IMG/VR virus record: IMGVR_UViG_3300046167_000817
Span: 1 to 62,589 of that record
Reading direction: 5' to 3' (one strand)
Origin: a virus
Lineage: Duplodnaviria; Caudoviricetes
Length of the DNA: 62,589 nt
The notes under the pieces are model-generated. The model made no database searches. It saw only the letters and a program-made list of their open reading frames with translations, and had not been told where the DNA came from. This document shows positions 1 to 62,589 of the stretch, one piece after another. The position numbers were made by a program, and so were the translations under genes. Within the stretch, counting starts at the first letter, position 1, and the number at the start of each line of letters is the position of its first letter.

Positions 1-152
1 AGTATAATATAAATAATAACACCCTACTGTCACGCCTTTTACTTATTATATCAGTATAGAATCGTGCTCGGTCCGGGAAAGTAAGCGAGCGTAGCGAGCA
101 GAACAGTGGCCACTTTACTCGTTTTTTGCTATACATGCTATACGCACCTGCC
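1..152 (+). repeat. Left terminal direct repeat
   Basis: Matches 62439-62589 except CTTTTACTT versus TTTTTTTT near positions 36-44. Confidence 0.95.
48..75 (-). promoter_or_regulatory. Early promoter-like motif copy (within terminal repeat)
   Basis: Plus strand ATATCA-gtatagaa-TCGTGC-tcggt-CCG. Confidence 0.7.
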
Positions 153-252
153 CTTCACTGGCCTAGCTACTTGGGTTATCAGGTGGATAGATGAGTGAGC
201 TTAGCTGAAGGCCTGCCTATTAACAGACCCCCGAACTAAACTAACAACTATA

Positions 253-519
253 TTAGATGTATGATTTCATGTCTCTAACAAACCTTGGTAGGTTGAAGCT
301 TTGAGTATATATCTTATACTTCTTGAAACATGCCATGCTATCGAATCTCTCTTGATTCTCATGGTACACTTTATCGTGATCGTAGTCACACACTTTGCCA
401 TCGTAGTTTGTATACTTAATGATTAAGCCTTGACCTACTAACTTCTTTCTTATTACGAATCTTTTAGATACTATGCTTCTCTTAGATTCTTTACTTACTT
501 TACTTTTTACTTTTGTCAT
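253..519 (-). CDS. Small basic hypothetical early protein
   Basis: 88-aa ORF with A-rich leader, downstream of the motif at 560-587. Confidence 0.75.
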   Translation of the reverse strand: MTKVKSKVSKESKRSIVSKRFVIRKKLVGQGLIIKYTNYDGKVCDYDHDKVYHENQERFDSMACFKKYKIYTQSFNLPRFVRDMKSYI

Positions 520-559
520 TTTAATTTATTTTAGTTATTATTAATTTAATTCATATTTA

Positions 560-587
560 ATATCAATTACTATTCGTGTTTGACTCC
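560..587 (-). promoter_or_regulatory. Early promoter-like motif copy
   Basis: ATATCA-attactat-TCGTGT-ttgac-TCC. Confidence 0.75.
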
Positions 588-664
588 TCCGAGTTTGACC
601 CCAGGCTTATCACTACTACCAGCAGGAATAGCACCGCTGGACTTAAAAAGATTATTGCTTCCAT
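563..664 (-). CDS. 33-aa single-pass membrane peptide (MEAIIFLSPAVLFLLVVVISLG...)
   Basis: ATG 7 nt downstream of the motif at 672-699; hydrophobic helix; the longer 79-aa start in the ORF track is unlikely. Confidence 0.55.
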   Translation of the reverse strand: MEAIIFLSPAVLFLLVVVISLGSNSEESNTNSN

Positions 665-671
665 GTACTTA

Positions 672-699
672 ATATCAATAACAGTTCGTGTCAGGCTAG
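672..699 (-). promoter_or_regulatory. Early promoter-like motif copy
   Basis: ATATCA-ataacagt-TCGTGT-caggc-TAG. Confidence 0.7.
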
Positions 700-928
700 T
701 CCAGAGTAACCAGGTAAAAGCTACCATGCACGCTACAGTACAGGTATGTGGCCCGCCATGGCACCCCTGGGCAGCACGGCAAAAGGCAAACCGTTCTGGC
801 AAAACCAGGTAAAAAGAGGCCCGGTGGGGGTAAAAAAAGGCGTTTCCGTGTTCGACTCACTTGCGTGTAATATTGCGTAACCCATTACCTCTACTCATCT
901 AATAAGATTTTTTTAGTATATTGGGGGT

Positions 929-1135
929 ATGAAAAGAATTAGGTATGTGAAGTCTAAACAACAATACCTGACAGAGGAAGAGATCTTTACCTGGGTGGGA
1001 GAGAGACAGCAGGAGCTGTTGGATTTATCACCGAAGTATAGGATGTACTTTCAGGATTGTCTCGGTCAGTTTGTTGTGATAGATGAAAAACATTATAAGG
1101 TGACGATAGGTACTAAAGAAATATTTAATAAGTAG
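929..1135 (+). CDS. Hypothetical protein, first gene of the + arm
   Basis: 68-aa ORF with ordinary composition. Confidence 0.6.
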   Translation: MKRIRYVKSKQQYLTEEEIFTWVGERQQELLDLSPKYRMYFQDCLGQFVVIDEKHYKVTIGTKEIFNK

Positions 1136-1145
1136 CTATTGTCGC
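1100..1145. promoter_or_regulatory. 46-bp inverted-repeat site (operator/iteron-like)
   Basis: GTGACGATAGGTACT-AT-rich spacer-AGTAGCTATTGTCGC; same architecture at 57700-57744 and 62427-62471. Confidence 0.65.
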
Positions 1146-1229
1146 GTAATATATAAAGTATGAGTTATAAACAGTATAAACACCTTATGAGCGTAAACTT
1201 CATGGGTATAAGAGATAAAGTAAAAACCT

Positions 1230-1463
1230 ATGGGAAAACAAAAATTAAGTCTACTAGCAGCAAAAAGAAAAGCGGTAAGAGATAAAGCCTATGCAATGTC
1301 AACGGATCGTAAGAAGAAAAAAGCGGAAAATCAAAGAAAGAGAAGAGCGGCAAAGAAAAAAGGTATAAATTTGAAAGGATTAGATTATGATCATACAAGA
1401 GGTAGATTTGTATCTGTAAAAGTAAACAGAGGAAACGGTGGGCGTGGTACTAAAAAAGCATAA
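1230..1463 (+). CDS. Small Lys/Arg-rich protein with degenerate HNH-like tail
   Basis: KGLDYDH...SVKVNRG resembles the G-x-D-x-D-H...N-R pattern of small phage HNH proteins. Confidence 0.6.
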   Translation: MGKQKLSLLAAKRKAVRDKAYAMSTDRKKKKAENQRKRRAAKKKGINLKGLDYDHTRGRFVSVKVNRGNGGRGTKKA

Positions 1464-1512
1464 AAGCGCGTAATTATAACATTATAGGAATTAAACCTAA
1501 ATACCAAAAACA

Positions 1513-1797
1513 ATGACGTTTTATTATAAAACCTATTCCTTCTCACAAGGTGGGCAGGGAATACCCGAAGAAACCAGGAAGCTTTGGGAGCTTATAGCTG
1601 ACAAAAAGAACTGGAGAATAGTCCAATTACCAAATGGATATTACCAAGCAGAATACAACAAAGACCCTGATTGGATAGATGTAACCAGACGCGAAACATT
1701 AAAAGCGTGTGAAACCGCAATAGACAAGAGCATTGAACATTATAAGAAGAAGCTTGAGTTTGCCGACGGACCAAAAGTAATAAAGACATTCAAATAA
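1513..1797 (+). CDS. Hypothetical protein
   Basis: 94-aa globular-looking ORF with A-rich leader directly before groEL. Confidence 0.8.
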   Translation: MTFYYKTYSFSQGGQGIPEETRKLWELIADKKNWRIVQLPNGYYQAEYNKDPDWIDVTRRETLKACETAIDKSIEHYKKKLEFADGPKVIKTFK

Positions 1798-1825
1798 TCA
1801 CTTCTTATCAATCAAATTAAATTAA

Positions 1826-3391
1826 ATGGAATATAATAACCCAAGTGAGATAGTAAAGGATTTAACCTTTGGTGAACACGCCAGAGATAGAATCATGCAA
1901 GGTGTAGAAAAACTGTCATCCGCAGTAGCTTCTACGCTTGGTGCTTCAGGAAAATGTGTAATCTACGAAGATTCTATGGGTAACCCAATAATAACTAAAG
2001 ACGGTGTTACAGTTGCAGAATCAGTAGTTTTAATAAACCCGGTGGAAAATATAGGGGCTACACTAATAAAAGAAGCAGCTAAAAAAACAGTGAGAGAAGC
2101 AGGTGACGGTACCACCACCGCAACCGTCCTTGCTCATTCTCTCCTTCAGGAAATGAACGAAGCAGCTGAAGATTACTCAATAAGAGAAATTAAAACAGCA
2201 GTAACGAAAGGCCTGGAAAAAGTATTAGAGTACTTAGATGAAAAAAGTATAAAGATAAAGGATGAAATGCTAGAAGATGTCGCTTCTATATCATGTAACA
2301 ACGACGTTGCGCTCGGATCGATTATAGCTGACGCTTATAAATCTGTCGGGGCTAACGGTGTTGTGTTAATGGAAGAATCTGACACAGAAGAAACATTCAG
2401 CGAAATAGTAGATGGGGTTCAATTCGACTGTGGTATAAAATCTCAGCATCTGGTAACAGATAAAGAAAAGAATAAAGCTATACTTGAAAACCCCTACGTC
2501 CTTATTGTAGCATCTCAAATACCTAGTATTAGAAAAATACAGAGTGTACTTGAGCATGTTATTAAAGAAAAGCGCAGTCTTTTAATTGTAGCAGGTATGG
2601 ATCAACAACCTATGGCTGCACTTTTAATGAACAAGGTAAAAGGTAACATTAAAGTAAACATCATTGATACCCCCGGGTTTGGGGCGACTAAGATGGATAC
2701 TATGCAAGATTTAGCCACAATAACCGGAGCGCAAGTTATCAATGAAGAATTAGGAGATGATTTAGATTTAATCAATCCTAGTGTATTAGGCCAAGCTGAA
2801 AAAGCAGTAACGGATGCAACATCTACAGTTATTACTATAGATCAAATGCCAGATGAAGCAAAAGAAAGAATAGACCTAGTAAATAAAAAAATTAAAACGG
2901 AAAAAAATCCGTTTATAAAGTCTAAGCTTGAACAAAGACTTGCAATGCTTTCAGGAGCTGTAGCAATATTAAAAGTTGGCGCAAACTCAAAAATAGAATT
3001 GAAAGAAAAGAAAGATAGAGTTGAAGACGCTATATATGCTGTTAAAGCAGCCATTAAAGAAGGTATAGTTTCAGGTGGAGGTGTAGCACTGCACAATGCT
3101 TCAGATAAATTAAAGGATAAGCATTCTGCTGAAAAAATCTTATGCAATGCTTTAAAAGCTCCCTACAAAAAAATTCTAGAGAATGCAGGTATATCATATG
3201 GCCCTAGTATGAAAGAGGGTATGGGGATAGATGTTGTTACAGGAAAAGGGGTTAATATGATTAAACACGGAATAATTGATCCGGTACTTGTAACTAAGAA
3301 AGCATTAATAAATGCTGTTAGCGTAGCTACCACAATTATATCAGCTGATTGTATAATTTCAAATATTAGAGATTATGAAAGCAATCAATAA
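1826..3391 (+). CDS. groEL: Group I chaperonin GroEL (phage-encoded)
   Basis: TLG-x-x-G, ITKDGVTVA, AGDGTTTATVLA, PGFG, EKKDRVEDA, GIVSGGGVAL and GIIDP motifs; lacks the GGM tail. Confidence 0.97.
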   Translation: MEYNNPSEIVKDLTFGEHARDRIMQGVEKLSSAVASTLGASGKCVIYEDSMGNPIITKDGVTVAESVVLINPVENIGATLIKEAAKKTVREAGDGTTTATVLAHSLLQEMNEAAEDYSIREIKTAVTKGLEKVLEYLDEKSIKIKDEMLEDVASISCNNDVALGSIIADAYKSVGANGVVLMEESDTEETFSEIVDGVQFDCGIKSQHLVTDKEKNKAILENPYVLIVASQIPSIRKIQSVLEHVIKEKRSLLIVAGMDQQPMAALLMNKVKGNIKVNIIDTPGFGATKMDTMQDLATITGAQVINEELGDDLDLINPSVLGQAEKAVTDATSTVITIDQMPDEAKERIDLVNKKIKTEKNPFIKSKLEQRLAMLSGAVAILKVGANSKIELKEKKDRVEDAIYAVKAAIKEGIVSGGGVALHNASDKLKDKHSAEKILCNALKAPYKKILENAGISYGPSMKEGMGIDVVTGKGVNMIKHGIIDPVLVTKKALINAVSVATTIISADCIISNIRDYESNQ

Positions 3392-3632
3392 CTTTATTAT
3401 AATTGAGCCTATTAAAGAAGAACCTAAAAAAGAAGAGGGGTTGCTTATAATGGATCAGCATGTAGATGACGTTAGGTACTTAAAGGCTAAAATTATATCA
3501 ACTGGCAATATGACAGAAGGAATCAAAGTAAATGACATAATTTATTATGATAGAAGAGCCGGACACGGAATAGAATACGACAATAACTTATACCAAGTTA
3601 TAAGGCAACAAGATGTTGTGTTAGTCGGTTAA
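3375..3632 (+). CDS. groES: Co-chaperonin GroES
   Basis: 85 aa; MKAINNFIII..., GLLI mobile loop, IKVNDIIYY, YQVIRQQDVV; overlaps the groEL stop. Confidence 0.9.
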   Translation: MKAINNFIIIEPIKEEPKKEEGLLIMDQHVDDVRYLKAKIISTGNMTEGIKVNDIIYYDRRAGHGIEYDNNLYQVIRQQDVVLVG

Positions 3633-3722
3633 TACCAAAAGCCATATACCAAATACTAAAAACTTAAAACGGTTACTGAAAACTAACCAAAAACTTTTTG
3701 TTTAACTTTTAAATTAAGAATC

Positions 3723-4073
3723 ATGGCTTTAAATAACAACGACCACTTTTTAATTTTTATTGATGCAGCTGATGACGCAGCAGCTTTTTCACTAAATTCT
3801 TTTAATGGAATGACTGTAGCTTCTGACGCAACGTTAATAATGAACTTTACAAACTCTTTAGGCCCAAACGCAACTGAGGACAAAAGAAGCTTTGTAACTA
3901 TTACTACAACAGCGGACAAAGAAAAAGACGTTATGATCGGAATTGCAGATGCAATTAACAATGCAACTAACTATCCGAAAAACACAAAAAACTATACAGT
4001 AATTTGTGACGACGTTAACTCAATCTTTGCTCACGCAAATATCTTAAGCTGTACTATTACATTAGACGCTTAA
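3723..4073 (+). CDS. Hypothetical protein, possibly virion-associated
   Basis: 116-aa ORF followed by a strong terminator. Confidence 0.75.
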   Translation: MALNNNDHFLIFIDAADDAAAFSLNSFNGMTVASDATLIMNFTNSLGPNATEDKRSFVTITTTADKEKDVMIGIADAINNATNYPKNTKNYTVICDDVNSIFAHANILSCTITLDA

Positions 4074-4082
4074 TAATTACTA

Positions 4083-4126
4083 AGACCATAAACGGGCTCA
4101 CGGGTTGAGCCTGTAGGTCTTTTTTT
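4083..4126 (+). terminator. Intrinsic terminator
   Basis: AGACC..CGGGCTCA-loop-TGAGCCTG..GGTCT followed by a T run. Confidence 0.8.
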
Positions 4127-4128
4127 AT

Positions 4129-4572
4129 ATGAAGCTAACACCTAACGATTTACGAGAATTAAATATATTAAAATACTATAGGTTAGTTAGAAAATGGGCA
4201 GTGCAAAACATATGACTTTAAATGACGCCTGATTTAGAATTATTAGTATATTTAGATTGCAAAGTACGATTTACGCGTAATGATTTTATTAATGGCGTTT
4301 ACACAATGTCTTGGGATAAAGACAGGTGGGAACGATTAAGAAGAGACGGGTGGATTGATGTATGGAGACAACGAGCTGGTTCTCAGCAAAAGTACGCTAT
4401 ATATACTACTTCTTTTAAATGTAAACAATTAATTACCAGAATATATAAAGTATTATTAGGTGAAAATGATTTACCAACAGGAAGTAAAAGTATATTCTAC
4501 AAAAATAAATCATATCGGGACAAAGTATATAATAAGTCCATAGATGATATGATAAAAGATAATAACAGATAA
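4129..4572 (+). CDS. Putative winged-helix DNA-binding protein; 5' part disrupted by apparent indels near 4200-4230
   Basis: ATG at 4129 (MKLTPNDLRELNILKYYRLVRKWA) is in frame with the 4222-4572 ORF but interrupted by one TGA; C-terminal RLRRDGWIDVW...YAIYTTS is wHTH-like. Confidence 0.55.
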
Positions 4573-4583
4573 ATTTTAAAATT

Positions 4584-4682
4584 ATGCCAGCAGGTAAAGG
4601 AACTTACGGGAAAAAGGTCGGAAGACCAAAAGCTAAAAAACCGCTTAAAAAGAAAAAAAGTAAAAAGAAAAGCATGTACTAA
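4584..4682 (+). CDS. 32-aa Lys-rich peptide (MPAGKGTYGKKVGRPK...)
   Basis: Not in the ORF track; fills the gap exactly, with TAATG coupling to the next gene. Confidence 0.75.
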   Translation: MPAGKGTYGKKVGRPKAKKPLKKKKSKKKSMY

Positions 4683-4939
4683 TGGCTTTAAGAAAAACCA
4701 CAAAAGGCAAAGGCAGACACTTTTTAACCGCAAAAGAGGGAGCAGGAATGACTGCTGCGGGAAGAAAAGCTTACAATAAATCCACGGGGGGTAATTTAAA
4801 AGCTCCTCAGCCAGGTGGAGGAAAAAGACGCACCTCTTATTGTGCTAGATCAAAAGGCCAAATGAAAATGCACAGAATAAATTGTAAAAAAACACCTAAA
4901 AAAAGAATCTGTGCTGCAAGGCGTAGATGGAAATGTTAA
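4682..4939 (+). CDS. Small basic protein (SYCARS...RRRWKC type)
   Basis: 85 aa, very basic; pattern common in aquatic phage late regions. Confidence 0.8.
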   Translation: MALRKTTKGKGRHFLTAKEGAGMTAAGRKAYNKSTGGNLKAPQPGGGKRRTSYCARSKGQMKMHRINCKKTPKKRICAARRRWKC

Positions 4940-4950
4940 TATAAATAATA

Positions 4951-5094
4951 ATGAAAGAAAAAAAAGAAAATAAAGACAGAGACGGATCACAAATATTATC
5001 TCCTAAACAAATGAGAATTGCCGCAATGGCAAAGCCGTTTAATAAAATAACAGGGGCTGACTTTACGAAAATGCAAAACAATCAAAATACTTAA
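4951..5094 (+). CDS. 47-aa basic peptide (LSPKQMRIA...KITGADF)
   Basis: Not in the ORF track; fills the gap between neighbours, A-rich leader. Confidence 0.7.
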   Translation: MKEKKENKDRDGSQILSPKQMRIAAMAKPFNKITGADFTKMQNNQNT

Positions 5095-5097
5095 TCA

Positions 5098-5391
5098 ATG
5101 CCTGAACTTGACCTAGACAAAATTAAAAAGGAAAAATTCAATATTAGCGTAGAGAATTTAATTACTATTGGTGCTGTAATTGTAACTGTAACCGGAATGT
5201 GGTATAGCTTACAAGGTGAAATACAACTTGCTAAAGAGTTGCCAGAGCCAGAAGTATCAAGAACCGAATATGATTTAAAAGATCAGTTAATTCGAGAAAC
5301 AATAATTTCAACTGAAGAAAAAGTAGATGCTAATTCAGAAAAACTGGATAAGATAGATGAAAAGCTATATGAAATAATAATAAAAAATTAA
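5098..5391 (+). CDS. Membrane-anchored coiled-coil protein
   Basis: One TM segment (LITIGAVIVTVTGMWY) plus a C-terminal coiled coil. Confidence 0.75.
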   Translation: MPELDLDKIKKEKFNISVENLITIGAVIVTVTGMWYSLQGEIQLAKELPEPEVSRTEYDLKDQLIRETIISTEEKVDANSEKLDKIDEKLYEIIIKN

Positions 5392-5393
5392 CC

Positions 5394-5711
5394 ATGAAAA
5401 ACATTATTTTAATTTTATCCTTATTATTATCATTTACTGCTTTTAGCCAGGACGTAACTGTTGTTCATTTTAATTATGAATGGAATTCAAGAAATAAGTA
5501 TAAAAGTTTAGACAACTTAAAAAATGCTAAAGTGCAATATGCTTATGTAGAAAATCAATCTAAAAAACTACAAACTTCTATAAAATCTGTACCTACTATT
5601 ATTGTATACAAAGGAGAAAAGCCTGTTGCTCGATTTGAAGCAGGGTTAAGTATGAAAATAGAAATAGAGCTTGATAAGCTTCAAGAAATAGTTAATAGAC
5701 ATAAAAATTAA
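5394..5711 (+). CDS. Exported thioredoxin-fold protein lacking CxxC
   Basis: Signal peptide ending AFS-Q; VVHFNYEWN and IKSVPTIIVYKG...RFEAG thioredoxin-like pattern. Confidence 0.7.
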   Translation: MKNIILILSLLLSFTAFSQDVTVVHFNYEWNSRNKYKSLDNLKNAKVQYAYVENQSKKLQTSIKSVPTIIVYKGEKPVARFEAGLSMKIEIELDKLQEIVNRHKN

Positions 5712-5715
5712 AGAT

Positions 5716-5847
5716 ATGCCAAAAGATGCGTGTTATAAAAAAGTAAAAGCAAAATATAGAGTATTCCCATCCGCTTATGCTAGTGGAGCATTAGCTAAAT
5801 GTAGAAAAGTGGGTGCTGCCAACTGGGGTAATAAATCTAAAAAATAA
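5716..5847 (+). CDS. 43-aa basic peptide (MPKDACYKKVKAKYRVFPSAYASGALAKCRK...)
   Basis: Not in the ORF track; fills the gap; PSAYASG motif. Confidence 0.8.
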   Translation: MPKDACYKKVKAKYRVFPSAYASGALAKCRKVGAANWGNKSKK

Positions 5848-5851
5848 TATT

Positions 5852-6223
5852 ATGGAAGATTTTAAAATGAAAAAAGGCAGCAAAGAAAAAAATACACCGG
5901 GTACATTTAGTGAAAAACAGACAGATACGGTAAACAAAGTAACAAACAACGCAAAATACCAAAAGTACATAGATGCTTCTAAAAAAAGTTTTCCTAGTTT
6001 TGACCAGAAAAAAGATACAGTGGTTTCTACAACAAGTAAAGACTACAATATGGGTCAAAGCATAAATAATATGAAAGCACATGCAGCGCAAGTAGGTGAT
6101 ACAGGGGGCAAAAGAGTGTCTTCAAGTTTAATAGGCACAAAACAAACCGTTACTACAACAGGCACTAATTTATCAAACAGAGAATTTACGTTTAAAAGAA
6201 AAGTTAAAAAACCTAAAAAATAA
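5852..6223 (+). CDS. Lys/Thr-rich hypothetical protein
   Basis: ATG at 5852 preferred over the GTG at 5813, which lies inside the upstream gene. Confidence 0.7.
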   Translation: MEDFKMKKGSKEKNTPGTFSEKQTDTVNKVTNNAKYQKYIDASKKSFPSFDQKKDTVVSTTSKDYNMGQSINNMKAHAAQVGDTGGKRVSSSLIGTKQTVTTTGTNLSNREFTFKRKVKKPKK

Positions 6224-6348
6224 TGAAAGATAAATTTGAGCCACATATGATGTATTGCAAAAATGGCAAAGGCTATAAAGCAAATACATATAAACAACAT
6301 TTAGCATTAAAGAAAAAAGGTTGCGGTCATTCTAAAGTTAAAAAATAA
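6223..6348 (+). CDS. 41-aa basic peptide (FEPHMMY...HLALKKKGCGH)
   Basis: TAATG overlaps at both ends. Confidence 0.75.
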   Translation: MKDKFEPHMMYCKNGKGYKANTYKQHLALKKKGCGHSKVKK

Positions 6349-6623
6349 TGGCTGTTCGTAAAACAAAAAAAGGATTAGCTCTTAAACGTTGGTTTAAAGA
6401 AAAATGGATTGATGTTCGTACTGGTAAACCTTGTGGAAGAAGTAAAGGTGAAAAAAGAGGTACACCTTATTGTAGACCGAGCAAAAGAGTTTCAAGTAAA
6501 ACAGTTAAAACTGCTTCAGAGATGAGTTCTTCAGAAAAAGCAAAAAAAATAGCTGAGAAAAAAAGATTAGGTCAACCAGCAGGTAAACCAAGAAGAGTTT
6601 CGAATACAAAACGTAAAAAATGA
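6348..6623 (+). CDS. Small basic protein (LKRWFKEKW...PCGR...YCRP type)
   Basis: 91 aa, translationally coupled on both sides. Confidence 0.8.
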   Translation: MAVRKTKKGLALKRWFKEKWIDVRTGKPCGRSKGEKRGTPYCRPSKRVSSKTVKTASEMSSSEKAKKIAEKKRLGQPAGKPRRVSNTKRKK

Positions 6624-6778
6624 AAAAGTCAAGAGGATTAGGTGATTCAATCGAAAAGATCACAAAAAAAACAGGTGTTAAAACAATGGTAGATGTAATC
6701 TCAAAAGGATTAAATGTACCTTGCGGTTGCGAGGGAAGACGTGACGCCTTAAATACAATATTCCCTTATAAAAAATAA
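6620..6778 (+). CDS. 52-aa protein (GLGDSIEKIT...CGC..RR..LN)
   Basis: ATGA overlap with the upstream gene; not in the ORF track. Confidence 0.8.
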   Translation: MKKSRGLGDSIEKITKKTGVKTMVDVISKGLNVPCGCEGRRDALNTIFPYKK

Positions 6779-6782
6779 ATTT

Positions 6783-6977
6783 ATGAATTTTACATTAATA
6801 ATAATAGCAGCTGTAGTTGTTATAATAGGTCTTATTGTTTTTTCTATTTGGTTAAATAAAAAAGGAATCACTAAAGACGATAACGATAATTACATACCAG
6901 ATGTTCTTGAAGACAAAGTAAAGAATGTTAAAACTAAGGTTAAAGACATTAAAAACATTGTCAAAAAGAAAAAGTAA
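6783..6977 (+). CDS. Small membrane protein
   Basis: N-terminal TM helix followed by DDNDNYIPD. Confidence 0.7.
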   Translation: MNFTLIIIAAVVVIIGLIVFSIWLNKKGITKDDNDNYIPDVLEDKVKNVKTKVKDIKNIVKKKK

Positions 6978-7435
6978 TGTCTAAAGACAAAAAGAAATTA
7001 AAAGATACCGCTGTTGGCCGATTTTTAGCCGGAGCGGGATCAAATATTATAGGTAGTTTAGGTGAAGTATTACCAGATAAGGGCGTATTAGGTTTAGTAA
7101 AAAATTTAATTAAAAAAGACCCAGCACTACCAGCTGAAGACAAAGAAAAAGCATTAGCCTTGTTACATCAAGATACTGTAGAGATGCAAGAAGTATCAAA
7201 ACGATGGCAGGCAGACATGAAGTCAGATTCCTGGCTTTCGAAAAATACAAGGCCATTGACATTAGTTTTCTTAACTGTTGCAATGGTTTTATTAATATTT
7301 ATAGACTCTACCGGATTAGACTTTGAAGTTGATGGTGGTTGGGTAGACCTTTTAAAATCACTTCTTATTACAGTATATGTAGCATATTTTGGTTCACGTG
7401 GTGCTGAGAAGTTCAAAACAATACAAAAAAATTAA
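6977..7435 (+). CDS. Putative holin (GTA/3TM-type)
   Basis: RWQADM.SDSWLSKNTRP, two C-terminal TM helices, YFGSRGAEK. Confidence 0.7.
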   Translation: MSKDKKKLKDTAVGRFLAGAGSNIIGSLGEVLPDKGVLGLVKNLIKKDPALPAEDKEKALALLHQDTVEMQEVSKRWQADMKSDSWLSKNTRPLTLVFLTVAMVLLIFIDSTGLDFEVDGGWVDLLKSLLITVYVAYFGSRGAEKFKTIQKN

Positions 7436-7438
7436 CAA

Positions 7439-10400
7439 ATGGCAAAAATAGATTCGTATTCATTAGATTCTAGTATAACAGACAACGATAGCGTACTTGG
7501 AATAGATTCAGCTAGCGGAGCAACCAAAAGGTTCACAATGTCTAGTATTAAGGCTGCGTTACTTGAAGGTGCAGATATTACAGCTGTTATTGCAGGAACA
7601 GGATTATCAGGTGGTGCGACATCAGGTGAAGCAACTCTAAATATTGATAGCACGGTTGTAACGTTAACAGGTACACAAACACTTACCAATAAAACGCTTA
7701 CAACGCCGGTAATTTCATCTATATCAAATTCAGGTACAATTACTTTACCAACATCTACAGATACTTTAGTTGGTAGAGCAACAACTGATACTTTAACAAA
7801 CAAAACATTAACAACTCCAATACTTACAACCCCTATTGCAAATGCAGGAGTGCAATTAAAAAATGGTTCAACAAGTGCTGGATTTTTAGAATTTTTTGAA
7901 GATAGCGACAACGGGACTAATAAATTAACATTAATAGGGCCTGCATCAACAGCGGACGTTACGTTAACTTTGCCATCTGCAACCGATACACTTATTGGTA
8001 AGGCTACTACAGATACACTTACAAATAAAACATTAACATCACCATCTTTAGCCTCTCCAACATTTTCTGTTACTGAAACAGGTATTGCTGATGGAGATTT
8101 AATTCTTTTCTTAGACGCAACTGATTCTTCGGTTACTAAAAAAGAAGGGTTAGATGATTTAGCAGCATTTTTTGCAGGAGCTGGTTTAACAGCAGCGAAC
8201 TCAGTATTAGCAGTAGGAGCAGGAACAGGTATTACAGTAAACGCTAATGATGTAGCAGTAGCAGGTGCGCAAACTTCAATTACATCTGTTTTAAACACAA
8301 GCTTAGTTTTAGGTAGAGATGCTGACAATGATATTGATTTTACATCTGATAACATTATTACACTAAGGGCAGGCAGGAGCTGATCAAATTAAATTAACAG
8401 ATGGTGCTTTATCACCTGTAACAGACTCCGACGTTGATTTAGGGAACATCTAGTTTGTACTTTAAGGATGCTTATATAGATTCTATCACAACAACAGGTA
8501 ATGTGAGCATAGGTGGAACCTTAAGCGTTTCTGGTAATAACTTTTCAAACGTAGCAGATATAGGATTAGATAGTATATCAGCAGCAACCAACGATATAAA
8601 TATTGCTTTAACTGATAATAGAGCTACAGCACTTACTATTAAACAAGGTAGTGATGCTTATATGATTTTTGATACTGCTAATTCAAGTGAATCAGTATCT
8701 ATTGGGAACAGGAATAAGCGGAACAGCAATAACAATTGGGCATGGAACATCCGAAACTACAATAGGTGATAACTTAGTAGTAACAGGTAATTTAACAGTA
8801 CAAGGTGATACTACAACGGTTAACACTGCAACACTTAGTGTAGAAGACCCATTAGTAGTTGTAGGTAGCGGTAACAATTCATCAGATAGTGTTGATTTAG
8901 GATTATATGGATTATACGACACATCTGGTTCACAAGATTTATATTCAGGATTATTTAGAGACGCAAGTGATAGTGGGAAATGGAAGCTATTTAAAGATTT
9001 ACAGCCTGAACCTACAACAACAGTAAATACCAGCGGAACAGGATATGCGGTAGGAACACTGGTTGCAAACTTAGAAGGAACAGTTACAGGTAATGCAAGT
9101 GGATTATCAGCTACGTTAGCAGTAGCATCAGGTGGTACTAATGCAACATCATTTGCTGATAAAGCAGTTATTATATCACAAGATAGTGGTACAGATACAT
9201 TAGCGGGCGTGGCAATGAGTACAAATGGTCAATTATTAATTGGTGGTACAAGTGGACCAGCAGCCGCAACTTTAACAGCGGGTACTAACGTTACTATTAC
9301 AAATGCAGACAATGCAATTACTTTTGATGTTAGCGCGGCAGGTGATGCTTTCAAAACAATATCTGTATCAGGCCAATCAGATGTTGTAGCAGATGGAACA
9401 GCAGATACATTAACATTTGCCGCAGGTACTGGAACAACAATAACAACAAATGCTGGCACTGATACTATAACTATAAGTGCTGGAACAAATACAATAGAAG
9501 TAGATGAGTTTACAGGGAATGGTAGCACAGCAGCTTATACGTTAAGTACAGCGGCTGTTACTGAAAACAATTTACTTGTATACATGGATGGTGTTTATCA
9601 ACATCATAATACATATGCAGTATCAGGAACTACATTAACTTTTGATACAAACGTACCAAACGGATCAAAAGTAGAAGCGTTCCACATGAGAACAATTAGT
9701 AATACTAATTTAGTACAATCAGCAGTAGCTGGAACATTAATGGATGTTAGTGGAGCAACAGGTGATGTAACATTTAATGTAGATTTATCTGAAGCAGCAG
9801 AAGCAGCAATTGCAGATGGCGATTATATGTTATTTTTAGATGGTGGTGCAACGGGGACAGCTAAGAAAGAAGCATTAGGAGATATAGCCACACTTTTTGC
9901 AGGTACAGGACTTACAGCATCTAGCTCAGTTATAAATATGGATGCTGCTCAAACAGGTATTACATCAGTGCTTAATACGTCTTTAGTATTAGGTAGAGAT
10001 GCGGATAATCAAATTAAATTTGGAACAGACAACCAAATAATATTTGAGGTTAGCGGGGGAGACAATGTAATATTTAAAGCATCAGGTGAAATTGAAGCTA
10101 CTACAGTAAATACAACTGGGGCTGCAACATTAGGTGGTAATGGATCATCTGGTGGTGTAACAATAAACGACGGATCAATACAAATTAGAACAGGTACAGG
10201 TAATGTAGCTGAAATGAGATTTTATTGTGAAACTAGTAATGCACATTATCAAACATTAAAAGCAGCGCCTCATAGTGCAGGTAGTTCGGCGGCATTAGTT
10301 TTACCTACAGCATCAGGTAATTTAGTAGGTACAGGTGATTCAGGAACAGTTGCAAGTGGAATGATAGCAGCAGACGCAATAACTGGTGCTAAGATTGCAG

Positions 10401-10903
10401 ACAACGCATTAGACTCAGAACATTATACAGATGGTTCTATAGACACGGCTCATTTAGCGGCTGATGCTGTTACAGGAGCAAAAATAGCAGACGACGCATT
10501 AGACTCAGAACATTATACTGATGGTAGTATTGATACAGCACATATTGCAGATAATCAGGTAACGCATGACAAATTAGAAAACAGATATACTGTTTTAAGT
10601 GCGCTAGGAACTGGTACAGATCAAACATTAGATTTTTCTGCGGCAACTACTTTTACGGCTACAATGAATGGTAATGCAACTTTTACTATAACTAATCCAA
10701 AACAAGGACAAGTAGTAGATTTAATATTAGCAGGTAATCATACACCAACTCTAGCAATGAGCGGCGCTACATTTAACAAGGTAGGGGGTGTAGATTACGA
10801 CGGATCTGCTACAAATTTAATACAAATACTTGTTGCGGATGATTCAGCAAGTGAAATATTTTATTATTCAGTAGCTACAATAGCATCTGATACAACACCA
10901 TAA
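7439..10903 (+). CDS. Long tail fibre protein 1 (split into three ORFs by apparent indels near 8370, 8442 and 8704)
   Basis: TLTNKTLT repeats; reading continues across the breaks (..ADQIKLTDGALSPVTDSDVDLGTSSLYFKDAYID.., ..ESVSIGTGISGT..); HYTDGSIDTAH repeats; C-terminal domain shared with fibre 2. Confidence 0.85.
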
Positions 10904-10907
10904 TAAT

Positions 10908-11369
10908 ATGAAAGCAATAGAAATAAACGGAGAAATAAAAATACATGCTCAGCTTCCCAGTTCATGGAAGGGGGTAATGGGGAATTTTAGTAAATTATCA
11001 GATGAGGAAATAAAATCATATGGTTTTTATGATGTAGTAACCCCTGATTATAATAACATGGTTGAACAGCTATCCGCTATATATTTTGATTCTGATAATG
11101 AAATATATACTTATGATGTTTCTAATAAAACTTGGTCAGAAACTTTAGCTGAATTAAAAGAAAATAAACTAATGCAGTTAAAAGAACATACTAATAGTTT
11201 ATTAGGTGTAACAGATTGGTATTATATTAGAAAATTACAAAGAGATATAAATGTGCCCCAAGAAATAAAAGACGAAAGAGAAACAATATTGTCTAATCAT
11301 AATGATCACGAAACAGCAATAAATGCGTTAACTGAAAAAGCAGATGTAATTAAATATGAGTTTAGGTAA
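10908..11369 (+). CDS. Tail fibre assembly/adaptor protein 1
   Basis: L..TDWY.IRK motif; paralogue of 13517-13996. Confidence 0.7.
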   Translation: MKAIEINGEIKIHAQLPSSWKGVMGNFSKLSDEEIKSYGFYDVVTPDYNNMVEQLSAIYFDSDNEIYTYDVSNKTWSETLAELKENKLMQLKEHTNSLLGVTDWYYIRKLQRDINVPQEIKDERETILSNHNDHETAINALTEKADVIKYEFR

Positions 11370-12207
11370 AAGATTAATATCAGGGGCAAAAATATATGAC
11401 GGGGATTTATCCGGAGCAAGTTCATATGCTTCAAAAACGTTAGCTTTTGGAGATAGAGGCTATCCGCGTGGGGCGTGTATAAGTGCCTCAGGAACTAGAT
11501 TAATAACTACGCATAAGTCAGGGAGTGATCATTGGTTTAATCAATATAATTTTAGCACAGCTTTTGATGTTACATCAATAGGAACAGTGCAGAAGGAGTA
11601 TCAAACATCAGCGACAATTCAAAACTATATGACTGGTGTTGTAATAAATCATGATAACGATTGGATTTCTTATGATCCATATTATACAAATAATTATTAT
11701 TCACAAGAATTAAGCACAGCAGGGGATATATCAACCGCAGGAACAATTCAAACAGATAGTTGTACAAGATCAGGGGGTGAAAGAACATCAAGTTCGCAAT
11801 TTTTATCTCGTAATGAAGATACTTTGTATTTACAATATGATGCTATAAAAGCTATTTCTCTTAGCACAGCAGGGGATTTATCATCAGGATCGGGTTGTGG
11901 TACTACAACTAGCATAAGTTTTGTAGATAGTGATTTAGGTACAAATACAAAGTCTTGTCAATTTAATCATGATGGAACAAAATTTTACGGAGGGGGAGAG
12001 GATGGTAAAATAGTGCAATATGATTTGTCTACCGCTTATGATCTTAGTTCTGTAGGGAGCGGTACGGTATTTGATCTTTCATCAATAGTAGGGGGTAGTA
12101 GTTCTGAAATATGGTATATGCAATTTAATGACGAACAAACCCATATTTTACTTTATACTCAGATATTCTCCTCAAATACCCATGTAGTATACAGTTTATC
12201 ATTATAA
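11356..12207 (+). CDS. Putative receptor-binding protein 1, beta-propeller-like
   Basis: Repeats of Q-Y-x-L-S-T-A-x-D-I/L-S-S/T and FNHDGTKFY. Confidence 0.65.
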   Translation: MSLGKRLISGAKIYDGDLSGASSYASKTLAFGDRGYPRGACISASGTRLITTHKSGSDHWFNQYNFSTAFDVTSIGTVQKEYQTSATIQNYMTGVVINHDNDWISYDPYYTNNYYSQELSTAGDISTAGTIQTDSCTRSGGERTSSSQFLSRNEDTLYLQYDAIKAISLSTAGDLSSGSGCGTTTSISFVDSDLGTNTKSCQFNHDGTKFYGGGEDGKIVQYDLSTAYDLSSVGSGTVFDLSSIVGGSSSEIWYMQFNDEQTHILLYTQIFSSNTHVVYSLSL

Positions 12208-12230
12208 AAAAATAAATAAACAATTAATAA

Positions 12231-13506
12231 ATGGCAACAACAAAAGTAACAGCTAACGTATTAGCAGATAATTCAATAACACAAGCAAAGCTTGCAGACG
12301 ACGCAGATTGGGGCAGCAGAATTAGCAGCCAACGCAGTAGTTAACGCATCGATAGCATCTGGAGCAGCTATAGATATGGATAAGCTTGATGGCGATTCAC
12401 TTGCAAGCGCTATAACTGACTTTGCACAAGATGATCTTGTAATACTATCAGATACATCAGATTCAGGTAATCTTAAATCAATGACAACTTCAAATTTTGA
12501 AGATGCAATATTTGGTAATATAAGTGGTGACGTTACTTTAGCAGCAGGAGGAGCAGCAACAGCAGCAGCAGCACAAACAAATATAACTTCAGTATTAAAT
12601 ACATCACTTATACTTGGAAGAGATGGTGATAACCAAATAAAGTTTGGAACTGATAATCAAATTATCTTTGAAGTAAGCGGTGGTGATAATGTTATCTTTA
12701 AAGCCTCTGGAGAGATTGAGGCTACTAGCTTAGATATTTCAGGTGATGTAGATGTAGATGGCACACTTGAAGCAGACGCTATAACAGTTAATGGAGCTAC
12801 ACTTGCTGAAACAATTTCAGATACGGTAGGAGCTATGGTTGGCAGTAATACAGAAACTGGAATAGCAGTAAGCTATGATGATTCTGATAATACTTTGGAT
12901 TTTGTTATAGGAGCAGGAGTTATAGTAAACTCAATGCTGGCTGATGATGCAGTAGGAGCAGACGAACTTGCGGCTAATGCAGTGGTTACAGCTTCTATCG
13001 CCGATGATCAAGTAACTCAAGCTAAAATGGCAAATGATGCAGTAGGTGCCGATGAGTTAGCAGCGAATGCAGTAGTAGAAGCATCTATGGTTGATGATGC
13101 AGTAACAGCGGCAAAACTTGCTTCAAACGCAGTAGTAACCGCTTCTATAGTTGATGATAATATTACACATGCTAAATTAGAACCAAGATATACAACACTG
13201 GTTGCTAAAGGTACAGGAACAGATCAAACATTAGATTTTGCAACTGCTACAACTTTTACAGCGACTATGAATGGAAATGCTACCTTTACAATAACAAACC
13301 CTAAACAAGGACAGGTGGTTGATCTTATAGTTGCAGGTAACCATACATTAACACTTGCAATGTCAGGTGCTACGTTTAATAAAATAGGAACAGTTAATTA
13401 CGACGGATCTACAACTAATTTAATACAGATTGTTGTTGCTGATGATGCATCAAGTGAGATATTCTACTATTCAGTTGCACCTATAGCATCAGACACAACT
13501 CCATAA
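12231..13506 (+). CDS. Tail fibre protein 2 (apparent +1 insertion near 12306)
   Basis: ATG at 12231 (MATTKVTANVLADNSITQAKLADDA) joins ..IGAAELAANAV..; 10-aa L-A-x-x-A-V-x-x-A repeats; C-terminal domain nearly identical to fibre 1. Confidence 0.8.
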
Positions 13507-13516
13507 TAAATAATAT

Positions 13517-13996
13517 ATGAAAGCAGTAAATAATAACGGAAAAATAAAAGTATACGCTTCAGTGCCAGATTCTTTTCAATCTTCTACAGGTGTACATATG
13601 AATGCACCTAAAATGACAGAAGAGGAGCTAAAGAATGCAGGAATGTTTGATGTTGTAATAGGTGATAACTATGATGAAAAAATTCATACATTGGGTGAAA
13701 TATATTTTGATTCACCAAACACTGTATTTAGAAAAGATTTAGTTGTTAAAGAGTGGACTGAAACTTTAGAAGAATTAAAAACAAAAAGAATAAACCACTT
13801 TAAATCACATGTTAATTCCGAATTAGCTAAAACAGATTGGTATGTTATTAGAAAAACAGATAACAACGATGCAATCCCAAGTGATGTACAAACAGCAAGA
13901 ACAAATTTAAGAACACAATCAGCAACTGTTGAAACAGAAATAAATGCTTTAACAGAAAAAAAAGAAGTAGTATTATACAATTTTCCTAATATTTAA
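13517..13996 (+). CDS. Tail fibre assembly/adaptor protein 2
   Basis: LAKTDWYVIRK; paralogue of 10908-11369. Confidence 0.7.
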   Translation: MKAVNNNGKIKVYASVPDSFQSSTGVHMNAPKMTEEELKNAGMFDVVIGDNYDEKIHTLGEIYFDSPNTVFRKDLVVKEWTETLEELKTKRINHFKSHVNSELAKTDWYVIRKTDNNDAIPSDVQTARTNLRTQSATVETEINALTEKKEVVLYNFPNI

Positions 13997-14000
13997 TTAA

Positions 14001-17000
14001 ATGAGTTTAAATAAAAGATTAATGTCTTCTCAACCCGCTCCATTTGTAGCGAGTGAAAACTTTAAAGTAGTTACTTATACAGGTAATGATGGTACACAAA
14101 ATATAGATGTAGGATTCAAACCTGATTTGGTTTGGATAAAAAATAGAAACAATAGTTCAGATTCAACATTTGACCACTCATTATTTGATTCTCAAAGAGG
14201 TACATTTAGGGTAAGAAGTAATTCAGATGGAGCTGCAAATGATTATGCTTCACACTATGGGGGTATTACTGATAATGGTTTTCAAGTAAAAGATGGTTTA
14301 GCTTTAAATGATGCTGATGGAACTTATGTAGCTTGGTGTTGGAAAGCAAACGGAGGAACGACAAGCACAAATACAGATGGTTCTAATATAGATTCAACTG
14401 TGCAGGTCAACGCAAACGCAGGTTTTTCCATAGTTAAATTTACTGGAACAGGTAATGCAGCTCATACTGTAGGGCATGGATTAAGTGCTTCTCCTAACGT
14501 TATTATTACTAAAAATTTAGAAGAAAGTAGAGATTGGAGGGTTTTTCATACTAGCCTATCTACTAATCAGTTTTTAGCATTAAATACAAATGGTGCTGTT
14601 GGTACTTCACCTGCAAATACTTGTTGTGGTGCTGTTGCTTCAGTAGATGCTACAACTTTTGGGTTTGTTGCAGGTAATGGAGGGGCTACAGAGCTTGATA
14701 ATGTAAACAAATCAGGAATAGATTATATATCTTACTGTTTTCATTCAGTTGATGGCTTCTCAAAGTTTGGAAAATATACAGGTAATGGAAATGCAATAGG
14801 CACAATAGTAGAAACAGGTTTTGAACCTGCTTTTGTATTAGGAATAAAAGCAAGTGGAGATAATTGGTGGATGCTTGATAATAAAAGAAATACAACAAAT
14901 CCAAGAAATACAGGGCTTTTTCCAAATTTGACTCAAGAAGACTTAACAGGAGGATATAGTATGGATTTTTTATCAAATGGATTCCAACTAAAAACAAATG
15001 ATGGTGCTATGAATGCAAATGGTAGTGATTATATCTATATAGCATTTGCTGCAGATCCAGACGAAGTAGCACCAACACTTGCAAGTAGTTTTAACGCTTT
15101 CCCTTATGTTGGCTCAGGTGATGACCCTTTACCAATTAACAAAGTTGGATTTAAACCAGGTCTTGTTTGGATTAAATCAAGAGATGTTGCAAGAGAACAT
15201 ATTTTGTCTGATATAGTTAGAGGTGTAGATAAAGAACTTTCAGCTAGTGATAGTACCGCTGAAGAATCGAGAGGTGTATCATCTTTTGATGCAGACGGGT
15301 TTACTTTAGATGATTCAACCTCCAACTATAATGACGATGGAGAAAAATACATGCTTTGGACTTGGAAAGCGGATGATAACGAACCAACAATAAACGAAGA
15401 AGGTAGTATAGATTCTATTGTTAGCGCAAATGCAAATGCAGGATTTTCTATAAGTACATTTACGGGTACGGGAGCAAATGCAACTGTTGGACATGGGTTA
15501 TCGGCTACCCCAGAATTTGTTATAATTAAAAACGCAAGTGCCTCAGGGTCGTGGTTAACCTGGCACAAAGATTATGGGGGAGGTGATAAATATATTTATT
15601 TAGATAGTAGTAACCAAGTGCTGACTCAATCACAATTTTTTAACAGTACTGTGCCAACTTCATCTGTATTTTCAGTAGGGTCACATGGAGATATAAACGG
15701 AAGTGGTAATACTGTTGTAGCTTATTGTTTCCATTCAGTATCAGGATATAGCAAGGTCGGAAGTTATACCGGTTCAACTTCAGGAGTAACCGTCACAACG
15801 GGCTTTAAACCTGATTTTCTTTTAATAAAATCAACAAGCAATGTAGAACATTGGGCAATACTTGACACAATAAGAGGTTCAGGAAAAGTTGTAAATCCAA
15901 ATAGAACTAATGCAGAAAGTGATAGTACATTAAATACTTTTACTGTATCAAACACAGGTTTTTCATTCCCACACCAAAACACTGCTGATGCAATGTTAAA
16001 TGAAAATGGTTATGAATATGTTTATTTAGCAATAGCTAAAAATGTGCCTCAAACAAATGTTCTTGCTAATAGCTTTAAAACAGTAACATATACCGGTAAT
16101 GGAAGCATACAAAGTGTTACGGGTTTTGGATTTAGCCCTGATTTTGTTTGGATAAAGAGAAGGAGTGATACAGAGAACCATAGTTTAAATGATTCTGTAA
16201 GAGGAGTGCAACAAGAAATAACCGCTGATAAAGATTCGTCAAATGCACAATCAACTAAAGTTAATGGTTTAAGTTCATTTGATTCAGATGGGTTTACAGT
16301 CGCAGAAAACAATGCTAACAACACTAACAATGAAACGTATGTAGCATGGGGATGGAAAGCAGGGGGTGCTTGGGTATCAAATCTTGATGGATCTTCGGCA
16401 AGTATAGTAAATACAAATACTGCAAATGGATTCAGTATTGTGAAATATGTTGGTAATCAAACTGCAGGACATACGATAGGGCATGGGCTTAATTCAGCCC
16501 CTGAAATGATATTGCTTAAATGTTTAGATTCAGTAAACCCTTTTTATGTATATCACAAAGGAGTTGATGCAAATAATCCTGCACATTATAATTTAAGATT
16601 AAATGGAAATGACGTAAGACAAGATTCAACAACAGAATTTAACGATACTGAACCAACAAGTTCTGTGTTTACTTTAGGTACAACAACAGGTACAAATAAA
16701 ACTGATAATGAATATATTGCATACTGTTTTCATTCAGTAAGCGGATATAGTAAGATTTCAAATTATACTGGGAATGGGAGCACGCAAAGTATTACAGGTC
16801 TTGGATTTCAACCTGACTTTGTTTTCATAAAAGAATCTTCAAATGCAGAATCTTGGAGAATTTTTGACAGTGTAAGAGGCGCAACAAAAAGATTATTTCC
16901 TGATAATAATGGAGCAGAATCTAATGCAAGTGATTCTTTAACATCTTTTGATGTTGATGGATTTAGTTTAGGGTCAAGCTCAGGCGTAAACCAAAATAAT

Positions 17001-17861
17001 GAAAATTATATATATTATGCAGTAAGACATGTTTTACAACCCCAAGCAGGGTTTATGTCTTTCCTTGTTGTTGGAGGAGGTGCTTCTGGTGGTAGAGGTG
17101 ATAGTCGTTCAGGAGCTGGGGGTGGAGCCGGTGGATTAAGAACATCTTTTGGAAATAATTCAGGTGGTGGCGCTGCAGCAGAAAGCGATATAACTTTAGC
17201 AGCAGGAACATATACAATAACAATAGGAGCCGGAGGTGCAGCTAAAAGCGGTTCAGACGGAACTGGAAATGACGGTGGTGATTCATCTATAGCAGCAACA
17301 GGATTAACAACAATTACATCCGCTGGAGGAGGAAAAGGTGGTTATCCTGGAAACGGTGGAGATGGTGGTTCCGGAGGTGGTGGTGCTCATGGAGGAGGAT
17401 CCGGTGGTGCTGGAACAGCTAATCAAGGATTTGCAGGAGGAAATGGAGTTGGAGAATCATCTTATAACGGAGGTGGAGGTGGAGGTGCTTCCGCGGCTGG
17501 TTCAAATAGTAGTACAAGTAACGGTGGTGCTGGTGGAGCTGGTTTAACACTTAATATTACAGGAAGCTCTGTAGCATTCGCCGGTGGTGGTGGAGGTGGA
17601 GGTGGAGGAACTGCTGGAAGTGGAGGAACTGGTGGTGGTGGTGCCGGTGGAACTACAACTGGTACAGCAGGAACTGCTAACACTGGTGGAGGTGGTGGTG
17701 GTGCCCGTGGTACAAGTGGTGCTGGTGGTACAGGAGTAGTAATATTAAGATTACTTACATCTGAATATTCAGGAACTACAACTGGTTCACCAACAGTTAC
17801 AACTGATGGAGATTATAAAGTATTAAAATATACAAGCAGTGGTACTTATGTACACAGTTAA
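14001..17861 (+). CDS. Putative receptor-binding protein 2 with three ~330-aa repeats and a Gly-rich C-terminal domain
   Basis: Three copies of F..VTYTGNG...GF.PD.VWIK.R...YVAW.WKA...GFSIVK.TG...GHGL...YCFHSV; C-terminal GGGGG-rich domain ending G.G.VILR. Confidence 0.8.
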   Translation: MSLNKRLMSSQPAPFVASENFKVVTYTGNDGTQNIDVGFKPDLVWIKNRNNSSDSTFDHSLFDSQRGTFRVRSNSDGAANDYASHYGGITDNGFQVKDGLALNDADGTYVAWCWKANGGTTSTNTDGSNIDSTVQVNANAGFSIVKFTGTGNAAHTVGHGLSASPNVIITKNLEESRDWRVFHTSLSTNQFLALNTNGAVGTSPANTCCGAVASVDATTFGFVAGNGGATELDNVNKSGIDYISYCFHSVDGFSKFGKYTGNGNAIGTIVETGFEPAFVLGIKASGDNWWMLDNKRNTTNPRNTGLFPNLTQEDLTGGYSMDFLSNGFQLKTNDGAMNANGSDYIYIAFAADPDEVAPTLASSFNAFPYVGSGDDPLPINKVGFKPGLVWIKSRDVAREHILSDIVRGVDKELSASDSTAEESRGVSSFDADGFTLDDSTSNYNDDGEKYMLWTWKADDNEPTINEEGSIDSIVSANANAGFSISTFTGTGANATVGHGLSATPEFVIIKNASASGSWLTWHKDYGGGDKYIYLDSSNQVLTQSQFFNSTVPTSSVFSVGSHGDINGSGNTVVAYCFHSVSGYSKVGSYTGSTSGVTVTTGFKPDFLLIKSTSNVEHWAILDTIRGSGKVVNPNRTNAESDSTLNTFTVSNTGFSFPHQNTADAMLNENGYEYVYLAIAKNVPQTNVLANSFKTVTYTGNGSIQSVTGFGFSPDFVWIKRRSDTENHSLNDSVRGVQQEITADKDSSNAQSTKVNGLSSFDSDGFTVAENNANNTNNETYVAWGWKAGGAWVSNLDGSSASIVNTNTANGFSIVKYVGNQTAGHTIGHGLNSAPEMILLKCLDSVNPFYVYHKGVDANNPAHYNLRLNGNDVRQDSTTEFNDTEPTSSVFTLGTTTGTNKTDNEYIAYCFHSVSGYSKISNYTGNGSTQSITGLGFQPDFVFIKESSNAESWRIFDSVRGATKRLFPDNNGAESNASDSLTSFDVDGFSLGSSSGVNQNNENYIYYAVRHVLQPQAGFMSFLVVGGGASGGRGDSRSGAGGGAGGLRTSFGNNSGGGAAAESDITLAAGTYTITIGAGGAAKSGSDGTGNDGGDSSIAATGLTTITSAGGGKGGYPGNGGDGGSGGGGAHGGGSGGAGTANQGFAGGNGVGESSYNGGGGGGASAAGSNSSTSNGGAGGAGLTLNITGSSVAFAGGGGGGGGGTAGSGGTGGGGAGGTTTGTAGTANTGGGGGGARGTSGAGGTGVVILRLLTSEYSGTTTGSPTVTTDGDYKVLKYTSSGTYVHS

Positions 17862-17865
17862 AATT

Positions 17866-18081
17866 ATGATAGCATATATACTACTTGGAATATTTACGTT
17901 GTTATTAATAATAGGTCAAATTAAAAGTGCGGACATAATTATAGCACCTATAGCAGGATTTATGGTAGGTGCATTATATAATAAAGAAGATTTTGAAGAT
18001 GGAACATGTGATACAACTTTGCAATGTGCTGTAGGCTTTATAACTTTGAGTGTAGTATGGACTCGTAACATAAAAGAATAA
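17866..18081 (+). CDS. Small membrane protein
   Basis: ATG at 17866 just after the upstream stop; hydrophobic segments. Confidence 0.65.
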   Translation: MIAYILLGIFTLLLIIGQIKSADIIIAPIAGFMVGALYNKEDFEDGTCDTTLQCAVGFITLSVVWTRNIKE

Positions 18082-18124
18082 ATACTATATTTGTATATAG
18101 TGTAATTAAATTAAATTAAATAAA

Positions 18125-18385
18125 ATGTCAAAAAAGAAAATAACAAAGGAGGAGCTTGAAAATTTACAAGCTAAAATATCAGTTTTAAATAATCTACAAT
18201 ATAAGCTAGGAGCATTAGCAGTAGACAAGAACAAAGTTTTAAAAGCATATGATACGGTCCGTGAAGACTTAAAAGCTATTCAGGTTGAGCTAGAAAAAAC
18301 TTATGGACGTGTTAGTATAAATGTTGAAGACGGTACCCTCACTGAAACAGAAGAAACAGATGAGCAAACTGATAAGAAAGATTAG
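18125..18385 (+). CDS. Coiled-coil hypothetical protein
   Basis: 86 aa; LEKTYG.VSINVEDGT ending. Confidence 0.75.
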   Translation: MSKKKITKEELENLQAKISVLNNLQYKLGALAVDKNKVLKAYDTVREDLKAIQVELEKTYGRVSINVEDGTLTETEETDEQTDKKD

Positions 18386-18581
18386 TATTGGGAAAGACTA
18401 TAAAACAGACGCAATGCACTACGCTGTTGGCCAAGAAGTTTATGGAGGCCATACTATATGTGATATAATAGATGAAAAAGATAATTACTCTATTTACATA
18501 AAGAAAGGTGCAGATGTATTGCCATGGAAAAGTTTTAATAAAAACATGGCTATATCCGTTGAGTATAATTTACAATATTAA
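18360..18581 (+). CDS. Hypothetical protein (MSKLIRKISIGKDYK...)
   Basis: ATG at 18360; TAATG coupling to the next gene. Confidence 0.75.
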   Translation: MSKLIRKISIGKDYKTDAMHYAVGQEVYGGHTICDIIDEKDNYSIYIKKGADVLPWKSFNKNMAISVEYNLQY

Positions 18582-19168
18582 TGAAACCAATTTATTCCTT
18601 TTTAATAAAACCTAAAAAAGAAAGATACGACAATACAAAAAAGATTGGAGATAAAGAGTTAATATTAAACACAGATATATCTGATCATAAGTTTGTAAGT
18701 CGAGAAGCAGTGGTTTATGAAACACCTATAGCGCGTGATACACATATTAACAGAGGTGATGAGCTTTATGTTCATCATAACATATTTCGTCGTTGGCATG
18801 ATGTTAGAGGTATTGAACGCAATAGTAAAAGTTATTTTAAAGATAATTTATACTTCTGCGAACTTGAGCAAATATTTTTATACAAGCGTGATGGCATATG
18901 GAAAGCAAATCAAGGATTTAGTTTTGTAAAGCCTTTACTGAACGATGATAAGTTTTCAATAAATAAAGAAATGTCATTAACCGGTATTGTTAAATACGTA
19001 GATAACACGAATAATTTTAAGGTTAATGAAAAAATAGGATTTACTCCAGATAGTGAATATGAGTTTGTAATTGAAGGCGAAAGACTATATAGAGTAATAA
19101 ATAATGAAATATCTATACGTTATGGATTTAAAAAAACAGAAAGAGAGTATAATCCAAGCTGGCTATAA
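18581..19168 (+). CDS. Tandem GroES-like domain protein
   Basis: Two halves with a GroES-like pattern (FLIKP...INRGDELYV; FVKP...GIVKY...KVNEKIGF...EFVIEGERLYRV). Confidence 0.55.
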   Translation: MKPIYSFLIKPKKERYDNTKKIGDKELILNTDISDHKFVSREAVVYETPIARDTHINRGDELYVHHNIFRRWHDVRGIERNSKSYFKDNLYFCELEQIFLYKRDGIWKANQGFSFVKPLLNDDKFSINKEMSLTGIVKYVDNTNNFKVNEKIGFTPDSEYEFVIEGERLYRVINNEISIRYGFKKTEREYNPSWL

Positions 19169-19394
19169 AGCGGTTGACGAATTAGTTAAAGTAGCAAAAG
19201 AAGCTATAGTTGAAACTGATGACGACGTTTCTGCTGATAGACTAAAGAATGCAGCAGCTACAAAGAAGCTTGCAATATTCGATGCGTTCGAAATATTAAA
19301 TAGAATAGAAGTTGAAAAAAACTTACTTGAAAACAAACCAACGCAAATAAAAGAAAATACATTTTCGGGGTTTGCAGAAAAAAAATCTAAATAA
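19122..19394 (+). CDS. Putative terminase small subunit
   Basis: Helical 90-aa protein directly upstream of, and coupled to, the large subunit. Confidence 0.55.
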   Translation: MDLKKQKESIIQAGYKAVDELVKVAKEAIVETDDDVSADRLKNAAATKKLAIFDAFEILNRIEVEKNLLENKPTQIKENTFSGFAEKKSK

Positions 19395-21610
19395 TGTCAT
19401 ATCAACAAACATTATATAAGATTATTGAGCCAATTAAAAAAACTACTATTAGTAGATTAAACAAAGGCAAGAAATGGCAGTACGGATATAATGAAGAACA
19501 CGATGTTGTTGTTATTAGCAAGACAGGTAAAATAGGTGAAGTATATGAAATACAAAACTTACGAATAGCTTTACCTGCTGAAAAAGATGTGTATAGCAAA
19601 GATGATAAATGGATTCCTCATGAATATCCGCAAGAACTTAAAAGATTAAAAACAATATTTGATTGGAGAGATTATCCAGAAGAGTTAAAAGAAAAGTGGT
19701 ATGTATACATTGATAAAGAGTTTACTCGTAGAGAAGAGGGTTATTGGTTCCTTAACAAGAGCAGTAGCACTTATATCACTGGCACTCATTATATGTACTT
19801 GCAGTGGTCCAAGATTGATGTTGGGAAGCCAGACTTTCGAGAAGCAAACAGATTATTCTTCATATTCTGGGAAGCTTGCAAGGCAGACACAAGATGTTAT
19901 GGGATTTGCTACCTTAAGAATAGACGGTCTGGATTTAGCTTCATGTCAAGCAGCGAGACAGTTAATCAAGCTACAATCTCATCAGATTCTAGATTCGGAA
20001 TCTTATCGAAGACTGGTGCAGATGCAAAGAAGATGTTTACCGACAAGGTCGTACCAATTTCATCGCACTATCCATTCTTCTTCAAACCAATACAAGACGG
20101 AATGGACCGCCCCAAGACAGAGTTGGCCTACCGTGTCCCAGCATCCAAACTCACAAGAAAGTCCATCACCAGTGCAACCAAATCCAAGCCCCAAGAACTC
20201 GAAGGGCTCGATACAACAATAGACTGGAAGAACACAGGGGATAACTCATATGATGGTGAGAAGTTAAAATTATTAGTTCACGATGAATCTGGTAAATGGG
20301 AAAGACCAGATAATATATTAAATAATTGGAGAGTAACAAAAACAACCCTTAGACTAGGTAGTAGGATAATAGGAAAGTGTATGATGGGATCAACATCAAA
20401 CGCATTAGATAAGGGTGGTGATAACTTTAAAAAATTATATCATGCTTCAGACGTTACAAAACGAAACAGGAATGGACAAACAAGCTCTGGATTATATAGC
20501 TTATTCATACCTATGGAATGGAACTACGAAGGATTTATTGACGATTGCGGAATGCCTGTCTTTGAATCTGGAGATACTAGCCGTTGCGACAATTATGGAG
20601 AAACAATTGGAACAGGAGTTATTGAGCACTGGCAAAACGAAGCGGACGGTCTTAAAAGCGATCAAGACGCGCTAAATGAATTTTATCGTCAATTCCCGCG
20701 TACAGAAGAGCATGCGTTTAGAGACGAAACAAAAAATAGTATATTTAATTTACAAAAGATATACGAACAGATAGATTACAACGGAGATTTAAAAAACTCT
20801 GGGTTTGTATCAAAAGGAAACTTTCAATGGGAAAATGGTGTAAAAGATAGTAAAGTTATATTTATGCCGGATTTAAAAGGAAGATTTAATGTATCGTGGA
20901 TTCCACCGGTGCGTATGCAAAACGTTGTAATAAATAATAGAGGTAGAAAAACCCCAGGAAACGAACATTTAGGGGCTTTTGGATGTGATAGTTACGATAT
21001 ATCCGGAACGACAGATGGTCAAGGATCAAAAGGAGCATTGCATGGATTGACTAAGTTTAGCTTAGATGAAGCCCCTTCTAATAGTTTTTTTCTTGAATAT
21101 GTATCAAGACCTCCAACGGCAGAAATGTTTTTTGAAGATGTATTAATGGCATTAGTGTTTTACGGTATGCCTTTGCTTGCAGAAAATAATAAGCCTAGAC
21201 TTTTATATTATTTAAAAAGAAGAGGATATAGAGGATATTCTATGAACAGGCCAGATAAAAGTTATAATAAATTATCTGTAACAGAAAAAGAAGTAGGTGG
21301 AATTCCAAACTCTTCTGAAGATATTAGACAAGCACACGCAGCAGCTATTGAATCATATATAGATAGACATGTAGGATTAAAAGAAGATAACAACTATGGG
21401 GATCTTTATTTTGATCGTACATTAAATGATTGGGCTTTGTTTGATATAAATAAAAGAACAAAATTTGATGCAGCAATAAGTTCAGGGCTTGCAATAATGG
21501 CATGTAATAAAAATATGTATGCTCCTGCTGTAGTTAAAACAACAAAAAAATTAGAATTTGAATTTAAAAAATACAATAATCAAGGAAATTTTTCAAAAAT
21601 ATTAAAATAA
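19394..21610 (+). CDS. terL: Terminase large subunit
   Basis: Walker A LKNRRSGFS, Walker B LLVHDESGK, motif III GST, nuclease GCDSYD and C-terminal FDAAIS. Confidence 0.92.
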   Translation: MSYQQTLYKIIEPIKKTTISRLNKGKKWQYGYNEEHDVVVISKTGKIGEVYEIQNLRIALPAEKDVYSKDDKWIPHEYPQELKRLKTIFDWRDYPEELKEKWYVYIDKEFTRREEGYWFLNKSSSTYITGTHYMYLQWSKIDVGKPDFREANRLFFIFWEACKADTRCYGICYLKNRRSGFSFMSSSETVNQATISSDSRFGILSKTGADAKKMFTDKVVPISSHYPFFFKPIQDGMDRPKTELAYRVPASKLTRKSITSATKSKPQELEGLDTTIDWKNTGDNSYDGEKLKLLVHDESGKWERPDNILNNWRVTKTTLRLGSRIIGKCMMGSTSNALDKGGDNFKKLYHASDVTKRNRNGQTSSGLYSLFIPMEWNYEGFIDDCGMPVFESGDTSRCDNYGETIGTGVIEHWQNEADGLKSDQDALNEFYRQFPRTEEHAFRDETKNSIFNLQKIYEQIDYNGDLKNSGFVSKGNFQWENGVKDSKVIFMPDLKGRFNVSWIPPVRMQNVVINNRGRKTPGNEHLGAFGCDSYDISGTTDGQGSKGALHGLTKFSLDEAPSNSFFLEYVSRPPTAEMFFEDVLMALVFYGMPLLAENNKPRLLYYLKRRGYRGYSMNRPDKSYNKLSVTEKEVGGIPNSSEDIRQAHAAAIESYIDRHVGLKEDNNYGDLYFDRTLNDWALFDINKRTKFDAAISSGLAIMACNKNMYAPAVVKTTKKLEFEFKKYNNQGNFSKILK

Positions 21611-24034
21611 ATGGCAAAGTCACACCCAACAGGATTATTCCCGAGTCAATCAGTATCTAATGCAGAGAAGTCAAGTTTAGAATATGGACAAAAGATAGGA
21701 AGAGCTATTGAATCAGAATGGTTTAAAAGAGATTCTGGTACTTCAAGGTATCAGTCTAATCGTGAAAATTTTCATAGATTAAGATTATATGCAAGAGGAG
21801 AGCAATCAATACAAAAGTATAAAGACGAGTTGTCAATAAACGGAGACTTATCTTATTTAAATTTAGATTGGAAGCCAGTGCCAATTATTCCTAAGTTTGT
21901 AGATATTGTTGTTAATGGTATTGCAGAAAGAATGTATGATATAAAAGCTTATTCGTGTAGCCCCGCGGCAGTTCAAAAAAGAAGCCAGTACATGGAGAAT
22001 GTTACAAGAGATATGAAAATTAAAGAATACGCTGAAAAAGTGCAGAAAGAGTTGGGGATGAATATTTATAAAACAGATAAAGAAAAATTACCTTATGACA
22101 AGTCTGAACTTGAAATTCATATGCAAATGGATTATAAGCAAGGCATTGAAATAGCACAAGAAGAAGCTTTAAGGAATGTAATGGATAAAAACAAATATGA
22201 GCTAACTAAAAAAAGGTTAGATTATGACATAGCTGTTATTGGTATGGCTTGTGTAAAAAATTCATTTAATACTGCTGATGGAATTAATATAAAGTATGTT
22301 GACCCTTCTGACATTGTGTTTTCTTTTACTGAATCACCTTATTTTGATGATTTATATTATGTAGGTGAAATTAAAAAAATAAGCATAGTTGAATTAAAAA
22401 AAGAATTTCCACAACTAACTGATGAAGAAATACAAGTTATAGAAGACAACGGATATGGCTCTGGTCATTTACTTTATAATAAATCATACGGAGCGGTAGA
22501 CGGAGATGACGATGGTTTTGTGTATGTATTATATTTTGAATATAAAACTTATCAAAATCAAACTTATAAAATTAAAGAGACAACCTCTGGTGGTAAAAAA
22601 GCTATTAGAAAAGAAGATACTTTTGACCCTCCTGCAGATCAAAGAGCTAGGTTTGAAAAAGTAAACAGAACTATAGAAGTGTTATATTCTGGCGCTAAAA
22701 TAATTGGAAGTGAAAATGTTTTGGAATGGAAACTAGCTGAGAACATGACAAGACCTAAGTCAGATACTACTAAAGTTGAAATGTCATATAATATTGTTGC
22801 ACCAAGAATGTATAAGGGAAAACTAGAATCACTAGTTAGCCGAATGACTACGTTTGCCGATATGATTCAGTTAACTCATTTAAAGCTACAACAAGTGTTG
22901 TCAAGAATGGTTCCAGATGGAGTGTTTTTAGACGCTGATGGGATTGCAGAAGTTGATTTAGGAAATGGCACAAACTATAACCCACAAGAAGCTTTAAATA
23001 TGTTTTTTCAAACAGGATCAGTTATAGGAAGATCAATGACTCAAGATGGAGAGTTTAATAATGGAAGAGTACCTATTCAAGAATTACAAAGTAGTAGTGG
23101 AGGTGCAAAAATACAAAGTCTTATTACTGCGTATAATTATTATTTGCAAAACATGAGAGATGTTACCGGCCTTAATGAAGCAAGGGATGGTTCGGTTCCT
23201 GATAAAAATGCTTTAGTAGGTTTACAAAAATTAGCAGCAGCAAACTCAAATACTGCTACAAGACATGTGTTACAGTCCGGTTTATATCTTACTTTAAAAA
23301 CCGCAGAAGCAGTAAGCTTAAGAATAGCGGATGTATTAGAATTTGCAAATACTAAAAATTCTTTTATAAATTCTTTAGGCAAGTTTAATTTAGCAAATCT
23401 GCAAGAAGTGGCGGAGTTACATTTACATGATTTTGGTATATTCTTAGAACTTACTCCTGATGAAGAAGAGCGCCAAAGATTAGAAAATAACATTCAAATG
23501 GCTTTGCAAAAAGATCAAGTTGCTTTAGAAGATGTAATTGATATAAGAGAAGTTAAAAATTTAAAATTAGCTAATCAATTATTAAAAGTTAGAAAAAGAA
23601 AAAAAATGGAAACTGATCAAGCTTTAAAAACTAGGAATATACAATTACAAACAGAAGCTAATGCAAAAGCTGCAGAAGCGGCAGCAGCAACGGACATTCA
23701 AAAAAATCAAGTATTTTCAGAAAGCAAGATGAAAATTAATCAAGCTCAAACAGAATTTGATATAAAGAAACTTGAAAGAGAGGCGGCTATTAAAAAAGAA
23801 CTTATGCTTCATGAGTTTCAATTAAACGTAAAGCTTAAAGAAATGGATTTACAAGTGATTAATGATAAAGACAAGTATCGTGAAGATAGAAAAGATGATA
23901 GAACAAAAATACAAGCTTCACAACAGTCTGAATTAATAGACCAAAGAAAAAATAATAAACCACCAAAAAAGTTTGAATCTGCAGGATTTGATAATTTAGG
24001 AGGCTTTGGATTAGAACAATTTGATCCTAAATAA
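21611..24034 (+). CDS. Portal protein
   Basis: 807 aa directly after terL; PIIPKFVDIVVNG, RDVTGLNEARDG; long C-terminal coiled coil. Confidence 0.85.
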   Translation: MAKSHPTGLFPSQSVSNAEKSSLEYGQKIGRAIESEWFKRDSGTSRYQSNRENFHRLRLYARGEQSIQKYKDELSINGDLSYLNLDWKPVPIIPKFVDIVVNGIAERMYDIKAYSCSPAAVQKRSQYMENVTRDMKIKEYAEKVQKELGMNIYKTDKEKLPYDKSELEIHMQMDYKQGIEIAQEEALRNVMDKNKYELTKKRLDYDIAVIGMACVKNSFNTADGINIKYVDPSDIVFSFTESPYFDDLYYVGEIKKISIVELKKEFPQLTDEEIQVIEDNGYGSGHLLYNKSYGAVDGDDDGFVYVLYFEYKTYQNQTYKIKETTSGGKKAIRKEDTFDPPADQRARFEKVNRTIEVLYSGAKIIGSENVLEWKLAENMTRPKSDTTKVEMSYNIVAPRMYKGKLESLVSRMTTFADMIQLTHLKLQQVLSRMVPDGVFLDADGIAEVDLGNGTNYNPQEALNMFFQTGSVIGRSMTQDGEFNNGRVPIQELQSSSGGAKIQSLITAYNYYLQNMRDVTGLNEARDGSVPDKNALVGLQKLAAANSNTATRHVLQSGLYLTLKTAEAVSLRIADVLEFANTKNSFINSLGKFNLANLQEVAELHLHDFGIFLELTPDEEERQRLENNIQMALQKDQVALEDVIDIREVKNLKLANQLLKVRKRKKMETDQALKTRNIQLQTEANAKAAEAAAATDIQKNQVFSESKMKINQAQTEFDIKKLEREAAIKKELMLHEFQLNVKLKEMDLQVINDKDKYREDRKDDRTKIQASQQSELIDQRKNNKPPKKFESAGFDNLGGFGLEQFDPK

Positions 24035-24052
24035 TAATTAAATAATAAAAAA

Positions 24053-24370
24053 ATGGGTAAAGTAGTAAAAAACGATTGGACCGGTAGTATAAACGGTTCA
24101 GCATATTCAACAGCGAGTTCAGCTGCAATAACACCAACATCAGGCCATGTATGGGTTGCAATAACAATGCTATCCGACAGTGTTTTTGATAGTAGTAGTG
24201 GTTTAGTTGCAGAAAGCGCAACAACATATGTTAATACGGAAGGCATTGGAGCAGGAGCTGCAGGCTTAGTAGTTGACAGTGTAACATTCCCAAAAGGAGT
24301 AACAATTTATGGTCGTTGGACTGAAATTGATGTAGCTTCAGGAACTATTGTTGCATATCAAGGCTTATAA
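24053..24370 (+). CDS. Small beta-rich virion protein (capsid accessory?)
   Basis: FPKGVTIYGRWTEIDVASGTIVAY; position in the head module. Confidence 0.6.
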   Translation: MGKVVKNDWTGSINGSAYSTASSAAITPTSGHVWVAITMLSDSVFDSSSGLVAESATTYVNTEGIGAGAAGLVVDSVTFPKGVTIYGRWTEIDVASGTIVAYQGL

Positions 24371-24421
24371 GGTTAATTATTCTTACCTTTATTAAAAGAA
24401 TAAATACAATTATATTATATT

Positions 24422-25630
24422 ATGTCAGAAGAAATTAAAGCAAAAGTTGTAGAAGGTGATAACCCGTCTATAGCTGAAAAAGAAACGAAAGTCCTTAAAA
24501 AAATGGGGCTTGATACTGGGACTGAAACAGTCACTAAAGTAGATTTAAGACAACCTAAAGAAGAAAACAATGCCACTGAAGAGCAAAGCACAGATGAGAT
24601 TTCTGTTCGCGACGGATCCGAAGCTAGCGAAGAAATACGTAAAAAAAACGAAACGCAACCTAAAGAGTCTACCGGAGAAAGTAAAGAAAAAGAAGAAAAA
24701 GAAGAAGCGATAATTGAGGAAGTTGTAAATGAAGAGCCTAAAGCAAATCAAATAAAAACTGAAGAGCCTAAAGCAATTACGGAAAAAGAACCTGAAATAA
24801 ACATACCAGAGGGTATTGGTGATCTTGTAAACTTTATGAATGAAACGGGGGGATCTATGCAAGACTATGTGCGATTAAATAAAGATTATGATAAACTTGA
24901 TAATGATAATTTATTAAAAGAATATTATAACACAACAAAACCTCACCTTAATTCTGAAGAAATTAACTTTTTAGTAGAAGATAATTTTTCGTATGATGAT
25001 GAAATAGATGATGCTAAAGATATTAAAAGAAAGCAATTAGCTTTTAAAGAGGAGCTTGCAAAAGCAAAAGCGCATTTGCATGGGCAAAAAGAAAAATACT
25101 ATAAAGAAGTAAAGCCTTCTGCTAATCTAAATTTAGAACAGCAAAAAGCAATTGACTTTTTTAATAGATACAGTAATGAGCAGCAAGCAGTTGCTCAGGT
25201 TAAAGAGAAAGCGACAGATACGTTTAATCAAAAAACAAATGAAGTTTTCAATCAAGAATTCAAAGGTTTTGATTTCGATATTGATAACAGGAAATTTAAA
25301 TTTAAACTAAAAGATGTTGATAAAGTTAAAAATACTCAAATGGACATTATGAATGTTGTAGGAAGTTACCTAGACAAAGATAATGTAACACTTCAAGATG
25401 GGTATGGTTATCATAAAGCATTATTTGCCGCAAAAAACGCTGATAGCATAGCTAATCATTTTTATCAGCTTGGTAAAACAGAAGCCGTAAAAGAAATCTC
25501 AGCAGAGTCCAAAAATATAAACATGGACCCGAGACAATCTAGTGGTGGTTTTGTTGAATCAGGAGGAATAAAAGTAAGAGCAATATCAGGAGACGATAGT
25601 TCAAAGCTACGTATTAAGTTAAAAAAATAA
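24422..25630 (+). CDS. Capsid scaffolding protein
   Basis: Acidic low-complexity N-terminus and helical C-terminus, immediately before the capsid gene. Confidence 0.7.
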   Translation: MSEEIKAKVVEGDNPSIAEKETKVLKKMGLDTGTETVTKVDLRQPKEENNATEEQSTDEISVRDGSEASEEIRKKNETQPKESTGESKEKEEKEEAIIEEVVNEEPKANQIKTEEPKAITEKEPEINIPEGIGDLVNFMNETGGSMQDYVRLNKDYDKLDNDNLLKEYYNTTKPHLNSEEINFLVEDNFSYDDEIDDAKDIKRKQLAFKEELAKAKAHLHGQKEKYYKEVKPSANLNLEQQKAIDFFNRYSNEQQAVAQVKEKATDTFNQKTNEVFNQEFKGFDFDIDNRKFKFKLKDVDKVKNTQMDIMNVVGSYLDKDNVTLQDGYGYHKALFAAKNADSIANHFYQLGKTEAVKEISAESKNINMDPRQSSGGFVESGGIKVRAISGDDSSKLRIKLKK

Positions 25631-25653
25631 ATAATAATTAAAATTAAAATAAA

Positions 25654-27102
25654 ATGGCAGCAATAACTCCATCAGCTGGAGGCTCGTTGAACTCAACGCC
25701 AGCACCAGCTAAACAGACATTATCGTCTAACTACCTATCATTTACAGGTGGTTCAAACGATTGGTCTCAGCAGTATTTACCGGACTTATATGAGCAGGAA
25801 GCAGAAGTATTTGGAAACAGATCAATAGCTTCTTTCTTAAGAATGGTAAGCGCTGAAATGCCTATGACTTCTGACCAAGTAGTTTGGTCTGAGCAAGGTA
25901 GATTACATTTACACTATAAAGGTGCAGCAGTAGCTAACACTGGTGTAATTACAATAGCTTCTTCAGGAACTCACGCAGTAAGAGTAGGTCAAACTATCGT
26001 ATTAAGCGATAACACGACTTCTCCTACAGTAATTAAAGCGTATATTTCTGCAGTAGCAGCGGACAACACAACTTTAACAGCAATACCTTATACAGGTGGT
26101 GCAACAGTGGGAGCTGTGTCAGGTTTCGTAACAACAGATGACGATGGTACAGCAACTTGTGACTTATTCGTGTATGGTTCTGAATTTAAAAAAGGAACAG
26201 CAGGAATGACAAACGCAGTACAACCATCTTTTGCGTCTTTAACTAACAAACCAATTATCATTAAAGATAAGTATGAAGTTTCAGGATCTGACTCTTCTCA
26301 AATTGGATGGGTTGAAGTAACAGGAGAACAAGGACAGTCAGGTTACCTATGGTATTTAAAAGCTGAAGGTGACACAAGACAAAGATTTGAAGATAACCTA
26401 GAAATGGCAATGATTGAAGGGGAACTAGCAGCAGCAGCTGGTGGTGTAGACTCTCAATTAGGTACAGCTGGAGCGGAAGCAACTGCAGGTACTGAAGGTC
26501 TTTTTGCGGCAGTAACTTCAAGAGGTCATGTTACTACTGGTATCGCAGGTACTTCTCCAACAGACGATTTAGGTTCTTTCGATAACATTCTTAAGAAATT
26601 TGATTCTCAAGGAGCAATTGAAGAAAACATGTTATTTATTAATAGAGAAGTATCTCTAGCAATTGATGATATGTTAGCTACTCAAAATTCTTACGGAGCA
26701 GGTGGTACATCTTACGGTGTATTCTCTAACAGTGAGGATATGGCGCTTAACTTAGGCTTTTCAGGATTTAGAAGAGGTTCTTATGACTTTTACAAAACTG
26801 ACTGGAAATACTTAAACGACGGGTCAACAAGAGGTATAATTGAAAACGACGTAAGAGGTATAATTGTGCCAGCTGGTACATCTACTGTTTATGACCAAAT
26901 TCTTGGTAAAAACATTAAAAGACCTTTCCTACACGTTAGATATAGATCTTCTCAATCAGATGATAGAAAAATGAAATCTTGGACAACTGGATCAGTAGGT
27001 GGAAACTTCACTTCAGATTTAGATGCAATGGAGGTTCACTACCTATCAGAAAGATGTTTAATTACTCAAGGTGCTAATAACTTTATGTTATTAACTTCTT
27101 AA
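25654..27102 (+). CDS. Major capsid protein
   Basis: 482 aa; position after the scaffold; strongly biased codon usage; followed by a terminator; Bacteroidota-podophage type sequence (WSEQGRLH, GFSGFRRG.YDFYK). Confidence 0.85.
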   Translation: MAAITPSAGGSLNSTPAPAKQTLSSNYLSFTGGSNDWSQQYLPDLYEQEAEVFGNRSIASFLRMVSAEMPMTSDQVVWSEQGRLHLHYKGAAVANTGVITIASSGTHAVRVGQTIVLSDNTTSPTVIKAYISAVAADNTTLTAIPYTGGATVGAVSGFVTTDDDGTATCDLFVYGSEFKKGTAGMTNAVQPSFASLTNKPIIIKDKYEVSGSDSSQIGWVEVTGEQGQSGYLWYLKAEGDTRQRFEDNLEMAMIEGELAAAAGGVDSQLGTAGAEATAGTEGLFAAVTSRGHVTTGIAGTSPTDDLGSFDNILKKFDSQGAIEENMLFINREVSLAIDDMLATQNSYGAGGTSYGVFSNSEDMALNLGFSGFRRGSYDFYKTDWKYLNDGSTRGIIENDVRGIIVPAGTSTVYDQILGKNIKRPFLHVRYRSSQSDDRKMKSWTTGSVGGNFTSDLDAMEVHYLSERCLITQGANNFMLLTS

Positions 27103-27112
27103 ATTTTTCTCT

Positions 27113-27153
27113 GTAGAGCAGGGCGTTGTAATAGCGCCCTAGCTTTACTTTTT
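27113..27153 (+). terminator. Intrinsic terminator after the capsid gene
   Basis: GTAGAGC-AGGGCG-loop-CGCCCT-A-GCTTTAC followed by a T run. Confidence 0.8.
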
Positions 27154-27176
27154 ACTAACTTATATTATATTATATC

Positions 27177-27995
27177 ATGAATAAAAAAACAAAAGCTCTA
27201 AAGAGCACAGATACAGTCGTTGCAGAAGCACCTGTTAAAGAAATAATCAGACAAGAGCCAGTAGCTAAAAAGCCTACTTGGCCAATCAAAGACAGAATGT
27301 ATGTCTTAAAAGAAGGGTTGTCTCCTCTTACTTATACAATTAAAAGCTCCAACATATACTATTTTGATGAAGAAAAAGGGTATGAAAGAGAATTAAAATA
27401 TACCACAAATCAAAAAACATCTTTTGTAGATGAATTTAATGGAGACTCTAAGTTAGCACATATAACTTTTGAAGACGGAATGTTAAACGTACCGAAATCA
27501 AAACAAACACTGCAAAAACTTTTATCTCTATATCATCCACAAAGAAACAGTTTGTTTTTTGAATTTGATCCAGCAGCACAAGCAGAAGATGAATTAGATA
27601 TGATTGAAGTAGAAGTTGATGCGTTAAACGTAGCAATGAACATGGATATTGACCAAGTTGAAGCTGTAGTGCGTACAGAAATTGGAAATAAAGCATCTCA
27701 GATGACTTCTAAGGAACTTAAACGTGATTTAATTAATCTAGCTAAGAAAGATCCTAGATTGTTCTTAGAACTCGCGTCTGATGAAAACATTCAAATTAGA
27801 AATATGGGTATTAGAGCGGTTGAAGCAGGAATTATTAAGCTATCAGCTGATCAAAGAACCTTTATGTGGGGCTCAAATAATAAAAAGCTACTTACAGTAC
27901 CATATGAAGAAAATCCATATTCAGCTTTAACAGCATTCTTTAAAACAGATGAAGGAGTTGAAATTTACACTGCTGTTGAAAAAAGATTAAAGTAG
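27177..27995 (+). CDS. Conserved-type protein following the major capsid gene
   Basis: 272-aa ORF in the head-tail module. Confidence 0.75.
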   Translation: MNKKTKALKSTDTVVAEAPVKEIIRQEPVAKKPTWPIKDRMYVLKEGLSPLTYTIKSSNIYYFDEEKGYERELKYTTNQKTSFVDEFNGDSKLAHITFEDGMLNVPKSKQTLQKLLSLYHPQRNSLFFEFDPAAQAEDELDMIEVEVDALNVAMNMDIDQVEAVVRTEIGNKASQMTSKELKRDLINLAKKDPRLFLELASDENIQIRNMGIRAVEAGIIKLSADQRTFMWGSNNKKLLTVPYEENPYSALTAFFKTDEGVEIYTAVEKRLK

Positions 27996-28001
27996 TCACT
28001 A

Positions 28002-28034
28002 ATAGTCACGGCCCTTAAGTGGGCCTAAGGCTAT
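28002..28034 (+). terminator. Intergenic hairpin (terminator or processing site)
   Basis: ATAGTC..GGCCC-ttaagt-GGGCC..GGCTAT with no clear U tract. Confidence 0.45.
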
Positions 28035-28047
28035 AATAAATAATAAT

Positions 28048-28749
28048 ATGGCCATAAATGTAAATACAGTATATAGAACCGTGCTATCTCTTCTTAACAG
28101 AGAACAACGAGGATTCATGACACCTGATCAATACAACAGGTTTGCCCGAATGGCACAACTTGATTTATTTGAAAAATCTTTTTCTGATTACAACAGATAC
28201 TTAACAAGAAAAGAAACAGGTACAATAAATGATGAATACGCAAATCTTGCTAAAAGCACAAAAGAAAAAATTGATATGTTTTCTACATCATCAACATTAA
28301 CTTTTTCAAGTGGTATTTCTTCAACACCTGAAAATTATTATAAATGTATTATGATTAGCACAAGCTCAAGGGCTACTGAGGTGCAAGAAATATCAAAATC
28401 AGATTTGCCACATATTACATCTTCAAAACTAACAGCACCAAGCACTTCATTCCCAATATATTATAAACAGGGATCAAATATTTATATATTTCCAACAACA
28501 ATATCTTCAGCTACGCTAGATTATCTTTATAAGCCTACTGACCCAAATTGGGCATTTACAACAGGATCAACCTATGGAGATATGGCTTACGCGAGTGGTT
28601 CATCAATAAATTTTCAACTGCATGATTCTGAAGAAGTGCCTTTAATTATTAAAATACTTTCATTAGCAGGGGTTACTATTAAGGATCCAAATATTGTTCA
28701 AATTGCTAAACAAGAAGAAGTGCAAAAAATTAATCAAGAAAATACATAA
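28048..28749 (+). CDS. Head-tail adaptor / tail ring protein
   Basis: VYRTVLSLLNREQRGFMTP..YN.FA..AQ N-terminus; position in module. Confidence 0.65.
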   Translation: MAINVNTVYRTVLSLLNREQRGFMTPDQYNRFARMAQLDLFEKSFSDYNRYLTRKETGTINDEYANLAKSTKEKIDMFSTSSTLTFSSGISSTPENYYKCIMISTSSRATEVQEISKSDLPHITSSKLTAPSTSFPIYYKQGSNIYIFPTTISSATLDYLYKPTDPNWAFTTGSTYGDMAYASGSSINFQLHDSEEVPLIIKILSLAGVTIKDPNIVQIAKQEEVQKINQENT

Positions 28750-28752
28750 TAA

Positions 28753-29856
28753 ATGGGACTAATTACACAATCAGCAAGAGAATACTATGAGGGATCACAG
28801 TTATTTACAGGAGACGGAAGTACTACAACGTTTACATTAACATTTACACCTTTACCAACAGCTGAATCTGTTTTTAGAATTTTTATAGCAGGGTTAGAAG
28901 TTGATGATGATTTACATAGTTATAATAATAGTACGGGTGTAATTACTTTTACAACTGCACCTGCAAATGGTGCTGCAATAAAAGTTTTACTTGAAAATCA
29001 AAATACGGGTAATTATAGATATATTTCTTTAGCAGACATAGTAAACAACTTTTTAGTTGCATATGTAGGAGACGGAAAAATAATAGATCATGCTTCAAAA
29101 CAAGATATATTGTTTCATTCAAAAAGAGCAATACAGGAATTTAGTTATGATGTTTCAAGAGTTGAAAAAATATTTGAAGTGTCAATTCCTACAACATTAA
29201 TTGTACCTATGCCTCAAGATTATGTTAATTATGTTAAACTTTCTTGGGTAGATGATAACGGCTTAGAAAGACGCATATATCCTACAAACAACACTTCAAG
29301 GCCTTCTCAAGCTGTATTACAAGATACAGACAGTGAATACTTATATGACAATGACAACTCTTTATTGTTAACAGAAGATGAAATAACTAAAAAATTTAAC
29401 GGTATTGAAACTAATGCCGCGCTAGGTAGCAGTAGTTCAAATGATTATTTTACAGCTAATTCAGATTATAGCGATAGTGTAATAGGTTATGGTAGAAGAT
29501 ATGGAAGTCATCCAGAACATTTACAAGTTAATGGCGTGTTTGTAAACGATGAAGCAAATGGGCAATTTGGATTTAGTAGTAATTTATCAGAAAAAATATT
29601 AACTATTCATTATATTTCAGACGGTTTAGGAACTGATGCTGAAATGCAAATACACAAAATGGCAGAGGAAGCATTATATAAACATGTAGCTTACGCTATT
29701 TTATCCTCAAAACAAAATGTTCCTGAATTTATAATAAATAGATTTAGACGAGAGCGTAGAGCGGCTATGAGAAATGCTAAGCTAAGACTTTCAAACATTA
29801 AGCTTGCTGAAATTACAGCTATAATGAGGAACAAATCTAAACAGATTAAACACTAG
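28753..29856 (+). CDS. Tail tubular/ring protein with N-terminal FTGDG domain
   Basis: PQDYVNYVKLSW and HYISDGLG motifs; position in module. Confidence 0.65.
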   Translation: MGLITQSAREYYEGSQLFTGDGSTTTFTLTFTPLPTAESVFRIFIAGLEVDDDLHSYNNSTGVITFTTAPANGAAIKVLLENQNTGNYRYISLADIVNNFLVAYVGDGKIIDHASKQDILFHSKRAIQEFSYDVSRVEKIFEVSIPTTLIVPMPQDYVNYVKLSWVDDNGLERRIYPTNNTSRPSQAVLQDTDSEYLYDNDNSLLLTEDEITKKFNGIETNAALGSSSSNDYFTANSDYSDSVIGYGRRYGSHPEHLQVNGVFVNDEANGQFGFSSNLSEKILTIHYISDGLGTDAEMQIHKMAEEALYKHVAYAILSSKQNVPEFIINRFRRERRAAMRNAKLRLSNIKLAEITAIMRNKSKQIKH

Positions 29857-29860
29857 ATAA

Positions 29861-32800
29861 ATGCCAGAAATCAAAAATACTTTCCTTGGCGGGAAAATGA
29901 ATAAAGACCTGGACGATAGACTTCTGCCAGAGGGCGAATACAGAGATGCACAAAATATTGAAGTATTAAAACCTGATGGTTCAAATGTTGGTGTTATACA
30001 AAATGCTGCTGGTAATACAATAGCACATACAACACTTGGATTATCTTCAGATATAGAAGTAATAGGAACGTATTTTGATGAAAAAAATAAACGTATTTAC
30101 TGGTTTGTAACAGATAATAATGATTTATATGTAAATGATTGGTATATAAATGAAGCTGTTACGCAACCTAGATTTCATGCCATTTATTATTATGACGCCG
30201 ATCCCGCTAGCGCAACATTTAAAACAGCAAAAGCAATTGTAATAGGAAGATTTTTAAAATTTAGTAAAAAATATAAAATTACAGGAGTTGCAATGATTGA
30301 TGATTTATTATTTTGGACAGATAATAAAAATCAACCAAGAAGAATAAATGTTGTAAAAGCAATAGGTGACACTAGCTTTTATAATAACGAGTTAAAAATA
30401 AGTTTAGCTAAGTATGCTCCATACACTCCAGTTGTTTTTATGACAGAAAACGATATTGCTGGAACTTCTACAATGAGCAATGATGCTACTTTAAACAATG
30501 ATTATATAGAAGAAGAGTTTGTAAGATTTTCTTATAGATATAAGTTTAATGATAACGAGTATTCAGTATTAGCCCCTTTTCACTCAAATAGCATTTCAAC
30601 ATTCATATAAAACAGGATCAAGCTACGGAACATTTAATGAAGCAGCAGAAGCTAGAGCTTATCAATCTACGGAATTGGATGGTATGATAAACCATATTAA
30701 TACTGCTGTGTTAGGTATTGAATTGCCAAGTATAAATCCTAATGCTGATTTTGAAATAAAAGAAGTTGAAATTATAATTAAAGAGTCAGACAGTACAGTT
30801 GCAAGAATAGTTGAAACAAAAACACTTACAGATGCAAGTATTACTTCAACTTTTTATACTTGTACTTATAAATCTGATAGCCCACAAGAAGCTTTACCTG
30901 AAGATCAAATTACAAGAGTTTTTGATAACGTTCCTACAAAAGCAAAAGCCTTAGATATTGTAGGTAATAGATTGGTATTTGCCAACTACTCCCAAAACAT
31001 AACTCCTCCCGTTTTAGATTATACAGTTTCATTCGGAGCGAAAGCAACGCAAACATTTACAGGAGATGGTAGCGATAAAACTTTTACATTAACTTTAAAA
31101 TCCCCTACAAGAGGTTCAACTAGCATACCGCCAGCAAACACAAATCAGTTTATAGTATATGTAAATGATGTACTATTAGCTTCAACGAATTATGCGTATG
31201 ATGGTACAACAGGAATTATTACATTTAATACAGCACCTGCTAATGGGGCAGCTATAACAGTAACTCTTGCAAATCATGAATATCCTGATAGTTCTTTAAA
31301 ACAAAGAAGAACATATCAAATAGGGGTTGTACTTGCAGATATATTTGGAAGACAATCTCCTGTTATATTACCTTCAACAGCTTCAAATTCTATAATTGCG
31401 GTGCCAGGCAAGAACATCGGCAGCTGAGTTTAATAGTTGGGTTGGAGATAATTTAAAAATAACTTTTAATGCACAAAGTGGTAAATTAATACCAGACGCA
31501 GATGTATATTCTAATGAATTAGACAGTGGTGTGTATAGCACATATAATCCGTATGGCTGGTATTCTTACAGAGTAGTTGTAAAACAATTAGAACAAGAGT
31601 ATTATAATGTATATACGCCGGGGGCAACAGTTGTAGACAATAACTCTTATATAACATTGTTTGGGGATAATATAAATAAGATTCCAAGATTAATGGAAAC
31701 TATATCTGCGGATAATTCTATAGCAAGATCTGATACTATTTTATTTCCAAAAGTAATTAATACAGCTTTTTATACAACAACCACTACTACTACTGGAACA
31801 AGAAGTGCTTCAACAGGGGGTATTGTTGCAGACACGGGAATGAGATTTTCATGTAATCAATATATGTTGTTTAATAGAGATACCGCTGCTGCTCGAACTT
31901 TTAAATATACTCCTTGTACAAGCAATATTACTAGTAGCACTGTTTTAACAAGCGCATTAACATCTGTTGCTTTAGCAGCAGGTAAAAAACAATATATATG
32001 GTCATTAACATTTCCTGAATTAAATGCAAATGCAGATGTAGGATTTTTAGAAGTAACACAATTAACTTTTAATAAAGTAGGAGACTCTAATACATTAACA
32101 AAATTTGGAGATTCAGAAATTACAGATTCATCTTCAGGGCAAATAGCAAAAACAATAGCGTTTGATTCTGAAAAACGTATTCAAACCCTATCTAATGATG
32201 ACGAGCTTCCAATAACAGGTATAGGTAAACTTTCAGACTTTAGTTCGATTACAATAAACACGGTACAAGAATACGCAAGATCTTCTTCGGTTACAGAAGA
32301 CTCGGGGGGACCCTTTTATCAAAGAGAAAATAACCATTTAATTGCTCAGTTACCTCCTTTTGGAGAAACGTCAAGTAAAGCAGATTTACATGGAGTAAGA
32401 ATGCTTTTTACAGACGATACCGCTTCTGATAATACTGCTAAACCAGCATTAAGCGTTACATCTTATATAAGAAGAGGTAAGTACATTGATTTATCTGTAT
32501 TTGAAACTAAACCTATTGAAAGTGAAATAGACATATACTATGAAACTTCTACAACAGGATTAATAAATGAACTTAACGCTTTAGAAACAGGCGCGTTTAG
32601 CTCATCTGATGTAACTGTATCAAATTTTGCTGTAGCAGCTAACGGAACTATTACGGCTCCTACAATTAATGTAGGTTCATTACAAACAGTTGATTATGTA
32701 AACTCTACTACTGACGCGGGGCAAACAGTAGGGTTTGATTATTTTCCAGTTAGTACAGATACAACAAGAACAGCGCGATTAACTATAACAGCACCAAATG

Positions 32801-35235
32801 GATTTACTAATGCAGGACAAAATATTATAATATCTACAACAGCAGTTCAAGAAGATACAGCTGGATTAGGTACAACAGTTCCATTATTTTCAGACTTATC
32901 ATTAACATCAACATCGTCAACATCAAGTTCAGCAGCTACTTTTACAGTATCAGCAACTATAAGTGCTAATGGAGGAGCCTCAGTATCAGCAGCAGGATTT
33001 AAAATAGGAACTACTGCAGTTTTTGCTAACGCTACTAATGTAGACGTATCAGTAGGTAGTGGAGCGTCAACATATACAACAACTAAAAATGATGCAGCAA
33101 TAAACACTTTGTTTTACGTGTGGGCTTTTGCAACAAATTCACAAGGAACAAATATACAAGGACCAATACAAGTTACAACGCCTGCACTTGGGTTATTCCA
33201 AGTTTCAGATTGGACTGGTAGTATAAGCGTAGCGCATGGAGGAGGACTTACAATAGTAAACGGAAACTCCCCTGCTGTGGCAGTTGCACCAACAAGTGTT
33301 TCAGCTAATAGCAGTAATACAGAAACAGTGTCAGTAACATTAGGGCAAACAACAGGTACGGCAACCACTTACGCAAATAATAATAATACAATAAGAATAC
33401 AAATTCCAACAACAGGATTTAGTAATTCCGCTTCAACAGCTTATTTATATACTGCGGTAAGAACAATTACTCAGCCTGCTGCCCCTACTACAACAGCTTA
33501 TACCGTAGCTTTACATGCAGCACCCTCCGGATTTTCAATAGCATCAAATGCTGTTTTTACTCAAGGAACAATTGCGCAAGGAACATTAAACAATGTAAAA
33601 CTTAGCAGTAATGCTTTAACAGATGGAGCGGCCACAAACTTAGCAACAGTTACAAATGCTACGTTAAGAGCATTAACATTAAATATAACACCTGGAGGTA
33701 GTTTTACAAATGCAAGTGCAGGAGACTTTACATATAATATAGTTCAGCCAAGTGTTCTTCCTACATTAACAACAGGTAGTATACCTACGCAATCAACTGT
33801 AATTACAGGATCTACAGATATTGATTTAAGAAATTACTTTACAAACGGTAAGTTTTTTGAAATTACAAGTAATTCAGCAACAGCTTCAAAAATAAGTGCT
33901 ACAATTGTAAGTGGATATAAATTAAGATTAACAGGGCAAGGATCATGTAATGATATAAGCGGTACAACTTCTGCTGGAAGTATAGTAGTAGCGGCGTTTA
34001 ATGAAAAAGCAACAGTAGATGGGAGTGTATCAGGAAGTACAGCTTCAACTTCTGTAGTAGAAAAAGGAAATGCTTTTGTATCAGCAACTGTACCTTTACA
34101 GGTAACTGCGTGTGCACAAAACGCAACTCTTACAATGGTTAATACTGGAAATGTTTTAGCTTCGGGAGTTTCAGTAGATGTAAGTTCAAGAACTTTAACA
34201 TATGCTACTTCAGATATTGGTAATTCTTTTAATGGTCAAATGGTATTTACTTTTACACATGGCTCAGTTAATTTAAGCGCTACCACAAATATATCTGTAA
34301 TAAGCAATACAAGTCCTTTTAGCCTTGTTACAGCAGAAGGTTCTGGTAATGCAATAACAGTTAGTTTTAGTGGTACTTATCCAAATCAAGCAGTAGGAGG
34401 AAATATAAACTATTCGTTTGCCGTAAATGTAAACACAACTTATGTTTCCGCAAATGACGCTTATTTTGTAGCCCAAAATTCAGGATACACAATAAGTCCT
34501 ACATATATAAATACAGGGTTTGGTTCCACAGGAGCAACGTTTGGAAGTGGTAATACAAGTGCATTTGGAATTGGAGGTAATACAATAACAATAACATCAG
34601 TATCAGGGTATAAATTTAGCGGTGTACCAACTATAAACCGTGGAAACGGTAGTTCTGTAGGTAACATATATATTACAGGAGGGCATTCACAGGCTACATT
34701 TGATATTCCAACGCCTGCTTTATCTTCAGGAGATACAGTTTTAACTTTACTGCCAACATCAACAATACAAGCAAACGCTCCAGATGGACTTAGATCATAT
34801 GTTAATATGTACTTAAGCACTGAAGCAAACACAGGAGGAACTCCACGAGTAACAGCCATTTCAGTAAACGGAGTTACAATATCATCTGATCAGTCTTATG
34901 TATCTACAGGATTATCAATAAATGGAACGAGTGGGGCAGAAACAACAGTTAGTATTACAATTCAAAAAGACAATACAACAAGTACAGAGGTATCTGTAGC
35001 TTTAAACAGCAGCAATGTAAGAAACAACGACGTAGTCGCTGTAACAAGCTCTCCTCTTACGGGAACAAGTAATGAAACGTTTCAAATAAAGTTTACAGGT
35101 AAAGGAACACGTACTGTAGGTGGTAATTCATATTCAACAACTATAGGTACTACAGAAATTAATTTAACAGCCAACCCTAATTCTCAAGGAAACGTTGTAT
35201 TTGGCATTATTAGTTTTACAAACGCATCAAGTTAA
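29861..35235 (+). CDS. Large tail nozzle/stabilisation protein with Thr/Ser-rich appendage (split by apparent +1 insertions near 30578 and 31407)
   Basis: N-terminal F.GGKMNKDLDDRL.P.GEYRDAQN, LLFWTDN.NQPRRIN, FVRFSYRYK; reading continues across the breaks (..APFTQIAFQHSYKTG..; ..VPARTSAAEF..). Confidence 0.75.
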
Positions 35236-35265
35236 TATTTTGATAATTAATGTAATAATAAAAGT

Positions 35266-36990
35266 ATGAGTGTAACACTAGAAATTAAATACTACAACAC
35301 CTTTGTTATAAAGAGTTCTGAGGTTACTCATCAAATAGTAGGCACAGGAGATGGTAGTGATACAACATTTACTATTGCAGAGAGCAGCGGAAGTACTATA
35401 TATGCGGTTCCAAATTCTGAATCTGATTTTCAAGTATATCTTGATGATGTGCTTCAAGCAGCTTCTACATATATTTACGCAAATAAAACAAGAGTGATTA
35501 CTTTTACATCTGCACCCGGTAATGGCAAATCAATATTAGTTGTAGTAAAAAGCTGGCATGTTGAAGAGTCTAGAATACGAGGATCATTTAACGGCAAAAC
35601 AGTTGACTTTGGAGTAAGAGCCGCAATTACAGATAGCGAGTATACACCTGAAACAAGAGAAGCTTCTTTAATATATTCAGGTATATATAATGGCAGAACA
35701 AGAACAAACGAAATTAATCAGTTCAACCCTTCAATACCTAATACAAAATCAATTGATTCCTCATTTGGATCAATACAAAAATTATTTGCAGAAGACAATA
35801 ACTTAAATGTTTTTCAAGAAAACAAAGTACACAATATACTTATAGATAAAGACATTATATTTACGGCAGAAGGAGACCCTCAGGTAACAGCCTCTAATCA
35901 AGTATTAGGACAAGTAGTTGCGTATACAGGTAATTATGGTATAAGTAAAAACCCTGAAAGTTTTGCTTTCCATGCAGGAAGAAAATATTTTACAGATAAA
36001 AATAACGGGGTTGTTTTAAGATTATCAAGAGATGGTATTACAGAAATATCAAACTTTGGTATGAGAGATTATTTTAAAACAAGTTTAAAATCTATAGACA
36101 CAGTTATTGGCACATGGGATAACAACAGAAAAAAATATGTGTTATCATTGCAAGAAGATAATATAACAAATACTTTTGCTTGTAATGGAAGTACGGCCAC
36201 CTTTTCTTTAGCGTTTAGTATTGTAGATAAAGATTTTACAACAATAAATTTACCAGACCCTACAGACGTGTCTCAGATAGAGGTGTTTCAACAAAACTTT
36301 AGTGCAACAACACCTTTAACAGTAGGAACTGAATATACTTATAATGCGAGTACAGGGGTTGTAACATTAGCTCAAGCGCCTGTGGCAGGAGACGTAATAA
36401 CTGTTCACTTAAGAGACTTTACAGGAGGATTTCAAACAGTTACATTTGATGAAGATATTAATGGCTGGTCTTCTTTTTATAATTACAAGCCATCATTTGG
36501 AGGCAGTATAGATGCGGATTTTTATACATACGGTGTAAATGATTTATATAAACATTATGATTTAGACGCAAATAGAGGTTCCTTTTACGGTGCAGCTACA
36601 TCTGCTTCAACTGTTGACTTAATATTTAATAAACCGCCATCAACTGTAAAATACTTTAGAACATTAAATTATGAGGGAGATACAGGTTGGTCAGTAACCT
36701 CTATAGCAACTGATAGCGATACAGGTTCTCCAATTACAGGGTATGTATCAACTAATGCGTCTGTAGAAAACACTTGGCAAGACTTAATGGTTTCAGGATT
36801 TAAAAGAAAAGATAACAAATATTACTCGTATATTGTAAATGAAACCTTACCTAAAAGAAATGAAATATTGTTTGGTGGTGATATATCAGGTGTGAAAGGA
36901 TTTTTTAACAAAGTACAACTTAGTGTTTCAGACACTTCAGCAAAAGAATTATTCGCGGTATCAAGTGAATACGAACTATTAACTAATTAA
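35266..36990 (+). CDS. Tail protein (C-terminal nozzle-like part) with two inserted FTGDG-like domains
   Basis: VEESRIRGSFN, YGISKNPESFA...YFTDK..GVVLRLSRDGITEIS.FGM. Confidence 0.7.
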   Translation: MSVTLEIKYYNTFVIKSSEVTHQIVGTGDGSDTTFTIAESSGSTIYAVPNSESDFQVYLDDVLQAASTYIYANKTRVITFTSAPGNGKSILVVVKSWHVEESRIRGSFNGKTVDFGVRAAITDSEYTPETREASLIYSGIYNGRTRTNEINQFNPSIPNTKSIDSSFGSIQKLFAEDNNLNVFQENKVHNILIDKDIIFTAEGDPQVTASNQVLGQVVAYTGNYGISKNPESFAFHAGRKYFTDKNNGVVLRLSRDGITEISNFGMRDYFKTSLKSIDTVIGTWDNNRKKYVLSLQEDNITNTFACNGSTATFSLAFSIVDKDFTTINLPDPTDVSQIEVFQQNFSATTPLTVGTEYTYNASTGVVTLAQAPVAGDVITVHLRDFTGGFQTVTFDEDINGWSSFYNYKPSFGGSIDADFYTYGVNDLYKHYDLDANRGSFYGAATSASTVDLIFNKPPSTVKYFRTLNYEGDTGWSVTSIATDSDTGSPITGYVSTNASVENTWQDLMVSGFKRKDNKYYSYIVNETLPKRNEILFGGDISGVKGFFNKVQLSVSDTSAKELFAVSSEYELLTN

Positions 36991-36991
36991 C

Positions 36992-38890
36992 ATGGAAGAA
37001 ACAACAACAGTATTACAGATCGCAGATAATTTGCAGTATGGTATTATACCTTTTATATTAGCCGCCGGTGCTGTATTAAAAGGAGGAGCCGCTATATATA
37101 AAGGTGTAAAATCTAATCAAACAAAGAAAAGAGCAGAAGGGGCTGCGAATGATGCAAATGATGCAGCAAGATTAGCTTCAGCTGAATTAGCAGCAAGAGA
37201 AAGAAGAAGTTTTGTTCCAGGGTTTACAGATAATCAAAATATACCGGGATATGATAATGATTTTGCTAGCAGAGCAAATAGATTAAATAGAGGTATACCA
37301 GAAGGCTCAGCAAGTTTAAGAAACCAAACTGCTATGGATTTAAGTTTAGGAAGACCTATACCAATAGGATTAGGCTCTCAAAATATTGCAGGCCCAAGAT
37401 TTGAAAATGACCCTGATTTTGTTGATGACAGGGGGCCAGAGTTTAAAGGCACACCTATTTCATTTGACAATGCAGGAAATATGATTTTTAATCCTGACGC
37501 TTATTATGGATCTAGAAAACCTAAAACTAAATCTGGATTACCTAAGCCTGTTAATTTTCAGAACGCTTTGCCAATGCAAGAGTTTAATTTCTTTACCCAA
37601 AGTTTACCTAAAGACGGGGAAGGGCGTGTTATAGCCCCTGACCCTAATACCGATGAAGGTAATAAATTTTATAGAAGTCTTCCAAAAGGTGTAGCTGAAA
37701 TGGTAGCAGACCCAAGATATGCACAAATGTATCAAGGTAGCAACATAGTAAACCCATACGCTAATGTTGTAGATTTAAGTAGAATACTTGAAAACACTAG
37801 CGGCTTAGCTACAGATAGATCAGGAATGCTAACTGATAGAACAGATCTTTTAACAGATAGAACAGATATGTTTCAAGGCACTGCAGAGCTTGCTACTGAT
37901 TTAAGTTTAGGCCAAAGAAATTTAGCTACAGGGTTAGAAGACTTATCTGGAAGAATAACAGATTTAAGAGCAGGAGGCCAAGACTTTTCAGGATTAGCTT
38001 CTGATACAAGTAATTTAACTTCAAATACTTTTGCTAATCTTCAAGTAGCTACTCAAGCAGCAGACTTACAAGCGCAACAAAGCGATCAAGCTTTAGCAAA
38101 CACATTATCAACAATAAGAGCAACAGGAGCTGGAGCTGGGGGAGCAACCGCAATTGCACAAGCGGCTCTTCAAAGTAAGTTAGGAATTTCTGCTACAATC
38201 GAACAGCAAGAATCAAGAAACACTCAATTAAGAGCACAAGGTCAACAACAGGTTGAACAAATAAGAATGTCTGAAAGTAAAAGATTACAAGACATTGCTT
38301 TTTCTGAAAGATTAAGACTAGAAGGCTTAAGAGAAAGAGAAGGTTTAAGAATTGACACCACAAGACTTGATGAAGGTAGAGAGCTTAGAAATTTAGAGCT
38401 AGAAGAAGGAAGAACGTTAAGAGATATAAGCTTAGCAGAAAAACAAAGAATGCAAGGGCTTTCAATAGATGATCGTTTAAGAGAGCAAGAGCTTGGCCTT
38501 AATGAAAGTTTAAGATTGCAAGAAAGTAGATTTGGTGAAGCGGGAAGGTTACAGCAAGCAGGGTTTGATGAAGCTGGAAGACTACAACAAATACAAATTG
38601 CAGAAGCGCTTAGATTACAGCAGTCTAGATTAGGTGAACAACAAAGACTACAAGAAGCAGATGCAATGGCTAGAGAATACCAGTTTAGAGTAGCTGAAAC
38701 AAGAGAACAAAACAGATTAAATAGATTAGCTAATTTAGAAACACAAAAAGTTCAAACTGCTGCAGACTTAGAAGCAGCTGCTATATCAGCAGAAGGGGCA
38801 AGAGACGGGGCGGTTGCAGGAGCTATAGCGGGGGTAGGCGACGCAGCATTATCTTATGTGGCCGCTAGCGAAAAAAGCGGAAACGTTTAA
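36992..38890 (+). CDS. Internal virion/ejection protein 1 with 7-aa and 11-aa repeats
   Basis: Ala/Gly-rich hydrophobic N- and C-termini, GAGAGGATAIAQAAL segment, long Q/E/R/L-rich helical repeats. Confidence 0.65.
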   Translation: MEETTTVLQIADNLQYGIIPFILAAGAVLKGGAAIYKGVKSNQTKKRAEGAANDANDAARLASAELAARERRSFVPGFTDNQNIPGYDNDFASRANRLNRGIPEGSASLRNQTAMDLSLGRPIPIGLGSQNIAGPRFENDPDFVDDRGPEFKGTPISFDNAGNMIFNPDAYYGSRKPKTKSGLPKPVNFQNALPMQEFNFFTQSLPKDGEGRVIAPDPNTDEGNKFYRSLPKGVAEMVADPRYAQMYQGSNIVNPYANVVDLSRILENTSGLATDRSGMLTDRTDLLTDRTDMFQGTAELATDLSLGQRNLATGLEDLSGRITDLRAGGQDFSGLASDTSNLTSNTFANLQVATQAADLQAQQSDQALANTLSTIRATGAGAGGATAIAQAALQSKLGISATIEQQESRNTQLRAQGQQQVEQIRMSESKRLQDIAFSERLRLEGLREREGLRIDTTRLDEGRELRNLELEEGRTLRDISLAEKQRMQGLSIDDRLREQELGLNESLRLQESRFGEAGRLQQAGFDEAGRLQQIQIAEALRLQQSRLGEQQRLQEADAMAREYQFRVAETREQNRLNRLANLETQKVQTAADLEAAAISAEGARDGAVAGAIAGVGDAALSYVAASEKSGNV

Positions 38891-38907
38891 TAATATAAAT
38901 ATAAAAC

Positions 38908-40705
38908 ATGGCATTACCAAAGTTTACAACAACTCCAACTCCTTTATATCAGCAGCAGCCGATAGTTAAAAGACCTAATTATTCAGAGGTTTATTTAAGA
39001 AGCTTTGCAGCATCCGAAGCGGCTACTTATAATAGTTTTGCTAGAATATCTAAAAGAATAGATCAAATAGCTGATAATAGAGAAAAGAAACGAGAAGAAA
39101 AAGAAAAAGAGCAAAGAGAAGAAGCTGCGAAAAAAAAGGACAAATTTTCTCGTGACACTGCTATAGATAAAAGGCTAAGACAACAAGCAGCATATTTAAG
39201 CTCTAGTGGACAAGGAAATGCTTTAGAAATATTTGCACAAGAAGGCGATAAATTAAAAGCGGCATATGACGCGGCAGAAAATGACTCAACAGGTGAATTA
39301 TGGAAAGATGTTGCAGAGCTTGAAAATGATATATTTGGTACAGTTGAAACTTTCACTAAAGCAATGAGAAATATAGAACGTATGCGAGACTCTGCAGGTG
39401 AAAAAGATTTTGATGCTATATATTCAAACTTTCAGCCTGATGGAATGTATGCTACGTTAAGGAATGAAATAGTACAAGAAAATGGATATGATGTAAAGCT
39501 TGAATATGATGATAATGGAAAAATTATTTTAGCATGGACAAATCATTTGAGAGAAGAAGATGCGGAAGATTATAAACAAAGTTTAACTTTAGAGCAGTTG
39601 GCTGAAATAAACTTAGAAGATTTTGGAAACAAAAAACTTAACTTTACAAACTCAGATAGCTTGGGAGGTCAAATTATAGATAAAGTAGCAGAAGAAGCTT
39701 TTGCTTCAAAAAACCAAGATTTATTAAATGCTTATAAAATTCCAGGAGAACAAACTATTACAAATCAAAGATCAATAGGAAAAGGCAGTATTGAAATTGC
39801 TACTCAAAAAAGTACAGCGAAGAGGAGAAAATGAAAGAAACCTTATTATAGGTCATGCTGCAAATGCTTTAAATACTCGTTTACAGCCTATGCACAAAGC
39901 TATGATATGGAATGATGAAATAGCTATTGGAGATATTGAAACACATACAAATAGAGCTGTGCAAGAAGTAATTGAATTATCTAATGGGGTGTTTTCAAAA
40001 GAAGATACAGATAAATTAAAAGCAGCAGTGTTAAGATATGGAAATGCTACAAATGAAGAAAGAGCTAATGACCCTATGTTAAACGCGGTACATTCACATT
40101 TAGATATGAAAACCACTTCCTGGGCTGCTAATAAATATTATGATTTAAAATTAAGTGGAGATGAAAAACGATTAGGAGATGCTAATATTACTATTAAAAC
40201 TGATTTTGATGACGCAACTATAGCTGAAGCAAATAAAATAACATTTTTAAATAATTTAAATGATACACTAGAGATAGCTAGTGATATAAACACTTTTAAA
40301 TTAGAAAGCGGAGAAACTAGTTTAGTGCAACAAAAATTAAACGCATTAGCAGATCAAGGGTATGATGCTTTTAAAAACACAAAGAACAATGCGGAACTAG
40401 TTAATGGCACTCCCACTATTATAGCTGAAGGTTTTACTTATACAGACGAAACACAAGATTATGAAATTTTTAGTACTATATTAAAATCTAAAGGATTTTC
40501 TATTTCAGATGAAGAAGCTAAAAAATTATACCGTGGTTATGTTTTTGATATAAAATATCAAGGGCAAGCACCAGACTTTTTATATGAACAAAACGGCCTT
40601 GAAAAAGGATATTATGCAAACTGGCTTAATACAGAAAAAGCAAAGCTAGAAAAAAGTATTAACGCAAAAATAAGTAAATACGATTCATACGAAGTAAACG
40701 ATTAA
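38908..40705 (+). CDS. Internal virion/ejection protein 2 (two overlapping ORFs, probably one gene with an indel near 39815)
   Basis: 38908-39834 and 39791-40705 overlap, and the second has only a weak TTG start. Confidence 0.6.
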
Positions 40706-40718
40706 TAAATAGTGTTAT

Positions 40719-43700
40719 ATGAAACAATTTAAATACACAGTAAACGGTAGAACTTTTTTACTTCCAGAAAGTGAAGTACAGGGGTTTTTGCAAGAATTTC
40801 CAAATGCTCAGCTTATAGAAGAAATAGACGAAGCTGGGGGAAAGCAAACGGGTGTTCCAAGTCAGGCTGCAAGTGCAACACCAGAAAATGTAGCAGCCGT
40901 TACGGGTTTAGAATCGGGGACTTCTTTATCGGAATCACAAAGACTAGCAGCTCCAATTGCTCAACCTGTTCAAGAAAAAAGTAATATAAACCAATTATTA
41001 CAACAAAAAATTTCTGATGACAATTTAAATATTGAACAGCAAGCTAGTTTACTTTTTAAAATTAAATCACAAGATGAAAATATAGGTTTTGACAAAAGAA
41101 CTCCTGAACAAAAAGCATTAGATTTACAATCAGGCAAAGACCCTTTTGCTGAAAAATTAATGTTAGGTTTATATAAAGAAAATAATTATGATGCTGCTTA
41201 TGAAAATTATGTATCAAATTATGATAAAACTAAAAACATATCAACTAAATATTTAAACAGTACAGGAATAGATCCATTTGCACCTCAAATTGACTCAGCA
41301 GCTGCAACCGCGTTTGCTCAAACAGCGGTTAACAATTCAAAAAATAACTTAGGCTCAAATATTGATTTTGAAGACAATGAAACTTTACAAGGATTAAGGG
41401 AAGAATCTATACAAAGTTTACATGATAATGATAAATATTTACAACAATATTTAATACCTAGTATTATGCAAACAAGCGTAATACCTCAATTAGAAAAACA
41501 AAAAAAGAGTTTAGCTGAAAAATATGGATTAAATGATTTAACAACGTTTACCCCTGAAGCATATGAAGCAGCACAAGTTGAGTTAAACGAAATAGCAACC
41601 GATTTATTTTACGATTCTTTAAATACAAATCCTGAATATACAAAACGTAGACAAGCAATAAATCAAGCTGTAGACAATGAGCTACAAAAAGATTTAACCG
41701 TCCAAAAAAGAAAAGAGCTAGGGTTAGATGAAAAAAACCAATTTGGAGAATCTTTTTTAAAATCTAAGAAAAGCATAGCTAATACTTTTAATGCTTCTAC
41801 AAGGGCGTTAAATGATATGGAATATCAAAAAGATAAAGCAGAGCTAGCGAGGTTAGAAGCGGGGATTGCAGATGGCTCTATAAAACTTACGGATAAAATA
41901 AGATTTGGCGCACCTATGGCAACAAGAACGCAATTAGATAGCGCTAGACTGCCTATAATACAAGAACAAATAACGGTTAAAGAAGCTATTGAAAGATATA
42001 AAGGCCGAAGAAAAGATATTCTAAATGAAAACGCAAAGCTATTTGAGCAATACAAAGCAAGAGAGTATGATTTAAGTTTTTTTAATGATTACATGGATGA
42101 TATAAATGAGGCTGACGGTATGTTACAGGTTGTGGGTGCGTTTCTAAAAAACACTCCAGCTATAATTGCTGAGCAAGCACCTCAGTTAGCTTTAGCATTG
42201 ACAGGTATTGGTGTTTTTGCGCAGGAATTAGGTCCTACATATTTTGAAGGTATAAAAGCTAAAATGGAAACAGATGGTGTAGAAGATACTGAAGAAAACT
42301 TTTTAAAGTATATAGAAGACGGGGCAGGAGACGGAGAGTTAGCAGCGGCTTTTGCAGCATTGAGTCAAGGGCTAGAATCTGTTGGGGCTAGTACGATAGC
42401 AGGGTATTTATTTAAAGATATAGGTAAACAGGGTATTGTATCTTTATTTAAGCTAGGAGCAAAAGAATGGGTTAAAACGGGAGGAGCAAAATCTTTAACT
42501 GGGGGAATGGCAAAAAGCGGGTTTACTGAATTTTTAACAGAAACATTTCAAACCGCAGGTTCACAAATAGCGAAAGGTATTGCCGGAGGTGATGCTACAA
42601 AATATATTGATGCAAAAGAACTTTTTCAAAGTGGTCAAATTGGAGGATATGTAGGGCTTGTTTTACCGTTTGCTGGTAATATTACAAGACAAACAGCAAC
42701 AGATATAAGAGGAGCGGCTGCAAGAATTAATGCTTTAACTGATAAGGATGCTAGTATAAATATATTAGACAAACTTAGAAAAGATATTCAGTTAGATATC
42801 GATAACAATATAATATCGCAAGAGGAAGGCCAGACTAAACTTGCTGCTGTTACAGACGTAATTAATGCTGATCAAAAAATAAGAAAAGAAATAACAGGGG
42901 AGGACAAGGTAAAAGCTGTTGAGCTTCAAGTTGAAAAGCAGCAAATAGAAAACGAAATAAAAAATCTTGATGAAGACGTAGATAAAACTGACTTAGAGTC
43001 GCGTAAAACAGAAATTATAAATGAATTAAACTCCTTGGCTTTAAAAAATATTGGTAAAGTTACAACTGAAGGCGCGAAAAAAATTGCAAAAAGTGAAGGT
43101 ATAGGTTTTCAGGAATTTGAAACAACCACAGATACGCAAAGTTTTATTGAAAAAGAAAAAGCTAAAGGCACACAAATAGAGGTAAGCCAATCTGAAAACT
43201 ACGGGTTTATAATACAAGATAAAAAAACAGGTGAACAAACAATAGTACTAAATAAAGAAACAGCTAAAGAAGATAATGTTGTTACAACGGCTGCACATGA
43301 ATTATTACATGGAGTACTAAAAAACACGTTTACTAGCTCTGAAATACAAACTACTTTAGGCCGTGAATTAGCAATTGAGTTAGGCAACATGGATATTTCT
43401 AATATTGTAGATTCAGAATATGCCAACCGTTTAAATGATTACTTAGCATTAGCTAAAGAAAAAGGAGGAACCGCTCAGCAAATGGGTAATGCGTGGGAAG
43501 AAGGTATAACATTATTAAGTGAGGGCTTATTAACAAATCAAATAAAATACAATGAAACTGTATTTACTAAAATAGGAGATTTTTTACGTCAAGCCCTTTC
43601 TCAATTAGGCGTTAAAGCAAACTTTAATACAGGTAGAGATGTGTTTAATTTTGTAAAAGATTATAACAAAAGCTTAGTAGCAGGTAAGCTTACAGCTGGT

Positions 43701-46700
43701 CAACAAAGAGTTGTAAGGGAAGGAGCCGGCGGGTCTTTAATTCAGTTTGCTCAATCACAAGAAGGTAAACAACAATTAAAAGTAATTCCCGAGCAGGAAA
43801 TTAAAGGGTCTATAAAAGCAAAAGATATTGATCAAGCTTATACAGACGGCAAAAGTCCTTTTGAAATATCAGAATTATATAGAGATTTAGTTGAAGTATT
43901 AGCAACAAAATATGAAAATGTGCCCGGTTATAATACTTTTAAAGAAGACCTAATACAAAATACTTTAACAGAAAAAGGGGGAGCCATAGACCTTATAAAC
44001 GATTTTGATGGTAGAGGTAAGCTATCTGGATGGGTAGGTAGGTTTTTACCTGAAAGAATGAAAAAAGTAGCTAAAGATCTTTTTCCTGATAAATTTGCAG
44101 AAAATGTAGACGCAAGAGTGGATGTTGCAAGCCAAGAAACTTTACAAGAAGAAGTTGAAAGAAAAGAATTAGAAAAAACAGAAATACAAGAAGCTAAAGC
44201 GCAAGAAACAAGAAACGTATTAGACAGGCTAGGTCTTTCTAAAAATTTAAAAGGAGTTGCTCTTGAAGCCGCTACTAAAACATTAAGCACTATACTGCCT
44301 CAAATACAAGAAAAAAAAGGTAAAAACTTTAGAGAAAAATATAAAGTTGACGTAAGAAATTTAATTTATGATGATGTTGAAATGGAATTTAACTCATATA
44401 ACGAAAAACAATACTTTAATAAAATAAATGAAGGACCTACTCAACCAGGAGATAAATCTTATGCAGAAAAAATATATGATATAATACCATTACAAGATTT
44501 AGTAAAGAGTCAGTTTGCAAAACCTTTGTTTACAGATCAAGTATTTGAAGCAGACGGTAAACCAAAAAGAGTAGATGAAAGTTTTACAGGTAAAAAAACA
44601 GGTGCTGGTAATTTTGTATATAATAAAAGACCTTGGTCTGAAGTTAAAAGTATATTTTTAAATGAATTTGGGGAAAAAAATAAAAACTCAACTCAAAGAA
44701 AAAAATTTATTATAAATACTATTGCAAAAGAATTAGCGTTTGACGAGTCAATGCAAGCTTTAAAAAGTGAAAGCGTTCAAGAAAAATTACCATTAACTCA
44801 AGAGGCTGAAATTAAATTGTTTAATGAAGAGTTTGAAAGAAATATTGAAAGAGGTAGGTTTACTAAATATAGCGTACGTGCCGGAAAACATTTACAAAAA
44901 TTTCCTGAAAATCAAAATATATTATTTAATACAATAGGAAAAGCTTTAACAAAGGTAACGCCTTCAAATACTTTTTCAAGTTTATTTATTCCTTTAGCTA
45001 AAGATGCAAACATACCTAACTTATCTATTGAAGATATAATTACAATTGCATCGGAACTAGAAGTTTCAATGGGTTCTAATAAACTTTACAATGAGGACGG
45101 CTTAGGGCAAACATATGAAAACATTTTCGGCCTTGATACAGAAAGAGGACAAAGAATAGGCGCAAACCCACAAGTTAAAGACAACACTTTTACGGAAAGT
45201 GAAAAAGATATTAATTTAGGTTTATTACAAAAACATTATAAAAACTCAGGGCTGGCTTCTACACTAGCTCATGTATCTTTTTCAGATAATAATGGATTGG
45301 GTAGAATGTTAAATATTAAAACTGATAGTTTTCCTGAAATAAAAGAATATTTAAAAGAAAACAACATATTAGACGCAATAAATTCAGCGCCAATAAATTC
45401 TGATATAAATTCAACTTCTGGCGATAAAAAAGCAAAAAGAGTAAGAGAGTATATAAAAAGCGGTATAGTTGAAAAAACAAAAGATTCTGATAGATATGTA
45501 GATCAACTTAATGAAAGAAAAAAAGATATTGAAAAACAAATGTTTAAAGTTGATTTAAACTACAGAAATGAATTAAATAAATTAGAAGAAGGCTCTCCTG
45601 AAAAAAGAGCTTTGTTAGAGGAGTTTCAATCTCATAGAGATTTAATGGCGTTTGTTACAAACTCTTTATATACGGGAGGAGTAGGACAAAATAATTCAAG
45701 GACACATTCAAGAGGAGCAACATATACAGCGGGAGTAGCTTTATACGAAGCAAACGGGGAATACTATTTTGAACATATTCCATCTAATTCTACTAAACAT
45801 AAAAAACAGCCAGAGATATATAAGAAACTTTTAAGTGCTACTACTGAAAGTGAAATAGATAATATTGTTGAAGAAAGTAATAACTCTTTTCAAAAAGAAT
45901 CGACTGGTTTATTTTTAGAAAATAGATGGAAAAGAATTTTTACCGCAAAAGGAAACACTGAAATTCAAGGATCAATATACGGTAATATAAATATAACAAC
46001 TGTTGAAAAAGCTATAACAGCTGCTAAAAAACAAAAAGATCAAAAGTTTTTAAATTGGGTTACAGATGAAAAAGGTAATACTAGAGAAGTAAGTGATCTA
46101 AGAAAAGAGTTAGCTGCAAAAATTAATGCGACAGAAGGGCAGCAACAACGTATAGAAGATTTAAAAGCTAAAGGTGTTGATGTTTCAACAATAGATTATC
46201 AAGCTTACCTTAACGAAAAAGTTGAAGCTGATAAAGCAACTAATGAATCAATTACTGTAAAAAGTTCACTTCGTTCTAAACAAATATCAGACATGATAGA
46301 TGGATTAGACACTCGAGGTAGGGGGAAAAGATCTCAGCAAATTAAATCTGGTAAAAACACAGAAGTAACTGCTAAAAGATTATCTGAAAAAGCCGGGCTA
46401 AACTTTAGAAATAAATGGAATTTATGGCTGCCGTACGAAGCTGAAGATTTTTATGGGTTAATACAAAAAATTGCAAGAAGCGGTAAAGTTGGAGAGCAGG
46501 ATATAGAGTTATTAAAAGAAGAGCTTATAGACCCTTATGTACAGGGTGTTTTAAATATAGATTCTCAAAGAAAAGGCATTACAGACACTTTTGATTTAGC
46601 CTTAAAGCAATTAAAAAATATAAATTCAAACATAAAGCTAAATAAAACGATTAAGCAAGAAAATTTAAACTTGTATACTAATGAAGATGCTGTAAGAATA

Positions 46701-48488
46701 TATTTATGGGACAAGGGGGGATATAAAATATCAGAACTTCAAGATAATGATTTAAGAAATATAAAATCATATATGAATGCAAACCCTGAATTAAAAGAAT
46801 TTGCAGAAAAAATAAATATTTCTTTTGGGAAAGAAGGCTATCCTGCTCCTGAAGCTAATTGGGACTCAGGAAATATAGCAATAGATTCGCGCAACATGTT
46901 AAATAAAACCGCACGCCCTAAATTTTTAAAACCTTGGCTTGCTAATGTAGAAAAACTTTTATCTCCTAAAAATAAAAATAAATTACTAGCAGCATTTGGA
47001 TCAGATTACGTTAAAGAATTAGAAGACACAGTTAAAAGAGCAAAATCTGGAAAAAACAGAATAGAGCAAACAGGTATTGGAGCTAAATATGTTAATGCGG
47101 GAATGGATTATATAAATGATTCTGTTGGAACTATTATGTTCTTTAACTCTCGTTCTGGTATATTACAGATGATTTCATTCACAAACTATATAAACTATAG
47201 TGATAATAATATTGTAGAATATGGTAAAGCTGTAGCAGATACAAAACAATTTGCTGCGGATGTAAAAGAATTGTGGAATTCAGATTTTTTAATAAACAGA
47301 AGAGGAGGTAGTACTTGGAATATACAGGAAGCGGAAATTGTAGAAGCTTTAAATACTGGAGACAATAAAACTAGAAATTTATTTACTTTAATGAGAAGAT
47401 TCCAAAGAAAAACATTACAAGCAGGATTTATACCAACTAAGTTTGCTGATAGTGCGGCTATTGTTTTAGGAGGAGCCCCAATGTATCGTAACCGTATTAA
47501 TTCATATTTAAAACAAGGTATGAGTGAAAAAGAAGCAAAAGAAAAAGCAATGTTAGACTGGAAAAAACTAAGTAATACTTCTCAGCAAGCTTCAGACCCA
47601 TTACGTGTTTCTAATATACAGTCAGGTCCTTTAGGTAGATTTATTTTTGCTTTTAACAATGTGTTATTTCAATATAATAGATTAGCTAAAAGAGAACTTA
47701 CTGATTTAAAGAAAGGTAGAAGAGTTAAAAAAGAAGATGGCACATATATGAATAAAGGTAAAAGTGCTCTTGTAAGAATGAGTAAAGTAAGTTATTATTT
47801 AGTAGCACAAAATGCTGTTTTCCAAGGTTTACAAAGTGGTTTGTTCGCGTTAGCTTTTGCTGGTGAAGACGATGAAGCAAATGAAAAACAAAAAGAAAAA
47901 AGAGAAACCCTTGTTGCTAGACAGCAAATACAAGCCGCAAATGGTATGGTAGATGCTTTACTAAGAGGGTCAGGTCCTATAGGGGCACTACTTTCAATGG
48001 CAAAAAACTACGGGGTAGCAGTGCGAGAGCAAAGAGGTTTAACTAGCGCTTGGCAGAAAAAAGGAGGAACAGAAGAAACTGTATTAGAAGTAACTACTTT
48101 GTCTCCGCCTGTAGATCATAAAATAAGAAAGCTTTCAAACTTTACTTCGTTTGCAACAAAAAACAATACATACGAAACATTTTTATCTCCTTCAGTAGAA
48201 GCTACAGCTGAAGTATTAGCGCTAGGTAATATACCTGCGGATAGACTTTTAAGAAAAGCAGAAAACTTATATAATGCCGCAACAATTGAAACTACTGCTT
48301 TTAATAAAATATTATTAGCGGGTGGTTGGAACGCGTGGAACTTAGGTCTAGAAGGAACTAAGTTTTATGATAAAGAAGGAAACTTTAAAGGCTTTGGCCC
48401 TCATGCAAAAGAAGGCGACGACGAAGGAAGAGTATTAAAAGAAAGAGTATTAAAAGAAAGAGTATTAAAAGAAAGAAAAGTTAAATAG
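40719..48488 (+). CDS. Giant multidomain (polyvalent) ejection protein with zincin HEXXH and sigma-70 region-2-like domain
   Basis: 2589 aa; hydrophobic Gly/Ala-rich stretch at ~aa 470-650; AHELLHG at aa ~860; RDLVEVLATKY...EDLIQ...GAIDLINDFD...KLSGWV from aa ~1054; helical C-terminus. Confidence 0.75.
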   Translation: MKQFKYTVNGRTFLLPESEVQGFLQEFPNAQLIEEIDEAGGKQTGVPSQAASATPENVAAVTGLESGTSLSESQRLAAPIAQPVQEKSNINQLLQQKISDDNLNIEQQASLLFKIKSQDENIGFDKRTPEQKALDLQSGKDPFAEKLMLGLYKENNYDAAYENYVSNYDKTKNISTKYLNSTGIDPFAPQIDSAAATAFAQTAVNNSKNNLGSNIDFEDNETLQGLREESIQSLHDNDKYLQQYLIPSIMQTSVIPQLEKQKKSLAEKYGLNDLTTFTPEAYEAAQVELNEIATDLFYDSLNTNPEYTKRRQAINQAVDNELQKDLTVQKRKELGLDEKNQFGESFLKSKKSIANTFNASTRALNDMEYQKDKAELARLEAGIADGSIKLTDKIRFGAPMATRTQLDSARLPIIQEQITVKEAIERYKGRRKDILNENAKLFEQYKAREYDLSFFNDYMDDINEADGMLQVVGAFLKNTPAIIAEQAPQLALALTGIGVFAQELGPTYFEGIKAKMETDGVEDTEENFLKYIEDGAGDGELAAAFAALSQGLESVGASTIAGYLFKDIGKQGIVSLFKLGAKEWVKTGGAKSLTGGMAKSGFTEFLTETFQTAGSQIAKGIAGGDATKYIDAKELFQSGQIGGYVGLVLPFAGNITRQTATDIRGAAARINALTDKDASINILDKLRKDIQLDIDNNIISQEEGQTKLAAVTDVINADQKIRKEITGEDKVKAVELQVEKQQIENEIKNLDEDVDKTDLESRKTEIINELNSLALKNIGKVTTEGAKKIAKSEGIGFQEFETTTDTQSFIEKEKAKGTQIEVSQSENYGFIIQDKKTGEQTIVLNKETAKEDNVVTTAAHELLHGVLKNTFTSSEIQTTLGRELAIELGNMDISNIVDSEYANRLNDYLALAKEKGGTAQQMGNAWEEGITLLSEGLLTNQIKYNETVFTKIGDFLRQALSQLGVKANFNTGRDVFNFVKDYNKSLVAGKLTAGQQRVVREGAGGSLIQFAQSQEGKQQLKVIPEQEIKGSIKAKDIDQAYTDGKSPFEISELYRDLVEVLATKYENVPGYNTFKEDLIQNTLTEKGGAIDLINDFDGRGKLSGWVGRFLPERMKKVAKDLFPDKFAENVDARVDVASQETLQEEVERKELEKTEIQEAKAQETRNVLDRLGLSKNLKGVALEAATKTLSTILPQIQEKKGKNFREKYKVDVRNLIYDDVEMEFNSYNEKQYFNKINEGPTQPGDKSYAEKIYDIIPLQDLVKSQFAKPLFTDQVFEADGKPKRVDESFTGKKTGAGNFVYNKRPWSEVKSIFLNEFGEKNKNSTQRKKFIINTIAKELAFDESMQALKSESVQEKLPLTQEAEIKLFNEEFERNIERGRFTKYSVRAGKHLQKFPENQNILFNTIGKALTKVTPSNTFSSLFIPLAKDANIPNLSIEDIITIASELEVSMGSNKLYNEDGLGQTYENIFGLDTERGQRIGANPQVKDNTFTESEKDINLGLLQKHYKNSGLASTLAHVSFSDNNGLGRMLNIKTDSFPEIKEYLKENNILDAINSAPINSDINSTSGDKKAKRVREYIKSGIVEKTKDSDRYVDQLNERKKDIEKQMFKVDLNYRNELNKLEEGSPEKRALLEEFQSHRDLMAFVTNSLYTGGVGQNNSRTHSRGATYTAGVALYEANGEYYFEHIPSNSTKHKKQPEIYKKLLSATTESEIDNIVEESNNSFQKESTGLFLENRWKRIFTAKGNTEIQGSIYGNINITTVEKAITAAKKQKDQKFLNWVTDEKGNTREVSDLRKELAAKINATEGQQQRIEDLKAKGVDVSTIDYQAYLNEKVEADKATNESITVKSSLRSKQISDMIDGLDTRGRGKRSQQIKSGKNTEVTAKRLSEKAGLNFRNKWNLWLPYEAEDFYGLIQKIARSGKVGEQDIELLKEELIDPYVQGVLNIDSQRKGITDTFDLALKQLKNINSNIKLNKTIKQENLNLYTNEDAVRIYLWDKGGYKISELQDNDLRNIKSYMNANPELKEFAEKINISFGKEGYPAPEANWDSGNIAIDSRNMLNKTARPKFLKPWLANVEKLLSPKNKNKLLAAFGSDYVKELEDTVKRAKSGKNRIEQTGIGAKYVNAGMDYINDSVGTIMFFNSRSGILQMISFTNYINYSDNNIVEYGKAVADTKQFAADVKELWNSDFLINRRGGSTWNIQEAEIVEALNTGDNKTRNLFTLMRRFQRKTLQAGFIPTKFADSAAIVLGGAPMYRNRINSYLKQGMSEKEAKEKAMLDWKKLSNTSQQASDPLRVSNIQSGPLGRFIFAFNNVLFQYNRLAKRELTDLKKGRRVKKEDGTYMNKGKSALVRMSKVSYYLVAQNAVFQGLQSGLFALAFAGEDDEANEKQKEKRETLVARQQIQAANGMVDALLRGSGPIGALLSMAKNYGVAVREQRGLTSAWQKKGGTEETVLEVTTLSPPVDHKIRKLSNFTSFATKNNTYETFLSPSVEATAEVLALGNIPADRLLRKAENLYNAATIETTAFNKILLAGGWNAWNLGLEGTKFYDKEGNFKGFGPHAKEGDDEGRVLKERVLKERVLKERKVK
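48429..48476 (+). repeat. Perfect 15-bp tandem repeat x3 (AGAGTATTAAAAGAA; RVLKE)
   Basis: Directly visible at the 3' end of the giant gene. Confidence 0.95.
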
Positions 48489-48494
48489 TATACT

Positions 48495-48956
48495 ATGAAC
48501 GACATAAGTAAACATATATCATATAGAGAAGGCGTTTTATCAAATACCGCTACTCGATTAAATATTGACAACATACCAGATAATTACCAGCTAGCAAACA
48601 TGGAGGCTATAGCTTTAAACATATTTGAACCATTAAGAGATTGGGTTCGTGGTCCTGTAAAAATAAATTCATTTTTTAGATCAGTAGATTTAAATACAGC
48701 AATAGGGGGAAGTAGCAGATCACAACACTGCGAAGGAAGAGCAATTGATATTGATGATACATTTGGATATAAAACAAATGCAGAAATGTATAATTATATA
48801 AAAGACAACTTAAATTTTGATCAACTTATATGGGAGTTTGGCAATGATACAAACCCTGATTGGGTGCATATAAGTTATGTTTCAGAGGATCAAAATAGAA
48901 AGCGTTGTTTAAAAGCAGAAAGAAAAGATGGGAAGGCAGTGTATAGCATTATATAA
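48495..48956 (+). CDS. Peptidase M15 family endolysin
   Basis: INSFFRS..LN.AIGGS.RSQH..G.AIDI and WVHISY zinc-binding motifs. Confidence 0.9.
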   Translation: MNDISKHISYREGVLSNTATRLNIDNIPDNYQLANMEAIALNIFEPLRDWVRGPVKINSFFRSVDLNTAIGGSSRSQHCEGRAIDIDDTFGYKTNAEMYNYIKDNLNFDQLIWEFGNDTNPDWVHISYVSEDQNRKRCLKAERKDGKAVYSII

Positions 48957-49125
48957 AAAGCTTTTACTTGCTTGTGTGTTACTTACGTTTGTTTCTTGTT
49001 ATACTATTAAAAGTAGTGTTATAGGTTATCTTTCAGAAAAATACCCTTCTAAATATTGGCACGAGCAACAACGTATTAAAGATAGTATAAATAAAAAGGA
49101 GCACAAATCTGTGCCCCTTCTCTGA
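48928..49125 (+). CDS. Small putative lipoprotein after the endolysin
   Basis: KKLLLACVLLTFVSC lipobox-like sequence. Confidence 0.45.
   Translation: MGRQCIALYKKLLLACVLLTFVSCYTIKSSVIGYLSEKYPSKYWHEQQRIKDSINKKEHKSVPLL
49093..49119 (-). terminator. Hairpin at the convergence of the two arms
   Basis: AAGGAGCACA-aatc-TGTGCCCCTT preceded by an A run (U tract on the minus strand). Confidence 0.55.
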
Positions 49126-49148
49126 CTAATTAATATGAAAAAAACTAA

Positions 49149-49349
49149 TTAAGATTCTTTTTTACTTTCTTTTTCATTCTCTTCCTTAAGCGTTTTAACC
49201 GCTTTTTCATACCCTTCCATTCTTTTTATAACTTCTAATGTTCCTATAGTCATGTTTTGAGTTCTAATTACTTCTCTAATGAGTTGATCTACTGTTTCCT
49301 CTAAACGTTGTAGATTACGCGCCATTAAAATTAATTTATTTTCCTTCAT
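49149..49349 (-). CDS. Hypothetical coiled-coil protein
   Basis: 66 aa, last gene of the minus arm. Confidence 0.7.
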   Translation of the reverse strand: MKENKLILMARNLQRLEETVDQLIREVIRTQNMTIGTLEVIKRMEGYEKAVKTLKEENEKESKKES

Positions 49350-49536
49350 AACTTATACAGGTTGTAATTTCTTGTACTGTTTGCGTGCATATACCAAATT
49401 CGCATTCATTCATTAATTCTTCATCATGGTAATAATATTCATAACAATGATCTTCTTCGGAGGTGCATGATGCAACTATAATAAATAAAAGTATTACCAA
49501 TAAACATACAATGTAATCAACCACTTTCATTTTCAT
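49336..49536 (-). CDS. Small Cys-rich putative lipoprotein
   Basis: Hydrophobic signal ending IVASC. Confidence 0.6.
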   Translation of the reverse strand: MKMKVVDYIVCLLVILLFIIVASCTSEEDHCYEYYYHDEELMNECEFGICTQTVQEITTCISYEGK

Positions 49537-49778
49537 CTTGATTCATTCCTTAATAACAACTTGCCACTATATTCATCTATAGTTTTTATAAGTCTATATA
49601 TTTTTCTTGATTGTATTTTTATATTTTCAATTTCACTTTTACTAGACTCTTTACCTAAATTACAATACAAATCTGCATCAATGGCCAACAGCGTGTCAAC
49701 TTTACGCCTTTTTGACCAACTTGTGTAAGCTACAATTTTTTCTATATCGTCTATTGTGTATGGCATTTTATGCTTCAA
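49533..49778 (-). CDS. Hypothetical protein
   Basis: 81 aa, overlaps both neighbours. Confidence 0.75.
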   Translation of the reverse strand: MKHKMPYTIDDIEKIVAYTSWSKRRKVDTLLAIDADLYCNLGKESSKSEIENIKIQSRKIYRLIKTIDEYSGKLLLRNESR

Positions 49779-50190
49779 TTAACTCTAAGTTACGCATTTT
49801 ATCTAACTCTTGCTTAGTTTTATAGTATTTTTCTTTAAGTATTATGTGATTCATAAAGAGCTCTTTGTATCTTTGTTCAACAGTCATGTTAAGATGAGGA
49901 TTAGCAAAATCGTATCGCTGCTTTAGTTTAAGCCTAGCCTCGTTATATATTGAAAGATATATATCTTCTCCCCAATCTTTAAAATTTTTAAATAATTTTA
50001 AACCATGCAATACGGAAGCATGATCTTTATCTATTACCGCCCCAATATCTGTTAATGCATATGGCGTAAGGTCTCGACATAATCTAAAAAATACCGCTCT
50101 TTGATACACATTATGTCTTTGTCTATTTTTTTTACTAAAGTCATTTTGAAATAGGTCTATTAGTATACTTTTAATTTGATTTAATTCCAT
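49768..50190 (-). CDS. Protein with DnaA domain IV-like HTH
   Basis: R.R..V.QRAVFF.LCRDLT.Y.L.DIG....KDHASVLHG parallels the DnaA C-terminal signature (SL..IG..F..RDHTTVLHA). Confidence 0.75.
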   Translation of the reverse strand: MELNQIKSILIDLFQNDFSKKNRQRHNVYQRAVFFRLCRDLTPYALTDIGAVIDKDHASVLHGLKLFKNFKDWGEDIYLSIYNEARLKLKQRYDFANPHLNMTVEQRYKELFMNHIILKEKYYKTKQELDKMRNLELIEA

Positions 50191-50191
50191 A

Positions 50192-50347
50192 TTATTTTTT
50201 ATAAATTGTTAAACAAAAATCTACAAGAGGCAAATATAACACATGATCATCATATCCCCCCATCCTATAACTACGTAATCCTATTAATATTCCAGGGTAA
50301 AACCCAATATGTATTTCCCAATTAGTGTTGTTTTTATTTTTAGTCAT
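50192..50347 (-). CDS. Small hypothetical protein, apparently frameshifted near 50265
   Basis: MTKNKNNTNWEIHIGFYPGILIGLRSY continues in another frame as ..DGGYDDHVLYLPLVDFCLTIYKK, ending just before the next start. Confidence 0.45.
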   Translation of the reverse strand: MTKNKNNTNWEIHIGFYPGILIGLRSYRMGGYDDHVLYLPLVDFCLTIYKK

Positions 50348-50513
50348 AAATTTTTACTTCGTGTTTATCTTGAATTGCTACTAACTCGTGCCATTTTAAA
50401 TAGCCTCTGCTTTCCATAGCCCAGTTAGTGTATTTATCTATTTGTCTTTCTTTATATTTTTGCCTCGCTATTGCTTTTGAGACTCTAATATTAGCTTCAC
50501 TGTTTTGTCGCAT
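50340..50513 (-). CDS. 57-aa hypothetical protein (..IARQKYKERQIDKYTNW..)
   Basis: Not in the ORF track; fills the gap. Confidence 0.6.
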   Translation of the reverse strand: MRQNSEANIRVSKAIARQKYKERQIDKYTNWAMESRGYLKWHELVAIQDKHEVKIYD

Positions 50514-50920
50514 TCTTTTTGGTTTTGGGGTTTGTAAAGTACAATACCCGGAAGTTGTTGTGTGATATATTTTTTAAACAATTTCCACCGCATAGAAAAC
50601 GTTTCGTTTGCACGACCTTTACATTCAATTATAAATCCCTCACCTTCAAAGTCAGGAGTATATTTTATTGATTGTATTTTTTTAACACCTCTGTTTTTAA
50701 ATTCACCTTTAGCGTTTGCTGTTCTTTCATAACTTTCATTATTAAAGTAAAATTCAGGAATTAAAACAAAAGTTCTTTTTTCATACTTAGCCTTAATACT
50801 ATTTTGCTTTAATGCAATATACATATATTTTTCTAAACCCGAAGCAAATTTAATCCCATCATATGTAACTTTTTTAGATACAACAGGGCCTCGTTTTTTA
50901 CTCCGTCTTATTCTTTTCAT
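50468..50920 (-). CDS. PD-(D/E)xK endonuclease (T7 endonuclease I / Holliday resolvase-like)
   Basis: FASGLE, YTPDF...IIECKG. Confidence 0.85.
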   Translation of the reverse strand: MKRIRRSKKRGPVVSKKVTYDGIKFASGLEKYMYIALKQNSIKAKYEKRTFVLIPEFYFNNESYERTANAKGEFKNRGVKKIQSIKYTPDFEGEGFIIECKGRANETFSMRWKLFKKYITQQLPGIVLYKPQNQKECDKTVKLILESQKQ

Positions 50921-51158
50921 TGTAATGTTTTAACAGTGCTTCTTGTAAATCATCTGTTAATATAGACTTAAGCTTTTCTATATAGTTAACAGCATCCATA
51001 AGCTCTTCTTGTATGTTTTCAAGCCATTCGTTAATTGACTTACTATCTTCATCAAGTGTAACTTTATATTTATCAAAACCCACATTAGATCTTGATATAA
51101 ACTTTTCTACTACTTTTTGTATGATAGGGTCTCTAAAATCGTATCCTCTTTTACTCAT
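50898..51158 (-). CDS. Small all-alpha NTP-pyrophosphatase-like protein
   Basis: G..KY..TL and WLENIQEELMDAVNY acidic motif. Confidence 0.6.
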   Translation of the reverse strand: MSKRGYDFRDPIIQKVVEKFISRSNVGFDKYKVTLDEDSKSINEWLENIQEELMDAVNYIEKLKSILTDDLQEALLKHYNEKNKTE

Positions 51159-51903
51159 CTTTTACAAATGTTCCGTTAACCATTTTACCTTTTCTATTTT
51201 TAATTTCTTGATAAGCTTGTTCAATACACTCTTCTATGTTAACACCTAAGTGTTCAGATAAATTAGTTAACACAACAACACAATCCCCAATAGCATCTAT
51301 TGTTTCTTGCTTATCTTCTTTTAATACAGCTTCAGAAAGCTCTCCTGTTTCTTCATACAGCTTCAACAGCTGCGTTTTAATATCCCCATGAGTATATATG
51401 TTTCTTTCTTTAGCCCAGGCTCTTATACGATCAAATATATTTCTTCCATTTGTTTGGAATAAAAATTCTTCATAGTAAGCTTTATTATATATAAAACATT
51501 TTTCATTATTAAACATAGACTTTTTAGCATTTGCTAATATCCATATTCTTGTTTCTTCTGTGTTTTTAAATTCACCCAATGTAGTTTCCCATGTCATGCC
51601 GTCGTTTTCTATTAAGGCATCCTCTAAATGAACACGCGGGCAGGGAAAGGTAGTCGTTTGTTCAGTAATATTAATTTTCATTTCTTTTTTAGTCTTTAAT
51701 AATTTATTATATGGAGTTATATCCACTTTGTACCCAAACTTTTTTTGAAGTTCTCTTTCTTGATCTGATATAAAATCTATATCGTCAGAGCTGAGTAAAA
51801 TTTCATACTCACCTGATTTGTAACCTTGTGTTTTAGTTACGCGTTTTAATAGGTTTGTTGTTACTCCTATTTTTTTTCCAGGAATGTGATATAAGTAATA
51901 CAT
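51151..51903 (-). CDS. MazG-like nucleotide pyrophosphohydrolase with N-terminal GIY-YIG-like domain
   Basis: C-terminal KLYEETGELSEA...DAIGDCVVVL...IKNRKGKMVNGTFVK; N-terminal YYLYH...KIGVT.NL.KR. Confidence 0.8.
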   Translation of the reverse strand: MYYLYHIPGKKIGVTTNLLKRVTKTQGYKSGEYEILLSSDDIDFISDQERELQKKFGYKVDITPYNKLLKTKKEMKINITEQTTTFPCPRVHLEDALIENDGMTWETTLGEFKNTEETRIWILANAKKSMFNNEKCFIYNKAYYEEFLFQTNGRNIFDRIRAWAKERNIYTHGDIKTQLLKLYEETGELSEAVLKEDKQETIDAIGDCVVVLTNLSEHLGVNIEECIEQAYQEIKNRKGKMVNGTFVKDE

Positions 51904-52706
51904 TATATTGCTACTTCTGCTTTAATTATGGGGCCAGGCTCATAGTCATGTAATACTAAGTTACCACTTTCATATGTAAAAGAACAATCATCTTTATAAT
52001 TTGTTTGCTCTATATATTTTCCTACTGCGTCAAAATGATTTGTATATATGTGTGCATCAATTATAGACACATCTAATTTATTAGGTAAAGTATTTGTTTC
52101 AGAAGCAACATATAACATAATTTTTGTAAATAAACAAATATCATAAGGTATGCCTAAAAACATGTCACCCGACCTTTGAACTACAAACATATTAAGTTTA
52201 CCTTGGTATACATAAAATTGAAAATACAAGTAACAAGGTGGTAAAGCCATTTGCTCCGTCATTGCAGGATTCCATAAACTTATTACATGACGTCTACTGT
52301 GCCTGTCCGCGTTTATATTATCTATAAGATCTTTTAATTGATCTATATCTTCTCCATTAAAGTTTCTTAATTGATAACCATAAACAGGGCCTAAATCACC
52401 TTCAGGCGTAGCCCAGTTATCCCATATATGAACATCATTATCTTTAAATCTTTGAATATTTGTTTCGCCGCGCATAAACCATTCAAACTCTGTGTCAAAT
52501 ATTTTTTGGCTCATGTGCTTGCCTTTTAATATTGGGAAGTTTTTACCTGTAATTTTAGTTAACCCTAATTTACTTTCAGTAAGAAGTTGTATGCTTAATT
52601 GTTTATGGAACAAAGCTTTTGTACCAACACCAGTTCTATCTTTACGTAGATCTCCGTTTTTTATTATATCAATTAGTAGTTTCCTGTATTGCTCTTCGTA
52701 TATCAT
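51903..52706 (-). CDS. thyA: Thymidylate synthase
   Basis: DRTGVGT, GDLGPVYGYQLR, SRRH, MALPPC, QRSGDMFLGIPYD, DAHIY.NH; start placed at the ATG just after the promoter motif. Confidence 0.95.
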   Translation of the reverse strand: MIYEEQYRKLLIDIIKNGDLRKDRTGVGTKALFHKQLSIQLLTESKLGLTKITGKNFPILKGKHMSQKIFDTEFEWFMRGETNIQRFKDNDVHIWDNWATPEGDLGPVYGYQLRNFNGEDIDQLKDLIDNINADRHSRRHVISLWNPAMTEQMALPPCYLYFQFYVYQGKLNMFVVQRSGDMFLGIPYDICLFTKIMLYVASETNTLPNKLDVSIIDAHIYTNHFDAVGKYIEQTNYKDDCSFTYESGNLVLHDYEPGPIIKAEVAI

Positions 52707-52714
52707 TGTTTTTA

Positions 52715-52742
52715 TTATCAATTGGTTTTCGTGTTCAATTCG
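52715..52742 (-). promoter_or_regulatory. Early promoter-like motif copy before thyA
   Basis: TTATCA-attggttt-TCGTGT-tcaat-TCG. Confidence 0.75.
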
Positions 52743-52972
52743 TATTTATTGTAATAATAAACACTTGCTTTATATATTTGTTTTTGTATTTCGCCGGGGC
52801 CATATATATCAGGTGATAAATTTGGTTTTTCTCCTTTTTTATAAGGACCTAAGTTTATACCAACTTTCCACGATTTTCCGTTCTCTACACATACAGGAAA
52901 TATTCTTATATTGTTTTTTACACAATAGTTCCATGCTTTATTTTCAAGACGCGTTGAGCTATAAGTACCCAT
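52718..52972 (-). CDS. Hypothetical protein
   Basis: Part of the 52718-53044 ORF; internal ATG (MGTYSS..) chosen, start uncertain. Confidence 0.6.
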   Translation of the reverse strand: MGTYSSTRLENKAWNYCVKNNIRIFPVCVENGKSWKVGINLGPYKKGEKPNLSPDIYGPGEIQKQIYKASVYYYNKYELNTKTN

Positions 52973-53028
52973 GTTGAATTTTGTTTTGCGGTAAAGTATG
53001 AAGACAGGCACATACAAATATAGTAAAT

Positions 53029-54753
53029 CTATACATTTTCCCAAGGTAAAGGGTTATTCAATTCTGCATCTTCTTCTATATGTGGTATATATGAACCGCT
53101 TTTTGGTTCCCAAGTAAAGAAACATTCAGCACCATTTTCACCTAAATTTTGAAACTTTACTTTTAATACTTTTACTTTTGTTGTTTTATTTTCATAATCT
53201 CTATGTACTAATAACCCATGGTAACTCGCGTCATACCATTCACCTCCACCTTTAATATTGTACATAGTAGGCTCTTCAATTTTACCTGAACTATCTTTAT
53301 ACATTTTTGTTGGGTGTGCAACTATAATTACTAAAACATCATATCGTTTTGCAAACTGTTCAATTTTAGTTAAATATTCTAATGTATAAGTATTAACGTC
53401 CATACTATTAGCATCTACGTCTCTAATTTTATTAAAAGGGTCAATAACTAAACACTTAATACCTTTGCGCTTTACAAGCTCTGCACCTTTTCTTAACACA
53501 GCTTCAAGTGATGGCACTTCAAGATCAATAAAATAATAATTTTCATTTATATGATTTGAGACCTCTTTCCACTTATCGCCATCAATATCTTCATGTGAAG
53601 GCATACCTCCCCATATTTTACGCATAATTTTGTGTGCGTGTAAATATGTGGGCGCGTTTTCAGGTGAAGCAAAACCTATTTTCCAATCATGACCTATGTT
53701 ATATCCAATAACCATTTGGTCAACGAAATCACTTTTACCACTACTCGGTATACCAGTAACAGTAATAAACTGACCAGTGTAAGTGCTGAAGATATTATCA
53801 AAGTTATTAATCCCAATCTGAAATCCCGGCTTAAAACCGTTTTTAACAAAGTCTTGTAAGTCATCTTCTAAGTCTTTAAAGGTTGTAACATTCTCTAAGG
53901 GTACAGGAGAAGCTTTTTCAATTATATTAATTAAAGATGTAGGGTCTTCTAATAATACCTCATTAGCATCTTTGTGTTTATCAAAATCAACTGTATAACA
54001 AACCTCTGAGCCTAATCGTCTTATTAATTCTTGTTTTAAAGCTATACCAGCTGCATCATTGTCAACTGCTATAATAATTTTTTCTTTATCAGCAAAGTAA
54101 TCAATACAATTATCTAAGTAGTCTAAATTATTTGTATTAAGGGTAGCACCGTTTGGAACTGATATTACATTAGGAATACCAGCTTCGTGTATAGCACAAA
54201 CATCCATTTCGCCTTCTACTATAACACACCAATTATAACCTATTATACTATTTATATTATAAAATACTTTTTCTGCTCCTTTATATAATTTAAAGTTTTT
54301 TCTTGCGTCTCTATATTTAATATTAATGAGTTGATCACCTATCATGTAGTTGAACTTGATGGTGTTTTCTTTTTTGCCGGTTTGCGGCATGTACTCTAGT
54401 CCTTCTGAAATACTAAGGTCTTGAACAGTTTTTTTCGATATACCTCTTGATTTAAACCACTGTAAAGCTTTGGTTTCTACTGCTTTATGTGTTTCTGTAT
54501 CATAAGAAGGTCTTGCATATTCTCTATCTGTTCCTCCTTTTCGTTGGTAAGTGTGTAGTTGAAATGTCTTGTTGCAGTTATGGCAAGTGCCTAAACCTCT
54601 TTCCCAATCAAGACTTGCACATTTTTTTTTCTTGTTTTCAGGTTTACGCTGGTGAGAGCAAAGAGGACAAACACTCTCTGCTTTACCAACGGGTAGATTA
54701 TATTGATTGAAATTTTCGACAAAAAAACCATTAACCTCTACCGTATTTAACAT
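53029..54753 (-). CDS. Primase-helicase (T7 gp4/Twinkle-like)
   Basis: Zn finger CPLC...CHNC; TOPRIM IVEGEMD, SVPNGA, DNDAAG, KDANE; helicase GIPSSGKS, LVIDPFN, VAHP. Confidence 0.95.
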   Translation of the reverse strand: MLNTVEVNGFFVENFNQYNLPVGKAESVCPLCSHQRKPENKKKKCASLDWERGLGTCHNCNKTFQLHTYQRKGGTDREYARPSYDTETHKAVETKALQWFKSRGISKKTVQDLSISEGLEYMPQTGKKENTIKFNYMIGDQLINIKYRDARKNFKLYKGAEKVFYNINSIIGYNWCVIVEGEMDVCAIHEAGIPNVISVPNGATLNTNNLDYLDNCIDYFADKEKIIIAVDNDAAGIALKQELIRRLGSEVCYTVDFDKHKDANEVLLEDPTSLINIIEKASPVPLENVTTFKDLEDDLQDFVKNGFKPGFQIGINNFDNIFSTYTGQFITVTGIPSSGKSDFVDQMVIGYNIGHDWKIGFASPENAPTYLHAHKIMRKIWGGMPSHEDIDGDKWKEVSNHINENYYFIDLEVPSLEAVLRKGAELVKRKGIKCLVIDPFNKIRDVDANSMDVNTYTLEYLTKIEQFAKRYDVLVIIVAHPTKMYKDSSGKIEEPTMYNIKGGGEWYDASYHGLLVHRDYENKTTKVKVLKVKFQNLGENGAECFFTWEPKSGSYIPHIEEDAELNNPLPWENV

Positions 54754-54800
54754 AAACTAAATCTAATTATTATGACTAACATAATTGTTTGTCGGTTGTT

Positions 54801-54828
54801 ATATCATTGCTGCTTCGTGTTGAACCCG
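54801..54828 (-). promoter_or_regulatory. Early promoter-like motif copy before primase-helicase
   Basis: ATATCA-ttgctgct-TCGTGT-tgaac-CCG, intergenic. Confidence 0.8.
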
Positions 54829-54830
54829 TA

Positions 54831-55151
54831 TTAAAACGGAAGATCATCATCTGTTGGTGCAGCGGCTGCCTGAGATACAGGCGCGGATTGTGACTGGCCT
54901 TGCTGCTGTGCAGCGGGCATAGCCTCTCCGTCCGTCCAAACGACTTTGATATTACCTAAATAAACTTTAGGTTCTTTCGCTTCTCGTTCTTCTTTCGATT
55001 GGTCTACGGTTACAGAACCGTTATTTCCAAACTGATCCATTTCGTTATTGATTGCAACAACGACTGGAATGTATTTACCTTTTTTACCATTATAGATTTT
55101 ATCCTTTGGTATTTTGGTAACATCTAGGTTTCCTTTTAAAATTCCTGCCAT
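54831..55151 (-). CDS. ssb: Single-stranded DNA-binding protein
   Basis: Q/A/P-rich linker and acidic DDDLPF tail; replication context. Confidence 0.75.
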   Translation of the reverse strand: MAGILKGNLDVTKIPKDKIYNGKKGKYIPVVVAINNEMDQFGNNGSVTVDQSKEEREAKEPKVYLGNIKVVWTDGEAMPAAQQQGQSQSAPVSQAAAAPTDDDLPF

Positions 55152-55152
55152 A

Positions 55153-55884
55153 TTATAATGTTTTGGTTATAAAATATTGGTTAGGGTCAAAGTTCTCTGT
55201 TTCGTAAAACAGTTTATAAGTATCAGCTGCTTCCTTTACTTTACGTTGACCCGATTCGTAAAATTCAGTAGAGCATTCAAAGATACCTGTCTTTAATGTA
55301 TTCTTGTCAATTACTAAAAATAAAAATTCATAACCGAACATAGAGGAGTATATATACGCCTGACTGTCATAGTTATATTTTTTACATCTTGGTTTGAATA
55401 AATTAATATCACTTGTCGTTTTTAAATCAACGATAAGCTTGTCGTCGTGGTTTACAATATCAGCTTTGCATTTCCACCATAAATCCTCTATCTGCATAAT
55501 ATTAGGAACTTCATATTCAATATTCATTCCTGAAATTAATTCACCAAAGTATTTATTCTTTTCTATCTTTTCTACCATGTTCTCAATCTTATCAACTTCA
55601 TGTTGTAATAAACATATTTCACCCTCAGATAATTCTCTATATTTTTTTGTATTCCGCGTGCTCGACTCTATAATTTTAAAATTTTTTAATTTATTAGGTT
55701 CAAGTATTGCGGTATGCACATACCTTCCAATCACGAAATTTACATGATTTGGTGTAGGCTCCCTTAATTTAGTAGGGTCGTTTTGTAATATTTGTATATT
55801 TGAATTACTTAAAAACTCACGGCCAATACCATTATAATATTGGTCGTCGTCTTCAAGCATTTTAAGAATTTTGTGTCTTTGCAT
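55153..55884 (-). CDS. PD-(D/E)xK exonuclease (RecE/Cas4-like)
   Basis: LSNS, G..VH..ILEP, KCKADI...IVDLKTT, Y..QAYIY. Confidence 0.85.
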   Translation of the reverse strand: MQRHKILKMLEDDDQYYNGIGREFLSNSNIQILQNDPTKLREPTPNHVNFVIGRYVHTAILEPNKLKNFKIIESSTRNTKKYRELSEGEICLLQHEVDKIENMVEKIEKNKYFGELISGMNIEYEVPNIMQIEDLWWKCKADIVNHDDKLIVDLKTTSDINLFKPRCKKYNYDSQAYIYSSMFGYEFLFLVIDKNTLKTGIFECSTEFYESGQRKVKEAADTYKLFYETENFDPNQYFITKTL

Positions 55885-56297
55885 TATAGTGTCATTTTAA
55901 CATGATCCGGCGTTGATTGCCTTGGCTTTTTAAAATCATCTGATTCATCTTCACCAAATGCGCCTAGCGCGTAAAATCCTGTTAATTTAAGGGTAATTCT
56001 TGACATAGCCCTCTTTTCAGCCATTGCAAGAACATAACTTTGTCTGCAATTTTTTTCATTAGCTTCACCATAAGTTTCTAGTTTTCTACTATTCCACTCA
56101 GCAGAAGCTTTTACAGCAGCTGAAACACCCGGAGTATATTCTATACAATCAAATGTAATATCAATATCCGCTTGAGCTTGTATCTTATCAATACCTGCTC
56201 TTGTAATTATAGTCCAACCTTGTGGACTCCTAAAAGTATCTTCTTTATCAAGACCATACTTTTTGTATAACTCATTAAGTAATTCACTTTTTGTCAT
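55884..56297 (-). CDS. Rad52/Sak-like single-strand annealing protein
   Basis: YGEA...AMAEKRAMSR..LK..G; paired with exonuclease and SSB. Confidence 0.6.
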   Translation of the reverse strand: MTKSELLNELYKKYGLDKEDTFRSPQGWTIITRAGIDKIQAQADIDITFDCIEYTPGVSAAVKASAEWNSRKLETYGEANEKNCRQSYVLAMAEKRAMSRITLKLTGFYALGAFGEDESDDFKKPRQSTPDHVKMTL

Positions 56298-56304
56298 GCT
56301 TTAT

Positions 56305-56332
56305 ATATCAACTTGTACTCGTGTTCGGCTCG
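56305..56332 (-). promoter_or_regulatory. Early promoter-like motif copy before the recombinase
   Basis: ATATCA-acttgtac-TCGTGT-tcggc-TCG fills the intergenic gap. Confidence 0.8.
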
Positions 56333-56334
56333 TA

Positions 56335-57096
56335 TTAACTTAAATAATCAACGACCTGCTCTGGCTCAACGTTTTTTATTAGTTTGTCGATACCGTCTTT
56401 TTTTATTTGTGATACTCTTACGTAAGATGCTGAACCTTTTATACCCAGCTTTTCTGATATTTCTTTTGCGCTTAGTTTTTCGCAATCTAAACCATAACTC
56501 ATTCGCAGTACGTTGTACTCTGTTTCTGTTAAATATAATCTCATTAACCCCATTAAGTATTGATTTAAAATATTTATGTTGTACGTAGTAGAGTTGTCTG
56601 GAATTTGTAATAAAATATTTGCGTCTGTAGAAGTGTTGACGTCTAGACTTACAAAGATACTGTCGAAAAATACTTTTACCATTTCTTTGTTGCTGCTGTT
56701 CTTCCTGATTTCGTTTAACCTGTGCTCCGGTATCCTCATACTTCCCCTGTTTATATCGATCGCTCTTCTTATTGAACCTTTTATTCTTTTCTTCAAAAAA
56801 CCTTTTACCATAAGTGGTTCTTCTCCCGGTTTCGCTGTCCCATAAACCTTGTCCCAGTCTATTCTGTCTACGGCGTTTATCAAACCTATTGTGCCTTCCT
56901 GTATTAGATCTAGTATCGACATCACTCCCGACGCTTGGTACGTTAGTACAAACTTCCATGCTACCGCTTCGACTAGAGGTCTTGCGCATTCTATTAAATC
57001 TTCTCGTGATGTTTCGGAGTTGCAACATTCTTCAAATAACCTTTCTGTTAACTGTTCTTTGTAACGTATGTAGTTTTTTACACTGTAATGTTTCAT
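56335..57096 (-). CDS. Sigma-70 family RNA polymerase sigma factor
   Basis: Region 2 LVEAVAWKF...LDLIQEGTIGLINAVDR, IRRAI...MRIPEH; region 4 LTETEYNVLRMSYGL...KEISEKLG...RVSQIK. Confidence 0.93.
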   Translation of the reverse strand: MKHYSVKNYIRYKEQLTERLFEECCNSETSREDLIECARPLVEAVAWKFVLTYQASGVMSILDLIQEGTIGLINAVDRIDWDKVYGTAKPGEEPLMVKGFLKKRIKGSIRRAIDINRGSMRIPEHRLNEIRKNSSNKEMVKVFFDSIFVSLDVNTSTDANILLQIPDNSTTYNINILNQYLMGLMRLYLTETEYNVLRMSYGLDCEKLSAKEISEKLGIKGSASYVRVSQIKKDGIDKLIKNVEPEQVVDYLS

Positions 57097-57706
57097 CGTT
57101 TAATCTTTGCTTCTCTTCTTTTAAAGAGCTACTCATATTCCTAAATATGGTGCGGGTGGTTACTTGAAGTTGAGCAGCTAAGGATTTAACTGTGATTTTT
57201 TTACTTACGTCGTGCATGTATAGCATTGCTTCATACATATCGCTTTCACTTGCTTTCTTTCCTCGTCCTAATACTTTACCAACAAGCTTTAGCTTTTCAA
57301 TACGATCAAGTCTACAACTATCTTTAAATATAATTTTCCTTAATCTATTCTTAGGAGGCTTATCCAATTCCTGCAACCACAAACTTTCAACCATGTTTAC
57401 TAATCTGTTCTCGTCTATTACGAATGTAATAAATCCATTTGACTTGTTTGTAATGTGCTTTCCTAATTTTAAAAACATAGCTTTGGTTATGTGATCATTT
57501 AAATACCACAATACTAATAGATGCCACTTCAAAGATTTAAAAGAAGTTATCTTAGCTTTACTTCTAAACAACTCATAACACTCGTGAGTTCCAGTAGTAT
57601 AGAGCTTATAATCTTTCGTTTCTTCATCTGGCATATCAAATATAGGATCGCGCCTATAAACTATTCTGTGTTTATTTAAATAATCAAGGTTTCTTTCGTG
57701 CGACAT
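57032..57706 (-). CDS. DNA-binding protein with C-terminal HTH (candidate replication initiator or regulator)
   Basis: KITVKSLAAQLQVTTRTIFRNM HTH; start codon lies inside the inverted-repeat site. Confidence 0.7.
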   Translation of the reverse strand: MSHERNLDYLNKHRIVYRRDPIFDMPDEETKDYKLYTTGTHECYELFRSKAKITSFKSLKWHLLVLWYLNDHITKAMFLKLGKHITNKSNGFITFVIDENRLVNMVESLWLQELDKPPKNRLRKIIFKDSCRLDRIEKLKLVGKVLGRGKKASESDMYEAMLYMHDVSKKITVKSLAAQLQVTTRTIFRNMSSSLKEEKQRLNDETLQCKKLHTLQRTVNRKVI

Positions 57707-57744
57707 TTGCGTGCTACTATATTAATTATTGTACCTATTGTCAC
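57700..57744. promoter_or_regulatory. 45-bp inverted-repeat site overlapping the HTH gene start
   Basis: GCGACATTTG...GTACCTATTGTCAC. Confidence 0.6.
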
Positions 57745-57974
57745 GTTATTAATATTCTATAATAACGCTGATATTTTCTTAAAAACCACAATTTATTTTT
57801 GATTTCATCAATTATTTCATTCGCGTCAGCATCCGGCATTTTATCCAGATTAAATGTTATACAGCTAATTTCATCATGCAGTTCCCATACGCGAGATCCT
57901 ACATACGCTCTGTGCTTTGCCTTTCGTTTATTGAAAAGCATTGCAACAGGCGAGGGTGTAAAGTTAATCTTCAT
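57741..57974 (-). CDS. Hypothetical protein
   Basis: 77 aa, overlaps the upstream gene. Confidence 0.7.
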   Translation of the reverse strand: MKINFTPSPVAMLFNKRKAKHRAYVGSRVWELHDEISCITFNLDKMPDADANEIIDEIKNKLWFLRKYQRYYRILIT

Positions 57975-58401
57975 TTACTTTAATATTACTTAAGTTTAAC
58001 TTAGCTTTCTTTTCAGCGTCATGACGAGATTCATCACAAGCGTAATCCCATACTTCTTCGCATATATCTTCGGCTGTACCACCGTTATTAAGCTCATCGG
58101 CAAACCATGTATGAATAGCTACTTTGTAGCCCCCTTTAATATCTGACTCTACTTCGTCCCAAAGATCTTGGGGATCATTAGTCATATTACCAATGTAAGT
58201 GCACTTAGACGTATTGTTTGTAGCATAGTGCAAGAGTGTACCATCCATTGTCTCTTCTGTTATATAAATTGCCCAGCCCGTAAGCTTGCCGCTGTATATA
58301 TCATCTGTTACAATTACCTCAGTACCAAAGTAATCTTCAATTGCTTTCACATAATCGTGAGGCGTAGGTAATTCGTGTATTGGTGTATCTGCGTAACTCA
58401 T
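57964..58401 (-). CDS. Acidic hypothetical early protein
   Basis: 145 aa, ATGA coupling. Confidence 0.75.
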   Translation of the reverse strand: MSYADTPIHELPTPHDYVKAIEDYFGTEVIVTDDIYSGKLTGWAIYITEETMDGTLLHYATNNTSKCTYIGNMTNDPQDLWDEVESDIKGGYKVAIHTWFADELNNGGTAEDICEEVWDYACDESRHDAEKKAKLNLSNIKVNED

Positions 58402-58583
58402 AATTCTATTTCAGTTACAGGTTTAAGCGCGTCAGTCTCATTAATGTAATTTAATACATACTTAGCACAATAGTTTTTTTGAAACATATCGAGCTTGTCA
58501 AACTTCTTATCGAAGTGTTTTTCAGCTACTATATTAAGTAGCGCGTCTGTAAGCATACTGCTTGAATTTTTACTTTTTTTCAT
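58398..58583 (-). CDS. Hypothetical early protein
   Basis: 61 aa, first gene after the motif at 58605. Confidence 0.7.
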   Translation of the reverse strand: MKKSKNSSSMLTDALLNIVAEKHFDKKFDKLDMFQKNYCAKYVLNYINETDALKPVTEIEL

Positions 58584-58604
58584 ATTTTACTTTATTTGTA
58601 TATA

Positions 58605-58632
58605 ATATCATTCGGTATCCGTGTTGGGTCCG
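58605..58632 (-). promoter_or_regulatory. Early promoter-like motif copy
   Basis: ATATCA-ttcggtat-CCGTGT-tgggt-CCG, intergenic. Confidence 0.8.
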
Positions 58633-58656
58633 TTAGCATACTATTGTCGTGTGACA

Positions 58657-58830
58657 TTAAAACCTTAAACTACCACCGATTTCAGTGTATAGTGCAATGC
58701 GGTGTGGTATAACTATAGCGTTGTTACACCCTCCACAACATTCTCCTTCTTCCTTAACCGGAAAAGGATTATGGCCTCTACCCTGAAATGAGTGATGGCA
58801 GATAACGCATTCTCGCGTATCATTTTCCAT
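58657..58830 (-). CDS. 57-aa zinc-finger protein (CVIC...GHNPFP...CCGGCN)
   Basis: Not in the ORF track; Cys pattern. Confidence 0.75.
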   Translation of the reverse strand: MENDTRECVICHHSFQGRGHNPFPVKEEGECCGGCNNAIVIPHRIALYTEIGGSLRF

Positions 58831-59125
58831 ACTTATTTTTAAGATAGTGTTCGTAAATAGTTTTGCTAATCTGTACTAGTGAAGTGTAGATTACAGCACG
58901 AATATACTTATTTTGGTGGAACTTATCAAGTAAATCTAACTTTTCGTTAATAAGTGTAGTTTCATCGTGATGTAATTTTGTGTGAATTAGATCAACCAAC
59001 TCATAAATTGTCATAGTATAACCAGCTCTTTCTTCTCTAAAGTACTCGTCTTTAAAAAATTCAGCAGCTATATTGTCGATTTCATCTAACTCGTCTTTAG
59101 TAAACCCAAAGTCTTCTGCTTTCAC
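58820..59125 (-). CDS. Hypothetical early protein
   Basis: 101 aa, GTGA coupling. Confidence 0.7.
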   Translation of the reverse strand: MKAEDFGFTKDELDEIDNIAAEFFKDEYFREERAGYTMTIYELVDLIHTKLHHDETTLINEKLDLLDKFHQNKYIRAVIYTSLVQISKTIYEHYLKNKYGK

Positions 59126-59427
59126 GTGTCTTGGTTTGAGTTATCTATTCTAGGTAATAACCTGTTGTATGTTATGCCGTCACTATCTCTGCCAATGTTG
59201 TAATCAACAGTATAGTTGTCTTTTAAAAATTTACTATAGTCTTCATAGATTTCATTCCACGCATCATCTCCTAATTCTTTTCTAAACTCTAATATATAAC
59301 GGTTATGTTTAGTTAATCCGTCATACGCATAACAAGATTCCATCATGCTCTTAAAAGCGTCTATATTGTTTTCAAAAGCATTAGTAATAAGTTGATTATC
59401 ACGTAAGGGTAATTTATTTTTTTCCAT
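59122..59427 (-). CDS. Hypothetical early protein
   Basis: 101 aa, TAATG coupling. Confidence 0.75.
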   Translation of the reverse strand: MEKNKLPLRDNQLITNAFENNIDAFKSMMESCYAYDGLTKHNRYILEFRKELGDDAWNEIYEDYSKFLKDNYTVDYNIGRDSDGITYNRLLPRIDNSNQDT

Positions 59428-59666
59428 TATATTATTTTTATACTTTGTTTTGTGTGACTGTACGTGTTCTTTATGTTCTTATTATAAAACTTTCCTATAG
59501 AATGACAATTACGCATTCTTTGAAATGTACGTACATGTACTTTCCAATATGAATACATAGTACCGTTTTGAAACAACACTAATAATATTCTTTTTTCTCG
59601 ATCATACGAGACTTGTTTAATTGCTTTACTATCAACTAGTAAAACTTCTTTGCTTACTTTTCTCAT
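59427..59666 (-). CDS. KTSC domain protein
   Basis: VDSKAI..VSYD.....L.V.F.NG..YSY..V......SIGKFYNKNIK; start moved to the ATG at 59666 because upstream sequence is a structured RNA. Confidence 0.85.
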   Translation of the reverse strand: MRKVSKEVLLVDSKAIKQVSYDREKRILLVLFQNGTMYSYWKVHVRTFQRMRNCHSIGKFYNKNIKNTYSHTKQSIKII

Positions 59667-59667
59667 A

Positions 59668-59730
59668 GAAAGTATGAGAGGATTCGAACCTCTCTGCTCA
59701 CAAGCCGGACTGCGAGCCTCCATTTACTTT
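59668..59730 (-). ncRNA. D-arm-less tRNA-like element
   Basis: AAAGTA/TACTTT closing stem, GCTCGCA/TGTGAGC hairpin and canonical T-arm GAGAGG-TTCGAAT-CCTCTC. Confidence 0.6.
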
Positions 59731-59822
59731 GTAACCCACGAGCTAATCATCATTAACTCTAGTTAAATGAAATCTGAATTAAAGGAGTTATTAACCGATC
59801 TTCTTTACATATTTCCATTTAG

Positions 59823-59894
59823 TTGCGACGGGCGGACTCGAACCGCCGACCTCTGGGTTATGAGCCCAGCAAGATACCACTTCTCCACGTCGCT
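59823..59894 (-). tRNA. tRNA-Met(CAT), initiator type
   Basis: Cloverleaf AGCGACG...CTGGG-CTCATAA-CCCAG...GGCGG-TTCGAGT-CCGCC-CGTCGCA-A; 1:72 mismatch and three consecutive G-C pairs in the anticodon stem; CCA not encoded. Confidence 0.93.
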
Positions 59895-59995
59895 ATATTA
59901 TTAGAGTAAAGGGTGAATCTGGCATTACCTTTTTATATCACCGTTTTGCTTCATGCCGCCAGACATTTACTCATTATGAAATCACTACATATATA

Positions 59996-60023
59996 ATATC
60001 ATTCATCTTTCGTGTCGGGTTCG
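59996..60023 (-). promoter_or_regulatory. Early promoter-like motif copy driving the RNA cassette
   Basis: ATATCA-ttcatctt-TCGTGT-cgggt-TCG. Confidence 0.8.
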
Positions 60024-60229
60024 TTTGCGTAGCCACCCAACTTAAACTTATAACTTAAGTCATCAGCAATGGAGTGTATAGCACTTACTACCGCATCCTG
60101 TATTAAGTCATGTATTCTACCGTCTAAATAACCATCAGGTTTCCACGCATCCGTGTTATGATTTTCTAAAGTGTCAATTACTTTTTTCATTGCCTCTTTA
60201 ATATCCATATCTATTAACTCTCTATCCAT
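59999..60229 (-). CDS. Hypothetical early protein
   Basis: 76 aa. Confidence 0.7.
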   Translation of the reverse strand: MDRELIDMDIKEAMKKVIDTLENHNTDAWKPDGYLDGRIHDLIQDAVVSAIHSIADDLSYKFKLGGYANEPDTKDE

Positions 60230-60590
60230 CTTTATTAAGGTTTAATTTACTTTTTATTATTGTTTCAATATCAACGCCATACAAAGCGCCCTCTAAAGCT
60301 AAGTAAGCTGCTTGGCTTACACTATTAGCTCTTTGCCCTGTCATGGGGTCATCAGCAAACACGTCATAACTTAACTCGTCTATAATTTTTTTACAGTCAG
60401 ATGTGTATATTACTTGTGTTTCACAATACTGATGTATGTACTCACTTATATAATGGTCTTCAAATTCGTAGTCATTACTCATTAACTCCCAATTTATATC
60501 AGTAACGATCGTATCAATACAATCTTCTTGGTAGTCTTTAGCGGCTTGTTCTGCTTCAGATAGCCACTCACTTATATTATTGCTTGTCAT
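60222..60590 (-). CDS. Highly acidic early protein (Ocr/DNA-mimic-like composition)
   Basis: 122 aa, D/E-rich; IHQYCE..VIYT...II...AAY.ALE recalls the Ocr-like helical pattern. Confidence 0.5.
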   Translation of the reverse strand: MTSNNISEWLSEAEQAAKDYQEDCIDTIVTDINWELMSNDYEFEDHYISEYIHQYCETQVIYTSDCKKIIDELSYDVFADDPMTGQRANSVSQAAYLALEGALYGVDIETIIKSKLNLNKDG

Positions 60591-60738
60591 ATTAATCTAA
60601 TTTTGTCCAGTATGTAAATTTATTCATTCTTTTAACTTCACTTTTGAGCTCTTGAATTATTTCAATTAATTCAGTTGAGTCAAGTATTTTTAATTGCTTT
60701 TTTAGTTGGATAATGTTTCATATTAATCATTTACTTTT

Positions 60739-60766
60739 ATATCAATACTCAATCGTGTCAGCTTCG
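60739..60766 (-). promoter_or_regulatory. Early promoter-like motif copy
   Basis: ATATCA-atactcaa-TCGTGT-cagct-TCG. Confidence 0.75.
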
Positions 60767-60888
60767 ATCTGCTCTTCACCGCATCTTGGGCATATATCAC
60801 CACATATATCATCACTTACAATTGATGTTAATATTGTGTGACCACAGTTATAACATTCGCCGTCTATTTTATTTTGATACCATTCCAT
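60742..60888 (-). CDS. 48-aa zinc-ribbon protein (CYNCG...CPRCG)
   Basis: Not in the ORF track; two CxxC pairs. Confidence 0.7.
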   Translation of the reverse strand: MEWYQNKIDGECYNCGHTILTSIVSDDICGDICPRCGEEQIEADTIEY

Positions 60889-61021
60889 CGTCTAAATATT
60901 TACTTATATAATGTTTTAATACTATTTCTTTTTCTTCATCTGTTAATGAATGAAATCCAAACTCTGCAAACATTTCGTCACTGAGTCTATTAAGTTCTGC
61001 TAAATTTCTATACTTGCTCAT
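60869..61021 (-). CDS. 50-aa hypothetical protein (..EMFAEFGFHSLTDEEK..)
   Basis: Not in the ORF track; fills the gap. Confidence 0.6.
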   Translation of the reverse strand: MSKYRNLAELNRLSDEMFAEFGFHSLTDEEKEIVLKHYISKYLDDGMVSK

Positions 61022-61110
61022 AATTTTCACTTTCTTGCCATTGGCCACAATCAGCGCAATAACTGTCCATTATTAATTGGTTATATGTTACTTCTTCACT
61101 ATTACAATAT

Positions 61111-61326
61111 TTACACTTGCTCATATTCTTTTATTACTTTTAAACCATACTCTCCTGCCACATAATTAATGTGTCTTTGCGTAGTCACTGACCACCACCC
61201 GTGTTGAAGTATGTGTCCATCTTCAAATTGAGTATCACGTACTATTGTTGCTACGTGTGTATCATAAGAGTAGATTTTACCGTCTACTTCTCTTAAATTC
61301 TTTTTATGTTTTTCAAATGTTTTCAT
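61111..61326 (-). CDS. Small early protein (YSYDTHVA...WWSVTTQRHINY)
   Basis: 71 aa, TAATG coupling. Confidence 0.8.
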   Translation of the reverse strand: MKTFEKHKKNLREVDGKIYSYDTHVATIVRDTQFEDGHILQHGWWSVTTQRHINYVAGEYGLKVIKEYEQV

Positions 61327-61511
61327 TACTCGTGAATTATTGGTATTTCGTCATGCACCATCCACTCACAGTTAGTTAAGTTATGACCCATTTTTGTTAT
61401 TGCGGCTTCAAGCTCCTCGCTATCCATATCCCACGTATTTATAGGGTAGGTTATTACGTCGCCGTCACCAAAGTCTAATACTGTTACGTATTTTTCAAAT
61501 TCGCTTTTCAT
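61326..61511 (-). CDS. Small acidic early protein
   Basis: 61 aa. Confidence 0.75.
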   Translation of the reverse strand: MKSEFEKYVTVLDFGDGDVITYPINTWDMDSEELEAAITKMGHNLTNCEWMVHDEIPIIHE

Positions 61512-61653
61512 ATATTTAATTTTTAGACTCTTCTTGTTTAGCTTTTAAGTAAGCGTTAGTCACCTTATCAATCCACCATTGAGGTCTTGGCTTGTAAGTA
61601 GCGTTATGTAATTCTTGCAATTCTTGTTTTGTCATTGTCTTTATTTTATATTT

Positions 61654-61681
61654 ATATCATTACTGTTTCGTATTAGGCTCG
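61654..61681 (-). promoter_or_regulatory. Early promoter-like motif copy
   Basis: ATATCA-ttactgtt-TCGTAT-taggc-TCG. Confidence 0.8.
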
Positions 61682-61791
61682 TTGTCTATTTTAACAAGTT
61701 TACCATTTACCTTTTTATATCCCATTCTTTTGTATGAACGGTCGAGTACTTCTCTGGTTACATCTTTACCATTTCTATATACTATCATAAT

Positions 61792-61974
61792 TTAATAATT
61801 TACATTTTCTAACTCTTCTAATCTATCACATAATGCATCTATATTTTCTTGCATTTCCTTTACTTGCTTTCTTAAAGTTATTACTTCTTCAATAGCGGAA
61901 GACGCTACGGATTGCATAGGGTTTTCTTTTTTATACTTTTCGTATAATTTTCCAAATTCAGTATAGTTTTTCAT
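61792..61974 (-). CDS. Small coiled-coil early protein
   Basis: 60 aa, ATGA coupling. Confidence 0.7.
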   Translation of the reverse strand: MKNYTEFGKLYEKYKKENPMQSVASSAIEEVITLRKQVKEMQENIDALCDRLEELENVNY

Positions 61975-62153
61975 AATTCTGTATATGTTTTAATTTCACC
62001 TTTGTCATCTGAGTCCATAAACTCATTACCAAACATAATCGTATTGATTAGTTCTTCTATTTGTATTTCTTCTCTTCCAGATTTTACTTTTTTTAACTGA
62101 TAAAGAAATTTTACTAGTGTACCTACCTGTGCTTGTCTAAATTCTATTTTCAT
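61971..62153 (-). CDS. Small early protein
   Basis: 60 aa with A-rich leader. Confidence 0.7.
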   Translation of the reverse strand: MKIEFRQAQVGTLVKFLYQLKKVKSGREEIQIEELINTIMFGNEFMDSDDKGEIKTYTEL

Positions 62154-62309
62154 ATTTTAATTATTTAATTCTTCACTTAATATTTGCTCTACTGCTTGAG
62201 TAAAGTCATCTTTGTCTATTATACCTTCCTTATACACATTAGCATGGAATAGTATTTCTTTACTTATGCTTTCAATTTTCATATTATTATTATTTTAAAT
62301 TCACTTATA

Positions 62310-62337
62310 ATATCATTGTAAACTCGTATTGGACTCG
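62310..62337 (-). promoter_or_regulatory. Early promoter-like motif copy
   Basis: ATATCA-ttgtaaac-TCGTAT-tggac-TCG, intergenic. Confidence 0.8.
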
Positions 62338-62426
62338 TAATAGTAAAGTAGTAGTTTTGTTTAAGTGTAGATTAGTAGTGTACAGGTATTAAGCTTCTTC
62401 TCTTACTGTGAGTAAAGAGGAAAAAG

Positions 62427-62471
62427 GTGACGTTAGGTAGTATAATATAAATAATAACACCCTACTGTCAC
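62427..62471. promoter_or_regulatory. 45-bp inverted-repeat site spanning the terminal-repeat boundary
   Basis: GTGACGTTAGGTAG...CACCCTACTGTCAC. Confidence 0.65.
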
Positions 62472-62589
62472 GCTTTTTTTTATTATATCAGTATAGAATC
62501 GTGCTCGGTCCGGGAAAGTAAGCGAGCGTAGCGAGCAGAACAGTGGCCACTTTACTCGTTTTTTGCTATACATGCTATACGCACCTGCC
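62439..62589 (+). repeat. Right terminal direct repeat (includes the motif copy at 62485-62512)
   Basis: Matches 1-152. Confidence 0.95.

What the first reader, a model, noticed from the sequence alone, without database searches (positions are those of the whole stretch)
43800..44870. Sigma-70 region-2-like domain inside the giant ejection protein: possible virion-injected sigma and two-sigma cascade
Seen: YRDLVEVLATKY..G....EDLIQ......GAIDLINDFDGRGKLSGWVGRFLPERM aligns by eye with the sigma-70 region 2 consensus (NLRLV..IAKKY..RG....DLIQEG..GL..AV.KFD..RG.KFSTYA.WWI) and with this phage's own sigma (RPLVEAVAWKF...LDLIQEGTIGLINAVDRID). I found no RNA polymerase catalytic DxDxD motif in this protein, unlike the virion RNAP of crAss-like phages. 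The free sigma gene is itself downstream of a motif copy (58605), so the first transcription from that motif needs a factor already present. Inference: the virion delivers a sigma-like domain that redirects host core RNAP to the early motif, and the early-expressed free sigma then drives later genes. This is the best candidate for an undescribed system here.
Basis: partly seen in the sequence, partly recalled or inferred. Interest (0 to 1): 0.88.

Follow-up and report, generated by a model that had tools for sequence, protein, structure and literature searches.

The report
Sigma-like domain inside giant phage protein
A 2,589-residue late protein of this uncultured marine phage contains a real but very diverged copy of the part of bacterial sigma factors that grips RNA polymerase, and two of its residues change together with one base of the phage's own promoter-like motif, so it may be a promoter-reading module that the phage brings into the cell with its DNA.

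Summary
Residues about 1033-1126 of the giant ORF 40719-48488 fold as sigma-70 domain 2. In two template-free AlphaFold models, the top 20 rows of an unbiased PDB fold search are all sigma entries. A family profile finds SigE and sigma-K first among all PDB sequences (E 0.0037). Pfam and NCBIfam thresholds are not met, and no sigma-4 and no polymerase catalytic motif is seen.

A complex model docks the domain on the beta-prime clamp helices (0.80 against 0.01 for the best control). That pass may reflect memory of solved holoenzymes.

New here: in related phage records, the base 5' of the GATA core of the early-arm motif varies. Two domain residues, R60 and E89 (G1087 and K1116 in this window), are kept wherever that base is G. 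They are lost in three independent T lineages. No residue of the free sigma behaves this way. Further records typed afterwards agreed with this.

Packaging, injection and the two-sigma cascade remain untested. The scan noted this domain before in seven other windows. I found nothing in print. First reading: partly supported.

The parts
40719..48488 (+). Giant ORF, 2589 aa (P0001). It is the last large gene of the plus-strand structural arm and is followed by an endolysin gene (48495-48956).
   Evidence: There are 17 homologues at 41-82% identity in the central region. 187 representative clusters match the central profile at E<=0.001, nearly all in proteins of 1000-3000 aa.
43815..44096 (+). 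Sigma-70 domain-2-like module, aa ~1033-1126 (fragment residues 6-99).
   Evidence: The domain-only AF2 model has pLDDT 84.4 and pTM 0.73. In the VIA search of the whole PDB, ranks 1-20 are sigma entries, Z 6.2-8.3 (likewise). The PDB profile search finds SigE at E 0.0037. hhalign gives P 0.0007-0.0015.
43977..43979 (+). Codon of G1087 (domain position 60). It is R in all 20 G-type relatives and G or Y in all 6 T-type records.
44064..44066 (+). Codon of K1116 (domain position 89, in the region-2.4-equivalent helix). It is E in all 20 G-type relatives and K/A/G/T in all 6 T-type records.
44097..44210 (+). Acidic linker with low model confidence, aa ~1127-1164.
   Evidence: pLDDT 27-46 over model residues 97-137.
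44211..44873 (+). Second conserved domain, aa ~1165-1385: helices plus a small beta-sheet, with no consistent known fold.
   Evidence: Conservation. Model. The VIA rows for this part are heterogeneous. The ESM Atlas gave no usable hit.
43296..43310 (+). HExxH (H860, E861, H864), invariant in 18 homologues. It is a candidate zincin-like peptidase motif.
   Evidence: There is no Pfam hit. The fold was not tested.
46296..48338 (+). Conserved C-terminal region, aa ~1860-2540. It is the part shared with giant orthologues whose central module is too diverged to detect.
56335..57096 (-). Free sigma-70-family factor, 253 aa (P0002), with regions 2 and 4.
   Evidence: Pfam r2 24.8 bits and r4 26 bits. 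TIGR02937 scores 48.2 against a cutoff of 42.9. 7786 relatives were found.
49..67 (-). Motif copy in the terminal repeat (1 mismatch).
561..579 (-). Motif copy ACACGA-N8-TGATA.
673..691 (-). Motif copy.
52716..52734 (-). Motif copy.
54802..54820 (-). Motif copy.
56306..56324 (-). Motif copy just downstream of the sigma gene.
58606..58624 (-). Motif copy upstream of the operon that holds the HTH gene and the sigma gene.
59997..60015 (-). Motif copy.
60740..60758 (-). Motif copy.
61655..61673 (-). Motif copy.
62311..62329 (-). Motif copy.
62486..62504 (-). Motif copy in the terminal repeat (1 mismatch).

Best explanation
Residues ~1033-1126 of the giant late protein are a highly diverged sigma-70-family domain 2.

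Proposed mechanism:
1. The domain docks on the beta-prime clamp helices of the host core RNA polymerase through its region-2.2-equivalent helix. This is inferred from a model.
2. It reads the GATA-type, -10-like half of the phage's early-arm motif (AYACGA-N8-[T/G/A/C]GATA). Positions 60 and 89 (R and E in most relatives, G1087 and K1116 here) are tuned to the base 5' of GATA. This is inferred from co-variation.
3. The gene lies in the late structural arm, yet the motif precedes the early genes, including the free sigma gene. The simplest way for the module to act is therefore to be packed into the capsid as part of the giant protein and ejected with the DNA. It might be released by the protein's own HExxH peptidase. 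This step is inference only.

Such a module would work like a domain-2-only sigma. From recall, T4 gp55 works this way, and phiEco32 gp36 also uses a single promoter element.

My odds: sigma-2 fold 0.9; docks on RNAP 0.6; reads the motif 0.45; packaged and ejected 0.5; whole chain about 0.3-0.4.
For: Fold:
- Two template-free AF2 models were made (pLDDT 70.8, pLDDT 84.4 with residues 10-95 above 90).
- Unbiased VIA searches of 48,161 chains give sigma entries in ranks 1-20, at Z 6.5-8.0 and Z 6.2-8.3.
- Foldseek ranks 1-9 are all sigma entries.

Sequence:
- Profile against PDB: SigE E 0.0037 and sigma-K E 0.13 are the top 2 of 6 hits.
- hhalign gives P 0.0007 against 0.064 for the reversed control.
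- The domain HMM picks the free sigma ORFs as its next-best hits in 3 of 5 related genomes, at E 0.004-0.08.

Docking:
- ipSAE is 0.80-0.81 in 3 runs, against 0.01 for the best of 3 controls. At least 86% of contacts agree between runs, and partner pLDDT is at least 77.
- The tool's mark was reached by 58 of 80 solved complexes and 2 of 110 mismatched pairs.
- The interface is domain residues 42-59 with beta-prime 280-319.

Link to the motif:
- 11 domain columns are invariant in the 20 G-type records.
- Lineage G022 changed only columns 60 and 89. Lineage G041+G049 changed only 60 and 89. The window group changed 60, 88 and 89.
- 0.10 columns are expected to change in all three lineages; 2 were observed.
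- The same test on the free sigma of the same 26 records gives 0 of 38 invariant columns and 0 of 80 columns that are 90% conserved.

Records typed for the base 5' of GATA only after their residues had been read:
- G012, G014 and G015 carry R/E and have 5, 3 and 7 copies of a ...GGATAATA motif, even though their upstream half differs.
- G040 (R/G) has 4 copies of TTGATAATA.

Records typed first and read afterwards:
- G072 (T-type, 3 copies) has G/A.
- The C/A-type records G021, G051, G060, G064 and G055 lack R/E, though their alignments are weak.

Early arm: there is no enrichment of Bacteroidota-type TTG-N17-21-TAnnTTTG promoters, with 7 per strand.
Against: - No Pfam or NCBIfam sigma model reaches threshold. 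Only 1 of 22 members hits PF04542, at E 0.19.
- The Z scores (6-8) and Foldseek E-values (1.7 or more) are individually weak. The case rests on how consistently sigma entries fill the lists.
- No sigma-4 was found, and nothing detectable would read the upstream half of the motif.
- The W433-equivalent position is K/R (the sigma-70 numbering is recalled).
- Predicted interface residues are no more conserved than the rest of the domain: 2.37 against 2.52 bits, p 0.75.
- The complex pass may be memory of solved holoenzymes. The beta-prime used is a stand-in (F. johnsoniae), because the host is unknown.
- G-type motifs also occur in 4 records without a detectable domain (G028, G042, G043, G044). 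G043's diverged copy seems to lack both R60 and E89.
- The co-variation rests on about 3 clean independent lineages, found post hoc. R60 and E89 may be a single structural pair. My own arithmetic gives p about 0.001 if the two columns are independent and about 0.02 if they act as one unit.
- Both the domain tree and the sigma tree need 3 changes of the T/G label, so the trees alone do not discriminate.
- The free sigma is 100% and 95% identical in G001 and G003, while the domain is 58% and 42% identical and the motif is the same.
- There is no evidence of packaging. No homologue was found in 50,697 phage records.
Confidence: 0.38

Rival explanations
1. The domain is an RNAP-docking anchor without promoter reading. 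It only grips the beta-prime clamp helices. Possible purposes are to displace the host primary sigma (host shut-off), to hold core RNAP at the DNA entry site for transcription-driven genome internalisation as in T7 (recalled), or to bring the neighbouring peptidase to RNAP. The free sigma alone reads the motif.
For: - The sigma-2 fold and the predicted clamp-helix interface.
- There is no sigma-4, and the melting residue W433 is replaced by K/R.
- The motif and the free sigma are nearly universal in this group: 31 of 32 records have the motif and 16 of 16 have the sigma. The domain meanwhile diverges beyond detection in 16 of 32.
- The sigma is 95-100% identical where the domain is 42-58% identical and the motif is unchanged.
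- Early promoters at the right end point inward, as transcription-driven entry would need.
Against: It does not explain why exactly positions 60 and 89 change in each T-type lineage and in the other non-G records while the free sigma shows no such column. Beta-prime clamp helices are highly conserved (established knowledge), so fast divergence of a pure docking module is not obviously expected.
Confidence: 0.27
2. The module acts late rather than after injection. The giant protein, or a processed fragment, is made late. It then binds RNAP or the early-arm motif inside the infected cell, for instance to switch early promoters off or to compete with the free sigma. It is not delivered by the virion.
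For: The gene is in the late arm. There is no packaging evidence of any kind. The co-variation with the motif fits any factor that touches the motif, whatever its timing.
Against: - The module sits in the middle of a 2000-3000 aa protein in nearly all of the 187 clusters. No clear free-standing form exists; the short hits look like contig fragments.
- The gene's position after tail and ejection-type genes resembles that of internal virion proteins.
Confidence: 0.17
3. The domain is an exapted helical bundle with no link to transcription. It descends from or resembles sigma-2 but now serves a structural or ejection role. The co-variation would then be a by-product of lineage divergence.
For: - Z scores under 8 can reflect common helical arrangements (tool notes).
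- Curated sigma HMMs do not match.
- The predicted interface is not preferentially conserved.
- The nearest relatives by portal protein (MW202828.1, Maribacter phage Panino) have giant proteins without this domain.
Against: - 20 of 20 top fold rows are sigma entries in two separate models.
- Sigma factors are also the top sequence hits.
- In G022 and G041/G049, only 2 of 11 invariant columns changed, and they are the same two. General divergence does not predict that.
- The same two relatives lack the free sigma and the motif as well.
Confidence: 0.15

Closest known systems
Sigma-70 family, domain sigma-2 (regions 1.2 and 2.1-2.4; Pfam PF04542). The nearest rows are group 3 and ECF factors: SigE N-domain 8b3z, pro-sigma-K 8vjl, ShbA 9m84, sigma-32 8hkc, RpoS 5h6x, SigW 5wuq.
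   Same: - The same helical fold over about 75-100 residues.
- Sequence-profile similarity over regions 2.2-2.3, with equivalents of G408, G411, F427 and Y430 kept (sigma-70 numbering recalled).
- The same predicted docking surface on the beta-prime clamp helices.
   Different: - It falls below every curated family threshold.
- It is embedded mid-chain in a 2589-aa late protein.
- No sigma-3 or sigma-4 is detectable.
- The W433-equivalent position is K/R.
T4 gp55, a late sigma made of domain 2 only (chain F of 7d7c and 7d7d; that this chain is gp55 is recalled).
   Same: It is among the best fold rows: Z 7.4-8.0, 87-98 residues aligned. It is a phage factor with sigma-2 only that uses a single -10-like element (recalled).
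   Different: gp55 is a free 185-aa protein made during infection, and it needs gp33 and the sliding clamp (recalled). Here the domain is part of a giant protein in the structural arm, and no partners are known.
Virion-delivered RNA polymerases: crAss-like phi14:2 gp66 and N4 vRNAP.
   Same: These are giant proteins encoded with the virion genes of a podovirus. In phi14:2, whose host is a flavobacterium, the protein is translocated with the DNA to transcribe early genes (10.1101/2020.03.07.982082, abstract and passages read). N4-like RNAPs are fused to zincin-like peptidases (PMC5512222, passages read).
   Different: There is no catalytic DxDxD motif; the only one is a non-conserved DEDVD at 751. 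There is no polymerase fold or family hit. This protein would borrow the host core enzyme rather than replace it.
Polyvalent proteins of phages and conjugative elements (Iyer et al. 2017, PMC5512222).
   Same: It is a giant multidomain protein with an invariant HExxH. The themes of 'processing by zincin-like metallopeptidases' and 'jump-start transcription' appear in that paper's abstract.
   Different: The word 'sigma' occurs 0 times in the paper's main text. Its supplementary domain lists could not be opened. No LPD or MPTase Pfam model hits this protein.
Free phage sigma factors such as phiEco32 gp36 and SU10 gp32.
   Same: These are phage-encoded promoter-specificity subunits that use a single motif close to the start site (PMC4281155, passages read).
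   Different: They are free-standing middle genes. The one SU10 sigma peptide, found in a preparation that also held DNA polymerase and other non-structural proteins, is not evidence of packaging.

Membership tests
Sigma-70 family (domain sigma-2) | Sigma-2 helical fold (regions 1.2-2.4) | tested here: met
   Two AF2 models were made. VIA whole-PDB ranks 1-20 are sigma entries, Z 6.2-8.3, rmsd 2.4-5.7, 72-99 residues aligned. Foldseek ranks 1-9 are sigma entries, but at E>=1.7.
Sigma-70 family (domain sigma-2) | Match to curated sequence models (Pfam PF04542, NCBIfam TIGR02937) at their thresholds | tested here: not met
   The whole protein and the fragment get no hit at E<=10 and no NCBIfam hit. 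Only 1 of 22 diverse members hits PF04542, at E 0.19. Weaker profile evidence does exist.
Sigma-70 family (complete sigma factor) | Region 4 (sigma-4) HTH that binds the -35 element and the beta flap | tested here: inconclusive
   There is no Pfam r4 hit. hhalign of aa 1028-1390 against the free-sigma family aligns region 2 only. Fold rows for the second domain are heterogeneous.
Sigma-70 family (function) | Binds core RNAP through the beta-prime clamp helices | tested here: inconclusive
   In silico only. ipSAE is 0.80 against 0.01 for the best control, with interface residues 42-59 against beta-prime 280-319 of a stand-in beta-prime. The pass may be memory of solved holoenzymes. Interface conservation adds nothing.
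Sigma-70 family (function) | Reads a -10-like promoter element | tested here: inconclusive
   Positions 60 and 89 co-vary with the base 5' of GATA in 3 independent lineages, and further records agree. Exceptions exist where the domain is undetectable. No transcription start sites or binding data are available.
Virion RNA polymerases (N4 vRNAP, crAss gp66) | Catalytic aspartate motif (DxDxD) or polymerase domain | tested here: not met
   The only DxDxD is DEDVD at aa 751, in a poorly conserved region. No polymerase family or PDB sequence hit was found for the whole-protein profile.
Polyvalent / internal virion (ejection) proteins | Packaged in the capsid and delivered with the DNA | not testable with these tools
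   Only context is available. It is the last large gene of the structural arm, after genes with virion-protein and lysin-like PHROG hits. No homologue exists in an isolated phage with a virion proteome.
Polyvalent proteins | Zincin-like metallopeptidase domain (HExxH plus a downstream Glu) | tested here: inconclusive
   H860, E861 and H864 are invariant in 18 sequences. There is no Pfam or PDB profile hit. The fold was not predicted.

The most novel reading that the evidence does not exclude
The phage injects, as part of a giant ejected protein, a sigma module made of domain 2 only. At the moment of DNA entry this module programmes the host's core RNA polymerase to the phage's own GATA-type promoters. 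An Arg/Glu pair (positions 60 and 89) sets the specificity for the base 5' of GATA. The free sigma then takes over for later genes. This would be a third route to early transcription, beside host sigma promoters and virion RNA polymerases, and it would be common in a large group of uncultured marine phages.
Probability: 0.3. Interest if true: 0.92.

Novelty: new variant of a known kind. Interest (0 to 1): 0.78.

Why it matters
Phages are known to start early transcription in two ways. They either use host holoenzyme promoters or bring a complete RNA polymerase in the virion (N4, crAss-like and phiKZ-like phages). A delivered sigma-like module that borrows the host core enzyme would be a third strategy.

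It would also explain how a phage whose early arm carries only phage-specific promoter-like motifs, one of them upstream of its own sigma gene, gets started.

The family is large. 187 representative clusters match, 213 IMG/VR stretches match one subfamily alone, and 423 stretches match the companion sigma. It has no cultured member in the phage collection searched.

The co-variation of R60/E89 with the GGATA/TGATA variants gives a concrete, cheap test by residue and base swap. It can be run in vitro with Flavobacteriia core RNAP even without a cultured host.

Tried and rejected
**Sequence searches that found nothing**
- Single-sequence and close-family searches gave nothing: Pfam, PHROGs and NCBIfam on the whole protein and the fragment; phmmer and profile A2 against PDB; the whole-protein profile against PDB (only chance-level rows).
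- tblastn of P0001, P0030 and P0002 against 50,697 phage records gave no homologue. The one exception was a weak N-terminal hit of P0030 in Maribacter phage Panino.
- The ESM Atlas gave no usable hit for the second domain.

**Virion RNA polymerase**: rejected, because there is no conserved DxDxD.

**Transmembrane segments**: none reached Kyte-Doolittle 1.4 over 19 residues. A membrane-channel role gets no support from that test.

**Co-occurrence as a discriminator**
- 16 of 16 domain-bearing records have the free sigma.
- Only 16 of 32 sigma-bearing near-complete records have a detectable domain.
- I first read this as showing that the motif tracks the sigma and not the domain. I then fetched 5 of the 16 negatives whole.
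- All 5 carry an orthologous giant protein (E 1e-161 to 1e-232). Weak profile matches in the central region appear in G038 (E 8e-8) and G047 (3e-4). G026 matches over the second domain only, G029 has E 0.002, and G043 shows a copy by eye only.
- The negatives are therefore largely failures of sensitivity, and co-occurrence cannot decide the question.

**Trees**: the T/G label needs 3 changes on both the domain tree and the sigma tree, so tree shape does not discriminate.

**Interface conservation**: no enrichment.

**Late-arm promoter motif**: a by-eye look at intergenic stretches found none. I did not pursue this.

**Records that could not be typed**: G004 has its early arm cut by the contig end. 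G045 has only 2 copies, both GGATA.

**Literature**
- Four searches found no description of a sigma domain inside a virion or ejection protein.
- In Iyer et al. 2017 I searched only the main text; 'sigma' occurs 0 times.

I therefore could not measure the distance between positions 60 and 89, or from them to a DNA path.


Full report
**1. What is in the window**

The window is a complete-looking phage record of 62,589 bases with a short terminal repeat. G+C is about 33%.
- A plus-strand arm carries terminase, portal, virion proteins and lysins.
- A minus-strand arm (48.9-62.6 kb plus 1-0.7 kb) carries a primase-helicase, ThyA, MazG, a PDDEXK protein, an HTH protein and a sigma-70-family factor.

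The portal is 41-50% identical to those of podoviruses of Flavobacterium, Cellulophaga, Maribacter and Tenacibaculum. Neither the giant protein nor the free sigma has a homologue in 50,697 deposited phage records. The host is not known.

**2. The observation**

ORF 40719-48488 encodes 2589 aa. The reported span is aa 1028-1384.
- The quoted string is there.
- As a pairwise alignment to the phage's own sigma it is at chance level: BLASTP E 1.4.
- Curated libraries see nothing.
- The stretch is, with the C-terminal third, the best conserved part of the protein. Identity is 55-64% per 50-residue bin, against 8-30% in the N-terminal 1000 residues.
- A profile of it finds 187 representative clusters at E<=0.001 among 1.84 billion proteins. 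Nearly all are proteins of 1000-3000 aa with the match in mid-chain. Many distant ones match only the first ~120 positions.

**3. The fold**

An AlphaFold model of aa 1028-1390 (8-sequence alignment, no templates) has pLDDT 70.8.
- In a search that aligns it to each of 48,161 PDB representatives, ranks 1-20 are all sigma-factor entries: pro-sigma-K, ShbA, sigma-32, the T4 late complex, RpoS, SigW, sigma-28, SigB, SigE, BldN, AlgU, SigR, sigma-70 and others.
- These rows have Z 6.5-8.0 and 74-97 residues aligned, always over model residues ~1-105.

I then collected 131 domain instances. I built a 22-sequence alignment with 15-56% identity to the window (A3) and folded the domain alone. That model has pLDDT 84.4 and pTM 0.73.
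- Again ranks 1-20 are sigma entries, Z 6.2-8.3.
- Foldseek's ranks 1-9 are sigma entries, though with E>=1.7.
- Each score alone is middling, as the tool warns. The uniformity of the lists is the evidence.

Sequence evidence is independent of the fold.
- Profile A3 against all 177,635 PDB sequences returns 6 hits at E<=10. The top two are SigE (E 0.0037) and sigma-K (E 0.13), aligned over regions 2.2-2.3.
- Profile-profile comparison with the free-sigma family gives P 0.0015. With 131 against 112 sequences it gives P 0.0007 over 77 columns that map to sigma residues 29-113. A reversed control gives P 0.064 over 14 columns.
- Curated thresholds are not met. Only 1 of 22 members hits PF04542, at E 0.19.

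**4. What is not there**
- There is no conserved DxDxD.
- There is no sigma-4 signal.
- The second conserved domain (aa ~1165-1385) has no consistent fold match.
- An invariant HExxH lies 170 residues upstream.

**5. Docking**

A complex prediction of the domain with residues 1-420 of F. johnsoniae beta-prime gave ipSAE 0.80-0.81 in three runs. The best of three controls scored 0.01.
- At least 86% of contacts agreed between runs, and partner pLDDT was at least 77.
- The tool's mark was reached by 58 of 80 solved complexes and 2 of 110 mismatched pairs.
- Contacts run between domain residues 42-59 (the region-2.2-equivalent helix) and beta-prime 280-319.
- This is the textbook sigma-2 to clamp-helix interface, so the pass may be memory of solved complexes. 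It shows likeness, not binding.
- Interface residues are no more conserved than the others.

**6. The motif and the free sigma**

The early arm carries 12 copies of ..ACGR-N7-AYACGR-N8-TGATAWWA, all on the minus strand. At up to 1 mismatch there are 22 matches against 3.3 expected.
- Bacteroidota-type promoters are not enriched.
- The free sigma is a true family member: TIGR02937 scores 48.2 against a cutoff of 42.9.
- It lies downstream of copy 58606-58624.

Two records with a giant-protein module 58% and 42% identical to the window's have a sigma that is 100% and 95% identical, with the same motif.

The two nearest records by portal (MW202828.1, Panino) lack the domain, the sigma and the motif.

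Across IMG/VR:
- 16 of 16 long records with the domain have the sigma.
- Of 32 near-complete records with the sigma, 16 have a detectable domain.
- 31 of those 32 have the generalised motif AYACGA-N9-GATA, strand-biased, with controls near zero.
- At least 3 copies on one strand are found in 14 of 16 domain-positive and 13 of 16 domain-negative records.

Five negatives fetched whole all carry an orthologous giant protein. At least three show weak remnants of the module at the same place. Absence is therefore mostly divergence, and co-occurrence cannot decide who reads the motif.

**7. The discriminating test**

The base just 5' of GATA differs between records.
- It is T in the window, G001, G003, G022, G041 and G049.
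- It is G in 25 records.
- It is A or C in 9 records.

On both the domain tree and the sigma tree, T arose in three groups.

I asked which columns are invariant in the 20 G-type records that have a canonical domain, and which of those columns changed in each T lineage.
- For the domain there are 11 such columns.
- G022 changed only 60 and 89. G041+G049 changed only 60 and 89. The window group changed 60, 88 and 89.
- 0.10 columns are expected to change in all three lineages. 2 were observed.
- For the free sigma of the same records, 0 of 38 invariant columns and 0 of 80 columns that are 90% conserved changed in all three.

By the profile register, and with sigma-70 numbering that I recall rather than tested, position 89 falls one residue past T440. 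That is the upstream end of the helix that reads -12.

Four records were typed for the motif base only after their residues had been read.
- G012, G014 and G015 (R/E) have a different upstream half (ACAAACAAA) but 5, 3 and 7 copies ending in GGATAATA.
- G040 (R, but G at 89) has 4 copies of TTGATAATA.

Other records were typed first and their residues read afterwards.
- G072 (3 T-type copies) has G and A.
- C- and A-type records with weak domain matches (G021, G051, G060, G064, G055) lack R/E.
- All 80 loci retrieved with the main subfamily carry R/E.

Against this:
- Four G-type records have no detectable domain (G028, G042, G043, G044).
- G043's remnant seems to lack both residues.
- The test was post hoc.
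- R60 and E89 may be one structural pair.
- The number of independent lineages is small.

**8. Reading**

The fold is settled as far as computation can settle it.

The link between the domain and the motif is the new and most interesting point. It favours a promoter-reading role over a mere RNAP anchor, but it does not prove it.

Delivery by the virion rests only on gene position and on analogy with N4 vRNAP and crAss gp66. The free sigma's own promoters are unknown, so the proposed cascade is untested.

**9. Prior notes and print**

The scan's notebook shows the same kind of domain noted in seven other windows, with similar verdicts. It also records a separate case of an ECF sigma inside a gp16-like protein. 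These are AI notes, not independent evidence.

In print I found nothing equivalent in four searches. The polyvalent-protein survey does not mention sigma in its main text, and its supplements are closed. The single SU10 sigma peptide came from a preparation that also held many non-structural proteins.

Noticed in passing
window 43296-43310 (aa 860-864): HExxH with H860, E861 and H864 invariant in 18 homologues. It is a candidate zincin-like peptidase that could cut the giant protein into pieces. No library hit was found and the fold was not tested.
   Followed up: partly
IMG/VR records G012, G014, G015 (loci L232-L234): These relatives keep the GGATAATA half of the motif but replace the AYACGA half by (T)TACAAACAAAA at a longer spacing. 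The two halves of the motif therefore evolve separately and are probably read by different parts or factors.
   Followed up: partly
window 52716-62504, minus strand, upstream of each motif copy: A further ACGR lies about 11 bases (one helical turn) upstream of the ACGA of AYACGA in most copies, giving a direct repeat ACGR-N7-ACGA-N9-GATA. The outer ACGR would sit near -35 if GATA starts at -12.
   Followed up: no
L004/L099 (G001) and L006/L100 (G003) versus the window: The free sigma is 100% and 95% identical to the window's, while the central module of the giant protein is only 58% and 42% identical. The early arm and the structural arm have very different divergence, which suggests mosaicism or very different evolutionary rates.
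   Followed up: partly
window 48426-48485 (aa ~2570-2589): The giant protein ends in a tandem RVLKE repeat (RVLKERVLKERVLKERKVK).
   Followed up: no
records G026, G029, G043 (loci L179-L194): Among all ORFs of at least 150 aa in these genomes, the sigma-2-like domain HMM's next-best hits are the free sigma ORFs, over their region 2 (E 0.004-0.08).
   Followed up: partly
record G026 (IMG/VR, 70,691 bases): It has 23 copies of AYACGA-N9-GATA on one strand, about three times the usual number. 19 of them have A or C before GATA.
   Followed up: no
whole window: Neither the giant protein nor the free sigma has a tblastn match in 50,697 deposited phage records. Yet the sigma family has thousands of metagenomic relatives, so this appears to be a large, uncultured phage group.
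   Followed up: partly
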